A stretch of DNA of 63,426 nt, filler included, from Hyphochytrium catenoides (taxonomy: Eukaryota; Protista; Hyphochytriomycota), in the NCBI GenBank assembly GCA_900088475.1. It is 7 parts of 7 records of this genome, joined end to end, with 100 filler letters (N's around TTAATTAATTAA, not from the genome) between each part and the next. Parts side by side here need not be neighbours in the genome. Positions count along the whole stretch, not along the records: positions 25,547 to 43,792 come from FLMG01001917.1; 6 more parts are not named here. One strand, written 5' to 3'. This document shows, piece by piece, positions 1 through 63,426 of this stretch. Each line of letters starts with the position of its first letter. The first letter of the stretch is position 1. The translations under genes and the position numbers were made by a program. Under the pieces are notes generated by a model, which saw nothing but the letters and a program-made list of their open reading frames with translations, made no database searches and had not been told where the DNA came from.

Positions 1-264
1 GCAGCAGAGAGAGACAGAGCGATGGATGATGATGTCCCACCCAGCCTGAACCTAACATGAGAGAAGACACAAGAAAGAGTCTCTCCTCTGGTCAGACAGA
101 GTAAAGTACAATGTAGGGACTCCTATGTAAGAGAGGTGAGAGTAAGGACTTGAAGAGACAGAAATTGACCGTTGTTGTGCCGCTGTAGAGGGTTTCTCCC
201 TCTTTTTCATTTTTGGGGCAGAACATGAAGGTCAACAAGGCTGGAGAGAAACTCTTCTTGTTCT

Positions 265-496
265 CGCTCTCTCTTTCTCCCTCTCTCTCTCTCTCTCTCT
301 CTCTCCCTTCCTTTCTTTCTCTCTTCCGCTTTTGGCGCTCTTTTTTTAGTGTTAGAAGATACAGACCGCACAACAGGAGACATACATCTCTCTCTGTTCT
401 CTACTTCTCTGCATCGCTTGAAACAGTTGGACAGTGGAGACACAGAGAGAGAAACAAGAGAGAGAGAGATCAGAGAGAGAGAGAGAGAGAGAGAGC

Positions 497-556
<60 letters not shown>

Positions 557-2025
557 ACATCTTGTGAAGCCAACCCTCCAGCCTAATAATAGCCCTAAAC
601 AAGCCCAAGATAGCCCCAGCCCCACCCTTTCTCCTCCTTCTGTCTTTTCTATCCCTCTCAGCTTTGGTCTTATACCCAGCACGTTAGCTCTGTATCACCT
701 CTTTACCTATATTAACGCACTAAGTACTGTATCTTTTGAATCGTTATGCATATCTCTTTTCCACTCTGTCTCGCTCTTGAGAGCACAGTTTTGGATCTCC
801 CCTTTCGGGTTTGGGCCAGTGGCGCCAGAGAGCGTAGGGAGAGAGACTAAGAGGGCACGCCCTTCGACTTGCCAGAGATTGGCAACTTCAACCACCGAGC
901 TTGCTGGAGGAGACAGACAAAGGATTACCATGGATGGCAATGCGAGACACAAAGATATGGAACAAGTGCATATTATCAGTTAGATCATAGACAAGACAGA
1001 ATGGAGGCATAGATATTGCGGTTGTTTGCAGTCTCAAGTCATTCAAGAGGACATTCTGGTGATGGAGCCCCAAGGCAATTTACACGGTTTTGAATAAATA
1101 GCACTCTACTAGTTTTCTTCATAATAAGGGCCACATCAAATCAATAAATGTTACATAAACCACAATAAAAAGAATGATCTCTGGGGAGAGGTCATGCACT
1201 GACATATTGCACGACATGCACAAACGAGAAATAAAAATGTTTGCTCCAAAGTTCAAGTTGAGGAAAACAGTGTTTCATGGTTTTTTCTTTCCATCAAATA
1301 AAAAAAATGGGAGAATAATTGGCACCCGAAGATGCCCAATTCAAAGCATGCCCACTGCTTGCCCATCACAAAAATCAACAATAAATTCTGTGGTAATTTT
1401 AGGATCTGTTGTCTTGTTTAGAAAAATCTGTAAGTAAAGGCGATATAGCCCCTCAACAGTGTGAGAACTGCCAGCAAATCATCAGCTTCCATTGCCTTTT
1501 CGTCCGCCAATCAGAGGGCGACCTAGGTCTACCCCTGGTCCGTTTCATGGATGCTTTGGACTCGTCATAAACTGTTTCCCTAAGTGGACCCAGCCAAGTT
1601 TCTTTTGTGCCAAACTGGTTCCGCCGTCAGAGAGTTATAGCCTGCTTGTTTTCTCCTGATCCTACTCCGCATTGTCTTCACATCAGCCCAAACCTTTTAG
1701 TGTTATTCCTAGTATTTAACCGCATAGGTTTATTCGCCATAAACTTGGTCATCCGAAAATGTGCCGCCTTCCCTGTTCGGGGCCTCGCAGGTCCACAGAG
1801 GCTGCAATGAAGGCGAAATTTCACAGGTCGCTCTCTATGAAAATGCAGGGCCAAATCTCTCAAACCCTAACGTTAACCGTTGCAGGCTTGTATACCTGTT
1901 TGAAGTGATATGAACCGTCCAAAGGTATGCCGCACAGTAAGGGAAGGACGTGCGAAGCGAACTGTGGTTCAGTTCTAGGGGTCACACTGCCCCTTATTTC
2001 CTAGTTCCACTTTTCTCTCTCTCTT

Positions 2026-2065
<40 letters not shown>

Positions 2066-3153
2066 CTCTCTCCCCTCCTTCCCCTTCCACCTCACCCCTT
2101 CTCTCTCTTTCTCTCTCTCTCTCGTTGTCTTTCTCTGTTAATCCGTCCTGGTCCTCTCTTTATAGATCTCTCTATCTCTCTCTGTCTTTTACCCCACACC
2201 CTAAAATCGTTTTCCTCCCTGCTCTGGTTCTATGCTGCCATCTCTAATAAGAGGGGAAGAGGCATGCGATTGTTGTCTCTCTCTCTCTCCCGCCAGCCAT
2301 GAAAACAACATTAGTTTGACTCTTTCCTGCTCACCGTCGGAGAGAGAGAGAGAAAGAGAGAGACACTCCAAACGAGAGAGAGAGAGAGTGGCTGCACCGC
2401 CTGCGAGGAGCGCGGGGTGGGCCAGGACCTGCCGCCCCGGCGCGAGTTTTGAGAAAGGCTTTTCTTCTCTTTCATAATAGAGTTTCTTTAGCTCTCCGCA
2501 GATTGTGGGGCTCTTTTGCTTCTTTTTCTCTCTCTGCCAGTCATGTTTCCCTGACATCACATTCTCTCGTTTCCTGTCCCTTTGTTTCCTTTCAAGGAAA
2601 CAGACAGTCTCGTTCCATGTCTCTTCTTCTTCTTCCGTCGAAGGAGAGAGAGGATAACAGGAGAGAGAGACAGTAAAAGGTTCTTCCGACCTGGGAACTG
2701 AATGAACGAATGAATGTGAATGTGGGGATTCCTCGAGGTCAGGAGAGGACACAAGCGAGAGAGAGAAAGAAAAAGTGGGAGAGAGAGACAAAGAGAGAAA
2801 AAGAGGCAATCATGGGCACTGAGGCTCGAGGGTTAGCAGAATGAGATAAACAGGGAAGAGGAGAGAGATGGGAAGACTGAAGGGAGTAAAGGGGAAGACA
2901 TAGGGCACTGTTTCTCTCTCTCTCTCTCTCCCGCGCGCTCTCTCTCTCTCGCGCTCTCTCTCTCTCTCTCTCCCGCTCTCTCTCTCTCTCTCCCTCTTTT
3001 CTCCCTCTTTTCCGAACGTGCCTACTGATGATCATGCCGCCTTTTTCTTTTAGCTCTATTTTCACTTCTTCCTTTATAATGATAGAAGACTTTTCCAGAG
3101 AGAGAAAGACACACAGGATGATGGGCAGCGGATTGCAGGTCTAACGGACGGGC

Positions 3154-3192
<39 letters not shown>

Positions 3193-4197
3193 CGAGGGAG
3201 AGAGAGATAAAAAGGGAGAGAGACAAGCAGGAGAAACCCTCTTTCTCCATGGTATCCAGCACTGAGGCTGACCCGCAGCTGCGATGAAGGATTTCCGTGG
3301 ATGTCAGCGCTTCTTGGAGGGGAGAGAGAGAGATAAAGAGAGAGACAGCGCCGCCATCTTCTAGAAGAAGCGTTTCTGGTTTGATGGACATAAGACTAAC
3401 AACGGTCTTCTTTCTCTTTTCCCTCTTTCTCCCTCTCCTCTCTTTCCCTCTCCTCATTAATGCGTTGTCACTCCCGACATGTTGGAAAAAGAAGAGGAAA
3501 GTCGCTGGGGAGAGAGAGAGAAAAACCTTGGCGCAAGAAACATGGAGACAAGAGAACGAGAAAGAGAAGAGAGAGAGAGAAAGCGAGAGCAGCGTTACAG
3601 AAGCTGCGCAGGGCGGACGGCGTTTGAGCGTGTTTGTTCCTTCTCCAGATTTCTTCTTTCATCTTTCAAGGAGCTGCCGTCTTTCTCTACCTCTTCTTGG
3701 ACCTTGAAGACGGATCTTCCTTCTTTTTCTTGAACCGCTTGTCCTCCATCTCCTTGAACTAGGAGAGAGAGAGAAAGCGTTATAGCAGGAAGAGAAAGAG
3801 GAAGATGCGCAACGCCTGTTTTTCGAAGGCTGCCGCCCTGTGCTAAGGTTCGCAGTGGCAGAAGAGAAGGAGGAACAGCACATAATGTCCCCACGTTCTC
3901 TCTTCTCTCTCGTTCCCTATATTCCTTTCTCCCAGAGATGGAGAGAGAAGAAGAGAGAGCAAAGAATAGAGAAAGAGAGACGGCGCTGCAGCGGCTGTCT
4001 CCTATCTTTGTTGGCCGTCTGTTTTCCTTCCGTCATGAATCTCACATTGTCTTCTTGGAACTTGTTTCTTCTTCCTACCTCTAACCTGCCTACTAATGCC
4101 ACCCAACCTCAGCTTTCTCTCTTAACTCATCTCCAAATAGCTTAGGGTACTTGTACAAAAAGAAAGAGCTTCAAAAGAGAGAGAGAGAGGGAGAAAA

Positions 4198-4228
<31 letters not shown>

Positions 4229-4420
4229 ACAACAGAGAAACCTATAATAAATGTCCTCCTTTAACCGTTTGAGCCTCTCTTTCCTCTTCGTGCGAATAGG
4301 GCGGATCTATTGACTGGATCTCGGCTCTCAATCTTCCTTTTTCTCTCACACTTCTCTCACCTATGTCTCTTTCTCCCTTCTCTCTCTCTCTCTCTCACAC
4401 TCTCTCTCTCTCGTCTCCCT
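265..4420. repeat. Region dense in (CT)n/(AG)n microsatellites, apparently non-coding
   Basis: Multiple pure and degenerate dinucleotide tracts (about 265-320, 445-552, 2015-2125, 2910-3000, 3155-3185, 4175-4230). The ORFs here are ER/SL low-complexity artefacts. Confidence 0.9.
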
Positions 4421-6557
4421 CTTCGACTTGCCAGCCAATTTCTGTTTACTAGGTCAACTTTTGTAAGCGCCGCAGAGAGAGATGTAGAGCTTATAGCGCC
4501 ACCCACGCGTAGTGCGCTCGGGGCGTAGAAGAAAGAGAAGAGAGAGAAGAAATAGTAGACTCGTTCTCTCGCCCCAGGTCAATAGCCTTTAATGAAGAAT
4601 CTACGGCTCTCATCGGTCTGTCAGTAGCACAGGACCGTCAAATCTTCAATAAACTCTTTGCCTGAGACTTACATACTGAGATTCTGAGCCAATGACGTGA
4701 CACTGACGGTTCTTTCGTAGAGATTATGAGCTGCTAAACTCTGTTATAACCACGTTCCATGGAGCTATTGGGGCCGATGCGATGCAATTATAGAGTCTAC
4801 TCTTTGCATTTCGTAAGCGTTGACAAAGGGCTCCCGCTGGCGCCGTCAGCAGTGGGGTTGCTGCTGGCTGTTGTTTATCTACGACAGACATCGGCGCTAC
4901 GTCTCTCTTTCAAGCTCTCTTCTCATTAGCTGCTGATGCTCCTTTCTTCATTATTGTCGTTACTACTCTTCAGAATGGACCTTGGCACCATAGCTTTTGT
5001 CCCTCCTTTCTATCACTTACTTTGTCCTCTTGTTGGCTCCTTTTTGGTTGAAGATGAAGTCCATGCCAGTTATCAGCAAGAAACCGGCTAGAGCTCCATT
5101 AATAAGTCTACCACGTTTGTCCCTTAGGTGCCATTCTAGCTCTCTCAGACGTAAGGAAGAAAATTTCAATGCTCAGCCCGTCATTCCCTTCTTGCTGTCT
5201 ACGATAGGATATCCTCAAAACCTTTTAGAGGAGAAGATATTCCTGCATTCCGCGACCTGATGGCTTTATCGATCTATCATGGAAGAGAGCGCCTCACTCG
5301 TTGAAAGGGCTGAAGCGACGACCTGACCGTGAGAAAGCGACGACCGTCTTCTGGGTCATCACCCTCCTTACTCTTTTGGAAGATGTCTTCTTCGTTAGGA
5401 GACATAGTAGTTTGACAGAAGAAAAAGTGCTAATATATCTTCAGGAAAAAATCGCGGGATGTATTCCGTACATCACAACTCATTGCCTCCCTTTGCTCTT
5501 GGCCCCTGAAAACGCAATGATGGGCGTGGTGCTGCTCGTGCTCTGCTTCACCGATTAACTCTCTACAGCTATGATGTCCTCGTCTCCTTCTCTCTTCCTG
5601 CTGCCTAGCAAGTGCGATCCTCTTACCGTAGATAGAAGAAGCTTGCCCAGAAGCCAGGAAAGTAAAACAGGGACCAGGAAGGAAGATCGCATCCTCATGC
5701 ACTTCCGTTCTGCTCTCCCATACAATTCTTTAGTGGTAACGGACCGCCCCTGCCCCATCAACCCAATGCCACGCTTCAGCTAAACCGTTCCCAAAGCTTC
5801 AGCGGCCAGCTCTTGATAACGGGCCGCCTTGTAAAGGAACCGATCTGCAGGGCTTTCAGCCAATCAGAATTTGGGCAGGCTCTAAGATAGCCGCTAACGG
5901 TATTAAAAGTGTCATTATATATACGCTAACGCCAATTAGAGCTGGTTTGACGCCTCTGATTGGTCGGCAGTGCTTAGAGGATTCTGCATGCTGTTCCCCA
6001 GAAAAGCCGCTGAAAATGGCTCCCATCATTCACTTCACGCTTTGGGTCCGCTGGAAAGGGCATTTTCGTGCCTAACTAGGTCGTCTTACAAAATGTGTGG
6101 CATGCGAAGCTAGGATGTGATGGTCACTATTAACTCAAGCGGTCATACCAATAAGAGGTTGACCCATCTGGCTTGTGTGCTGGTTCTTCACTAGTTACCA
6201 AAGGGTAAGGTACTTTGGTAATCATATGTCTGGCGTTGAAGGTTGAAGGTGATGATTTTCTCGTTGGAATGTTCAAGTTGCAGGCACTTTGTATAGGAAC
6301 TGCAATACAGGGAAGAGAAGCTTTCTACCACTCTTTAACAACGGTCCGCGCCAGCAGATACTGCCGCGCTTCCTATTCCTAACTACCTGCCTGCCAAAGA
6401 GTTGAGCACTTCGTTCAGCGCGTCAGGTTGCTGACTCACAGTCTTATACACTTATACAAAGTGAAGAGCTCGTGCTCGCATGCAGGCGCGTATGAACGAG
6501 GGTGGTATATGTAGATTGAAAGAGTCTTGTATCAGAAGAGAAGACCGATCCAGATAG

Positions 6558-7540
6558 ATGGAGACAAGTGGCCCCTCCACCGCTGCACGGCTATGTCAAC
6601 CACTCGTCAGGTACCTCCAGGGCCGTCAAGTATTAGACGAGCATGCAAAAAAGTGCCTGGTGGAGGCGTTGACGGAAATCCAGAATTGCCTGACAGCTAA
6701 TCGAGCGAGCATCGGAAGTGGCAGTACGGACAAGTCCTTAATCTCGCTAAAACCACAGAAGGTCATGGTAGCCTCTTCCTCGTCGTCGAATAGTGGAAGC
6801 AAGACAGATTGCAGCTCAGTCGTAAAGCAAGGTCATCTGAGAAAGCTCCGATCCATCGTAGCTACCCGACCCTACGTGGAACTGGATAGAGAGGAAAGTA
6901 ACATCACCGTCATGGAACGACTGTTGTTTGGGAGATGGTTCTTTCAATGGTGGTGGAGCTGGCGAAGATTCTTATTACCAATTGTGTGGCTAACAGGCTT
7001 TGTGGCCTGCGTGCTATGCAATGCAACACTCCTTCTCGACAACAGGAGGTTAGCTTTGATCACTGGAATAGTAAACTTGCCCTGTCTGTGTCTCATAATT
7101 CTGCATAATGCTGCTTTAGCAAACGCCACTCTTTTCTGGAGTTCTCTACGCACATTTGAGGGGAGGTTGTTCATAGTGGAGGGAACGTTCTTCTCCATAA
7201 CAGTAGCTGGAATCTTCGGTTTCTCCCCGATCGGATGGTTATCGAGCCTACATGCCATGCTGGTCCTTGCGGCTCAAGTGTCGTGGTACGATGCTCTTCC
7301 AAAGGCGGTACGGGGGAGACAAAAGTTCGCCTACCTTCTCTTCTATAGTATTTCCTGGGTCATGACGTTGCTGATGTTTTACTTTCGCGTCCCACCCAGA
7401 ATGGTAAACTATATGTGGGATCCCTTGCATGGACTACACATAAGGGATGATCCGAACACTACGTCCCGATGGGCAATTCCTTTAGTAGAAACATGCCTAA
7501 ACCGGGGTCTGACTATTCTATGTTTGCAAGTAAGGGCCAT
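6558..7540 (+). CDS. Uncharacterised multi-pass membrane protein, 3' end lost in the N gap at 7541-7599
   Basis: Uninterrupted non-repetitive ORF of about 328 codons. A soluble N-terminus is followed by 5-6 hydrophobic helices (FLLPIVWLTGFVACVLC, LALITGIVNLPCLCLIIL, FFSITVAGIFGF, FAYLLFYSISWVMTLLMFYF). Confidence 0.7.
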
Positions 7541-8222
7541 NNNNNNNNNNNNNNNNNNNNNNNNNNNNNNNNNNNNNNNNNNNNNNNNNNNNNNNNNNNT
7601 TCCAATATGCTCATCTCCTCTTATTCTTCTAAGCTATTCATGCCAGTCAACAACTAGTACTGCTACGTCGCCCGTATTACTGCCAACCTTCCCAGTTGTC
7701 GGTCCATGTCGCATAGCTGGGCTTGACCGAGCTAGGTGGTGGCCCCAGAACACTAACTATTGTGATAGCGCAGCACTAATAACATCGTCATACTCACAAT
7801 AACTCGTGTTTCTCTACCAAGAAAAGCAAGATAAACAAATTTGATGAGTCTCCTTAGCTTTCTGGTGGGAGACTCTTATCGTTTGTTGCTTCTCGGGTTG
7901 GTTTGTTGCTACTAGTCTCTCAGGAAGTAAGGAAGAAGGCGAAACTCTATTCGTCAGCAGTGAATGTAACTGAACTGTCCCAATCTCTCACTCCTTTCAC
8001 CTCTATAAAACATCGTAGTTAGAGTTTGGTCTTAATCTCGCCTTGAAAACGTCGTTCTTCCACATATAATCTCCGATGTCAATCACCTTGTGAACCTTTA
8101 TCACCGTCTTCCCAAGCACAAACTTCTACTACCTCTATAGACTGCGCGATACTTTCCTCCTGACAAGCCAGACCGACGCTACGGCACAGCCCACCGCCGC
8201 ATGCCTTGTCACCAGAAGGCCC

Positions 8223-8456
8223 AGCTGCCAAGCTTAAGATCCTTAAAGGAGTCAATCCGTTGCGCCAACGACGCCCTCAAAGACGATGTACAGAGATCTT
8301 ATAAGTCTTCAGAAGGGCACAAGTGCAGCTTGGGAGAAGGGCCAAGCTGCCATGCTTAAGATCCTTCAAGGAGTCAATCTGTTGGGCCAACGCCATCAAA
8401 GACGATGACAGAGATCTCCATAAATCTTCAGAATGAGAGGCACAAGTGCAGCTCAG
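8223..8456 (+). repeat. Degenerate tandem duplication, period about 122 bp
   Basis: agctgccaagcttaagatccttaaaggagtcaatc... at 8223 versus agctgccatgcttaagatccttcaaggagtcaatc... at 8345. Both copies end in ggcacaagtgcagct. Confidence 0.85.
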
Positions 8457-9009
8457 GAGCGCCGTCCAGCTAACAAGATATCCCTTCATTTTCAAAATCA
8501 GCATTGTGTGTGAGTATCAATGTGTGCTTTTAGTATTAGAACGGAGACAATAGTGGTTGTGTTTAGTAGTCACATTGTGTGTTTGACCTGCATTCTGGAC
8601 TGTGAGACACTCATCAAACACAACGTAATACCTCACCCACAACTCTCATACTTCTAAGCTCTACATGCTATACACAGGCAGATGTCACACTCACACGCTT
8701 TCCTGGTGGTGTTGGACACAATCATCGCTGTTCAGTGCTTCCGTCTCAATCCTTCGCCGCCCCAATGGCTCAAACTCCTATCGTATCAACCTAAAGGTAT
8801 TCTGCCCAACTATGATAAAATACCGACGTTTAACGTTCTCTTAGCCGCTAACGAGCTACGGCATCTGGAGATGAGCCGCCACGGTGCTTTATTAGTTGAG
8901 GCCAGTTTCTTTAGAAAGGCCGCCTCGCTGTCAAGCACAGAGCAGCCCACATTGGGTTCAATCAGAACTTTTGCTCTCTTTCTCTCTCGCGCCCTCTCTC
9001 TCTCTCTCC

Positions 9010-9093
<84 letters not shown>

Positions 9094-9481
9094 GTCTCTC
9101 TCTCTCCCTCTCTCCCCCCCTCTCTCTCTCACTTGCTCTCTCTTGCTCTCTCTCTCCGGAGTCTCTCCGTAGTCTTTCCCTCACTCCCTCTTGTTTCACC
9201 TTCCTCACCTCCTGTCTTTCTCTAGGAACTAATTAACTAATTGCTTCTCTACGCCAGCCTCCCGTCTTTTTCTTCTTCGCCTCACTTCTTACGATCAGTT
9301 GTAGAGTTTCTTTCCGAGCATCAAGTTAACAGCTAGGAAGCCACCTGGTTGGCTTTGTTTCTCTCTCTTTATCTCCCTCTCTTTCCCTAACTCTCTCTCA
9401 CTCTCTCTCTCACTCTCTCTCTCAATCCTTCTCCCTTTTTCTCTCTTTCATTCTCCCTGTGGCACTAAAAGTTCATACAAA

Positions 9482-10888
9482 ATGGACCGTCCGCCAGCAA
9501 GGAGAGAGAGCAGTCGAGGGCTCAACCTCGCAATACGTCTCGATCTGTCTTCTCCGCAAGGAAGAAAGAGAGCCGCAAAGCAGCTGAAACGTTTTCTGAA
9601 GAAGAAAGGAGCTCCTGCTCTTCTTCTTCTCTCTCTCTTTGCTTTCACGGTTATCCCGATCATCATCAACCTTGTTCTCTGGATCATCGTGAAAGTCTTT
9701 CTTCTTCTCTCTCTCGTCTTTGGCTATAGACTCTGGAGATCTATGTCCGGGGCAACCAGCTCCAGGAGAGAAAGAAGCAGTCTCTCTCCTTCCTCTTCTT
9801 CTTCTTCTTCCCATCCTCTGCCTCTCCCGCAGAGCGTACAGTCAGACTCTCGTCTTCTTTCTCTCTCTCTTCTGCCAGTAAAGCTCACAAGCTTTTCGAC
9901 TGGAGAGACTCGAAGATTGAACATAGAGACACGCTTTCTTACGAGAGAGAGAGTGCTGCACCATCTCTCTCTTCTCTTCCCAGAGACACTGCGCCATCAC
10001 ACGGCACTGCAGTACATTGACGAAGAAAATGACAGAGTTACCATCGGCACAGAAGAGGAGTTTGTCGAAGCGTGTCTCCATCAATTACTTAGGACTCCAG
10101 AGGGCAAAGGTCCGATAAAGCTTATGTTCTCTCTCGGCGAAGAGAGAGAGCAAGAGAGAGAAGGAGAAGAGTTGCTCTCTCTTTCTGATGTCACCACGGG
10201 AGTGAGAGCTTTTCTCTTCCAAGTGAAAGAGAAAGTGGAGACATTGGATGTTAACTCTTACCTCCGAGAAGCAGGAGAGAGACTGAGCAGGTTTGCAGCC
10301 TCTTTCTCGGATGATGAGGAAGACACCACAGAGCACACTTCCACTCCTAGAGCTGGTGCTTCTTCTCTCTCCTCTTCTCAAGGAGAGAGACAAAAGGGGG
10401 AGAGAGACTATGAAGGAGAGAGACATTTTTGTTCGCCCTCTCCAGCTTTTCACGCCTCTGATCTTCGACACCGTACAGTGCCTCAGGCGCAGGCATTTTA
10501 TCCGTCTCTTCAGAGCTCTCGTCTCTCTCCTCGTTCTTCTCTCTCTTCTGCCTCTCTCCCGGCTGTGTCTCCACCGTCTCTCTCTCCTCCTGCCCCACCC
10601 GCGCCGTTTCTCCCTCCTCCTGCCCCTCCAGCTCCACCTGCTCCTTCTCTCTCTCCTCCTGCTCCACCTGCTTTGTCTCTCTCTCCTCCTGCTGATCCTA
10701 CTTCTCTCTCTCATAGTATGGACACGGACTGGGAGTCAGTGTTGGAGGAAATACACGGCGAGAACTGGGAAGAAGAGATGGAAATGGTCAAACAAGTTCT
10801 TCCCTCGGTGGAGGAACAGCGCTGCAGGCTTCTCCTAAGGCAGCACGATGGCGATGTAGGAGCTGTGCTGGATCAGCTACTTAGGTGA
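9482..10888 (+). CDS. Membrane-anchored PB1-domain protein with Pro-rich linker, candidate LIR/AIM and C-terminal CUE/UBA-like domain (p62/NBR1-like architecture)
   Basis: Intronless 468-aa ORF. Contains a hydrophobic stretch of about 37 aa, a PB1 basic cluster VKL...TRRL, an acidic OPCA motif LQYIDEENDRVTIGTEEEF, DTDWESV, and C-terminal MVKQVLPSVEEQRCRLLLRQHDGDVGAVLDQLL resembling CUE. Confidence 0.8.
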   Translation: MDRPPARRESSRGLNLAIRLDLSSPQGRKRAAKQLKRFLKKKGAPALLLLSLFAFTVIPIIINLVLWIIVKVFLLLSLVFGYRLWRSMSGATSSRRERSSLSPSSSSSSSHPLPLPQSVQSDSRLLSLSLLPVKLTSFSTGETRRLNIETRFLTRERVLHHLSLLFPETLRHHTALQYIDEENDRVTIGTEEEFVEACLHQLLRTPEGKGPIKLMFSLGEEREQEREGEELLSLSDVTTGVRAFLFQVKEKVETLDVNSYLREAGERLSRFAASFSDDEEDTTEHTSTPRAGASSLSSSQGERQKGERDYEGERHFCSPSPAFHASDLRHRTVPQAQAFYPSLQSSRLSPRSSLSSASLPAVSPPSLSPPAPPAPFLPPPAPPAPPAPSLSPPAPPALSLSPPADPTSLSHSMDTDWESVLEEIHGENWEEEMEMVKQVLPSVEEQRCRLLLRQHDGDVGAVLDQLLR

Positions 10889-11147
10889 AAAGGATGGGAG
10901 AGAGAAAAAAAAAAGAGAGAGAGAGAGAGAGAGAGGAGAGAAAAAGAGGGAGAATAAGGGCAAAGAAGATTGCTATGTAGAAACGTTAGATATATAAGAT
11001 AGGCTAAGCCAACTTTGATGAAAAGGATGGGAGAGAGAAAAAAAAAAGAGAGAGAGAGAGAGGAGAGAAAAAGAGAGAGAATAAGGGCAAAGAAGATTGC
11101 TATGTAGAAACGTTAGATATATAAGATAGGCTAAGCCAACTTTGATG
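10886..11147 (+). repeat. Near-perfect tandem duplication of about 130 bp starting at the stop codon of the PB1 gene
   Basis: tgaaaaggatgggagagag...ggctaagccaactttgatg at 10886-11020 and 11019-11147. The copies differ mostly in microsatellite length. Confidence 0.85.
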
Positions 11148-11193
11148 GACAATATACTGCAAAGAGTGGCTTCTCTCCAAACAACTGAAAACG

Positions 11194-11224
<31 letters not shown>

Positions 11225-11583
11225 GAGAGCGCTTAAATGTTGTTGTTGAGGGACAGCCTGCAGTGGAAGAGGAAACAGAACTTTGTTTGCCTCTCTTACG
11301 AAGAGAGCAATTGAGCAAACGTAGGGAACATCTGAGTGTGGAGTGTGAGAGAGAGAGAAAGGAAGAGAGATGCGCTTTGACTCTTATATGTTTTCTTCTT
11401 GAAGGTAATGGAACTTGGAACAATGGAAGACAGCTCCAGCGTGTGAAAGAGAGAGAGAGGAGCCACAGATAAAAGTCCATGAAAGAAGTATTTGTTATCG
11501 CGATCTCTTAACATTTTACCGCGGCATCGGCTCTGCTCTGCACTACGAGGAGGGACATACATCTGGCAACACGAACAGGAAGG

Positions 11584-11614
<31 letters not shown>

Positions 11615-11816
11615 AAGAGAAAAATGAGAGAGAAACGAAGAAGAGAGAAACAAGACATTGACAGAGAGAGAAGAAGAACTAAAGAGAGACCTTTGTGGTA
11701 TAGCAGAAGGAGAAACTGCAGGAGATGTGCGGACGGGAAGAGAGAGAGACGTTTCTGAGAAAAAGAGAGAGACAAGAGTAAAGTGCGATAAAGAGTTCGA
11801 GAAAGAGCGTAAACAA

Positions 11817-12782
11817 CTACGGACTCTCTATCGCTTCCTCCACTGCAAACGGCGCGGGAGAGAGATTCATGTCTCCCACTCGTCTCTCTCCTTCTCTCTC
11901 TTCTCCTGATCCTTCTCCCTCTCTCTCCCCTGCTCTTCCCTCTCCCATTCTTTTCTTCTTAGACCTGTACGCAAAGAGAGAGAAGACAGCCACGGCGCCA
12001 AGAATCAGCGCCGAGCAGAGAACAATGGCGGAGATCGCGCCTGCATTCAGCGGTTGAGAAGAAGAAGAGAGACCTTCTGCATTCTTCTCTTCTTTCTCTC
12101 CCCCTCCGGACGTTGTCTCTCCCTCTCCTTTCTTTTCTCCTCCTCCTGCGATGGCACCAGAGGGAGAGGAGCTAGGCTCTGATTCGTTGATTCCTCTCTC
12201 TCCTTCTGTCTCTCTCCTCCCCGGCAGTTGAGAAGGGAAAGGGCTCTTCACAAGAGGGAGAGACGTCTCTCCTTTTCCCCCTGCACTGCTGTTGCTTTCT
12301 CCTGGTACGCTAGTGCTTGGAGAGAGAGAGGGAGAGACACTTGTTGATGGGCTTTCTTCTTCTCTCTCTTTCTCTCTCTCTCCTGGTACACAGCCTGCAA
12401 CTCCAGTCATCACAGTGGCACAGTGAGAGCCTTCGGGGAGTCTCTCCTGTGTTCCTGGGCAATTTCCTGCAAAGTTCTCTCCTACGCAGACAGGAGAGAG
12501 GGCGCAAAAGCTCTCTCTCCCTTCTACTGAAACAGCTTCGTGTCCTTCTGGGCAAGAGAGAGAAGAGAGAGACCGAAGAGAGAGAGAGACCGGTGATCGA
12601 GAGTAAGAGGCAGTGGCAGAGACAACACCGTCGGGAGGAGAGAAGAGAGAGAGAGCTGTCAGTAAGAAGGCGAGCAGAATGGATGATAGAGAGAAGAGAG
12701 ACTTGTGCCGTGTCTCTCTTCCTGTCCTCAGAGGAAAGCGGCGCTCTTTGTTGGACATCATTCTCTCTCTTTTTCTCTCCAC
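11817..12782 (-). CDS. Type I cell-surface protein with a six-cysteine module and a Ser/Gly/Glu-rich stalk
   Basis: Hydrophobic signal/anchor LFSLSSILLAFLLTALSLF; module CPEGHEAVSVEGRESFCALSPVCVGENFAGNCPGTQERLPEGSHCATVMTGVAGCVP; TM AISAIVLCSALILGAVAVFSLFAY followed by the stop-transfer RSKKKR. Start codon uncertain. Confidence 0.75.
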   Translation of the reverse strand: MERKRERMMSNKERRFPLRTGRETRHKSLFSLSSILLAFLLTALSLFSPPDGVVSATASYSRSPVSLSLRSLSSLSCPEGHEAVSVEGRESFCALSPVCVGENFAGNCPGTQERLPEGSHCATVMTGVAGCVPGEREKEREEESPSTSVSPSLSPSTSVPGESNSSAGGKGETSLPLVKSPFPSQLPGRRETEGERGINESEPSSSPSGAIAGGGEKKGEGETTSGGGEKEEKNAEGLSSSSQPLNAGAISAIVLCSALILGAVAVFSLFAYRSKKKRMGEGRAGEREGEGSGEEREGERRVGDMNLSPAPFAVEEAIESP

Positions 12783-13072
12783 GTTTCTCTCCTAAAGAAG
12801 AGAGAAACCAAGAGAAGGTTCTTTCCTTAGGTCTCTTTCCAGACGCGCTTCGGATTTTCTTGCGCTGGCTTCTGTTCCTGAGTCTTCTCTGAAGCTGGGA
12901 AAGAGAGAGAATGGAGCTCCTCAGGACAAAGAAGAAAAGATGTAGCTGCCTCTCTTTCTGACGCTCTCTCTTTTTCTGTGTTTGTTTCTTCCTCTTTCTC
13001 TTCTCTTCTTCTCACTCTTCCTCTCTGGCTGCCAGTATTTCTTTCTCTCTCTTGCTCTGGACAAAGACAGAC

Positions 13073-13133
<61 letters not shown>

Positions 13134-13299
13134 CACTATCGAACGTCCGTCATGAAGATGTCGGAAATGAAGTGCATCATCTCCTGTCTTACCCCTTGCC
13201 CGATCTCTGGCACATCTCTCTCTCTCGTCTTCTGGCCTCTTCTCTTCTTGATGCCGGCGGAGAGGAGAGACAGAAAAGGTAATGTGGAGCCCATGCAGC

Positions 13300-13334
<35 letters not shown>

Positions 13335-13480
13335 ATCAAAGGAGAGGACACACAGACAGAGAGACGCAGACGCACTGAGGGGAGAGAGACAGAGCGATAT
13401 GGTCAGCTTATAGAAAAGTCGGATAGCCGTGCAGTGTGAGGAAGAGAACAGGTCCCTGATTGAAGATTCAAATGAGGCAG

Positions 13481-13511
<31 letters not shown>

Positions 13512-14196
13512 GAGAGAGAGAGACGGAAGGAGAGAGAGACACAGTGAGAGAGAGAGAGAAGAAAGAGTGGACAGGATCGGTAGCAATGGATATTCGCTGG
13601 CTCTTGTCCACAGCCTTTTATGTAACTCCTCAGGATGCCTCCCTTCTCTCTTCTCTCTTGTCTCTTCGTCTCTCTATTTGTCATCTCACCATCACTCTCT
13701 CGCTCTTTCCTTTCTTTCTCTCTCTCTCTCTCTCTCTCNNNNNNNNNNNNNNNNNNNNNNNNNNNNNNNNNNNNNNNNNNNNNTTTCCTTCCTTTCTCTC
13801 TCTCACTCTTTCTCTCTTTTCTCCTCTCGTTCTCTCTTTCCCCTCCCTCTCCCTTTTCTCTTTCTTTCCCCTCCCTCTCCCTTTTCTCTTCCTCTTCATC
13901 CTCTTTCTCATACAGTACACGGGTCTCTCTCCCTCTACCTTCCTCTCTCTCTCTCTCTCTCGCTCTCTCTCTCTTTCTCGCTTTCTTTCTCTCTCTTGAC
14001 TTACTCCAGGAGAAGTTCTGAGTTGGGCGTTACATTTTTGGGAGTGAGGCGTCGTCGATGTACAACTCTGTTCACTCACTGTCGCGTTGCCGTTAGAGGC
14101 TCTACCAAAGGGTGCAGAGAAAAGAGTCTCAACTAAAGAGTTTCTACGACAGGAGAGAGAGACACGGAGTCAGAGACAAGGGAGAGAGAGAGAGAG

Positions 14197-14296
14197 NNNN
14201 NNNNNNNNNNNNNNNNNNNNNNNNNNNNNNNNNNNNNNNNTTAATTAATTAANNNNNNNNNNNNNNNNNNNNNNNNNNNNNNNNNNNNNNNNNNNN
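14197..14296. other. Artificial scaffold linker (44 N + TTAATTAATTAA + 44 N)
   Basis: Exactly 100 bp, with a six-frame stop spacer at 14241-14252. The same structure recurs six times in the window. Confidence 0.97.
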
Positions 14297-15621
14297 AGCC
14301 TAAGAATGAGAACGTGTATGACGCCACCTCAAGCATCAACATGACGCAGGAGAAGCTAATGCGCCTCTTCTTCCGCCCCAAGATGGAAGCAGACATTGAC
14401 GCTTTATCAGCTCTTGCATCGTCTGCTCGAGAACAAAGAGTAAGAAACGACAGCCCGGCCCGATCTATCCTATCAAGAGCCCTAGCCACAGGTGGCACAC
14501 GGTGTGGATACAATGCACTGTAGATCTGCCCTGCACAGCAGAAGGGTTTGAAGATGTTAGGTAGTTGCAGACAAGCTTACTAAGCAGGCCAACTCCATCT
14601 CGAGGAGGAAGTCGCTGACAGCCGAAAAATCGGCGCCACTCTACCTCAAGGACGTGGTCAAGCATCATGGTATCCGAGAAGTCATCATCTCAACCCGTGA
14701 CAGCAAGACTTTCGTTACGTCTTCCTCTGCGTGGTGCTTGTCTGTGACCTGAGGCCTGGCCAGCGAAGGTAAATGTAAAGCGCCTTTCCTTCTCTCAAAT
14801 CCACGTTCTTCCCCTAACAATTCATTAGCATTAACGGTCGAGGATATTAGTGTCTCTCTCTCTCTCTCTCTTTCTCTCTCTTCCTAGATGATACTAACCC
14901 ATCAATAAGCCCTTCATCATTATCAGCCTTATTCCCAAATAAGAGCAAGAGACCAGTGGATACTCACTGACTGGTTGATCATCTAGGGCTCAGGCGGTGC
15001 TGGCACCTCTCTCTCAAAGTCCCCGGAATCTCTCAATCTATCGAAGGCTCCTGGGCTGTCGGCGCTTCCTTTCAACACTCATAGTGGGGACAAGTTAGCT
15101 TAGCGATGACTGTGGATCTGGGTAGAGGAAGGTGTGGCTTGCCCTAGGGTTGCATCGGAAAGAAGGGAATAGCTCATGCTTCTCCTTCTTCATCAATCCC
15201 TAGTTAGCCAGTTAGTCAGTCACGAGGCTGATGGTCCACAAGCTCTTTGATGTTTATCTTACATATTTGATAAATGAGAAATGAAAGAGGAAGAGCTCAG
15301 GCGATTCCTTAGAACTTCCGACCTCGCTATCGCTAGAGGTGCTCTACAGAGCGGTCGTCATGACAAAGAGAGAGAAAGAGTGACCGACAGAGAAAGGGAG
15401 GAAAGAGAGTATAATAAGAAAACGAAGTAGAGAGAGAGAAGAGGAAAGGAAAGAAAAGCAGAAATGCCGATTCCTGCCAGTTACCGTCTCCTCCTGTCCT
15501 CATCCTTCTGAAGAAGCTTTCCTTTTCCTAATAGACCAATGAGGAGGGAGGTGGGCACATGTTCCATTCTTTTGGCACTATTTGCTCTCCTTCTCTCTCT
15601 CTCTCTCTCTCTCCCTGTGTC

Positions 15622-17280
15622 TCATTTTTCAGGCATCTCTTGGTAAGGGATGCTATGTCGTAGCGGGGCCCTCGAGCCAGGCGTGGATGTGGAAGAGTCA
15701 GATATCCTGAGGTCAGGAGGAATAAGTGCCGCTGAGTAAGAAGAAGTCTCACTAAGCTTTCCCTCTCCTGCTCTCTCTAAGTCCAACGAGTACGTAGAAC
15801 GGAGCTTCAAGTCCGTCCTTTCTGTCTCCTCTCTCTCTTTGTCTCTCTCCTCTTCTTCTGAATCTCCACCTTGAGGAGGAGGAACCTTCCAGAACGCCCA
15901 GAAGCAGAGAAAGAGAACGATCATCTGCAGCACTGTGAAGACTTCATTGTCAAAAGGAGCATGACACTGCTGTTTGGCCTCCATCTCTCGCTTCTCTTTC
16001 TCTTCTCCTCCTACGTCTTCTCCAGGCAGAAGAGAGACAATGCAGAGATTGTACTGCTGCCAGCCAAAGAGAAAGCCGTCATGCAGCATAGAGTACACTC
16101 TTAGCGCTTGGACAATGATGACAGTGCCACAGACAGAAGAGAAGAGGAGAAGGATTTTGGTTATCCGAGGAAGGTTGCTCCAACGCTGGATGAGAGAGAG
16201 AGGGAAAGAGTACCACTTCTTCTTCTCTCTTTCGGAAAGAGCTGTCTTCTTCCTCCGTCCTGGCGCATAGTCTCTCTCTAAGCTTCCATCTCTAGACACA
16301 GAGAGAGCGACAGATGGAGAGACAGAAGGACAGGACGTCGGAGTAGTTGCCCTGCTGGCCTCACTCTCTGCTGTTTCTCCATTACTGCCGCCGAATGATT
16401 CCATGAGACGACGATGAAGGACCACGCCTGCGTAGCTAAAGTAGGCAATGCCAATAGTTCCCAGCACTGAGGAAGCGGAGAGAGAGAGAGAGACAGACCG
16501 ACAGAGAAGAAAGTGAGAACCAGATTGCGAAATGGAAGAGAAACAAGAGAGAACTATATAAAGTAGTATAAAGTGGGAGAGAGAATGAGGAAAGAGAGAT
16601 AAGCGCCAAACGTTTAATAAAGAAAGAGAGGAAAGCGTCTAGTTCTGTTCTCGTTAGCCGCCCCCGGCCTCTCTGTCAACAATGCTTTTTCCTCTCTCTC
16701 TTCCAGCAGCTTCTCTCTTTCTTTTGTCTCCTGCTGACGCCTTGTACCCACACTACTGCCCTCTCTCCCTGTTTCTCATCTCTCTCTCGATCTCTCTCTC
16801 TCTTTCTTCTGTCGCGTTCTCCTCTTTCTTGCACGTACCAACTAGAATGAGAAACTGTGTCCCAACGTCTTTATGCACGTCAATCTTCTGCACTGGCTCT
16901 CTAGAGACTCTGAAGGCCGCGAAGAGAAAGACTCCCCACGTGGAGAGAATGAGAAGAGAGCCAAAGAGCTTGATCCCCAGCGGCATGCGCCAGTGAGCGC
17001 CATATGAGGTCAGAAGGGAGCCCCAGACTACCGCCATCATATAACTGGCAGGAGAGAGAGAGAGTGAGAAAGACACAGAGAGAGAGAGAGAGAGCAACAG
17101 GAGGAAAGAGTGTATGGACGGGAAGAAAGCGGGAGATAGTATGCTCATCATTTTGCAAGGAGGAGACAGACAACAATGGCATGAGAAAGACAGAAGAGGC
17201 AGAGAAAGGTAGATGACTTGTGAAGGAAACTCTAAGGAGGCGGTTTGCCGCGCATACAAAAGATCTAGGAAAGAAGGTTG

Positions 17281-17361
<81 letters not shown>

Positions 17362-17897
17362 CCTCTTTCCGCTTACCAGACGCTATAAACGCAGCAAGAA
17401 GCGGAATTCCCGGCGATCTCGGTCACGACCATGGGCAAGACGTCTTGATAACCATTCGGATCTATGCCTCTGACTAGGAAAGTGAGAAAGGCGAGAGAGA
17501 GAAAGGGAAAACACGCTCTCTGGACGGAAGAGCCGCGGACAAAGAGCGTGGGATAGCGGATAAGGCTCAGAGCGAAGCCTATGACACCGATCAAAAGGTA
17601 CGCCACGCGCCTGTTATTAGAAGAAGAGTGAGATTTGTGGAGAGAGAGAGAGAGAAATGCTAGAAAGAGGGAGAAGAAGAGAGAGACAGACACCGAACGA
17701 GGAGAGAGAAGATGAAGGAAAAGCGAGCCTAACAAAAGAACAGAGAGAGAAAGAAAGGAGAGAAAGAAAGAAAAATGGAGGAGAGGAGAGAGAAGAGACT
17801 GAAGAAATGATAAGGAGGTGTTTTCTGCTCTTCCTCTCACCATCGCGTGTAAGGACCACTGACAATGTCTGCGTAAGTCTCAGTACATCCGGGAGCT
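15622..17897 (-). CDS. Multi-exon 7TM-like membrane protein (GPCR/TOM1-like topology), 5' truncated at the scaffold end
   Basis: Exons splice in frame: ...PGCTETYADIVSGPYTRW|RVAYLLIGVIGFALSLIRY...VRGIDPNGYQDVLP...CCVYSVC|YMMAVVWGSLL...TQFLILV|VLGTIGIAYFSYAGVVLHRRL...LPRITKILLLFSSVCGTVIIVQAL...FTVLQMIVLFLCFWAF. GT-AG introns at about 17045-17375 and 16467-16838. Confidence 0.75.
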
Positions 17898-17938
17898 GCA
17901 GTGCCGTTCAGACCGAAAGGAGAGAGAGAGAGAGAGAG

Positions 17939-18038
17939 NNNNNNNNNNNNNNNNNNNNNNNNNNNNNNNNNNNNNNNNNNNNTTAATTAATTAANNNNNN
18001 NNNNNNNNNNNNNNNNNNNNNNNNNNNNNNNNNNNNNN
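17939..18038. other. Artificial scaffold linker
   Basis: N44-TTAATTAATTAA-N44. Confidence 0.97.
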
Positions 18039-18959
18039 AAATCTCAGTTTGGCCGACTTTTAAATGCCCGGTACTACAAATCTCTATACTACCCTAGTAC
18101 TAATAAACGTACCAGCTCTTAAGGTCTATATAACTGTACTGTTGAACTTCTATATGTTACCCGCTACAGGAAGTGAGTAATCCTGAATCCTGAGGAACAA
18201 GACAACAAGTGCTCACCGTTGTTGACTGCGACCTCGCAGTCCAGAGCCAAAAAGCCCTCCGAGAGTTTCCGTGTGGCCATGGAGATAGAACACATCACTG
18301 TTCCAACACTCTAAGAGGCACAACCTACCACACCTTATTATTACCACTTTGTAGGTTTATTGGCTCCATCGACATGAACCTGAACTGTCAACTCTTGCGA
18401 GTAGGAACGTCGTGCCCCCATCCCAGTGGGTCACTCACTACTAACAGCAATCACAATGGTAAGTCCTAAGTTTCTTACAGTATACCCAAAAAGGATCTTG
18501 TAAAGCGCTAGGAAATAACAAGAACATAAAAATTACGACCTACACTCCTCCTGCAAGGGGAGTAGAGCCTCATGCCCTACTGTACAGATCGGCCCAGCAA
18601 GCAGGTGTTCTCATCTTGTCTCCATATCTAGAAGAATACCTCAGGAACGCCGCTGGCGAGCAGTGTTGATCGCAACATCAAAAATCATCGGCTTCTTGCT
18701 GGTGGGAATGCTGGGGCTTGATATTCAGGAAAGACGGCAAAGACAACCTTCACTTTGCCATTTCCATAATCTTCGGCAACGTTACTGTGGTTGTTTTACT
18801 CATTCCCTTGAAGATAGTATGGTGGAGAACACAGGTGGTGGTGCTGCTTTTGGTGATAAGACGCACGAAGACAGTGGCGGGGAGGAACGACAGGGCCATT
18901 ATACAGCAGCAACAGCGTTGCAGAACAACAACAACACCGCAATCTGGAAGGGAAACCTG

Positions 18960-19727
18960 AACATCTACTGGGTGCTCGGGGAGCCATCCTTGGTCTATGG
19001 TTCACACTCGGACATGGTTCTAAGTATATTGCTGACAATGTAGGCACAGCCACCAGCAGGTTGATGGTGCCACATATAATTTTCGCTTCTCTAGTTCTAT
19101 GGATTTGCATCTGGAACCTCTTCCACACTCCTTCCCATGGACCGGCGTACAGGATGGCCCATCGATGGTTGGGGAGAGTGGCAATGGTTGCCGGTGTCAC
19201 CTCCGCCATTTCTGGCTTTGTACTAGTATGGTACTATAACGTGGGATCGCGTGCCTTTGGCATCGGAATTACAATTGGTGGAGTTCTGCAATTGCTGAGT
19301 CAAGCCATGGGATACTTTTACATCATAAGAGCGAAGAGGAACTTCCCAGAGGCAAATAGGACTGGAAGCAACCAGCGCGTGAAGGACGATGGTGCTTTGC
19401 AAAAGGCCCGAGAAACCGAGGATGTAAATGATGCAGTGAGGGAAGACGGCTTTGCAGTGGGACAATCCATCGTACCTGCTATTTCGGCTTCCCAGGGAGA
19501 CGCTGAGGAGGGAGCATTGCGTGATGAGTGTATTGAAAAGCATGCCACCTTTATGACTCTTTTGTTCTTCGGCGGTTGTCTTATCCCAGCAGTCATGAGT
19601 CATGAGACTACCTCAGATGATTGGTTTACCCAAATGGGACACGTGGAGCACCTTTGCTTGGATATTTCCTCTTGGGTTTGGGCTTTTGCACATTCGTGCT
19701 CGAAGGGCAGGTAACAGATGGTGGTGA
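18960..19727 (+). pseudogene. DUF2306-like multi-pass membrane protein gene with a 7-bp frameshifting duplication; 5' end unclear
   Basis: Motifs PHIIFASLVLWICIWNL, AHRWLGRVAMVAG and KHATFMTLLFFGGCLIPAVM. Removing one copy of agtcatg (19591-19604) restores PAVMRLPQMIGLPKWDTWSTFAWIFPLGFGLLHIRARRAGNRWW-stop at 19727. Confidence 0.6.
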
Positions 19728-20839
19728 TCTGTATAATGGACTGAGTTAAAGCATGATATGTATGGAGTAGATCATAGCAGTAGTACGAAGAAAGAGACCT
19801 CCTCTCGTCAACGATATATCCCTTCGTCACATAAGAAGAAAACGCCATTTGGCTATCAGTTATCCTCTAAGCCAGTTTCTCTGTTTATTACCATCCACCA
19901 AGAGAAAAAACGGCGATACTACAAAGCTCTATCAGAAACATAAAATTGGCGCCACCGGATGAAGCAGCGAAGTAATTTACGTGTTCATTACCAGTATGTA
20001 GCCTAGCCTAGTCTTCAATATTGTACTATAATAAACGAGTGCTTCAGTCAGGTCAGTATCTCCTCCTACTCATCTTCCTCCTCGAAGAACTTTACCTTTC
20101 TAAAAAAGGCCTGCTTGTTCGCTCTTTGAGGCCGACGCAGTTGGCCGGACGCTGGTGGTCTTCTCTTCTATTTATTTCCACCGCTGCTGCTCTGTGTAGT
20201 AGTATGTATCCTAGGAGGATTATCATCATAGATTTTGATTTGTCGTCAACAAGCACCAGCGGCGGCCAGCCAGCAGCACCAGAACTCTCTCTTTGTTGAC
20301 AGACAACAAGACCAGAGAAGAAAAAGAAATGCTTCATCAGTAAAGCAATTATCATAATTGATCTCCTCAGTAATTAGGGAGGGAGAACTACAGTTGTAAT
20401 CTTTTTATTATAGTTTTTCAAAGTAATTACTATCCAAGAAGCAAAGCAGTCTTGGCGACTGTGTGACATTAACGGCAAAATGTCAGATTAAAAAAGCGTT
20501 TGCACATTTCCATCGGAAGTGATAACATAGAATCCCTCATTCCCTAAATTACATTTATCTTTCTAAGAGAAAAAGAGGGCTTCTATAAGGTGGAATCATT
20601 TGAAAAACATGATTTTATGCTCTGTTGGCTGATGTTTTGCAGTCAAAGTGAAAGCAAGTGAGAGACTGACGCCATTTCATTTTTTCAGAGATTCTTACCC
20701 TCCATCTCATCCAAGTCATCATCGCATCCATCGGCCAACAGCAGCATCAATCTGCATTGATTCGCAGCTGCTGTCTTCATATCATCCTGAGCCTGTCTCC
20801 AGTTGCTCAGACACCTAAAGCTCAGCACCGTTTAAAAGG

Positions 20840-22583
20840 ATGAGCTGCTGTGGCAGCCTTGTCGGTGCCCGAAGGCTTGTTGCTGAGCTTGGGAAATGCA
20901 GAAGGCTTTATCACGAGGGAAGAAGAACGCTGACTACCTCCACGGGCACCATTGAAAGCGAAACCCATGCTGGTCAATTTCTTTCTTATGAGAGACTCCA
21001 AGGATCGTCACATACTATTCAGAACAGGAGAGTGGGCTTTGTTCTTCACGGGATCCTAGGTCTGAACTTAACTTGAGTGCCTCATGGCCAGAGGGCTGTC
21101 TTCTCATTGTCTTTGACTGCTCTTCTCGTTCCCTGTGCATTCTAGGCAACAAGAAGAACTTGAGGACCTTCTCCCGCAGGTAGAGTCCTATAGTAATAGG
21201 TACGCTAGAAAAAACACCCTTGAGACGAAACCCTGTCATATAGTCTCGTCTCTGCGCACCCGGATTGGGACCTGATCCTTATTGACCATAGAGGTGAGCC
21301 TCTAAAATGTTAAAAACGCTTTTCGCTGGCTGGGCTCAGTATGCTCTCCCTTCCTTGTTTCGGTCTTAGGCCATGGGGAGTCTCCCGCCATGAATGACCC
21401 CCATACGGTGGAAGCTTGCGCTCACGATGTCAGGTAGTGCTCTATGTCTACTGTCGTGTCCTAATGGCCGTGCTGACCTGCTTTACATGGCTTTAAGATT
21501 GCGTGTCAACTTTCGTGGTTCCATAAAAGTGAAAGTGGCTTTGGTGCCGTCTTCTTTTAAAGATGTGCCTCAGTGGTTGGGCAACACGAATACTATTTCT
21601 CTGCAATCCTATGTCCTTATCCGCTCTCAACATGTACATCACTGTCTCACTTGCATCGTCTTCCACCGTCAGAAACCTTGCTCACAGCCTTGGAGTTGTT
21701 CCAGAGACAGTTATCGGCCACTCATTTGGCGGAAAAGTTGCCCTGTCGTACTTAAAGTTGCAGGCTGGCCTGGAAGGAGCAATACCTAGACGATTTTGGG
21801 TTCTGGACTCCCTCCCTGGTACGTCCGCCTATAAATGGCTGTGCTGGGCTAGTGCCCGTTGCTGACATAGTGCACTAAAGGTACAACAAGCTATTTGACG
21901 GAGCCTCAAGAGCTAGTGTCCAAGATGAAACAGGTGCCTGTCCCGATCGCTTCCAGAGAGGAGCTCGTCCAGCAACTCACTAGCAGTAAGTCGTGGGGGT
22001 CCGTCTCTTCATATCAAACCGCTGGTTGCCGCGTTTCGTCACTCCTTTTGGTGTTAGCGGTTCTCTCTTTTCTTCATGCCTCGCTATATGTTGTTCCTTT
22101 CAAGGGCTCTTTGTCATCCTTTCCGCCTTTAAACTGTGATCTAATCTTCTTGTCCCAAACCATTTGATCCTCGTTAACTGATTTCTTACATCTCCATGTC
22201 ACTCTTCAACTTCGCTTACTGGGACCCAAGTGGGAGTGCGATTGGGCCTTGCACAATGGGCGACAACCAGTGTTCATCTCAATCCCGACGGCAGTGGAAC
22301 ATTTCTTTGGGACCTGAACTTCGAAGTGATAGAGAAGCTCCTGTTAGATTTTGTGCGGCTGGACTTTTGGCCGCTCCTTGACAATCCCCCCAGAGATTGC
22401 AAGATCGACTTCGTGAGGGCAGGAAAGAACAATGCCTGGGATTCAGGGGATACTCTTGATAGATTTGAGGAGTTAGGTTACTATGGCCAGATCACCCTGC
22501 GGACACTAGAGGAAGCTGGACACTGGGTGCACATCGATCAACCTAAACAGCTGCTAAAAATGGTCTCTCCTTCCTTCCGGTAG
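20840..22583 (+). CDS. Alpha/beta-hydrolase, ABHD11-like (multi-exon, probable mitochondrial presequence)
   Basis: FVLHGILG|NKKNLRTF, LIDHR|GHGESP, nucleophile elbow VIGHSFGGKVAL, WVLDSLPG, and catalytic His motif AGHWVHIDQP. The N-terminus is Arg-rich. Confidence 0.88.
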
Positions 22584-23078
22584 CGAGTTCATGCCAAGTG
22601 ATGGTCTATCAAAGCATCATCTGGAGTAGACCTCGTCAGAGACAACACGCACACTCCGGAGGCCTTCCCCCGTACCGTAGCGATGGATCGGGCTGACGAG
22701 CTCTATAACCAGTTGACATCTCAAAAAGAAGCTCAGATTGTACCGTTGGTGACCTGGACTCGGAAGCCAAGTACAAGCACTCGCCATCATGACATCCACC
22801 CCATAAGTTCACTATGCTCATTCTAGCAATTTGTCCACAAATAAGTGGTGCCGTGCTTACTACACGTAAGGGTCATTGGGAAGACCTAACAGCACACAAA
22901 TGGCTCGGGCCTGGAATATAAAGAGCAACGACTATTTGCTGGGAAGGAGGATGACGGTGTTGACCCCCTGCCATGTGGGTTACGGTCTGGTTTTTCAAAT
23001 TAAGAATAGGTATTAGAGTAGATACGACTAGGATTTCTTATCCTCGCCCTATTTTGATACAAGTGATAGTCCACTCGC

Positions 23079-24923
23079 TCATAGGGAATTCCAAAAGTCG
23101 ACGGCGGTGTGCTCAAAGGGACCAATGTACCCGACATAGGCCTGGTTATCAGATGTTCCCTTGACGTACTCATTTCCACCACTGTAGGGTGCCTGCACTG
23201 TGTAGAGGATGTAGCCGTAGTCACCAATCTTCTGATAATTAGCCCCAGAAAATTCTGCGCTGTAGATATTGGTTGCAACGCGAGTTAACTGCTTGCTCTT
23301 CAGATGGTAGGCCCACATCGTGTTGCTAGTATGTGTGCTAGAGTCCTCATAGATTAGCAGCGTGTCTGCCTTCTCGACGTAAAAGAGGTTATCCGGGTTT
23401 GCTATCTTATTCACATCGCAGGTGTTGGTGAAGCCACCCCGTGCGACAGCTTCAACTGAACCCGCTGGATACTTCATAGGCGTTCCACATATCAGAGGCT
23501 TGCCTGAAGTCAGGCGAAAGTCATCGCCATAGTCAAACTGGAAGACACATCCGCAAGGATTGTAGGGCATCCGAATGTCATTGTTCCTGCCTTTGTCATA
23601 CGTGTCCGAGGGCTCTCCCTTGTCCCTTTCGTCCTCCATTCCACTGCGTATGGCAGTGAGCGATAGAAAGAGCTTCCTCTCTCCTTCGGAATAGCTGATA
23701 CCTTCCATCTTATTCCACTCCGTAGTAACGCCAAGAGTACCGGCATACCGACGTGTCTCCAGGAAGGCAGCGGCTTTCTCCATTCCTGGCTTTAACTTGA
23801 GGCATTCGACCCCAATGCCTCCGCCATTGGCTGACTTGAAGTCCTCTGGACAACCATCCTTCCAAGCAGCAGTCTCAAAAATATCCGCAAAGGTAACCTT
23901 TGAGTCGACCAGATTCTCGATCTCCTTCTCACTGGCGTGTCCAAGCTTGATCCAGTCCACTTTGAAGCTCACATCTGAGCCACTGCCCGATTGGGTCATC
24001 TTGCCGCCGTAAAGGGTTCCTGACGCCATATCCTCCGGCTTGTCGGCAACAAACATCGTCAGCATTGTGTTATCGCCGTCATCACCAGCGTAGCAAGTTC
24101 GCTTATCAGGGGCGCAGCTGTATAACTCAAGAGCTAGGCGGCCCATAGCGTAGCGCTTCTTGACATCGGTTTTGCCGTCCTTTGACACCCTCAGCTCCCA
24201 AGAGTGTCCATAGCGGTAAGGGTTGAACACAGCCTCAGCATTGGCCTTTGTGGCGTTATTTTCATAAAGCTGAAAGTATTTCAGGTACTCCTTGACATTC
24301 TTCTCCATACCCTTGTCATCGGCAGCGGCGAAAGCTCTAGCGTCGGGCTCGTACTCTTCACTACCTAGATGGGTGCCCCATTTAGTAAGACTGCCAGCGC
24401 ATGGAATCCACACGCCACCGACATGTGTAAAGTCCACAGGCCAGGTATCAATAGCCGAGAGGCTTCCGGTAAGAGGGTTCTGCTCCAGTAGAGTTCGATA
24501 GACTTGCCCTGGGGGTCCAGCCTCGATCTGAGAAATGAGCCAGAATTGGTTCTCAGCGGGTCCTGGATGGACCGAGACAAAATCTGGGGCGAAGCCGATC
24601 TGTCTAACATTTGACGTGGAATTGGTGAAGACAGGGCCACGCGTTATGTCGGTTGCAGCTCCAAATATGCCGCCAGTGGAAGACATTTTCTGTCCCGTCC
24701 TGATGATCACATTAGCTCGAATGTCATCCTTCTGTTTGTCTGAGTTCGCTACTCTAATAGAAGAACGGACCTGCCGGAAATCGGCATCATTGACGGGATA
24801 GGTGAGTTGGCTGAAACTCCAAGACTTCTGCTTCCCGCCCCAAAAGTCAAAGAAGAAGGCTGAAGCACCAGGGGACAGAGAGGCAGCGACAACTGACGCC
24901 GAGAGAAAGTAAAGAAGCTTCAT
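23079..24923 (-). CDS. phoX: Secreted alkaline phosphatase, PhoX family (DUF839 beta-propeller), intronless
   Basis: 614 aa with signal peptide MKLLYFLSASVVAASLSPGASA. PhoX motifs PCAGSLTKWGTHLGSEEYEPD, MGRLALEL, YAGDDGD, AFLETRRYA, KMEGI, ANPDNL, IYEDS, AEFSG, VQAP. Confidence 0.88.
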   Translation of the reverse strand: MKLLYFLSASVVAASLSPGASAFFFDFWGGKQKSWSFSQLTYPVNDADFRQVRSSIRVANSDKQKDDIRANVIIRTGQKMSSTGGIFGAATDITRGPVFTNSTSNVRQIGFAPDFVSVHPGPAENQFWLISQIEAGPPGQVYRTLLEQNPLTGSLSAIDTWPVDFTHVGGVWIPCAGSLTKWGTHLGSEEYEPDARAFAAADDKGMEKNVKEYLKYFQLYENNATKANAEAVFNPYRYGHSWELRVSKDGKTDVKKRYAMGRLALELYSCAPDKRTCYAGDDGDNTMLTMFVADKPEDMASGTLYGGKMTQSGSGSDVSFKVDWIKLGHASEKEIENLVDSKVTFADIFETAAWKDGCPEDFKSANGGGIGVECLKLKPGMEKAAAFLETRRYAGTLGVTTEWNKMEGISYSEGERKLFLSLTAIRSGMEDERDKGEPSDTYDKGRNNDIRMPYNPCGCVFQFDYGDDFRLTSGKPLICGTPMKYPAGSVEAVARGGFTNTCDVNKIANPDNLFYVEKADTLLIYEDSSTHTSNTMWAYHLKSKQLTRVATNIYSAEFSGANYQKIGDYGYILYTVQAPYSGGNEYVKGTSDNQAYVGYIGPFEHTAVDFWNSL

Positions 24924-25446
24924 TGCTTCAAAGTGCTGGTGAGGCTAAACTTCCCGTCTTCTTCAACAGCGTCTTTTGTGTCTGGCGAAAAGGATAATGA
25001 AGAGGAGTGAGAAAGGCGCACGCAAGCCTATGAGAGCGTCTTGTGAGGAGAGGGCATCTCCAACCTAATCTGTCCTGCAGTGATGTCTGTCAATACATGG
25101 CTAATAGCTTATACATTGACACACAGAAGGAGAGGTGTTCCACTCAATCAGAGGAAGTCTGTCGGACAGAATAATGAAGAGGATAATAGCACTCACAGTG
25201 TGAGAGAGGAGATAGGTTGAGACGGAGAAGAGGAGGGAAAGAGAGCAAGATTGAAAAGAAAGAGGCAGCACCACTTGGTGAAGACATCAGAATCCTCAAG
25301 TTTGGGCATCATGACCGTTTGTCCACCCTTTATTCCAAGGACATCAAGATTCGTTCTTCTTATAAAGAATTCTTATTTTATTGACTTTTTATGAGGTGGC
25401 CCTAAAAAAGCTATATTCTATATATCATTTTATAAAAAAAATAAAA

Positions 25447-25546
25447 NNNNNNNNNNNNNNNNNNNNNNNNNNNNNNNNNNNNNNNNNNNNTTAATTAATT
25501 AANNNNNNNNNNNNNNNNNNNNNNNNNNNNNNNNNNNNNNNNNNNN
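25447..25546. other. Artificial scaffold linker
   Basis: N44-TTAATTAATTAA-N44. Confidence 0.97.
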
Positions 25547-25730
25547 TCTCTCTCTGTGTGTGTGTGTCTCTTGCTTTCGGAGTCTCACTGCCTCGTCGAT
25601 TCTCCTTCATTTGTGTGTGTGTGTCTCTCTTTTCTTTGGGTTCTTCGTCTGCGTTTTCTATCTTCCTTGTTCTCTCCCTACAGCCTCTCGCTGCTGACTT
25701 TGGCCTTCTCTGTGCCTCTCTCTGACTCTC

Positions 25731-25791
<61 letters not shown>

Positions 25792-25956
25792 CTCTCTTGC
25801 TTTCGGAGTCTCACTGCCTCGTCGATTCTCCTTCGTTTGTGTGTGTGTGTCTCTCTTTTCTTTGGGTTCTTCGTCTGCGTTTTCTATCTTCCTTGTTCTC
25901 TCCCTCTAGCCTCTCGCTGCTGACTTTGGCCTTCTTTGTGCCTCTCTCTGACTCTC

Positions 25957-25995
<39 letters not shown>
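25547..25995 (+). repeat. Tandem duplication of about 235 bp at the scaffold start, probably in a kinase intron
   Basis: gtgtgtgtctc(tc)ttgctttcggagtctcactgcctcgtcgattctcc... occurs at about 25556 and 25783, each copy ending in (CT)n. Confidence 0.8.
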
Positions 25996-26001
<6 letters not shown>

Positions 26002-26013
26002 CTCTCCCCTCAG

Positions 26014-26869
26014 CTAGAGCAGGCGAAATGGGAAATTCAGGTGCAGAGAGAACTCTCTCATCCTTCTCTCCTCACCATCCTCGATGTTGGTTCTGTGCCC
26101 AGTCCTTCTGGGAGAGGAGAGCTCATCTACATCCTCATGCCGCTCTATGAGGTGGGCAGCGAGAAAGAGAGAGAGAAGGAGAGACATATGATTAGAGTGA
26201 AAGGAGAGAGAGAGAGAGAGAAAGAGCAAAAGAAGGCCTCGGAAGAGAAAGAGAGGGACCGAAAGACAGCGGACGAGAAAGAGAAAGGCATGTAGAGGGA
26301 AAGAAGAAGCAAGACGGAAGAAGAAGAGAGAGGATGAGCGAGACCAAGAGAGAGCGAGAGGGAGCAAGACGAAGAGGCAGATATCTTCCTGTCTTTCCTT
26401 CTGACTTATCATCTGTTAGGGAGGCACCTTGAGAGAAAGAATAGACGAGAACCTAAGGTAGACCATGCTTTGTGCTCTGCTAGAGAGCTTTCTCTCTTCC
26501 GCGCACCTCCTCATTTCTCTCTCTCTCTGTCTCTTACTTTCTCTCGGTGACTCCTCGTCCTCTCCTCCTGTTCTTTTCTTTCCTGTCCTCTCCCTGCATC
26601 AACTAGACTCTCTGTTTCTCTGTCCAACTACCTTGCAACAGGATCCGTTTCTTGCCCACTTCCTGCTTGTAATGTCTTGCTCTCTCTCTTTCTCCTTGTC
26701 TTTCTCTCGTCAGGCAAAGGACTCACATGGCGGAGAGAGACGTCCTCAGAATCTTCCGGGAACTTTGCGAAGGAGTCCAGCAGCTGCACCACCACCAGCC
26801 GCCCTGGGTCCACAGAGACATTAAGGTACAAAAAAAACTGGAAAGAGAGAGAGAAACAGAGAGAGAGAG

Positions 26870-26900
<31 letters not shown>

Positions 26901-27401
26901 AGAAAGAGAGAGAGAAAAAGAGAGTACTTAGCCGTGTGAGGATACTCCGTTGTCTTCCTGCTCTGGATTTTCTCTCTGTCTCACTCCGGCAATTTTATTT
27001 ATTGTCGTTTTCTTGTCCTTGTTCCGAACGCAATCATCGCCTCCCAGAGCGCTAATATCGAATGAATTCTATCTCTGTCTCTCTCTCTGTCTCTGCTCTT
27101 CTCTACTAGCTGCACATTCTCTCTATCGCTCTCGTTCTCTCTGGCTCGTTGTCTGTCTCTTGCTCGTTGTCTGTCTCTTTCTCTCTCATTATATTCTCTC
27201 TGTCTGTCTCTCTCTGTATAGCCAGAGAACGTTCTTCTTTCGGACTCTGACTCTCCAGTTTTGATCGACTTTGGGTCCGTCGGGCCGTCTGACCTTCGAA
27301 TCCAGTCCAGACTTCACGCCATGCAAGTGCAGGAAGAGGCTGCAAAACACTGGTAACGGGGAAGAGGATAGGGTGCACAAAGGAAAAAAAAAAGAGAAGA
27401 A

Positions 27402-27437
<36 letters not shown>

Positions 27438-28723
27438 AAAAACGAGAGATAGGAGAGAGAGAAAAAAGAGACTCTAGGGTTATACTTATGCAGAAGAAGA
27501 TACTATTGATTCGATGACTCAGGTAATGGGACTAACTTCCAGGCCCACCGCCCCGCTCTCTCTCTCTTTCCTTCTCTCCCTCCGTCATTCTTCTAACTTC
27601 TCCCTCTCCTGATTGCTCTCTCTCTCTCTGTTGCAGTTCAATGCCGTACAGAGCTCCGGGTAAGCATACTCTTTTCTTTACAATGGCTTCCTGCCATCGT
27701 CGAGCAAAATCTCTCTCATTTCCTCTCTCTCTACTTCTCGATCGGGTCTCTCCTTATCTCTGAATTCTGGTCTCTAACCTGTCATTTTGTTCCCTTTTCC
27801 GGACAGAGCTCTTCGATGTCGCAACAGGATCCGCGCTTGACTCCAGAACAGACGGTAAATGTCTTTATGGTTCTGCCCTTGATCGTAACTCTTTCAGACT
27901 CTCTCCGTTTCTGTCTTTCTCTCTCATTGTGTCTTTCTTCAAAGCACTTATTTACTCTCCTGTTTCTATGATGCTCAGTGTACTTGACCTCTCCTCTGCA
28001 ACCATTCTAACTCTCCGCCACGGTTCTCTCTGTCTCTCTCTCTCTCTCTCTTTTCAATCGTCTTCTCCACCGTCCCTCACATGATAGTGTGGTCCCTGGG
28101 TTGCTTGCTGTTTGCAGTTTGCTTTGGCTATTCTCCCTTTGAATGCAGCTTCACGACGGCGGGGGAGGTGAAGGTCCAAGAGTGTTCCTTCCTTCGCGTC
28201 ATTGGGTCATGGAGCTTTCCAGCCACATCGCCGTCAGTGCTTCTCTTTTCTCTCTCCCTTCACCTTTCTTTTCGATGCAGACGCTCACTCTCTCTCTCTC
28301 TCTCTCTGCCCCTCTGTCTTTCTCCCTTGTGCAGATATTCTGACTCTGTGCACAGGCTAATCCGGTAGGCGAAACGTCACAGTCTATACCACTCACTTTT
28401 TGAGGGACGGAGTGTTAGTGCTTTGTTTATTTCCCGTTGCAGAGCCAATCATCTCGCTGTCTTTTCTTCTCCGTCCGTTACCCAGACATGCAAGGACTCT
28501 CTTATTTTCTCTCTCAGAACGGTGCTTCTTTCTTCCCCTTTAGGGGGCTTGATCTCTCCTTCACTCTGTCTCTCGTTCTTTGTTCATTCTTAACATGTAT
28601 AATGCGGCCGGACTCTCTCTCTCTTTGCGCAGATGGATGCTGTCAGTAGACCCGGCAGAGAGGCCATATATCGATGATGTGCTTAGTTACTTGGCGGGCC
28701 ATAGCAAGCTCTCACCCAAGTAG
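26014..28723 (+). CDS. Ser/Thr kinase of the NAK family, STK16/MPSK1-like (multi-exon, N-terminus missing)
   Basis: Exons give EQAKWEIQVQRELSHP, YILMPLYE|GGTL, WVHRDIK|PENVLL, VLIDFGSV, QEEAAKHC|SMPYRAPE|LFDV, SRTD|VWSLGCLLF, GYSPFE, WMLSVDPAERPYID; stop at 28721-28723. Confidence 0.9.
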
Positions 28724-29788
28724 ACAAGGCAGACCAATCGATGGAAGACGCTCTTACTTTCGCCATCTGCCAAAACTTTGGAATCGCTGTTCTCACCAAG
28801 GATACGCCGCAGTCTCTCCTTTGGCCCTCGCCCTTACTTTCCTCCTTAATGGACGAAAGACTAGACACAAGTTAGCAGAGCGGTGCCTGGTTCCTAAAGA
28901 ACCCCGAGGTTCTCCCCAGGCTCCATCGAGGAAGGCCTTGGTAGGAGGCTCCAGAAGAAGGAAGAAGCAAGCGCAAAGCAAGCAATGGCTTTTCTTTATT
29001 GGCTTTAGATCTCGCGCTGGCTCTCCATTTCTGTCTCGAAAAGTTGCACTGGCTATTAGTCACTGCTCTGCCTTGGATCAGCTGTGCATGTCTTGGCTTT
29101 GCTAAGTGATAGAGAGAGAGGGGAGCATCTCTTCGCTGCCATGTCTCTCTCTTGCTCCGAGATGGCCATGGCGTTGTCCCGTCTTTCTTTCTGTATACTT
29201 CAGCCATCCGTCGCACACTTCTTCTCCTATCCCTTCAAGAAAAATACCGTGACGCTCTTTCTCTCCTCGTTCCCGGGCTCCATGTAGTTGCGTCTTGCCG
29301 TTAGGCTCCTGTTGAGCGGCCGGTTTGATGCTCAGCCTCCCTCCTAGATCCATGTGATGTCCGTTATCTTATACAGGGGGACGGAGAATAAAAAGAGACC
29401 CATCTTCCCCGTTTGAACCAGGTTCTGTCGTCCCTCTGTGGGCGACAGGTAGGGAACCATAACTCGACATATCAATCTGCTGCCATCTTTTTCTTCTCTC
29501 TCTTTCTCTCTGTTTGTCTCTCTCTTTTCAAGCAAGAGACAGTTGTAGTGCTCGTAAGCCGCGAACGACTGTGGCCTCTGTTTCCTAGAGGCAAGACAGC
29601 AAAACGAAGCCTTGAGGTCTTTCTATCTGTCTCTCTCTCACAAACGACAGCTAAGTGCTCATAAGGGACTCATGAGGTTGCCTCTGACTTCGACAGGCAA
29701 GAGAATTGCCCTGGTCTGCTGAGGTAGGGGACAAATGGAAAGGGCACTGGTCCAGAAGGGCCGTCTCTCTTGACCATGCAGAAGGCCT

Positions 29789-32700
29789 TCACACAGGCCC
29801 CGGGGAGAAAGAGGAAGTCAAAGAGCTCTGTCGATACTCTCCCAGAAGTGGGAGTTGTCTCTCTCCTGGCCTGCCTCCCTCTCTACTTCTTGATATCTCT
29901 GCCTGGATCTCACTGAGAATAAGACTCACTGCGCTCTGACTCTCCCGCGCACCCTGGTTGGGGCTGTTGGGAGCTTGAGGAAGAGCGGGAGGAAGAGTTG
30001 CTTCTTTCACCTTCTTTGTCTAGGGAAGTAGAAGAAGAGATGGCGAGAAGATGATAGAGAGGTCATTCAGCCGTGGTTGACAGCGCGCCATGAAGAGAGA
30101 AACTGTCTCTCTTCTCTCCTCTACTCCTCTCACTCCGTTTGCCGTCTCTCCTTCCCTCCCTCGTTTCGTTTCACTCTCTCTTCCTTACTCTCCTTGGCCT
30201 TTAGACTAGCTTGCCTCTCTTCTCTCTTCTCCCGACTATGATCCTCTCTCTGCTCTTTACCTTGAGCGTCCCCGGCGCTTTCTCGAGCCTTTGCTGCTGT
30301 AAGAGGTGAGCGGCTGAATATTCTCTCTCTGACGCTGTGAGGGCAACAGTGGCAAGCTTTCTCTGGACCTCTCCGAAGCGCTCTTCTTGTGCCCTCTGGG
30401 AGGCTTTCAAGCTACGGATCTCTTCGTCTCGGGCAGAAATGACTCTGTATATAGAACGGGAGAGGGAGAGAGAGAGAAAAGTGAGGGACAAGCCATGCAA
30501 CGGCGTACAAGGCACGACGTAAGGGAAGGGAAAAGAGTTGGAGCAGGTGAGCAGGCAACGAAGAGAATGAAGGAGGCTAAGCTTCTGGGAGAGTTACTTT
30601 TGAAGTGTCAGCACTTTGCTATAGAGAGCCTCCAACTCCGTTCCCTGCTCCTGCAGTTGCTGCTTCAGCATCTATGGAGAAAGAGGCAGGAGCGGCCGAC
30701 AGAAAGAGGTGTGTGTGAGGCTGAGTGCGTAGATGAGAGAGAGAAGAGGAAGAGAAGAAAGAGAGAAAGAGACAGAGAGGACAGACTTCTGGCGTACCAG
30801 AGATGCGTAACTGGAACAGAGAGAAGATGTTGGCGTTAAACATTGATAAAGCGCGGAAAGAAAGAAGCTGGTGAGTGATAAGGAACGAGGTAGGAGCGGT
30901 GAGCACACACAAAAGCGAGAGAGAGCAAGAGAGAGGGAGAGAGCTGTACGGCACCTCAATCGTCTGCAGATCCGAGCGGTTGAGAACGCGCAGCGCTGCC
31001 ACCTCTGCCGCTGCTTGTAGTCCATCGCGAATTGCTTTCCATTTCTCTTCCTCCAGAAGTATCTGTGAGATCCAAAAGGATCAGCAACACCTTGTCAGAC
31101 GTACCGTTGTGGGAGAGGTAGAAGGAGCAGGCATACACAAGCAGAGGGGGAGAGAGAGAAAAAAAGAGAGAGAAAGAATAAGAGAGAGAGAGAGAGAGAG
31201 AGCAGACCTCCTAAGCAGCATCGATTGAGGGATAACACCAAAACATAAAGGAACTAAGTCTAAGCAGACTGGCAGGAGCGGGGAAGACGATGGAACCCAA
31301 GAGAGAGAGAGGGAGAGAGAGAGAGAGAGAGAATGCAGAGAACAAACAGGTCAGAAATGTGGGAGAAAAGAGTGAGACGAAAAGAGACAACGAAAGTTTC
31401 TCTGCCTTTTGCTGTGTGGCTTCTTCTAGCGCGCTAGTCATTCTCTCATAGCGATGAAGGTCTTCGAGGCGATAACAGCGCTCCGCTTCAAGATCTTCCA
31501 GGCCTTCGCTCACCTTCTTAGTCAGCCTTTGACTTCAGCGGTATCGGGTAGGAAGAGCAAGGGAAAGGGCAGAGAGAGAGAAAGAGAGAGCGAGAGAGAG
31601 AGAAAGACAAAGAGACAAAGAGCACTTAACAATATCAGACTGCTGTCAGCTCTCCTCCCGCTTCTCCGTTCATTAAAACTTTGGTATGTACCTCTCTCTC
31701 TGTCTCTCTCTCTCTCCCTCTGTCTCTCTCTCTCTCTCTCTGTCTCTTGCCCTTTTTCTCTCTTCCCTCTTCCCTTGTTATCTATTGGCTTACCATTCTT
31801 CATCCTTCCTGGCTAACATTCCTTCTAGTTTGGACACTTCTTTCTGTGACTCCTTGTGCTTTTTTACGTTTCCCTGATTGGCCTTAACGGACAGAGACAG
31901 TTCCAGCTGCAGACGGGCGACTTCGGACTGCAGAGCAGAGACCTGGGTCTAGGAGAGAGAGAGAGAGTGTGTAAGAGAAGAAGAGAGAGAGAGATGCAGA
32001 TGAAGTGAAGATAGAAAAGGAAGAAGAGAGACGGTGAACTGAGAGACTCGGTGGACAGAGCGGACAGTAACAGTCTGAGAAACAGAGCCAGCGCGATACA
32101 CCTAGAGTCCGAGGAAGAAAGACAGCTTTTGACGACGACGGAGAGAGTGATTACACATAGTTACAATGAGAAGAGAGAGGGGATAGGGAGAAAGAAGCGA
32201 GGGAAGAGTAGGGATCTCTCTCTTTCTCTCTCTCCCTCCCCAACATGCCTTGGCAGCTTCAGACGCGGTCTTATGTTGGCTGCTCTCTTCCACCGCTTTT
32301 TCTCTCTCCTGCTGCAGAGTGGCCTAGAGAAAGGCATTCGATTTTGATAGGGATGGGATTAGAAGAGAAGAGATGGGAGAGAGAGAGACAATTAGAGGAG
32401 AGAGAGAGACAAAGAGAGAGAGAAGAGATGGATAATCAAGCAGTAGCAGGCGACAGACACCACCTTTAAAGATCACCGCCCATAGAGAAAATAAGGGTAG
32501 AGAGAAGAGAGAGTGAGGCTATAATAAGCAAGAAGAGAGCGACGAGACCATCTGTGCTCGAAGAAGAGGAGATAAAGAGACAGACAATGAAGAGAAAGAA
32601 AGCGAGAGACATTGGATAATAGAAAGAGACAGAAGACTGCGCGCTCTCTGTCTCCGCAGAGAGAGAAACAGACAGAGAGAGACAGAGAGTGAAAGAGAAG

Positions 32701-33313
32701 AGGGATGAGTAGTAAAGAGAGTAGGAGAGAATGGAGACTAGAGAGCTATCCCCTGGAGTCAGCGAGGAAATAAGAGAAAAGCATGTGAGAAGAACGAACC
32801 ACTTTCTGGTGCAGATCTCGGATCTCTTTCTGGCATACTTCCTGTCCTCTCGCAGCCTCTTTCTATACAGGGGGCATTCTCAGCAGGTCGGTCGCAAGCC
32901 AAGGAGAGGAAGAAAGAGAGAGAGAGAGAGAGAGAGATATCTGAAAGTAGAGAGGGAGAGAGAGAGAGCAGAGAGAAGTGAACGAGACAGGAGCACATAG
33001 GATATCACGAATCAAGAAGGAGTGAAGAAGAAAAGACGCGAAAGGGGAGCAATGCTCATAAGCGAATGAGGAAGAGAGTCAAACGAACGACTGCGAAAGA
33101 CGATAGTTGTCTGTGAGGGTGGAAGTTAGAGGAGAACCTTTGCTTCACTGAGCTCTTTCCTCAGCTCCTCATTCTGTTTATCAAGCTGCTGAATGGATGC
33201 ACGCCCCCCGCTCTTCTGCATCCTTGCTGCCGCCTCCTCTCTTTTGCTTGCTCCCTCTAGATCTATTTTTCTCTGTCTCTCTTGCTTTGCTCCTACTCTC
33301 TCGTCTTGCCCAT
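29789..33313 (-). CDS. Multi-exon coiled-coil protein of unknown function
   Basis: Heptad-rich exons flanked by GT-AG and CT-rich acceptors: SIQQLDKQNEELRKELSEAK, TQVSALQSEVARLQLELS...KLEGMLARKDEE, RLTKKVSEGLEDLEAERCYRLED, VISARDEEIRSLKASQRAQEERF. Boundaries are approximate. Confidence 0.55.
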
Positions 33314-33460
33314 GGCCACCTCGTTCTACAAAGCTTCGTCGTCGGTCCTTTTCCTTGCTCGTCCTTGCTTGCCCCTCTCTCTCTTTCTTTCTCCCTCTCT
33401 TTCTCTTGTCTCTCTCTTTCTCTCGGTCTCTCTCCTTTGTCCTCTCACCATTCGGCCGTC

Positions 33461-33523
<63 letters not shown>

Positions 33524-33895
33524 AGCTCTGTCCGTCTACTTTTCGATTGAGAACCGAAGAGACAAGGAAGCCAGACAACAAAACGGACAAAGCGCCCAAC
33601 TAGGTGCGCTTCAGGCCATAGCTTACAGTATACTATAAGCCGCTACGTACACTCACTCTCATGTGAAAGGACGTAGCCTCCATATTTAATGTTAAAGGAT
33701 AAGGAGTATTGCGCACCTAAAATAAACACAGGAGAGCAAGCCAAAGTGGCAAGCCTTCAGACAGAGTGAAAAGGGAGATGATGATATAAGGGGTATAAGG
33801 CTTACAAATCAAACCAGTGTTTGAAGAGATAGGGAGGTTGTCAACATTATCATGCTCACAGGATCTGGCAGGCAAGTTAAGAAAGAGAAAGAGAA

Positions 33896-33966
<71 letters not shown>

Positions 33967-34007
33967 GAGAGACAAAGAGAGAGGGAGAGAAAGAGAGAGA
34001 GAGAAAA

Positions 34008-34038
<31 letters not shown>

Positions 34039-34086
34039 GAGACAGAGAAAGACAGAGGAAGAGAGAGAGGGAGGGAGAGGAGAGAG

Positions 34087-34136
<50 letters not shown>

Positions 34137-34463
34137 AACGTGAAGAAGAGGAGAGAGAAAGAGAAACAGACTGCACGGTGCCATCACCTCACTACCATTT
34201 CCCCTCTGAAGGTGAGATAAATCTTTCGTTTCTTATGGCGATGGGAGCTTGACAAGAAGCAAGAAGCCAGAGCCAGCGCGCGGGACTGAGGGTCACAGGA
34301 AAGCAGAAAGCGGAAGCTGGAAAGAAAGAGATAGAAGAAGAGAGACACGGGGCCGTAGCACCGTCAGTGCACGCAGAGACAAGGAGAGGGAGGGAAAGCG
34401 AGAGACAGAGAGAGGAGAGCAGAATAGGAGAGGCCAAAGTGAGACACAAGAGTAAAAGAAACC

Positions 34464-37283
34464 ATGGTCGTGACGGACCGCACAGAAGAGTTCTCTCGCG
34501 CCTCAGAAGTCTTCGCTCAGCATGGCAGCGCATCCTCAACCTTGAAGCCCCAGCGGCGCCCGCTCTCAGAGTCCAGCCGAGGAGCCAATGAGCTCTTGGC
34601 AGGTGTAGAGACTACGGAGAGGATGCTGGCCCAGCTCTCGAAGCTGTAAGTTCTACGAAAGGGAGCACACAGACCAGCTTAGGCAACCTCTCACTCTCTC
34701 TCTCTCTGTCACCTTTTTTTCTCTTTGTCGGTATGGGCTCTCTCTCTCCTTCTTCTCCCTCCGTCTCTCTCGCTCTCTCGCTCTTGTCGCTCTCTCTTTC
34801 CCCTTCCTCCTCTTTTTTTCTCTCTCTGTCTCTCTCTCTCTCTGTCTCTCTCTCTCTGACAGACACACTCTCTCTCTCTCCCTCGCTCTTTCGCTCGCTC
34901 TCTTTCTTATTCCTGTCATTCTGTGTCCTTCTATCACTCGCTTATTGTTCTCTACCACACCTCCTTCAGAGTGAGTCGAAAGGGGTTCGTGAATGATCCA
35001 ACTCAGGAGATCAATGAAGTGACCGACATGCNNNNNNNNNNNNNNNNNNNNNNNNNNNCACAAAGTCTCTCTCTTTCCTGTCGTTATCTTTCGTTCGTTT
35101 CCAATGTTGAAGCATTCTTTCTTTTTCGATTCTGTCTCCATGGCTGTGGTCTCTTCCTGTCCGGAGTTATTCTCTAGGACAAAGCCAGGCTCTCTACCTT
35201 TTCTCGGTATCTGGTGCTCTCTCGTTCTCTTTGGCTCTTTTGTGCCTGATCTTTCTCTCTTTTTGTGTCCCCCGCTACTCTAGAGCAAGCAGTGTCGAGA
35301 GCATTTCACTGTCATTGCTGATGCCATCAAGGCTCGGCTCTCCAAGCAAGCCAAGAGCTTTCAGGTGGGTCAACTCAGCTCAGGTGCCGTCATGTTAGCC
35401 TGGGTTTCTGCATTGTAGAGACTATGCCTTGGTGTACCAGCCTCTCTTCTTTCCCGCTCACCTCCTCCTCCAGCTTCTCTTTCTTCTACTTTCAAGCTAT
35501 CCATCGGCTAAGTTTTGGGATTCCAGGACATCTTCTCCCTGTCTTTCTCTCTCTCCCAAGCTTCCCTCCTCCCTTACTCAGCTTTTCCACTTGCCTTCTG
35601 AAGGATGCGCTGGAGGTCCGAACAAAGGTGCTGAAGGAACAATCTGAGCGGAGAAGCCGGTTTTCTCATGGAGGAAGGAGTCCAATGGTTCAGTTCAATT
35701 CTCCTCTATTTATGGGGCCACAGGGCACACCGCCCTCCGCATCTCCTCCTTCTTCCGCTGTACCGTCCCCTTCGCCCTCTCCATCTCCAACACCACCCCA
35801 GCCACAGTTCAGGGCTCCTTCACCCTCTATTTCTCGCCCGGATACCGTTGGAATGTCTCCAAGTCCGGGAGGGTTCATGCCATCTAGAGACGCAGCAGGA
35901 CAGATGGCAACCTCAGGTGAAGAGCTGTCTCTGGCTCGCTCTAGTTGGGTTCCGAGTTTCTCTAGATATCCTTCTGTTCTTGAAATCTGCCGATCACGAG
36001 CTCTGCGTTCTCTGCTTCGCTATCCATATGCTGGGATTCCCCTGTGCAGTCGCACCTACATTAGTATACTCTTGGGAAGTATGCAAGTGATCCGCTCTTC
36101 CCTTTGTACATCTTATCTCTTTATTCGTCTAATCTCTTATTTCTGATCTCCCTCAGAGGGACTAAGAAGGCGAGCGAACCCTTATCAAGCGCTACCTAGG
36201 CCAGGTTAGACAAAGACCAGCTTCTTGCTTGGCTCACTCTGATTCTGTCGTCGAGACCCTCGGGGTTTTTCTTTGTTAATGTCTCTTAATGGAGATCTAT
36301 GTTTGATTTACTCCTGTTATTGGTAACTCAACTGCTTTTTCCTTCGCGTAGGCATGATAGGACAGCAGCAACTGTACAGCTCCTCACAGTCAGCGCGGTC
36401 TCGACTTGAAGAAGCGCAGCAAGTGGAAACCACTATTGTCGAGGTATCTCTCACCGTCAACTTTTCCATACTCTAATTCACCCCTACCTGCTTCACCTGA
36501 GAAACTTGCACCCAGAGCTAATCTATTCTCTTCCAGCTGAGCGGCATGTTCTCCAAAATGGCTACAATGGTTGCCCAGCAGGTAAGGAACCAGGGCGAAC
36601 TGAAGGCTAAGATAATAGGCTGTGCGGTCAATTTGGGTCCACATAAGTGACGAAAGAGTGAGAGAGAAAGGCGAGGTGGATGCGATAAGAGGAAAAGAAA
36701 GTCTTTGCATGCTCCGATGTTAACTCCACTGTTTTCTTAGGGTGAGATCGTGCAGAGAATTGATGAAGATATGGATGTGGCGTAAGTCGACACTCTCACT
36801 CGGAGTCTCCGCTTCGTAAACTTTTCCCGACATTGAAGCCAGCTCTTGTCTCAAAAATCTCTTCTCAACATCTCTCTGTATCCATCTCTCATAATCCTGT
36901 TATGGGTTACTCGGGAAGCTGATGCACGGCCCTCCTCTAAGGCCTGAGATTTGTGCCTCCTCTCATTTGCCTCAGACTCCCAGACACTTCTGGAACCTGT
37001 TTTTCCAATAGCTTCCTCTCCTGTCGATAACTTCTCACTCTTGCATCTCTCACCTCCTTCCAATCTTGCCACCACGCTGTGCAGTAAGGCGAACATAGAC
37101 GAAGGACAGGTAAGAGATCAGTCCCACCATCGCTCTCCGACGTAGATAGCAGCTGACAAATTTATGTGTGCCTAGAACGAGCTCCTTAAGCTCTACAAGA
37201 CCGTCTCAGGGAATAGGAGCTTGATCATTAAGATCTTTCTCCTACTCATCGCATTCATCACGCTCTTTGTGATCATATTCTGA
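34464..37283 (+). CDS. STX5: Syntaxin-5 / Sed5 / SYP3-type Golgi Qa-SNARE (multi-exon; N gap at 35032-35058)
   Basis: N-terminal DRTEEF SM-binding motif; NDPTQEINEVT; DALEVRTKVLKEQSERRSRFS; SNARE motif QVETTIVE|LSGMFSKMATMVAQQ|GEIVQRIDEDM; ELLKLYKTVSGNRSLIIKIFLLLIAFITLFVIIF-stop. Confidence 0.92.
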
Positions 37284-38785
37284 GGCCCTCAGAGAAGAAG
37301 TTTAGACTATTGACCCTTCATTCGAAGTTTATTTATTGTTACTCCTCTCATATCCAAGCTGTCAAATTCAAACCTTCCCTTACTAGTCGGAGGTCGGTGA
37401 AAGCATCTCTAGTTGCACCTCTCTGCGAGACCTCAGACGGACTGAACGCGCTGATCTGGCATCTGGCATGAAGCTTCTTTTCATCTTCCTGAACGCGTGG
37501 TTTACCATGAACCTCCGAGACGCTAAGTCTCTACTCTATCTGTATTTTGAGTTTGAACTGTGGCCTTTAGCTCTATCGTCCCTGTCGGGATAGCGCTGTT
37601 ATGGACCCCAATCCTGTGCAGTCCCCACAGAATAAGGCCCAAGATATGCTCAGGCCTCCTCTTCCCATCTCTCCATAGAAATGTCCCTCGGTCTATGATG
37701 GGCATTGTTCCGCTGGGGCTGTCCACATGCCGCTGAGGATTGAATGAGCCTGCACCGTCCGCCTATGAACTAGTGAGAGTTCCTGCTTGCCCTGCAAATG
37801 ACCTTTCAGTTTGCGCTGTGTCTTCGCCCTCTCCCAGGATAGTCGCTTTTATAAGTCCTTTAATATTGTCTTGGTGTCTATTACACTTCCTTGGCTCCGC
37901 AGTATAGATCTACTTTTCTGGGTTTACTTAGATCTATGGCGCCTCCCATCTTATTCGCTTTAGGGAGACAAATGAAACGACATTGGACCCGCTAACCGCT
38001 CTTGAATGTTTCCGGAAAGAATGAAACAGAGAACTGGGACCCTTCGCTTTTTATTGACAAAAGCCTCTGTACCTAAGCGAAACATATCCATGAAAAGTAA
38101 GCAACCTTTGTTACTGTTTATTTTTTGCGCTCCTCCATTATTCTCACTCTCACTCCCTACCCACCTTTCCTCCCCCCACACCCACTCTGCACCTCCACCT
38201 GTTCCTCTTCCCTGCACCAACAGACTAACTAAGGGTGGGTAGGACCAAAGAATGTTCCGCCCACTCCGTCCTCTGTCCTGTTCCTCTTCCTTCATCATCC
38301 TCAACAAAGCTAATGCGCACCCACCCACCCACCTTCTTGAATCTCTCTTTTTCGCTCTGTCTGGCTATTGTCCTCTCTGGTTCTTTCTCTGTTTCGATAC
38401 ACTTTCGCATCAAATATCTTCTCCCTGTATCTGTCACATCATATATCTGGATAAATGTTGCTATATGAGCACATCTAGTAGCCAATCTGTCTCGTGGTTC
38501 TTTGCTTGCTCTAAATATCTCTCGTGGCTTTCGTTCATCTCTTCATCACTCTGTCTCAGTTCTCCATGCCCTTGCTCCTGGTCTTTGCCGCTGTTCCTCC
38601 TCTTCCTCCGCTTGAGCTCCTTTTACTTTTGAATTTTTGCCCAAACTCTTAGCGTTGCCAACTGACTCGAAAGTATTCCGCATAGTCCGGGTGCAGCGGC
38701 AGAACTTACTGTAATAAAAGCCAACAAATCGTCCATTCCGCTATATCGTTCCGAATACATTCTGGGATATTCAGGATATAGGAAT

Positions 38786-41700
38786 ATGGATCATCTGTTC
38801 CAAGAGCTTTTGATGTTCAGGTTGAGCTCGCTCCGTTCAGAAGTGCCATCAGCAGCTTCGAAAAGCAGCAGAAGCCAAAAGCTCAAGAAGAGAGGCTTCT
38901 CATTGCATTACCAGGTGCTGTGCCTCTATGTGTGCTGCTCTCTCTGTGGACACTTACTAAGAAAGAGTTTTGAGTCACCAGCGGGGTTGAAGGCGACTAC
39001 GGGTCCCTTGAGACTGGGGCACACGGCTCAGGTTGGCAGGATGATGGCGGCCGGGATGAGACGCGAGCTCGCGGAGCTTCTCGTTGGTAAATACAACGGG
39101 CGAAAGCGAAGCGGGGACTATAGCTTTGAAACTAGCATTCCAGACTTGCAGAACGTACTCAACAAGCACGGCTACGAGCTGTACAATCCACCCAAAGATG
39201 GCCATTCCACTCTCCGTTGCTTCGCCCTGGGGCTCAATGGTGGTGGCACAGATATCCCTGACGAGCAGGTTGATGAGATTGTGAGGGAGCTGCGGAGGAA
39301 GATTGGTAGAGAGTGCGCACAGTTTGGTCCGCTTTTCTTGGAGCAGGGGACGCTCACCGCCAAGCTTCAGAGGGAACTTTACCAGCAGGATCCAACCCTT
39401 ATTGAGGCTCTTCGTCCCGAAGAGAAGCTTCTTCGATGGCAGCAGTTCTGGGAGGAGTTCACATCCTTTGAACGAGCGAGCTATGCAGATGTAGAGTTCC
39501 TCCTCTCCTTTCTCACGGAGCATCTGTACAAGGCCGAAAAGCTCTCTGTTGTCTTAATTCCTGTGGTGGCGCGCTCAGAGACCGAGGTTACTGTTGGGGA
39601 CTTCAAGATCCTTGGCTCCAAGACCTTGCATGACTTTAAGACTATCTTCATTGTAACCTTGGGAGGCTCTAGAAACTGCTGTCTCGTCCGGCCCTTACGA
39701 CAGAGGCTTCCCACCGAGATTCCGCTGCATGATTCAACGGGCCAAGCGGCAGCGATGAGGCTGTTCCCCGGAGAGGGCCTGGAGCATGTAGGAGACGATG
39801 GCACCAGAAAACGAGCTCTCTCGGGAGATGCTAATGAAGAAAGAGAGAAGTTGATCCGGATAGATGAGCTAAACAAAGCTGCGGTGGCTAATCTAACCGT
39901 TAATGGCAAGACAAGGAAAGGCAGGACAGACCTAACCATTCAACAAAGAAGAGAGCTCATCCACGACCGGAGGACGAAGAAGATGACAGTGGCAATGGTT
40001 GCGAGAAAGTACAACGTCTCAGACAGGACAGTGAGGAAGATTTGTCAACAGGAGGAGGAGGTGCTTCAGCGGTCTCTGCATCCTCACTCAAGCAATAGCA
40101 AGCAGGTCAAGCTCCAGATGAGGTTTCCGATAGTAGAACGGGGTATGCAAGAGTTTGTCTTCGCAATGAGGAGGGAGAACTACCCTCTCTCTATAGAGAG
40201 AATCCAACAGCAAGCCCTTCTTCTGGCAGAGGGCATAGGAATGACCTCTGAGGGATTCAAGGCCAGCAGGAACTGGGCATGTGGGCTGGTGAAGCGGATG
40301 GGCCTGGACCCTAAGTCTTTGGGTGGCGAGGAAGAGGCATCCGCAGCCATGACAGAGATCAAGAAGCTAAGGAAACGGCTAGAGGCCTATCCAGTAGAGA
40401 ACATCTACTACGTGCACGAGACAGATCTCTTCTACAAGCTTCTTCCTAAGAAGAGTTATGTCACTCTTGACGAAGATGAGAGGAAGTCTTTGAAGGGAGT
40501 AAAGCAGATGAAGCCTGAGGACAGAATTTCCCTTGTTCTCTGTACTAATGCGTCAGGGGTGCACAAGATCCCTGTGGCAGTGTTTGGGGCTGCATCCGCG
40601 GTAAAACGACTAGGAAAAGACCGGACCGAAGTGTTCAAAGAGCACAACGTCCATCTGCTTGCCCATAACAACCCATACACGGACTCTGACACCATGGGCA
40701 AGTGGTTCCACACAGTCTTTGTTCCTGAAGCAAGGAAGAGAGCAGCAGGAAGTGGAAAGGTTGCCTTGATTATCAATAACTGCGGCCTACACAGTGATTT
40801 GCAGCTGATGATTGACGGAGCAGACGATATCGATGTAATCTTCCTCCCGCCCGATATCCCTTCCTCTCTCCAGCCTCTACGACACGGAGTAGTCTCCTTT
40901 GTGAAGACAAAGTATCGCCATTTTCTCCTTGTACAATGGGGAAGACTCTTCCTACATCGTAAACTCCTACTGAAGGCAAGCGAGTTTATGAAGAGAGGGA
41001 GCAAGGGAATCAACCAGGGGCATCAGCCACACCTCCTGGACGCCCTCGAGATTCTTAGCAAGGTCTGGGCGCAAGAAGTGACAGAGGCAGATATCGCAAA
41101 GTGCTGGGTGAAGAGTGATATTCTAGCTGATGAGCAGCAGCGCAGAATGGCAAAGAGATATGGTAAACAGGGGACAAGTGAGAGGCCTCTCCCTCTCCCA
41201 GAAGGAACAGGACCGGACGGAGCCCCTCTTCCGCTTCCAGAGGCGGAAGAGGAGGAAGACGACGGCTCCTCCATGGGTGTTGGGGAAAAGATGGGGCGAA
41301 TAGAGGAAGGCTCTATGGCAGATAGGGAGAATCAAGCAATCCGGGAACTTGCAGCTCTCTTTGGTGACTTCAAGCTCTCACGGCACGAATGCAGAGCAAG
41401 GACAGAGACAGGAGTGATGGACGTAGATGTTGGAGAATGTCTCGAGGCGATGAGGGCTCTCTCCCCCGCCAAGAAAGAAGCTCTATTGAGAGAGTGGCTG
41501 CACACAGAGAGCAATCCTGACGTCAGAGAAGCTCTTCTCCAGGACCAGTTCGCTAACATCCTGCATGAGGCCAAGCGAGCAGCTCTAAAAGCAGCGCACA
41601 AGAATGCCGTGGGAGGTGGCGTCGAAGGAGCAGGCGCCGAGCACATGGAAGGAGGCTTAGAAGAGCAAGAGGAGGAGGCAGTCGTAAGTGAAGAGGCCGA

Positions 41701-41893
41701 GGTTGATGCTCCGCCAGAGGAGGAGGATACGTCTCTCCCTCTTCCGGAGCCAGAGGCCACACTGGACACTTTGAGGGCTTTCAAGGCGGCTCTGTTGAGA
41801 GTCGGCGCTGGACAGGTCCTCCAAGACATTAGCAAACTTGAGTGCCAGTTTCTTGTACAAAGAGATGCGGCCGCAAGAAGAAGGAAACAGTAA
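38786..41893 (+). CDS. Pogo/Tigger transposase-derived CENP-B-like protein with N-terminal OTU-like domain; catalytically dead; real start possibly the ATG at 39041
   Basis: HTH-psq-like LTIQQRRELI...VAMVARKYNVSDRTVRKI; CENP-B HTH FPIVERGMQEFV...YPLSIERIQQQA...FKASRNWACGLVKRMG; DDE_1 core YPVENIYYVHETDLFYKLLP, DRISLVLCTNASGVHKIP, ALIINNCGLH, FLPPDIPSSLQPLRHGVVSFVKTKYR, IAKCWVKSDIL. Confidence 0.9.
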   Translation: MDHLFQELLMFRLSSLRSEVPSAASKSSRSQKLKKRGFSLHYQVLCLYVCCSLCGHLLRKSFESPAGLKATTGPLRLGHTAQVGRMMAAGMRRELAELLVGKYNGRKRSGDYSFETSIPDLQNVLNKHGYELYNPPKDGHSTLRCFALGLNGGGTDIPDEQVDEIVRELRRKIGRECAQFGPLFLEQGTLTAKLQRELYQQDPTLIEALRPEEKLLRWQQFWEEFTSFERASYADVEFLLSFLTEHLYKAEKLSVVLIPVVARSETEVTVGDFKILGSKTLHDFKTIFIVTLGGSRNCCLVRPLRQRLPTEIPLHDSTGQAAAMRLFPGEGLEHVGDDGTRKRALSGDANEEREKLIRIDELNKAAVANLTVNGKTRKGRTDLTIQQRRELIHDRRTKKMTVAMVARKYNVSDRTVRKICQQEEEVLQRSLHPHSSNSKQVKLQMRFPIVERGMQEFVFAMRRENYPLSIERIQQQALLLAEGIGMTSEGFKASRNWACGLVKRMGLDPKSLGGEEEASAAMTEIKKLRKRLEAYPVENIYYVHETDLFYKLLPKKSYVTLDEDERKSLKGVKQMKPEDRISLVLCTNASGVHKIPVAVFGAASAVKRLGKDRTEVFKEHNVHLLAHNNPYTDSDTMGKWFHTVFVPEARKRAAGSGKVALIINNCGLHSDLQLMIDGADDIDVIFLPPDIPSSLQPLRHGVVSFVKTKYRHFLLVQWGRLFLHRKLLLKASEFMKRGSKGINQGHQPHLLDALEILSKVWAQEVTEADIAKCWVKSDILADEQQRRMAKRYGKQGTSERPLPLPEGTGPDGAPLPLPEAEEEEDDGSSMGVGEKMGRIEEGSMADRENQAIRELAALFGDFKLSRHECRARTETGVMDVDVGECLEAMRALSPAKKEALLREWLHTESNPDVREALLQDQFANILHEAKRAALKAAHKNAVGGGVEGAGAEHMEGGLEEQEEEAVVSEEAEVDAPPEEEDTSLPLPEPEATLDTLRAFKAALLRVGAGQVLQDISKLECQFLVQRDAAARRRKQ

Positions 41894-43236
41894 ACAGAAG
41901 CACAACATTACGAAGGAAAGAAGATAGTAGGCAGACGAAGAGGCCCGAGAGGGAGAGAGAGAGAGAGTCTGAGGGCGGAGAGAGAGAGAGACACCAGGGA
42001 GTATTGTCGACGTATTAGCTGTACCTCCTCCACAGTAGAGCAGAGAGACAACTGAGATCGTCCATTATTTGTTCTAGTATCATTACGGTCTAACTGCCTC
42101 TTGCGGTATGTGAATTTCTGTACATCTCTTCGACTGTCGGCGGGCACATATAATCAATGTCACAGAGAGCGCTGCGGGGTCTCTGTTTCCGAGCTGAGAG
42201 TTCAGGCGAAGAGAAGAAGACCGCCCGAGAGGACCCTTCATCTACATCTAAAGTCCTAATGCCCTGACATTCAGCTACGAGACTGTAGGAAAGGAAGGCC
42301 GACAGCCTGAACGCAGCAGAAGCTCTCCTACTCTGCGCAAGAAGCCTGAGAACATCTGACAAACATAGAGACTACTCGACGGCAGAGGCTGTATCTGAAC
42401 TCAGAAAGTAGAGGAGCAACGAGTAGCAAGAGAAGGTGAAGAGGTTGGGAATAACGAGGCACGATCCCAGATAAGAAAGCTGGGGCTTGGAATTTGAAAG
42501 AAAGAACGGAGCGTCAGAAGGTTAATAGCGCTAGCGAATATCCCCTATCGCTGTCGTGAAGATGCCCTCCTAGACGCAGAAGAGAAGGAATGAAGGCAGC
42601 CACTTGTCTTCCCATTTCTAAGCAGCAACGTCGGGACTTATGGTGCTTCTCCTATCATGCATTCCTCATGGCCTTTGCTCAATCGTCCATCATAGGAAGA
42701 AGTAAAAGATCCTTCTCAGTCGCGACTCTGCTCTCCGCGCCTGTTGAGGCGCCGTTCGTCTAGTGGTTGAAGCAAGCAAAGCTTAACACCTCCACGGGCC
42801 CCAGCGAGCGGAACTGGCACACAGTATGGAAGAAGCTCTGTAAAGCTCTCAAAATATAGCTCATGGGCGGTTGAAGATGCCATCAGAAGCTCCGAGGCGC
42901 CGCAGCTGCTCCACCAGCTGACAGAGAGACGAGAGACGAGGGTCTGTCTGGCGGCTGTTCTAAGCGCTGGCGCGCGCGCTGGGCCTTCGCTGTCTTCCTT
43001 GTGCACGAGCGCGCGGCTTCTATGAAATATGGAAAGGACCATCATGAGGATGGAGATTTACGTTATATTACGGTTTTAGTCATGGAAATTTACACGCTCA
43101 GAAGCTGGCGTGGTAGAGATTATGAAGGAATTTACCTTTTGGTTTGTACAGTTTGGACGGGGGGGACGTTCAAAATTGGAAGCAAGAAAATCAGAATCCA
43201 GAGTTCCTCCCTCCTCCCTCTGTCTCTCTCTCTCTC

Positions 43237-43278
<42 letters not shown>

Positions 43279-43370
43279 GCCCTCATCTCTCTCTCCTCTC
43301 AAGCTCCTTTTACCCCTTTGTTGGCAGAAACCTGCTTTGACTCCGAAGCTCATCAACTGGACGATCATCT

Positions 43371-43411
<41 letters not shown>

Positions 43412-43792
43412 ATAGCGCACAAGCTAGCCTTTGGGACACTAGAGGTCCTCTCTTTGCCCAAACAACTGCAGCCTTGTAGGCCCAGAAGCGCCTTAAGATC
43501 ACGCTGTAGTCCCTGACTCTGCCTGGTTAAGTGCCCCATCGACGCCTTTCGCTGTATCACCGCGGGCATGCGTCCCTCAAAGCAACACATCTTGGCCTGG
43601 GCAACTACGAGTCCGTCCGTCTGGTTGCTGCACGATATGCCATAGGAGGCCACGGAGCCATCGCCGCTATCCTCCTTGAATGGCCACACGGTGCTGCTGG
43701 TGGTGCCGTAGAGAGAAGTAATGAAGATCGGCCATGCTGAGCGACAAATGTATCACGAGGGCGAGGAGGAAGAACTTCAGGAAGAGGTTGGG

Positions 43793-43892
43793 NNNNNNNN
43801 NNNNNNNNNNNNNNNNNNNNNNNNNNNNNNNNNNNNTTAATTAATTAANNNNNNNNNNNNNNNNNNNNNNNNNNNNNNNNNNNNNNNNNNNN
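43793..43892. other. Artificial scaffold linker
   Basis: N44-TTAATTAATTAA-N44. Confidence 0.97.
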
Positions 43893-43912
43893 GCTTGGAT
43901 CTCTCACTCTCT

Positions 43913-43949
<37 letters not shown>

Positions 43950-45201
43950 TGGGCTTTGCTGCTCTCTCCCTCCCCACCATCGTGCAGCAGGCTTGGTGCT
44001 CTCTCTCTATCTATCTATCTATCTATCTATCTATTCGGCTTTGCTGCTCTCTTCTCACGAACGTGCAGCAATCTTGGAAGAACTGAAGGGTCATCTGAAC
44101 TAGCAGGAGAGTGTGAGGCGCCGCATCATGGAAAGAGACAGCACCTTGTTTGTAACGAGGAAAAAGAGAGCGAAGAAGGGAGGGAAGGAGAGAGAGAAAG
44201 AGAGAGAGGTGGAGAAAGAGAGAGAGAGAGGAAGACAGAGAGAGAGAAAAAGGGAGAGAGAGAGAAAAGGAAAGAAAGAGAGAGAAGAGACAGAGAGAAA
44301 CGAGAGAGATACAGAAAGAAACGAGAGAGAGAGAGAGAGAGAGAAACGAGAGAGAGAGAGGAACGAGAGAGAGAGAGAGAAACGAGAGAGAGAGAGAGAG
44401 AAAACGAAAGAGAGAGAGAGACACGAGAGAGAGAGAGAGAGAGAGCAGAGAGTAGATAGAACAGTGCACTCGCTACCACCAAAAGAGCCAGAACTGACCA
44501 AGATCCCTCATAGATCGAGCTCTGTTTGTACAGAAAAGCACCAACCACTCCTTGAAGGAGCATTTTGGTGCCTAAACGCCATTAAAGTCTTGGTTAGGAC
44601 CCTGTCGAACAGTAAAGCATGTTAATTCTTGTAAGATTCATTAGTTTTCATTAACCAAACATCTAGTGGAGACAGAGCTGGAATGTTTCCTTGAATCTTA
44701 TTGCAAGCTGGCTTAAAGGAAAAAGGGCGTTTTCGTTCACAAAACCAGCTTTTTACCCTTTCTGGGTTCTGTGGCTAATTGTAATATAAAGAGGTTTCAG
44801 AGTTGATGGTCTAGGAAATATTAGTTGGTTGATTATGATGGAGTTGACATGACAAAAACACGCTTCTATCACATTTTGTAGGCACGCCAGGCCTGCTCTT
44901 TTCTTTTTCTCTCTCTCTCTCTTTCTCTCTCTGTGTATATCTCTCTGTCTATCTCTTTTTCTATATCTATCTCGCTCTCCATCAACCCTTTTCCACCATC
45001 CTTTTGGGCTTCTCTCTCTCTGTCTCTCTCTTTCTCTCACTCTCTCTCTCTCTTTCTTTTCTCTTTCTCTCTCCCTCTCCCTCTCCGTCCCTTTTACCAT
45101 TATCCTTTCGGTCTCCCTCAGAAGGTGTGGTGCACCCCAACATGAACATTGAACGGAGGAGAGAGGGAGAAAAAGAGAGAGAGGGAAAGAGAGAAAGGGA
45201 G

Positions 45202-45241
<40 letters not shown>

Positions 45242-45823
45242 GGAAAGGGGGAGAGAGAGAAAGAGAGAGAGAGAGAGAAAAAGAGAGAGAGAGAGAGAGA
45301 GAGGGAGAGAAGAGGGGAGGAGAGGAGAGGAGAGAAGAGAGAGAGAAGAGAATACAAAGAGCTCTTTCCTCTGGCTCTCGAGGTTCTGCATCCGTGTTGT
45401 CACTCCTGGCGTCAGAAAGAGAGAGAAACAGGCCTCTACTAAGAGTGATCGCTGGACCATAAAGAGAGAGAGAGACATAAGACATATTTTTTTTTCGAAA
45501 GAGAGACAGGTTTCTTCGTTGGACCTGGACGACGTTGAATCTACAGGGAAGAGAGGGCAGGAAAGGATGTGATGAGGTTTCTTTCTGTGCTCTGCTCCTC
45601 GTCCGGCTCGCTCTCTCTCTTCTCTCCTCTCGCTCTCCATTCTCTCTCTCTCTCTCTCTCGTTGCCTCTCTCACTCCCCCATCTCCTCATCGATCGATCT
45701 ATTGTATCCAATATTCTCTCCTTTTTCTCTCTCTCCCTCTCTCTTCTCCTCTCTCTCTCTCTCTCCCCTCTCGCTTCATTCTCTCCTCTCTCGCTTCATT
45801 CTCTCCTCTCTCTCTCCATCTCT

Positions 45824-45860
<37 letters not shown>

Positions 45861-46170
45861 GGCCCGAAGATAAGTATGAAGAGTAAATTCTAGTGCTTTC
45901 TATTACCCATGATAGCCTTCCTTCCCTCCTCAGTAAATGACGGCAATGGCTCAAAATCGAGAGAGAGAGAGAAAGAGAGAGAAAGACATTTCACTAATTC
46001 TAGATTTCATTAGTCGGCACAATGAAACCACAACAAACATGGGAAAGAGATCAAAGAGAGAGGGAGAGAGAGTGTGTGTGAGAGAGAGACAGAGACAGAC
46101 AGAGACAGAGACAGACAGAGACAGACCGAGAGAGAGAGAGAGAGAGGGGGGAGATAAAGAGAGAGAGAAA
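43893..46170. repeat. Microsatellite-saturated intergenic region ((AG)n, (CT)n, short (TATC)n at about 44008-44034)
   Basis: Long degenerate AG and CT tracts with no credible exon. Confidence 0.85.
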
Positions 46171-46183
46171 GCGGGATTCTCTT

Positions 46184-47320
46184 CTACTGCTTGGTGGGAA
46201 GCTTGTAGTTGGGCACTGGGCAGTGGTCGATGATCTCTTTCTTCGCCATGTCCAGAATCCCTTCCAAGCCATAGCTGCAGATGAGAGGGAAATGCAGAGA
46301 GAAAGAGTATGTGAGAGAAGAGTAAAGAGAGAGAGAGAGAGAGAAGCGAGAGGTCGAGAGAGAGAAAGAGAGAGAGAGAGAGATTGAGAAGTTGGTAGAA
46401 CTGTGCTAGGAGAAGAATAGTGTTGAGACGGACGAGAAGAGGTGGCTCTCACGATAATCCGGGATGGCGAGAGAGAGGGACAAGAGAGAGAGAGAGAGAG
46501 ACAGATCAAGAGAGAGAGAGATCAGATCAACAAGAACAAGAAGGGAAAGAGAGAGATAAAGATGACTAGAAAGAAGAATTTTGAGAGAAGGTAAGGCTGA
46601 TGGGAGTCATGAAGAGAAAAGCTTGCTTAAGCTATAACGAGAGAAATCGCCGCGAAAGAGAGAGAGAGAAAAGAGAGAGAGAGAGAAAAGAGAGAGAGAA
46701 ATCACCTAAGGACCTTGTCCCTGAGGAGAGAGACGAAGGGTCCCTCGACATGCGTGAGGCGTCCGATCCAGCGGGAGAGGTTGACGATCCGCTTGGTTCT
46801 CTCGTAACGAAGAGCAAAATATTCTTCGAGCGCCGCCTCATGACGGAACCCGTGACGAGCGAGCGCTTCTGCAAGCACTGCCCCGTCCTCCATCGCCTGG
46901 TTCGCTCCCTGGCCTGTATCTGGGGAAGAGAGAGTAAGAGAGAGAGAGAGAGAGAGAGAGAGAATGGGTAGGTGAGGGAGAGAGCACGATCAGGGTGCGT
47001 AGTAGGGATTTGGATTGAAGGAGGAAAGGCGACATAGGGAGAGACATGAAAAGGAGAGAGACAGTGAGAAACAGAGACAGAAAGAGGGAGAGAGAGAGAC
47101 AAAACGAGAGAGAGAGACGAAAAGAGAGAGGAGGTAGTGAGAAGGGGAAGAGACATACAGGGCAGGGTGGCATGGCAAGCATCGCCCAGTAGCGTGATTC
47201 TTCCCTCGTGCCACTTGGGCATCGTGCGCCTAAAGAACATCCCGAAGTGGAGCAGCCGCGAGGGCTCCGTCTTCTCCACGCATTCGAATATTGGGGAGTG
47301 TCTCTCCGTCTGCATGGGGA

Positions 47321-47372
<52 letters not shown>

Positions 47373-48774
47373 GGCGGGACGGTCAAAGAAGAAGGGGCAG
47401 AGGGAAAGAGAGAGAAAGGAATAGAGACAGAAGACGAGAGTAAGGCAAGGAGGAAGCAAACGGGAAATGAAAGAGAGAGAGAGAGAGGAGAGAAGGGAGA
47501 TAGGGAACCGGTAGAGAGAGCAAGGAGCAGAGACAAACCGAGAATGCGGGCAAAAGAGAAAGTGGGCGGAGAGAGAGAGAGAGAGAGAGTCAGAATAGAG
47601 AGAGAGAGAGACAGAGGAGAGAGAGGGGGGCAGAGAGAGTGACAGAAAGAGAGAGAGATACCCCACAACGCTCCCCCGTGCTTTACTTCTCCATAGAATA
47701 AACCAATAAGAGACACATCCTCCGTTCTCCCCTGTATTTTACCTTCGACAGCACGATCTCCTGCAGCTTCGCCATGCGATCCTCAGAGGCGGACCATTCT
47801 CTGCTCTGAGGCGGCTCTCTCGTGCGATAAGTCTGCGCCCAGATCCGTTTCTCTCCCGCGGCAAAGGAGATGAACTCTCCGCGATGGTACTGCTGGACCA
47901 GACAGGAAGGATCCGCCAAGTACTCGCTCCGCCAGCCGCTGGGCCCGCCGTCCCGAGGCATCACGCCATAGAAAATGGCCTCTCCGCTGTACACCGGCGA
48001 CTCCTGCTGAGGGAGAATGGCCCGCCCGATGGTGGACTGGATGCCGTCCGCGCCGATGAGCAGGTCACACGCGTGAGCTGGGCGGCCGTCCTTGAAATGC
48101 AGCGTCACCTTCTCTGTTGTCTGCGTCACGGAGGTCACCTCGGCGCTGTAATGCAGGGCGCCCTGAGCCTTCAGTGGCGCCGCAAGCGCGTCAACCGCGT
48201 CAGCTCTGAGCGTTCCCAAGAGAGAGTAGCCCACTTCCGCCTTGAAGCGTGAGAGGATCCGTGAGTCCTTCAGGCACTCGGCCCGTCGGTTGAGCAGGAC
48301 GTGACGCTCCAGAGGCGTCCCGAGACGCTCGAATTGTGGCCCAAGGCCCAGATAGTCTGCCACCATCTACACCGGGAAGAGAGAGGGAGAGAGAAAGAGA
48401 GAGAGGGAGAGAGAGACAGAGAGAGAAGAGAGAGAGGAGAGAAAGCAGGAGGGAAGGAGAGAAAGCAGAAGGGAAGGAGAGAATGGGAAGATAGAGGGAC
48501 TCAGATGGGCTTAAAATAGGCTGATGGTCCGCACGGCGTGAGGAGCAGCTGTTGAGAAGAGGAGGAAGAAGAGAGAGAAAGGTCTCAAGGCGCTCACCTG
48601 GCCGTTCGGAGAGAGACCAAAGCCTGCGCCGGCGGTGGGGACAAACTTCTCCGCACGTTCAAAGAGCTGCACGGACAGACCCTTGAGAGACAGCGCCAGC
48701 GCCACCGTCAATCCCCCGATGCCGCCGCCCACCACCGCCACGGACTTCACCTGCTGCGCGCCTGACCTCAGCAT
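46184..48774 (-). CDS. FAD-dependent monooxygenase (class A flavoprotein; salicylate hydroxylase/zeaxanthin-epoxidase-like fold), about 5 exons
   Basis: VAVVGGGIGGLTVA (GxGxxG), FERA, GAGFGLSPNG, DLLIGADGIQS (DG motif), WHEGRITLLGDACHATLP (GD motif), GQGANQAMEDGAVLA; last exon YGLEGILDMAKKEIIDHCPVPNYKLPTKQ-stop. Confidence 0.9.
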
Positions 48775-49438
48775 CTCTAATTAGAGCTCTTCACTAAGAA
48801 GAAGGAAACCCTATCCTCCAGCTCTTCGCTTTCTCTGCAAGAATAGACAGTGTGCGAGTGTAAGAGAGCAGGGAGAACGGGGAAGGAGGGTAGAAGGGGG
48901 AGAAAAGAGAGTGTGTGATAGAGAGAGAGAGAGAGAGAGTGAGAGAAAAGAGCGAGAGAGAGAAGAGAGAGAGAGTGCAAGAGAACAGAGGGGGGAAGCG
49001 AAGGAGGGTGAGAAAGAGAAATAGTAGGTAGGAAAGAAGAGCGAGGTCATAGCACATTAGGGATGAGATGAAGGAAGAAAGGATGCAGGCGGCAGGAGGA
49101 GGGAGAGAAAGAGATGACGCAGCGGGAGGAGGAAGAGAGAGAAAGTTAAGATCACTCCTGGCTCCAGAAGACAACCAGTCTTCCGTCCCTACTTTCCCAT
49201 TGTCTCTGCCTCTCTTCGTCTCTATCTCCCCTCTTCACGGCCGCATCGATAGCCCTAACTAAGAGCTAGTAAGGCCTACAGTCCGGCTTGTCCTCTTCCT
49301 TTATGTCCTCTTCTTGGGCCGCTTGGCGTCTCTCTCTCTCATACGCTCTTTCTCTCTCTCGTTGTCTCTCTGACTCTCCCCATCTCTCTCTCTCTCTCCC
49401 CGTGTCTCTTGCTCTCTTTGTCTCTCTCTTCTTCTTCT

Positions 49439-49477
<39 letters not shown>

Positions 49478-49496
49478 NNNNNNNNNNNNNNNNNNN

Positions 49497-49529
<33 letters not shown>

Positions 49530-51540
49530 CACTACCACCACCCGCAGCACAACACTCTCTCTTCTTCATCATCTCCTCTGACTATCTCCTTTCCTTTTCT
49601 TCCCCGCACTTATTACCTGCTGCAGAGGCCTTCCTTCTGCTGCTGAGTGATCCTTGCCTTACTTTGGAGGACCCGCCCTGGGTGTGAGCTTGCTCCTCTT
49701 CTTCCTCTTCTCCTTCTTCCTCTTCTCGTTCCTCCTCTTTCGTCTTCACTTGCTTCTTCCAAAAGTGGTTGACACCTACTTCTTCTTGATCCTCTCTCCT
49801 CTTTTTTTCTTCTTCTCTTCTGCTGCTGCGCCCTCCCTTCCTGTCTTCATGGAGAGCAGCGGCGCCGCCACTCGCTACCACGTAGTAATCTTAGCGTTGC
49901 TGATGAGTGAGGCGGCGATAGGAGGATGGATCAGCATCACTGCCGCCGCGCCGTCGATCGTCTTTCTTCTTCTTCCGTTTCTGCTGCTCGTGATGATGGA
50001 GGAGAAAGGAGGAACCAACGACCGTCGTTGTTGACAATCCATCTGCCTGCTGACTGGCGGCGGGGGATCGGAAGATAGCAGCAGAATAGCTAGCAGAATA
50101 CTAATGTTGCTACACCTGTAGGAGAGAGGAAAATAGACCCAAGGGAGAGAGTTCAATGGGTCTCCTCTTTCTCTCTCTCTTTATCTTTCTCTCTCTCTCT
50201 CTTTATCTCTCTCACTCCTCTCTCTCTCTCTCTCTCCTCTCCGTCTCCCNNNNNNNNNNNNNNNNNNNNNNNNNNNNNNNNNNNNNNNNNNNNNNNNNNN
50301 NNNNNNNNNNNNNNNNNNNNCTCTCACTCATTTTTCTTGAAGTTCCTGCATCTCTTTGAAGTAGCAGAATCCATCACACGAACGAGTGCAGTACGATGTA
50401 GCTACCCCCTTCACCCCTACCTCCGGTCACTTCTCAAAACCATCCTACCCGCCCTATATCAACAGCTGCCGTTGGGGCTGGCGACATTTACTATAGGAGA
50501 CCGAAGACGCCACCCCCAGGCCCATCCACCCGCAACAGAGTGCCACCCACCTTCAACAATGACGTTTTGAAATCATAAAATAACGAATTGCTGTTAGGTT
50601 GTCTAGTTCGAAATGATTGTACGATTTTATTGAAGGGAATGGTACGATTTGAAGTGTCAAACGATCATCCCTCTTCTTTCTCTCTCTCTTCTTTCTCTCT
50701 CTCTCCTTTTAACCTTTCTCTCTCTCTCCTTTCTCTCTCTAACCTTTCTCTCTCTAACCTTTCTCTCTCTCTCCTTTCTCTCTCTCTCCCTTTCTCTCTC
50801 TAACCTTTCTCTCTCTAAATAACCTTCTTTCTCTCGTCTTCTCTCCCTCTCTCTTCTCTTTTTCTCCCTTCCTCTCTCAATGTGCCTCCCTCTCTTCATG
50901 GACGATCTCTTCTTTTAGGATCGCTGTCTCATTCGCTGTCTCTTCTTCCTGGTCTGTGAGAGGATAAAGGCTCATCAGTTCCGCTTGTCATCACCGCGGG
51001 CAGAGACTGCGAGCCAGAGTTCTTCCTTTCCCTCTCTTTCTTGTCGTCTCCTCCCTCCTCCTTTGTCTCCCTCTGTTAGTCATCAAGCATGATGAAGAGA
51101 ATCATCTGCATGCCACGCTGTTTGCTCTCCGTCTGCCACATCTCAGATGGCTAGTTTCTCGAGGTTCCTCGGTGTTATCACCTTTCCCCTTCTTCTGCTG
51201 CTTCTTCTGGTGGAGACAAGACTTGTTCCTTCCCCAGGCCAGCGCTTTCTCACTGCTGGGTGAGAAGGCGTCCTCTCTTTCCTGGGTTACGTTGCTGGAT
51301 CTCCTCCTTGGTCTGGCGATGCTTCTGCGTCTTCTCGAGCTTCATATCATATCTTTTGGAGGCTTAGAATGCCACCGCCCGAGAGCAACAAGGGAACCAC
51401 TACTGAAGAGCAGCAGCAGGGTCGGCTTCCTGCCCTTGACGACCAAACCCTTTGCCTTCCATGCTATCCAAACCCACGGGCTCTGCCACGGGCTGCTCTT
51501 GCGGCGGCTGGTCCCTTGCTCTTATCTCCTTCCACTCCTT

Positions 51541-51640
51541 NNNNNNNNNNNNNNNNNNNNNNNNNNNNNNNNNNNNNNNNNNNNTTAATTAATTAANNNN
51601 NNNNNNNNNNNNNNNNNNNNNNNNNNNNNNNNNNNNNNNN
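51541..51640. other. Artificial scaffold linker
   Basis: N44-TTAATTAATTAA-N44. Confidence 0.97.
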
Positions 51641-54480
<2,840 letters not shown>

Positions 54481-55584
54481 AGTTAGTCTAGTGGCCCCTA
54501 TAAGGCTTCATATGTCGGCCTTTGCCTTAACACCTTCGTGAATCCAGCGATTTGATCGGGGTGTCCTCATCAGAAGCCAGCTCCAATACCAGGTAAGCAG
54601 ACCCAGAACCAATCACATCTGCCTAATCCCCTTCTACCTGAGCTTGGTGCACCTGGTCTTGAGGAGGTTCTTGCAGAATCCACCAGCTCCACGGCAGGAG
54701 ACACTCAAGATAGTCTGGGGAGAGAAATATCCTTCCTTCTCTAATCAAAGAGCAGAGCCTCCAGGCCTTTCCGCCGATGAAGCTTCATCAGCAGCTCGCC
54801 TTTGACCTTTTGTCATGATGGAGATTTTACCAATCTTCGCGCCAACTACTGTAGGACGAGTATAAATTATACTGAATAGCACGCTCTTAGTTCCAAATAC
54901 TAGGATCCTGTTACAAATTATATAGAATACCTTGGCTCCGTGCTCACCCTAACAAACTGTGAATTGAAAGGTTTCATCGTCTGGTGATGAGCCCCCTACA
55001 GGTAGGTGCAACGACACCGCCCCCCACAGCAAGACATGGTTCTAAGACAATATAACAAAATGTTGGAAGCCTTGTTGACTCTAAGAGAGTGAGGCGCTTC
55101 ACCATCATGATCGGTGGGGATCTTGTGTGTGTGTTTGTTGGTGTTGTGCTCTTTGGGTCTTTGGGGCTGGCGGCGGCGGCGGCGGCAGGACATCGATCAG
55201 TTGATGTTGTCAGCACTCTGAAGCTGCTTGCAGGCGCTGGCTAAGCACGATCAAGAGGTAGAAGAAGAAGACAGATTGAGAAAGAGGCGATCAAGAAGAA
55301 GGCGCTTATAGCAAGAGAACCAGGATAGTTGGAGGAGAGCGAGAGAGTAGAGACCCTGAGGGGAATAGCGAGATTGATCGCGTTCCTATCCACCATTGAG
55401 AGTCTTCTAGCAGGGTAACGCTGTCTATTTATCTCTCTGGCGAGTAAGGTGGGCCTGCCATCAGCTTACCCCTTGTCTACGCTCTTGAGCCGCTGCGGAC
55501 GACGACTATTTACTGAATCCGGAGGGCATATCTTGACTCTGACCCTGCCCTTGACGCTGCAATCCCTACTGCTGAAACGGCGAC

Positions 55585-58500
55585 ATGACAGAGTGAGTAG
55601 AGATCGCCAGACAGTCCCAGCCTGCCATCAGTTTCTTGTTGATTTTCGCCTTCTAACATTTGTCTCCCTAATGTATAGCCGCCACATCGACTCCGATTCC
55701 GATGATGCTCCTCTGGCGTCTCTAGCGGATACCTCGGGTAGGAGTAAAAGGAAGGTCCCAGTGATTGACAGCGATGATGAACCTTTGGCAAAGAAGGCGA
55801 AGAAGTCCCCAAAGCCGCCGGCCAAGAAGACAGTGACGAAAAAGACAACTAGGGTCACAAAGACAAAGTCCAAGAAGGGCAAGACTACAAAGAGTAAGAC
55901 AAAGACAACCAAGACCGTGTCAAAGAGATCTTCGTCAGGCAAAAAGAATGGCGCGGAGGAGAGAAAACTGAAGACGCTCAGTAAGATGGAGACATTAGAG
56001 ATGGCCATCAAGGCTCGCCGATGGTGGAACGATGAGCCATTGCCTGAAGGCTTGGCCTGGCGAAGCTTGGCACACAATGGAGTGCTCTTTCCGACGCCGT
56101 ATAAGCCATTGCCCAAGCATGTGAAGCTATTATACGATGGAAAGCCAGTCGATCTTACCCCAGAACAGGAAGAAGTCGCTTACTTTTACGCAGCCATACC
56201 GTTGGATGGGCCACAGCTTGGAAATCCAAAGACAGCCGCGGTATGCTGTCTGGCCTTTGAAACGTCTTCTTGCAGGGTGCATAGAGTCTAAAACCATCTC
56301 TGTGCAGGTGTTTAACAAGAACTTCTTCAAGGATCTTAAGGCACTTCTTGGCAAGGGGCATGTGATCAAAGAATTTAGCAAATGTGACTTTACGGATATG
56401 AGAGCGTACCAGGTACGACGAGGGGCCCTCTTCTGAGAGGAAAGAACGCTTACGAGAAGCGGGGCAGCATACTTTAGGCGTTATTTCAAAGGAGTTTATC
56501 CTGGAGGAGCTGATGTCTTTTCGGCAGATTACCAAGTTGTTGGACAGATTAGCGCGCAATTACTGCCTAAGAGCTATCGTCGACGGACGCATACGGCTGC
56601 TAACAAATGGTCTTCTTCCTCACACCAGGAGGAGCAACGGGCTCTGAAAAAGGAAATGACCAAGGAAGAGAAGGAGCCAGAAAAGAAAAAGAAGGAGCAA
56701 GAACTATTTAAGCACGGCTACGCAATAGTTGACGGTAGTTTAGAGAAGGTCGGGAACTTCAGAATAGAACCTCCCGGGTTGTTTAGAGGACGAGGAGATC
56801 ATCCAAAGACTGGGACCCTGAAGAAGAGAGTGATGCCAGAGGAGGTGACAATCAACATTGGCGCGGATGATATGGTCCCACCATGTCCCATTCCAGGACA
56901 CAGCTGGAAAGAGATAATCCACAGGTAGGTGCTGCAGACACGACGACTGTAAAGCTGATCGCACTCAAAAATCTCTTCTTTACCTTCCTTTATACCTGCC
57001 TTGGTATTGGCCGCTTTGAATGCTTACATGAGAAATGGTGCATAGTATCTCCTCCTCGACAGCCTCTTGATGTCGCTTTCCCTTACCTGCTGTTCTTCCC
57101 GCGGCAGAGATACTGTGACTTGGTTGGCCTACTGGAACGAAAACGTGATGGGTGGGACGAAATATGTTTGGTTGGCGGCTTCATCGTCATTCAAGGGCAA
57201 GAGCGATATGGAGAAGTATGAGAAGGCCCGCCTGCTAAAGAAGTATATAGATAAGATTCGGGCGGACTACGTCAAGGTGCGCCAAGATTTACTTCCAAAA
57301 GACAACTCTGTTCTTCCTAAGATGTTCTGCATTGGTATTAATCCATGTCCTGACATCACGTAACCTGTTTGAGAGCTTGGGAATGTGGCTACTCTTGCTC
57401 TCCTATTCTGTCATCACCAGGGGGCAATCATGCTAACGATCTACTCTTTGTCATTCTCTCTGTCGTCTTGACCTCGATTGATCAGGGCTTATCAGCTAAG
57501 GATAAACTTGTCAAGCAACGTTCGACGGCCATGTGGGTTATTGACATATTGGCTCTTCGTGTGGGCAATGAGAAAGGAGAAGATGAAGCAGATACTGTGG
57601 GCTGCTGTTCTTTGCGCTGTGAGCATCTCCAGTTCAACGATGACGCAAAGGAGCTGCGGCTCTCCTTTCTGGGTAAAGACTCTATGCCCTATGAGAACAC
57701 TATCGACATGACACGCTATGGCGACGTCGGGTTAAGGGTATATCAAAACCTTAGGTAAACAGCTCTAGATCGCAGGAACTGACCGCATCTATGGCAAGTG
57801 GCAGTCGTCTCACGCCAACTCCGGTTCGCTCTGCCTTACTCGCAGGAGCTTTGTCAAGGGAAAGAAAGCTGGAGAGGATGTATTTGACTTTTTATCGACC
57901 TCAGATCTTAACAAGCACCTTGGGTCGCTGATGCCAGGACTGTCGGCTAAGGTTTGTCTCTCTTCTTGTCCTAGCTTGGGCTTGTCGAGTTCTTTCCTAC
58001 CCTATGCTCTTGATGGCTTGCAATATTTCTGTTAGGTCATTCTGGTCAGCGACTCCACGCTTCATACATAAATGCCTCTCCCAGGTGTTCCGTACCTTCA
58101 ATGCGTCTATCACGCTTCAGAATGAGCTGCCCAAGAAGCTTGAATTCAACCTGCCGTTTGCTCCCAAAGTTGTTACCTACAACGATGCCAATAGAAAGGT
58201 TGCCATTCTCTGCAACCATCAGCGGACTGTGCCCAAGGGCTTTGAGGCACAAATGGGAAAGTTGGAAGAGAAATATGAACAGCTGAAGCAGCAGCTAAAG
58301 GAGTTACAAGATATGCTTAAGAAAGTGAAAGCGGGGAAGAAGGTCAAGACAAAGTCTGGGACGGAGGATCCCGAGAAAAAGAAGGCAGAAGCTCATCTTA
58401 CCTCAAAGCAGCCAAGTGTTGAACAGCTTCAGAAGAGAGTAGCGAGCTGGTAAGTCAAGATGTCGGCGCCAGTGCTCAACAAGCTTATCAGCTTCTTGAA

Positions 58501-58939
58501 ACTGGCGTCATTGTATCATTTGATTTTTGTCTAAGCTCGTAGTCTACGGCTTTCTCTCCGCATCAGACACATCTAACATCATACCATGCAGGAAGCAGAA
58601 GATCACGGCGACCGAGCTGCAGATCCGAAATAAGAACGACAACAAGGAAGTGGCACTTGGCACCTCTAAGATCAATTACATGGACCCAAGAATCACTGTC
58701 GCTTGGTGCAAGCGAAATGAGGTTCCTATCGAAAAGTACGTCTGTCGTGCCTCATCTCCTTTCAGGCGTTTATCACCCTTCTAGAGATAGGCGTCTTCCT
58801 TGGTTCTGAGCACTCTCTCTTTTATATTTTCAGCATCAACCTTCGCTAACCTTCATCGTCTATTTACAGGGTGTTTCCCAGAACTTTAAGAGAAAAGTTC
58901 GTCTGGGCTATGGAGGTAGACGCAAATTGGGAATTTTAG
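55585..58939 (+). CDS. TOP1: DNA topoisomerase IB (multi-exon)
   Basis: Lys-rich N-terminus; [96 protein letters not shown]|[21 protein letters not shown]; catalytic Tyr in [12 protein letters not shown]; KFVWAM...WEF-stop. Confidence 0.97.
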
Positions 58940-59078
58940 GGTGATAGAAGGGAGCGCCAGAGGATGAGGAAGAGCAAGGGACGTTAACCCGATAGGAGTG
59001 TATAAGCTACGGTTCGGCGTTGAGAGGTGAAGAATGGACAATCGACTGCTGCGAGGAGCACCCAAACTGTGGCGGAGT

Positions 59079-60506
59079 CTACATCGTGTTTATTAGACGG
59101 CGCCGTCTATCAAATAGGAATATCTGGTTATTCTCATAGCTTGTCACATATAATACACCATCGTTTGCAAAGCACACGCCTAGGTTGCAGCAAGAGACAT
59201 GAAGGAAGTGTTATCAGTGCTTGGACAGGCTAAAGTTGCACAGAGTCTTAGAACCTAAACCTGAAGGTCCTCGCAGACGCTTGCCACTGGCGAATAGGCC
59301 CATGAACTGACCGGTCATGCCATGGTAGCGCACAACACGGTTTTGCCGATAACTTGCTACGTATCTTCATGAGCAAGCCCAAATCCGAGGAGTAGTTTTC
59401 AGGGCTGTTAGCTAAGGTATAATAAGTGGTTAATGGGGCAGTACGTACATGTTATTATCCGGTCCAAGCGCGAGGCCAACTGGCCCATCGATTTCCTGCG
59501 CATGACCAATGACGGCTTGTACGCGCCCATCCTTTCCGAATCGAACGATAGAGTTGTTATAATAACTAGTTACCAGCAGGTTGCCATACTGGTCAAAGAT
59601 GAGGTCCTCTGGACCATTCAAAAAGTCTTTAGAGGGACAGACAGAGATTAGTCGTCTTTGCGACCCGTGGGTTAAAGGGTCGTGGAACTGTCTGCACTCA
59701 CCGGACTGAGCAAAAACTTTGTGCTTTCGTGTGGTCACATTGAAGGACACGACCTAAGGGTGGTGGGCGCGTCAGGACATAGTACCTCTCACAGGCTGCA
59801 GCTACAGACTGACCTCGTTTCGGAGGTAGCTGACAACGTACAAGAGTCCATCCGGTCCAAAGCGAATACCTTCAGGGCTATCGAGCGAGCTGGAGTCACC
59901 GAGGTAGCCCAAGTAGGTACCAGTGTCAAGGTCGAACTGTAAGATTTGGTCTGAACCAAAGCTTGCCACATAGAGAACTTCACTTTGTACAGCTAAACCC
60001 CAAGGGCCATCTGCCATGAGAAAGTCATTAGTGGCGCAGCCATTCAGGGTGAGAAGTACCTTTACTCACCCAAAATAGCACACTCAAAGTTGCCCAGGCA
60101 GTAGACTCCTGAAGCGAAGATCTCAGTCTTCTCTGTTAACTTGTTCAGACGAAGTACCTGATTGTTCATGAAACTGGAGACGAAGATGCTCTGGGGAGGA
60201 CAGAAGTTGTTCTCTTTATGTGAGCTAACGCTAGATAGAAGGACGAGGACCTTTCCTCACCTCCTTTACTGTCAAGACATTAGTGGGATGCTTGACTGAT
60301 GTCACCTCAGCTACTAGTCTAGAGGGGAACTGTGATTGAAAGAGGTTGCTGATGAAGACCGTCTCTGGAAGAGGCTGGAAGAGGCAGTCCACATAGAGAT
60401 TGTGACCAAGTATAGAACTTAGAAGCAAAAGAAGAGTCACCCACGAGGTCGAGAGGTGCCTTCTGCCAATTTCGCAGCACCACAGAAGAAGCTGTTTCTG
60501 GGTCAT
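59079..60506 (-). CDS. NHL-repeat / beta-propeller protein with N-terminal signal or anchor (multi-exon)
   Basis: Repeats DGPWGLAVQSEVLYVASF, DSPEGIRFGPDGLLYVVSY, NGPEDLIFDQYGNLLVTSY, DGPVGLALGPDNN.YVASY, RGPSG|VCFANDGVLYVTSY; stop at 59079. Confidence 0.82.
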
Positions 60507-61220
60507 CTGCCTGCAGCTCTTAGAACCAGAACCCACTGGTCTTTGCTTTGTGAATGCCAGCTTCTCACTCTTTACTTGCGCTTCTGGCACCGCACAATGT
60601 AAAGTGTGCCTGAGGATCTCCACGTGCACCAGGACAGAGAAATAGAAGATCTGGGAGAATCTGCATCTCTTCAGTACCTCCCCAGGGCGCCAAGAACCAG
60701 ACTTCAAGACTGCTCGATCATCTTCAAGTACATCACCAGGTGCAGTGCTCCCCCAGGATCAATGTACTCTGTCAAGAATAACTATTGGCTGAGTCCCTTC
60801 TTTGGCTAAACACTGAGCGCAACATCCTGAATAGAGCCAGTCAGCTATCAGCTATCTTTCGGACGGCAGAAAATGAGAACATGAGAACATCTAGAAACTC
60901 TCCTTACTTATTATTAGGAGGGCGACCAAGCCGCGGGCCTTCCCACCTTGTCCAAAGCCTGTGAGCGTGCCGCCGACTTCAGCATCTTGAGCCATGAACC
61001 TATGAAGGCACTCTAGCATGAAGTCCCTACCTTGCCTTCTCTTGAAAAACCTGTACCATACACCTTTGGCGCCTGCCAGAAGAGGGTACGGGACGTATCA
61101 ATTGGCGTCACCAATAATGTCGGTGCCACTATCAATTCGACAACGTTCCACTTACGATCACCACTACGAAGGCTTGCCGAGAAAGACCCAGATAATAGTC
61201 GCTTATTGTGTCACCGTAAA

Positions 61221-62088
61221 ATGAGTCGGTCTCTTAAACTCTACTATTTCGACATCGGTGGCCGCGCGGAGGCAATTCGACTCTCCCTGGCGTGCGCAGG
61301 CTTGCCTTTTGAAGATATACGTTTGACCGGGGAGCAGTTCGGCGCTCTCAAATTGTGTAAGTTACCTAGAATGAGCAGGACCTCTAATCGCTTCTAGGGA
61401 CTAAAGCGAACTCCCCAGCCGGAAAACTGCCATTTGGGCAAGTGCCCTTTGCTGAGATTGATTGCAAGCCACTTGCGCAGACGAACGCAATCCTACGGTA
61501 TGTTGGCAACCTTGGTAATCTTTACCCCCAGGATCCCTGGGAAGCGGCAAAGGTTGATGAGGCACTCTACTGGTGCGATGATGTGGGCCAGGCCATTGAT
61601 CCTTCCCTTCGTATAAGCGACCCCGAAAAGAAGGTGCAGGAATGGGGCCATTACCGGGAATCTAGTCCTAGAAGGCTAAAAGCTTGATCTGTGCTACTAC
61701 TCCTCCAGATAGCCATGCGGAAGGCTCTCGCAGAAGAAACTCTCCCTCTTTGGTTGGGCTACTTCGCCAAGGGCCTTGCAAGCAATGGAAGCAGCTTTGC
61801 AGCTGGGAATAATGTAAGGATGACCCTCCTCCTTTGCACTCCTTCAGTCCTATTTGGGCTTTCCTCTTGGTGTTAGCGGTATTAGGAAGAGTTAACTGTC
61901 ACCTCGCTCAGTTGACAATAGCAGACTGTGAGGCTTTTCAGATGCTGAAATGGATTAGCTCGGGCATCCTTGACGGGATTCCTACCACAATTCTTGACGA
62001 GTTTCCACTTATCATCAAGTATCTGGAGAGGGTAAAGAACCATCCTGAAGTGAAGAAGTACTATGACTCCAAGCTCAAGAAGCAGTAG
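61221..62088 (+). CDS. Glutathione S-transferase, sigma-like (4 exons)
   Basis: LKLYYFDIGGRAEAIRL, FEDIRL, LPFGQVP, AQTNAILRYVG, LYPQDPWEAAKVDE, LTIAD, LDGIPTTILDEFP, HPEVKKYY. Confidence 0.93.
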
Positions 62089-62194
62089 TTGTGCCAGAAC
62101 AGTAAGAGACGACACCTAAACGCTTTCTAAAATGTGGTTTTATGGTTGTATTGTTCCTTCCTCAGTATGGCAACAGTGCAGTAGGGCTCGGCTC

Positions 62195-62294
62195 NNNNNN
62201 NNNNNNNNNNNNNNNNNNNNNNNNNNNNNNNNNNNNNNTTAATTAATTAANNNNNNNNNNNNNNNNNNNNNNNNNNNNNNNNNNNNNNNNNNNN
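62195..62294. other. Artificial scaffold linker
   Basis: N44-TTAATTAATTAA-N44. Confidence 0.97.
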
Positions 62295-63426
62295 AGAAAG
62301 AAAGGAGAAGAAGGCACCATGGCCACACAGCAGCGGGATCTCAAAAGAGTCTTTATCATCCTGGCTTCTCCAGGGTGTCTGGCGATATTTTTTCTCTCTG
62401 CATGATGATGATGACCGTGGTCTAGATATCATCAGCTTCTTCCCCTCGTTTTGCTATGATTTACATATCTGAGAAGAAAGAAGTTCAATGATGAATCTCA
62501 TCTCTTTGTTATCGGTCATGATAATGAAGAAGAGTTCTTTTCTGGTCACGCTCATAGAGGATGAAGACGTCCTGGTTTCTCGTTCTTCTTGCTGCTTCTC
62601 TTCTCTATCACTCTTTACGTTTCTTCTATTGACTCCGCTTCTTCCATTTGATCTATAAAGATAATGCATCACTCACCTATCGCCCTCGGCAATCTGCTCC
62701 TCCTGCCTCCGACTAGGAGCTCGTGCATCAGAACAGCAGCAAAAGCTCTTTATCTGCCTCATGGCGCCGCTATCCATAGTAAAATAATGCAATCTTCTTC
62801 AAACCTTGCTCAGATCTGTCTCCATAAAGAATGAAGTCTTACCGGTCTGATGCAAGATGATTAGATGTATCATTCTTGAATCAAGGCTGTTGTAACGTGA
62901 GGATCCGTGATCTCTGGTTCTTCAGCACGGATAAAGTGTTCTGAAGAAAGGAAGACCTTGTTCTGAAGAATCTCCACTTTCCCTGTGGTTCAAGCTTTAA
63001 TCTGTCTTCCTCGAAGAAGGCCATGGGAGAGCCCATGGGAGGCGCTGGGCGCTGGAAGTAGGAGAATAGTTGAGACGTTGGGCTTGCAGTGAGCACGAGT
63101 ACGCTTCGTATTGACCGTTTTTTCGTGAACTGCCCATTGAGAAAGGAAGAAGTTGACCTTGGGCTCCTAGTACTGGCAGCATTAGCACCCTGCTGCTGCT
63201 GCTGCTGCTTGACAATTGAAGTTAAGTTGGCGGCGCGTTCACCCGGAAGAGGCAGGGATGAGTTGTTGAATGGTTAGCTTGATTGGGTTGTTGATCAGAA
63301 TGTGTCGATTGCTGTTGAGCCAAAGGCCCAAGTTGTAGCTTTGTTGCTTGCCATTCAAGGAAAAGATGTCACTCGCTACGTCAGGCCTGAGCAATGGACA
63401 TGCCGCCTACGGTTCAAAGTCCGACG

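Follow-up and report, generated by a model that had tools for sequence, protein, structure and literature searches.

Positions 9482-10888 of the analysed DNA encode a protein that combines an N-terminal hydrophobic segment, a PB1 domain, an acidic W-x-x-V motif, and a C-terminal CUE-type bundle. We propose that this product is a membrane-anchored, self-associating, ubiquitin-binding adaptor that may reside on a membrane and act there as a receptor in ubiquitin-dependent ER-phagy or lipophagy, and we put the probability of this reading at about 45%. A receptor role for it is no more than plausible. The locus itself is very probably a real, conserved single-exon gene with this architecture, and comparison with an orthologue supports the view that the architecture is under protein-level selection.

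The window, which is the whole stretch of 63,426 nucleotides from Hyphochytrium catenoides that was analysed, is rich in (TC)n/(AG)n and poor in genes, and an Rfam search of it returned no RNA family. The region 8500-10000 is strongly C+T skewed. The open reading frame and all five features that the first-pass annotation had listed for its product were found again in place. The features of the locus are as follows:

9482..10888, plus strand: complete single-exon coding sequence of 468 aa, stop codon included (ORF list).
9554..9607, plus strand: basic amphipathic helix ahead of the anchor, aa 25-42 (AF2 helix; hydrophobic moment 0.51-0.60; flank charge +8).
9611..9727, plus strand: hydrophobic membrane segment of 39 aa, aa 44-82 (A44-Y82), a candidate monotopic hairpin (Kyte-Doolittle profile).
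9737..9868, plus strand: Ser-rich disordered linker 1, aa 86-129 (pLDDT <50 for 100-127).
9869..10138, plus strand: PB1 domain, type AB, aa 130-219 (Pfam PF00564; Foldseek; family profile).
10181..10309, plus strand: two amphipathic helices C-terminal to PB1, aa 234-276 (AF2 helices 234-254 and 257-276).
10310..10717, plus strand: Pro/Ser-rich disordered linker 2, aa 277-412 (composition; pLDDT <50).
10721..10741, plus strand: D-T-D-W-E-S-V, aa 414-420, a candidate Atg8-interacting motif (sequence; W417 at nt 10730).
10769..10882, plus strand: CUE-type three-helix bundle, aa 430-467 (AF2 pLDDT ~87; family profile).

An orthologue, P0001, was found in another species. It has 418 aa and 41% identity to the 468-aa protein (E 1.4e-62), with an alignment that spans aa 19-296 and the C-terminus of the latter. 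The P0001 contig is syntenic and carries the same convergent neighbour, a Cys-rich membrane protein (53% identity over 60 aa); the product of the neighbouring gene is of a surface-type, mucin-like kind. The reading frame is uninterrupted over its full length in both species. Silent sites between the two genes were saturated (pS ~0.85). At the protein level, pN was 0.374 for the hydrophobic segment and 0.375 for PB1, reached 0.525 in the weakly conserved linker 1, and fell to 0.227 in the CUE-type bundle, the best-conserved part of the protein. P0001 was the only anchored orthologue found, so the conservation of the anchored form rests on two sequences. Three more distant relatives, P0002, P0003, and P0006, are PB1 and CUE homologues (E 2.6e-7 to 8.4e-4) that begin directly at PB1, without a hydrophobic segment or signal, and have amphipathic helical stretches in the middle. 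Only one sequencing run, of unspecified library kind, contained the locus. It matched 5% of the sampled words and yielded a contig of 151 nt that covers 10686-10836 and differs from the locus at one site; one further match to the locus in the same run was repeat sequence only.

The protein ends one residue past the CUE-type bundle. The Pfam CUE profile (PF02845), which has a cut-off of 21.1, scored the whole protein at 15.9 bits and its C-terminal piece at 18.7 bits, and scores stayed below this cut-off in every family member, including P0002 (18.0 bits) and P0003 (15.9 bits). When the family profile was compared with solved structures, the Tollip CUE was the best match (1wgl, E 0.0018), and the CUEDC1 CUE was also matched (2dhy, E 0.012). 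The protein has V-L-P where the CUE consensus has M-F-P, together with a terminal L-L. The loop Pro is invariant in the family within V-L-P, I-F-P, or V-F-P, and L466 is invariant as well. A terminal CUE/UBA-like domain had been claimed earlier, and this claim stands in part: the three-helix bundle and the Tollip and CUEDC1 matches favour its CUE side, whereas the Pfam CUE score is below the cut-off and no UBA was found. It is somewhat more likely than not that the bundle binds ubiquitin.

The motif D-T-D-W-E-S-V lies approximately 10 residues N-terminal to this bundle. It was located at aa 414-420 with its Trp at 10730, in agreement with the earlier assignment to the acidic-W-x-x-V consensus. 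It conforms to a [W/F/Y]-x-x-[L/I/V] core preceded by acidic residues, in a stretch predicted to be accessible; the Thr or Gln at position -2 does not match the stricter xLIR pattern. The motif reads D-Q-D-W-E-S-I in P0001, which also retains the CUE domain, and E-A-D-W-E-Q-V in P0006, and it is absent from P0002 and P0003. Its pLDDT is below 50, and it forms a coil in the protein's own AF2 model, whereas the P0001 model has a helix of low confidence beginning there. The first-pass annotation had said that an unconserved or buried W-x-x-V would count against it, and the W-x-x-V proved neither, being kept in P0001 and one of the three distant relatives within a low-confidence, non-globular stretch. 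An acidic W-x-x-[LIV] arose in 3.6% of shuffles of the 468-aa protein. P0006 has a 3-residue insertion between motif and CUE, which suggests a separate linear motif, whereas the close position to the CUE domain means that the motif could also be conserved as a part of that domain. Atg8 binding and a receptor role are tentatively proposed for the product, at somewhat less than even odds.

The same C-terminal region can be read in another way, as that of a membrane-anchored ubiquitin adaptor which, like yeast Cue1 or human AUP1, serves proteasomal quality control through ERAD or the turnover of lipid-droplet proteins. The CUE domain would then bind ubiquitin chains or help to extend them at the ER or lipid-droplet surface, PB1 would only cluster the protein, and the W-x-x-V would not be an Atg8 ligand. 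An anchor paired with a CUE domain is just what defines Cue1 and AUP1, the CUE-type bundle is conserved better than any other part, and the W-motif, which adjoins the CUE, occurs in only one of the three distant relatives. However, no U7BR/G2BR region or acyltransferase-like domain was detected and nothing follows the CUE. The acidic W-x-x-[VI] has also been retained over 41% identity, and in P0006 despite the insertion, and a PB1 domain that occurs together with an acidic Trp motif and ubiquitin binding is the signature of a p62-type receptor. We regard proteasomal quality control as an unlikely function of the protein, and one that still deserves serious consideration.

The PB1 domain is the part of the proposed receptor that would allow self-association. 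It scored 31.1 bits with PF00564 against a gathering cut-off of 23.6, and the scores were 29.2 bits in P0001 and 32-39 bits in the distant relatives. AF2 modelled aa 130-219 as a ubiquitin-like beta-grasp with five strands and two helices (pLDDT ~87). Foldseek ranked NBR1 (2bkf) first, then p62, MEK5, and PKC/Par6. The target TM-scores were 0.65-0.85 (NBR1, p62, MEK5, and PKC), with 2bkf, 6jm4, 4mjs, and 1wmh at 0.75-0.85. The family profile matched the NBR1 PB1 at E 1e-6. A profile that included the p62-like ORF L002 was biased to p62; after L002 was removed, NBR1 was still first and p62 fell below E 0.01. A whole-model Atlas shape search returned generic PB1 proteins only (TM <0.3). Both interaction faces are present and invariant between the orthologues: the acidic OPCA face is formed by Y178-x-D-E-E-N-D184, D180 included, and E191-E193, and the basic face by K134 and R144/R145, which we take to correspond to p62 K7/R21/R22. 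The first-pass annotation had seen a PB1 with a basic face and an acidic OPCA (DEEND), and the Pfam score above the cut-off, the fold match, and the conservation of both faces in P0001 confirm it.

The PB1 domains of MEK5, MEKK3, PKC/Par6, and TFG are also good matches by fold or profile, and CUE domains can dimerise. The protein might then be a PB1 scaffold that brings other PB1 proteins, such as kinases and polarity or trafficking factors, to the membrane, with a regulatory or dimerising bundle. However, the PB1 domains of autophagy receptors match best, and a scaffold of this kind would leave the conserved acidic Trp motif unexplained; we consider it improbable.

Between PB1 and the motif, the two amphipathic helices were modelled with a pLDDT of ~56-66, have a hydrophobic moment of up to 0.60, and are conserved in P0001. 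The stretch after them is the Pro-rich disordered linker that had been expected: of the 136 aa of linker 277-412, 29 are Pro and 28 are Ser, and the pLDDT is below 50. Part of it is encoded by tandem repeats of 30-39 bp (TRF arrays at 10586-10693).

The hydrophobic segment, described before as about 37 aa with a central Pro and basic flanks, measured 39 aa, with Pro59 and the flanks KRFLKKK (N-terminal) and RLWR (C-terminal). The insertion energy was negative for each of two adjacent 17-residue halves. Residues P59, N63, W67, K71, and G81-Y82-R83 are invariant between the two orthologues, and the S-S-P-x-G-R motif in the region of the pre-anchor helix is kept in P0001. A 39-residue hydrophobic run with invariant Pro, Asn, and Lys in mid-segment would be too long for one ER span. 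The length of the run, the charges on either side of it, and these three invariant residues are as expected of monotopic hairpin membrane proteins, whereas AF2 predicted a straight helix instead, one continuous helix at 44-89 (pLDDT 85-94), and also a straight helix in the P0001 model. We suggest that the segment enters the cytosolic leaflet as a hairpin or is otherwise monotopic, and it is somewhat more likely than not that both protein ends are cytosolic.

The promethin/LDAF1 profile (PF16015) gave 21.3 to 25.0 bits for residues 23-80 against a cut-off of 27 and did not match the P0001 N-terminus; homology of the anchor to promethin/LDAF1, and with it a hint of lipid droplets, was dropped as sub-threshold and not reproduced in P0001. 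The P0001 N-terminus had no usable match when its features were searched in the Atlas, and the Pfam Reticulon profile had no match in the 468-aa protein.

The flank net charge was +8 on the N-terminal side vs +3 on the C-terminal side, and +6 vs +1 in P0001. Because the N-terminal flank is the more basic of the two, a single span would put PB1 and CUE in the lumen, and the product would be a type II single-pass or secreted-pathway protein whose PB1-like and CUE-like folds are lumenal or outside and unrelated to ubiquitin. The single continuous AF2 helix agrees with this topology, as does the surface-type, mucin-like product of the adjoining gene. There is also a weak similarity to type II anchors, as the N-terminal profile gave only non-significant matches to solved structures, which were single-span type II anchors such as beta-sarcoglycan. 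However, PB1 and CUE domains belong to the cytosol or the nucleus, and neither ubiquitin nor PB1 partners are known from the lumen. P0002, P0003, and P0006 keep the PB1...CUE layout without a signal or anchor, which argues that the PB1 and CUE domains work in the cytosol, and a 39-residue hydrophobic run is atypical of one span. A lumenal placement of the two domains thus has little probability, and a monotopic, cytosol-facing anchor is the preferred reading.

The start codon also bears on the anchor. The 5' flank of the coding sequence is free of ATG in all frames over 9201-9481 (at least 280 nt), the closest in-frame stop on the 5' side is at 9302, and ATG 9482 has A at -3 and G at +4. At ATG 9743 (Met88), the context is poor, with T at both -3 and +4. 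The P0001 ORF begins 7 codons past an in-frame TAG, and its alternative start, Met22, is also N-terminal to the hydrophobic segment. The first-pass annotation had named in advance a start downstream of the segment (ATG at about 9743) as one of the findings that would count against it, and the conservation of the segment in P0001 rules against such a start: since P0001 keeps the segment as well as it keeps PB1 while silent sites are saturated, the hydrophobic anchor is translated and 9743 is not the start. It is accordingly very improbable that the hydrophobic N-terminus is an artefact of a CT-rich 5' leader and the real protein a soluble one from Met88, for although the segment partly overlaps CT-rich DNA (9615-9650) within the skewed region, the DNA that codes for this segment in P0001 is not repetitive, and 18 of 42 residues are identical.

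In a library of 1.84 billion representatives, no annotated proteome contained a close copy of the 468-aa protein. Protein word-index searches with the ORF, a 5-sequence alignment, and P0001 gave no useful match, and low-complexity words dominated the candidates. A metagenome scan returned only L002, an unrelated p62-like PB1-ZZ-UBA ORF. Of the 55 Oomycota 'hypothetical proteins' in an Atlas cluster, 85% carry PB1 and 31% carry CUE; this cluster is grouped here with P0002, P0003, and P0006 as soluble PB1...CUE proteins from protists of stramenopile type. No paper in the literature library that was searched describes the PB1 and CUE pairing, and the combination of a membrane anchor, PB1, an Atg8-type motif, and CUE is not known to have been described.

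The proposed receptor could work as follows. The hydrophobic segment would insert monotopically in the cytosolic leaflet of the ER or in the lipid-droplet monolayer. Head-to-tail PB1 contacts would cluster the protein on the membrane, as in p62 and plant NBR1, and the CUE domain would take hold of ubiquitin attached to nearby proteins of the membrane or its surface. The W-x-x-V motif might then pass the ubiquitin-marked membrane patch to lipidated Atg8.

Selective-autophagy receptors have been mapped well in animals, fungi, and plants and hardly in protists. We speculate that the PB1-(acidic Trp motif)-CUE proteins are unrecognised ubiquitin-Atg8 receptors of stramenopile/alveolate-type protists that replace p62, and that here such a receptor was fused to a membrane hairpin, so that it would polymerise and mark ubiquitinated ER or lipid-droplet surface for autophagy. 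This wider proposal is doubtful at present. If it is true, one protein would cover roles that mammals divide between FAM134/UBAC2-type anchors and p62/Tollip-type ubiquitin readers. The protein suggests that what a ubiquitin-type receptor needs (oligomerisation, ubiquitin binding, and an Atg8 motif) could be assembled from PB1 and CUE and tied to a membrane. Should this function be borne out, the gene offers a testable entry to ER-phagy or lipophagy of the ubiquitin-dependent kind in a eukaryotic lineage that has been little studied, and it also points to an uncharacterised PB1 and CUE family with soluble members in oomycete-type organisms. Even without a link to Atg8, the protein would still be a new kind of membrane-anchored CUE adaptor beside Cue1 and AUP1.

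Compared with known systems, the protein follows the same order as NBR1 and p62/SQSTM1: PB1, a disordered linker with an acidic Trp LIR-like motif, and a C-terminal three-helix module of the ubiquitin-binding type. It shares the possession of both PB1 faces with p62 and plant NBR1, and these two polymerise through PB1 according to the literature. However, p62 and NBR1 are soluble and carry a UBA, whereas this protein has an N-terminal membrane segment and a CUE-type module. A Pfam search at E up to 10 found no ZZ or UBA in the 468-aa protein and the FW domain of NBR1 was not detected either, and the protein is therefore not a member of the p62 or NBR1 family; the true p62-like ORF L002 shows both ZZ and UBA by Pfam. 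The earlier term 'p62/NBR1-like' holds only for PB1 and for the proposed function, and not for family membership.

AUP1 and yeast Cue1 are defined by the pairing of an anchor and a CUE domain and resemble this protein in having an N-terminal hydrophobic anchor and a C-terminal-side domain of the CUE type; AUP1 reaches lipid droplets by means of its anchor, which is a hairpin. They lack the PB1 and the acidic Trp motif that are present here. Conversely, the Pfam search of this protein found no acyltransferase-like (PlsC-type) domain, and no E2-binding G2BR/U7BR region is present, with the CUE at the extreme C-terminus. Reticulon-homology ER-phagy receptors (FAM134, RTN3L, and Atg40) have two long hairpins and a loop, whereas this protein has one hydrophobic run (44-82).

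UBAC2, an ER-resident membrane protein, acts as an ER-phagy receptor and carries both a LIR and a UBA; its cytosolic tail has a W-x-x-L LIR and a ubiquitin-associated fold, and self-association raises its receptor activity (PMC11535055). UBAC2 has three rhomboid-like transmembrane domains, a UBA, and phosphorylation-driven dimerisation, whereas this protein has one hydrophobic segment, PB1, and a CUE-type bundle. No sequence relation was found between UBAC2 and the 468-aa protein.

The CUET receptors, yeast Cue5 and the human autophagy receptor Tollip, combine a CUE domain with an Atg8/LC3-interacting motif, to which the CUE-type bundle and the candidate motif would correspond here. Tollip has a TBD and a C2 domain and Cue5 has neither PB1 nor an anchor, whereas in this protein PB1 would provide oligomerisation and the hydrophobic segment would replace C2. 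The function of CUET receptors requires oligomerisation, and CUE domains can dimerise, as is known from the literature. In general, ubiquitin-type autophagy receptors need a ubiquitin-binding domain, an AIM/LIR, and oligomerisation (PMC8394947). The product of 9482-10888 would thereby join the logic of p62/NBR1 (PB1, LIR, and ubiquitin binding) with that of Cue5/Tollip (CUE and AIM) and add a fixed membrane address.

The gene at 9482–10888 (+) is a single long ORF in the ORF listing of the window, with a product of 468 aa. When 1.84 billion representative proteins were searched exhaustively with phmmer, one strong match emerged, P0001 (418 aa, 41% identity, E = 1.4e-62), which is encoded on the 3.6-kb Logan contig L001 and is the only anchored orthologue in the collections searched. 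The alignment with P0001 covers the window protein from residue 19 through the C-terminal end. Neither species' gene is interrupted anywhere along its length, and there is thus no need to postulate an intron. The two loci are syntenic, with a convergent gene immediately downstream in both:

11817–12782 (-), window: Cys-rich, Ser/Pro-rich single-pass membrane protein
1929–2849 (-), L001: the same neighbour in the orthologue's species

The neighbour's N-terminus resembles a signal sequence; the protein further has a six-Cys module, 53% identical between window and L001 over 60 aa, a stalk rich in Ser, Pro and Gly, a single transmembrane helix and a basic tail. It matched no Pfam family and looks like a mucin-type surface protein.

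AlphaFold2 with a five-sequence alignment predicted the following layout of the window protein, and the P0001 model was the same:

residues 25–42: helix, pLDDT about 80
residues 44–89: one long helix, pLDDT 85–94
residues 130–219: five-strand, two-helix beta-grasp, pLDDT about 87
residues 234–276: two helices, pLDDT about 56–66
residues 283–426: no structure, pLDDT below 50
residues 430–467: three helices, pLDDT about 87

The Pro-rich disordered linker proposed by the first-pass annotation is present: residues 277–412 (136 aa) include 29 Pro and 28 Ser. The best explanation, to which we give a probability of about 0.45, is a membrane-anchored, PB1-clustering, ubiquitin-binding adaptor: the anchor would fix it to the membrane, PB1 would cluster it, and it would bind ubiquitin and probably pass ubiquitin-marked membrane on to Atg8. 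Receptors of the ubiquitin type must have a domain that binds ubiquitin, carry an AIM/LIR and oligomerise (review PMC8394947). UBAC2, an ER membrane protein that combines a LIR with a UBA domain, is able to serve as an ER-phagy receptor (PMC11535055).

The expected D-T-D-W-E-S-V was found at residues 414–420 (Trp codon at nt 10730) and is a credible candidate Atg8-interacting motif. An acidic W-x-x-[LIV] arises in 3.6% of shuffles of the window protein. The earlier concern that the W-x-x-V might be unconserved or buried was not borne out: the motif is kept in P0001 (D-Q-D-W-E-S-I) and the distant relative P0006 (E-A-D-W-E-Q-V), though it is missing in two other distant relatives, P0002 and P0003. 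The model of the window protein shows it as coil; in the P0001 model a low-confidence helix begins with it. In P0006 three extra residues sit between the motif and the CUE helix, an argument that the motif is a linear element in its own right. The main rival reading, a Cue1/AUP1-type ERAD or lipid-droplet ubiquitin adaptor without an Atg8 link, is one that we regard as rather unlikely.

The terminal CUE/UBA-like domain was recovered as a three-helix bundle, and the only noteworthy matches of a profile of the five C-termini were the CUE domains of Tollip (1wgl, E = 0.0018) and CUEDC1 (2dhy, E = 0.012); the Pfam CUE score was 15.9 bits against a cut-off of 21.1. The Pro of the M-F-P loop (V-L-P in the window protein, I-F-P or V-F-P in relatives) and the last-helix Leu are invariant. 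The bundle is accepted as CUE-type and as a putative ubiquitin binder.

The PB1 domain with basic and acidic faces was confirmed (Pfam 31.1 bits, cut-off 23.6); the OPCA acidic motif, beta1 Lys and beta2 Arg-Arg are all invariant between the window protein and P0001. Foldseek against PDB returned almost exclusively PB1 domains, with NBR1 (2bkf) best, followed by MEK5, PKC zeta/p62, MEKK3, plant NBR1 filaments, Par6 and p62. With a profile from the five family PB1 regions, NBR1 PB1 again came out on top (E = 1e-6), ahead of TFG and PKC zeta; this run omitted a p62-like metagenome ORF whose inclusion biased another version, which was discounted. In p62 and plant NBR1, PB1 domains that have both faces (type AB) assemble head to tail into polymers. 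That the protein is a scaffold for partners with PB1 domains of their own is an improbable reading.

The basic-flanked hydrophobic segment is indeed present at residues 44–82 (39 aa), between K-R-F-L-K-K-K and R-L-W-R. It contains Pro59, Asn63, Trp67 and Lys71; Pro, Asn, Trp, Lys and G-Y-R are invariant between the window protein and P0001. The 17-residue halves 46–62 and 64–80 each gave a negative insertion energy (Hessa scale), and two full spans would leave the segment no space for a connecting loop. Of the two flanks, the N-flank is by far the more basic in both species, so a single span would be N-in, with PB1 and CUE lumenal. Such a type II protein is nevertheless improbable, since the distant relatives arrange PB1 and CUE in the same layout with neither anchor nor signal sequence, which places both domains in the cytosol. 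The topology that fits best would be a hairpin, or a monotopic insertion, in which both ends stay cytosolic; the straight helix drawn by AlphaFold2 counts against it. Hairpin and monotopic proteins populate the ER and lipid droplets. No feature tying the segment to a particular organelle was found, and searches of the N-terminus against PDB and Atlas were blank. Promethin/LDAF1 identity was rejected: the Pfam match of the whole window protein stays sub-threshold (21.3 bits, cut-off 27) and is absent from P0001.

The first-pass annotation had allowed for a true start after the segment, at ATG 9743, and this did not hold up. Nei-Gojobori counts between the two genes showed silent differences saturated throughout (pS about 0.85) and replacement differences of 0.374 in the segment, 0.375 in PB1 and 0.227, the lowest, in the motif-plus-CUE part. 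The segment is thus conserved at the protein rather than the DNA level; the L001 sequence that encodes it is non-repetitive. Positions 9201–9481 are free of ATG in every frame. The ATG at 9482 is in the context A (-3) and G (+4); at 9743 both positions are T. L001 has an in-frame TAG 7 codons before the ORF opening, and its second Met is still N-terminal to the segment. A soluble protein initiating at Met88 is therefore very improbable. No transcript evidence was usable; the sole run with part of the locus gave a 151-nt contig (10686–10836) from a library of unspecified kind.

P0002, P0003 and P0006 (257–384 aa) have PB1, amphipathic helical stretches and CUE, in that order. These stretches (P0002 residues 95–190, P0006 residues 100–300) have a hydrophobic moment of up to 0.65 and might bind membranes or lipid droplets peripherally, replacing the anchor. 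The ESM Atlas contains a 55-member Oomycota cluster of "hypothetical proteins", with PB1 in 85% and CUE in 31%. On L003, the metagenome scaffold that encodes P0003, a second PB1 gene (L003:9266–10237 (+), 323 aa) follows 2.5 kb downstream; its C-terminal part differs and matches no assigned domain. The metagenome ORF (L002:61–1227 (+), JGI contig of an AT-rich eukaryote) encodes a typical p62-like protein with PB1, ZZ finger and a C-terminal UBA-like end; it surfaced solely through its matching OPCA motif. Across the literature library searched, no description of a protein with PB1 and CUE came up; the nine papers naming both were p62 and Tollip reviews. For Apicomplexa the search returned nothing on parasite-encoded receptors of this kind.

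Positions 1–14196 are gene-poor and rich in (TC)n/(AG)n microsatellites (38 TRF rows), and an Rfam search of them found no RNA family. A strong C+T skew (8500–10000) lies upstream of the gene and reaches into its 5′ end. The gene has a tandem duplication in its 3′ flank: a 127-bp unit (10879–11147, 2.1 copies, 93% match) begins at the final codons and the stop. A 414-aa ORF at 6558–7802 (+) with several hydrophobic segments matched no Pfam family; its C-terminal part is unreliable, as the N run at 7541–7599, an assembly gap, interrupts it.

The AUP1 and Cue1 architectures, the xLIR pattern, the Hessa scale and p62 residue numbers are general knowledge. For each of p62, NBR1, AUP1, reticulon and promethin, one defining feature was tested and not found, and the window protein is therefore not a member of these families. 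As a membrane-anchored adaptor, it would in its workings most resemble p62/NBR1 merged with Cue5/Tollip, to which a fixed site on the membrane is added.

Follow-up and report, generated by a model that had tools for sequence, protein, structure and literature searches.

INTRODUCTION

That pogo transposases can be recruited as DNA-binding proteins of the host is already well established for vertebrates, insects and fission yeast. The vertebrate pogo-derived genes (TIGD2-7, JRK, JRKL, POGK, POGZ and CENPB) arose from whole pogo transposase genes and have kept the helix-turn-helix (HTH) and DDE_1 domains; their catalytic triad is often altered, e.g. to DD34S or DN35D, their Ka/Ks values lie between 0.05 and 0.14, and some of them are chimeric, with an added KRAB, ZNF or CENP-B tail (PMC7386202). 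CENP-B, the Abp1/Cbh1/Cbh2 proteins of fission yeast and CAG of Drosophila are independent recruitments of pogo-like sequences as DNA-binding host proteins, and the criteria used for the CENP-B-related proteins were the absence of TIRs, an intact and constrained ORF, synteny, expression and phenotype (PMC4231638). In other superfamilies, OTU domains are passengers of the Ginger1 and Helitron transposases (PMC2836005). Protist examples of recruited pogo transposases were few in the literature that we searched.

Here we describe an ORF of Hyphochytrium catenoides, localised in an 18-kb piece (FLMG01001917.1, positions 25,547 to 43,792) of the window, i.e. the whole stretch of 63,426 nucleotides that was analysed. 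It had been predicted from the sequence alone to encode a pogo/Tigger transposase with all three catalytic aspartates replaced, domesticated as a CENP-B-like protein.

RESULTS

The open reading frame and its probable start

Translation of the window gave an ORF at positions 38786-41893 of the plus strand (as all the features described below), with 1035 codons and no stop, the chance of which in random sequence is ~3e-22. The reads came from three DNA runs (X1, X2 and X3) representing two samples with the same species label; the years of filing were 2011 and 2017. In the contigs of all three runs AAG replaced the ATG at 38786 (T to A at 38787), nine substitutions distinguished the reads of all three from the window across positions 38739-38787, and one base was missing at 38877 in two of the three runs (X1 and X3). 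Because the reads alter the ATG at 38786 and shift the frame at 38877, the leading 85 codons are doubtful; this stretch (38786-39040), whose translation is of low complexity, is probably a non-coding 5' extension of the mechanical ORF. The true start is therefore likely to be Met86 at 39041, the earliest in-frame ATG located 3' of the frame disruption seen in the reads, which leaves a probable coding sequence of 950 aa from Met86 to the stop (39041-41893). The intact ORF of about 1000 codons originally proposed was thus found to be open over 1035 codons, with a start probably 85 codons further downstream. An exact look-up of the 1035-aa and 950-aa products in public collections returned no matching called gene. 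Residue numbers given below are those of the 1035-codon frame.

DNA-binding modules, transposase core and catalytic positions

Domains were assigned by a Pfam profile search of the ORF product, judged against the family cut-offs. The RNase H-like transposase core, DDE_1 (PF03184), was recognised at residues 579-774 (40520-41107) with an E value of 1.4e-23 and a score of 83.8 bits (cut-off 22), the match spanning positions 2-177 of the 177 positions of the profile. Of the two HTH modules announced by the original prediction, the second, HTH_Tnp_Tc5 (residues 447-508, 40124-40309), passed its Pfam cut-off (E 1.5e-7, 31.7 bits versus 22.2), whereas the first, CENP-B_N/psq-like (residues 377-429, 39914-40072), stayed below it (E 0.0093, 16 bits versus 21.2), although it lines up with the first HTH near the N-terminus of the 19 closest relatives.

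Two alignments were used to localise the catalytic positions, one with Tigger-like matches (A1) and the other with the 19 closest relatives (A2). In both of them the three codons said to have replaced the triad fell in the catalytic columns: His544 (CAC, 40415-40417) in the first Asp column (D1, DETG), Asn664 (AAT, 40775-40777) in the second (D2, DNxxxH), where Asp was present in 19/19 relatives, and Arg699 (CGA, 40880-40882) in the third (D3, QPxD), with Asp in 17/19 relatives. All three Asp were kept in 14 of the 19 closest relatives and none in the ORF product (alignment A2), and His544, Asn664 and Arg699 were all unaltered in run X2. The rest of the scaffold is well preserved, as had been claimed, since besides the full-length DDE_1 match the ORF product retained 55 of the 79 family-conserved columns (those at least 80% conserved among the 19 relatives).

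DDE/D enzymes require their catalytic carboxylates for two-metal catalysis, and a protein devoid of the three metal-binding aspartates would no longer cut or join DNA. A nuclease or recombinase still working by means of the His, Asn or Arg, or of nearby acidic residues, would agree with an RNase H-like scaffold that is well kept and under selection, as well as with the survival of Glu545, beside His544, from the DE(T/S)G motif. However, the three metal-ligand columns are non-acidic, one of them being occupied by a positively charged Arg, DDE/D enzymes depend on precisely these carboxylates, and there are no element ends on which the enzyme could act, so that we consider this explanation highly improbable.

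Ancestry of the ORF product

An exhaustive HMMER search of a library of 15 billion proteins gave 3521 matches, the top ones being all pogo-type proteins of 500-700 aa. The best matches were 33-36% identical over residues ~370-800, with E values down to 1.6e-59, and no protein more than 36% identical to the ORF product was found in this library. In the tree, the ORF product fell inside a clade split from the Tigger-like matches at 99% SH-aLRT; its terminal branch was 1.89, compared with a median of 0.95, and its nearest named relative was a diatom protein. By this placement the ORF product is a member of a protist/diatom-associated pogo clade. Membership in the Tigger group was ruled out by the tree, so the Tigger assignment had to be abandoned. 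Membership in the CENP-B family proper was not supported either, given the position outside the Tigger-like group and the lack of any Pfam match to the CENP-B dimerisation domain up to an E value of 0.1 in the ORF product.

The N-terminal extra domain and the C-terminal tail

The ORF product has an added, constrained N-terminal domain of ~285 aa, which had not been mentioned in the original prediction. No match to it was obtained in Pfam or in a PDB sequence search, both up to an E value of 10, or in a word-based homologue search, and it was absent from the best 150 of the 3521 matches and from 169 fetched proteins. Single-sequence AlphaFold (AF2) models of the domain were poor (pLDDT 40 and 45). 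On the other hand, the atlas language-model features gave a score of 0.92, with 174 and 170 features shared with OTU clusters, and PF02338 (OTU) was carried by 91 of the 100 named nearest clusters, the signal being weaker in another feature comparison. These features suggest that residues 112-322 (39119-39751) form a candidate OTU-like domain. By eye, what we take to be the OTU motif D-G-x-C corresponds to D138-G139-H140-S141, with a Ser at the expected Cys, and no His was seen at the site where the C-terminal His motif of OTU would presumably lie. Sample differences inside the domain were four synonymous and one nonsynonymous.

The C-terminal tail (residues 801-1035, 41186-41890) contains acidic stretches, together with helical motifs that, according to the alignment of relatives, are common to this pogo subfamily. 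Several relatives align as far as residue ~930, and a W..E(D/E)..V motif at residues ~901-920 has the same relative place in many of them. The atlas features of the tail were nearest to those of 'Jerky-like' tails (0.89), which is taken as a lead only. Eight synonymous and one nonsynonymous sample differences were located in the tail. A Pfam match to TilS in this part of the protein (21.2 bits) was taken as a chance match on a helical acidic region.

Transposon ends, copy number and genomic locus

In an attempt to localise the ends of a transposon, 2.5 kb upstream and 1.9 kb downstream of the ORF were compared after masking the CT/GA microsatellites. The best inverted match had a score of 25, within the range obtained with shuffled sequences (mean 22.9, maximum 26), in agreement with the predicted absence of TIRs; none above chance was found within these limits. 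Repeats in the 18-kb piece were limited to CT/GA microsatellites and a single tandem duplication of 226 nt, and consequently no candidate MITEs or cognate transposon ends were found in it. The piece also contained no second copy of the gene, and it gave no Rfam match. An apparent host gene, with STX5-like exons, was recognised by eye ~1-1.5 kb upstream of the ORF, on the same strand; no match was obtained when homologues of the STX5-like exon were sought, when flank ORFs and short exons were compared with Pfam, or in PDB searches. There is a scaffold gap in the piece at 35032-35058.

The depth of the ORF contigs was 366-439 in X1 and 27-30 in X2, and that of the flank contigs was 325, or 206+234 where two variants split, in X1 and 10.5+9.8 in X2; that is, the ORF had the depth of its flanks in the DNA runs of the two samples, and nothing in the read depth pointed to a multi-copy family with members at least 80% identical. 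The locus thus did not match the pattern that had been named as contrary to domestication, in which near-identical copies are numerous and dispersed, have TIRs and keep the triad: it was covered at flank level, it had no TIRs above chance and its triad was replaced. The same locus was present in the second sample, where one X2 contig ran from 38560, in the upstream flank, to 39733, in the ORF. In both samples the contigs broke at the same 3-4 sites within the ORF (around 39788-39856, 40558-40651 and 41280-41347), and the flanks had two variants at half depth; the reads therefore come either from two haplotypes or from a pair of near-identical copies whose flanks are homologous.

The disagreement between window and reads over 38739-38787 and at 38877, together with the scaffold gap, could be attributed to an assembly artefact or to a contaminant foreign to the genome. 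We regard this as extremely improbable, because the ORF is covered at flank depth by contigs of all three runs, which belong to two samples with different filing years (2011 and 2017), one contig bridges flank and ORF, and the flanks share the CT/GA-microsatellite-rich style of the rest of the piece.

The protein could also be maintained by selection at the level of a transposon family, either as an inactive transposase that represses or titrates related pogo elements still active at other loci, or because it belongs to a larger element, of low copy number, with its ends beyond the examined region. Dominant-negative transposase derivatives keep the DNA-binding region and the scaffold without catalysis, and the ORF product does the same. 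The contig breaks and the half-depth flank variants allow two copies, and an element could have brought the N-terminal module along, since OTU domains ride in transposases of Ginger1 and Helitrons (PMC2836005). This explanation is nevertheless unlikely: the depth is without sign of a multi-copy family at the identity given above, no TIRs were found in the 2.5 kb before the ORF or the 1.9 kb after it, an apparent host gene lies close upstream on the same strand, and the N-terminal domain was found in none of the best 150 relatives or the 169 fetched proteins.

Selection on the coding sequence

When the main contigs of X2 were compared with the window, 19 differences were found in the ORF, between codons 143 and 1008, of which 16 were synonymous and three were conservative replacements (A>T, K>R and V>I). 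The Nei-Gojobori dN/dS was 0.056-0.079, with binomial P values of 4e-8 to 1.5e-6, for one pair of samples under one species label and 19 sites. Between these samples the ratio was therefore far from the value near 1 that had been put forward as evidence against a host function. Synonymous changes dominated in each of the three ORF regions, and P was still 1e-4 or lower when four hypothetical unseen nonsynonymous variants were added. Purifying selection on the gene is strong and extends over all of it, the extra N-terminal domain included.

These results bear directly on whether the ORF could be an immobile transposon relic, evolving by neutral drift and so far free of stop codons. The loss of the catalytic triad, the long terminal branch in the tree, and the fact that no orthologue is known in other species, the best library protein being 33-36% identical, are all as such a relic would have them. 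Neutrality, however, predicts that about one quarter of the differences should be synonymous, against the 16/19 observed with the other three conservative (P 4e-8 to 1.5e-6); moreover, the frame is open over 950-1035 codons, which is hardly expected by chance (~3e-22), and 55 of the 79 family-conserved columns persist. A neutral relic is thus very unlikely.

DISCUSSION

The absence of TIRs, the flank-level depth and the dN/dS of 0.056-0.079 together indicate that the ORF is probably a gene that the host has recruited from a DNA transposon of the pogo superfamily. The domestication originally inferred is thereby upheld as regards a catalytically dead pogo derivative kept by the host, and not as regards its Tigger origin. 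Considered under the domestication criteria that PMC4231638 took from Feschotte and Pritham, the locus combines the lack of transposon hallmarks with clear transposase ancestry, and has intact coding capacity under constraint (950-1035 codons; one sample pair); its upstream flank is the same in the second sample. Of the features of active pogo elements, it has the DDE_1 core and the paired N-terminal HTH, the first of them below the Pfam cut-off; it lacks the DDD triad as well as TIRs with a TA-type target duplication and multiple copies.

For a protein that has lost all three cutting residues and is nonetheless under strong purifying selection, the most likely role in the host is DNA binding. 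Judging from its domains, we infer that the protein may bind DNA in a sequence-specific manner, or chromatin, and it might serve in transcription, silencing or chromosome structure. A DNA motif would be recognised by the HTH pair, and could be found in relics of the ends of the ancestral element, whereas the dead core and the C-terminal helices would form a scaffold for oligomerisation or interaction. Ubiquitin-type modifiers would be bound, or with less probability cleaved, by the N-terminal OTU-like module. A more specific and speculative idea, which we think rather doubtful, is that of a double pseudo-enzyme, in which an OTU-like module without its nucleophile would be fused to a pogo transposase without any of its three Asp, and kept as a chromatin factor coupling ubiquitin-type marks to sequence-specific DNA binding.

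A recruited pogo transposase is not a surprise in kind, and we regard these results as a solid annotation and the gene as a candidate for experiment. With its apparent single copy, lack of transposon ends, complete loss of the triad and measurable purifying selection, the locus is a cleanly testable case, and the extra constrained domain may tie the gene to ubiquitin signalling. In a parasitic host poor in transposons, such a gene would in addition be a rare trace of earlier pogo activity and a nuclear factor specific to its lineage.

The ORF product is related by sequence to CENP-B, Abp1/Cbh1/Cbh2 and CAG at the superfamily level only. It is closer to the active protist/diatom pogo elements (P0007-P0029, of ~570-700 aa), with which it has in common subfamily motifs that follow the third catalytic position and others within the C-terminal tail. 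In contrast to the ORF, these elements mostly keep DDD (14/19), some of them are found on several contigs, and they are without its N-terminal 285-aa domain; the terminal branch of the ORF product is roughly twice the median length. Like Ginger1 and some Helitrons, the ORF may fuse a domain of the ubiquitin-protease type (OTU-like) to a DNA transposase. However, those elements belong to other superfamilies and the OTU of Ginger1 is C-terminal and recognised by Pfam, whereas the candidate OTU-like domain of the ORF is N-terminal, is missed by Pfam and resides in a non-mobile gene. In comparison with the vertebrate pogo-derived genes, the ORF is non-orthologous, its product being in a clade apart from the Tigger-like proteins; three catalytic positions are replaced in it, not one, and its added domain is a candidate OTU-like one instead of KRAB or ZNF, with no CENP-B dimerisation domain. 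It shares with these genes the HTH and DDE_1 domains, a dN/dS of ~0.06-0.08 and the addition of an N-terminal domain.

Open frame and gene model

The longest frame in the piece of the window at 25547-43792 was found on the plus strand at 38786-41893 (1035 codons, the ORF), and it was the only long one; elsewhere the piece is interrupted by short exons and CT/GA microsatellites. By chance, a frame this long would stay open with a probability of about 3e-22, and the idea that the ORF is an artefact is contradicted by its presence in independent read sets. A Pfam search placed a DDE_1 domain at residues 579-774 (E 1.4e-23, full profile covered) and an HTH_Tnp_Tc5 domain at residues 447-508 (above cut-off), as well as a CENP-B_N match at residues 377-429 that remained below the cut-off (E 0.009).

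The ATG at 38786 reads AAG in the contigs of all three DNA runs (X1, X2 and X3, from two samples with the same organism label), whose sequence departs from that of the window at nine sites in the 50 bases of 38739-38787, and one base is missing at 38877 in X1 and X3. These differences reflect either an error of the assembly at this place or an allele that had diverged in the source of the window. Codons 1-85 give a low-complexity translation, and the first in-frame ATGs after the disrupted part, Met86 (39041) and Met87 (39044), have a purine at minus-3. The ORF product is thus likely to be of 950 aa from this putative start, barring a spliced upstream exon.

Catalytic triad and relatives of the ORF protein

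Alignments with Tigger-like matches and with the 19 closest relatives, the latter taken from an exhaustive HMMER search, both placed His544 (CAC, 40415), Asn664 (AAT, 40775) and Arg699 (CGA, 40880), all on the plus strand, in the first, second and third catalytic Asp columns, confirming the triad loss that had been predicted. The DDD triad was complete in 14 of the 19 relatives, and all 19 had the second-position Asp. Because the ORF protein kept 55 of the 79 columns conserved in at least 80% of these relatives while its three Asp were replaced, the scaffold is preserved and the chemistry appears to be gone. Two-metal catalysis in DDE/D enzymes depends on the carboxylates, so the protein would be unable to catalyse transposition, and residual catalysis is unlikely.

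The HMMER search yielded 3521 matches. The top ones were all pogo-type proteins of about 500-700 aa, chiefly from metagenomes and run assemblies and with the diatom Skeletonema dohrnii as one named relative, and they had just 33-36% identity across residues ~370-800. In a quick maximum-likelihood tree the group of the query was separated from Tigger-like proteins with 99% SH-aLRT, and the query was unattached inside its own group, with a terminal branch length of 1.89 vs a median of 0.95. The tree and the search matches together indicate that the ORF protein belongs to the pogo superfamily, outside Tigger proper; of the pogo/Tigger label in the original prediction, only the first half is retained. 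The C-terminal tail (residues 801-1035) is shared with relatives rather than new, several of them aligning with the query out to residue ~930 and many having a W..E(D/E)..V motif (residues ~901-920) in the same relative position.

Transposon ends and copy number

When 2.5 kb upstream and 1.9 kb downstream of the ORF were compared with dinucleotide repeats masked, the best flank-to-flank inverted match scored 25, within the range of the shuffles (mean 22.9, maximum 26). The inverted repeats reported by a separate search were GA/CT microsatellites, and the claim that TIRs are missing nearby was borne out.

Contigs of the three DNA runs were placed on 37250-43150, where high depth was confined to the GA microsatellite at 41947-41991. 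The word depth of the ORF contigs was 366-439 in X1 and 27-30 in the second sample, X2; flank contigs had depths of 325, or 206+234 where the flank has two variants, in X1 and of 10.5+9.8 in X2. Given these depths and the lack of a second ORF copy within the piece, the ORF matches its flanks in copy number and does not belong to a dispersed family at >=80% identity. Many copies with TIRs and an intact DDD triad, which would have spoken against domestication, were looked for, and what was found was flank-like depth and no TIRs. A less probable alternative is that the ORF encodes a repressor acting at the level of the element, or belongs to a larger element of low copy number.

The ORF contigs broke at the same 3-4 places in both samples. 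In both samples the flanks (38318-38589 and 42818-43150) existed in two variants, either of them with roughly half the depth of the ORF, and one variant differed from the window by 28 substitutions and 5 gaps over 272 bases. Two haplotypes, or a two-copy segment (near-identical, with homologous flanks), are present in common in samples filed six years apart.

Selection between samples

The window was compared with X2, filed in 2011, on the main ORF contigs of the latter, one of which (38560-39733) runs from the upstream flank into the ORF, indicating that the same locus was compared in the two samples. Among the 19 differing sites, 16 were synonymous and three were conservative replacements (A231T, K709R and V967I); the triad codons were identical. 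Synonymous differences outnumbered nonsynonymous ones all along the protein, by 4:1 in both the N-terminal region and the core and by 8:1 in the tail. This gave a dN/dS of 0.056-0.079 (Nei-Gojobori, varying with transition weight), far from the value near 1 that had been named as refuting domestication. The binomial P for at least 16 of 19 synonymous sites under neutrality was 4e-8 to 1.5e-6, and it was still <=1e-4 after adding four hypothetical nonsynonymous variants in the contig gaps. This synonymous excess contradicts the view of the ORF as a neutral relic.

N-terminal domain

Residues 86-370 had no match in relatives, Pfam, PDB sequences or a word-based search, and despite these absent homologues the region had four synonymous differences and one nonsynonymous. 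By protein-language-model features (score 0.92, with 174 and 170 features shared), residues 112-322 adjoined OTU clusters, PF02338 being carried by 91 of the 100 named neighbour clusters; the signal was weaker when the domain boundaries were looser. Single-sequence AlphaFold models of the domain (pLDDT 40 and 45) were too poor for use. Judged by eye, the D-G-x-C motif of OTU domains corresponded to D138-G139-H140-S141, with Ser at the expected nucleophile Cys. An OTU-like nature of residues 112-322 is thus a lead that may equally well prove right or wrong, and an inactive OTU would be speculation. Ginger1 and Helitron transposases are known to carry OTU domains as passengers (PMC2836005), so the source of the module could be either an element or a host gene; a pogo-OTU fusion was not described in the literature searched.

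Four related pogo proteins (P0013, P0014, P0017 and P0019) had a Cys/His-rich N-terminal extension (C-x2-C ... H-x2-C) that the query lacks, suggesting that the subfamily gained different N-terminal modules more than once. On contig L002, a 529-aa ORF (1907-3496, minus strand) adjoining a related pogo gene had no Pfam family and no similarity to the N-terminal domain of the query.

Genomic surroundings

CT/GA dinucleotide microsatellites pervaded 25547-38700 and 41947-43420 and were absent from the ORF (38.8-41.9 kb). The GC content was ~50% and the neighbours were intron-rich. Taken with the microsatellites, these traits are reminiscent of tissue-cyst coccidia, as an impression only. The piece opens (25547-25998) with a 226-nt unit repeated in tandem at 97% identity, and a scaffold gap of 27 N lay at 35032-35058. 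Upstream of the ORF, short plus-strand exons at 34443-36647, with D-R-T-E-E-F near 34470, L-E-V-R-T-K-V-L-K-E-Q near 35640 and, near 36440, the SNARE-like stretch E-T-T-I-V-E-V, resemble a syntaxin-5 gene on visual inspection only; these fragments gave no match in Pfam, in PDB or in a homologue search. Several short minus-strand ORFs at 30200-33600 with coiled-coil-like sequence, for which a family match was not found, suggest a multi-exon gene between microsatellites.

Probable domestication

The ORF, for which architecture, triad loss, single locus and constraint are established, is supported as a domesticated transposase by three of the six usual criteria (PMC4231638), namely the lack of TE hallmarks, descent from a transposase and an ORF that is both intact and constrained, and by two of the refutation tests of the original prediction. 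Its protein would act as a DNA-binding protein via the HTH pair, the dead core and C-terminal helices may form an interaction scaffold, and the N-terminal module might be a ubiquitin-type binding or processing unit. The functional label "CENP-B-like" and a centromere role found no support, and Pfam gave no match to the CENP-B dimerisation domain in the ORF. No domesticated transposase in Apicomplexa was described in the literature searched. The dead-triad ORF adds to an already known kind of gene recruitment, and its dN/dS falls inside the range of 0.05-0.14 of vertebrate pogo-derived genes (PMC7386202).
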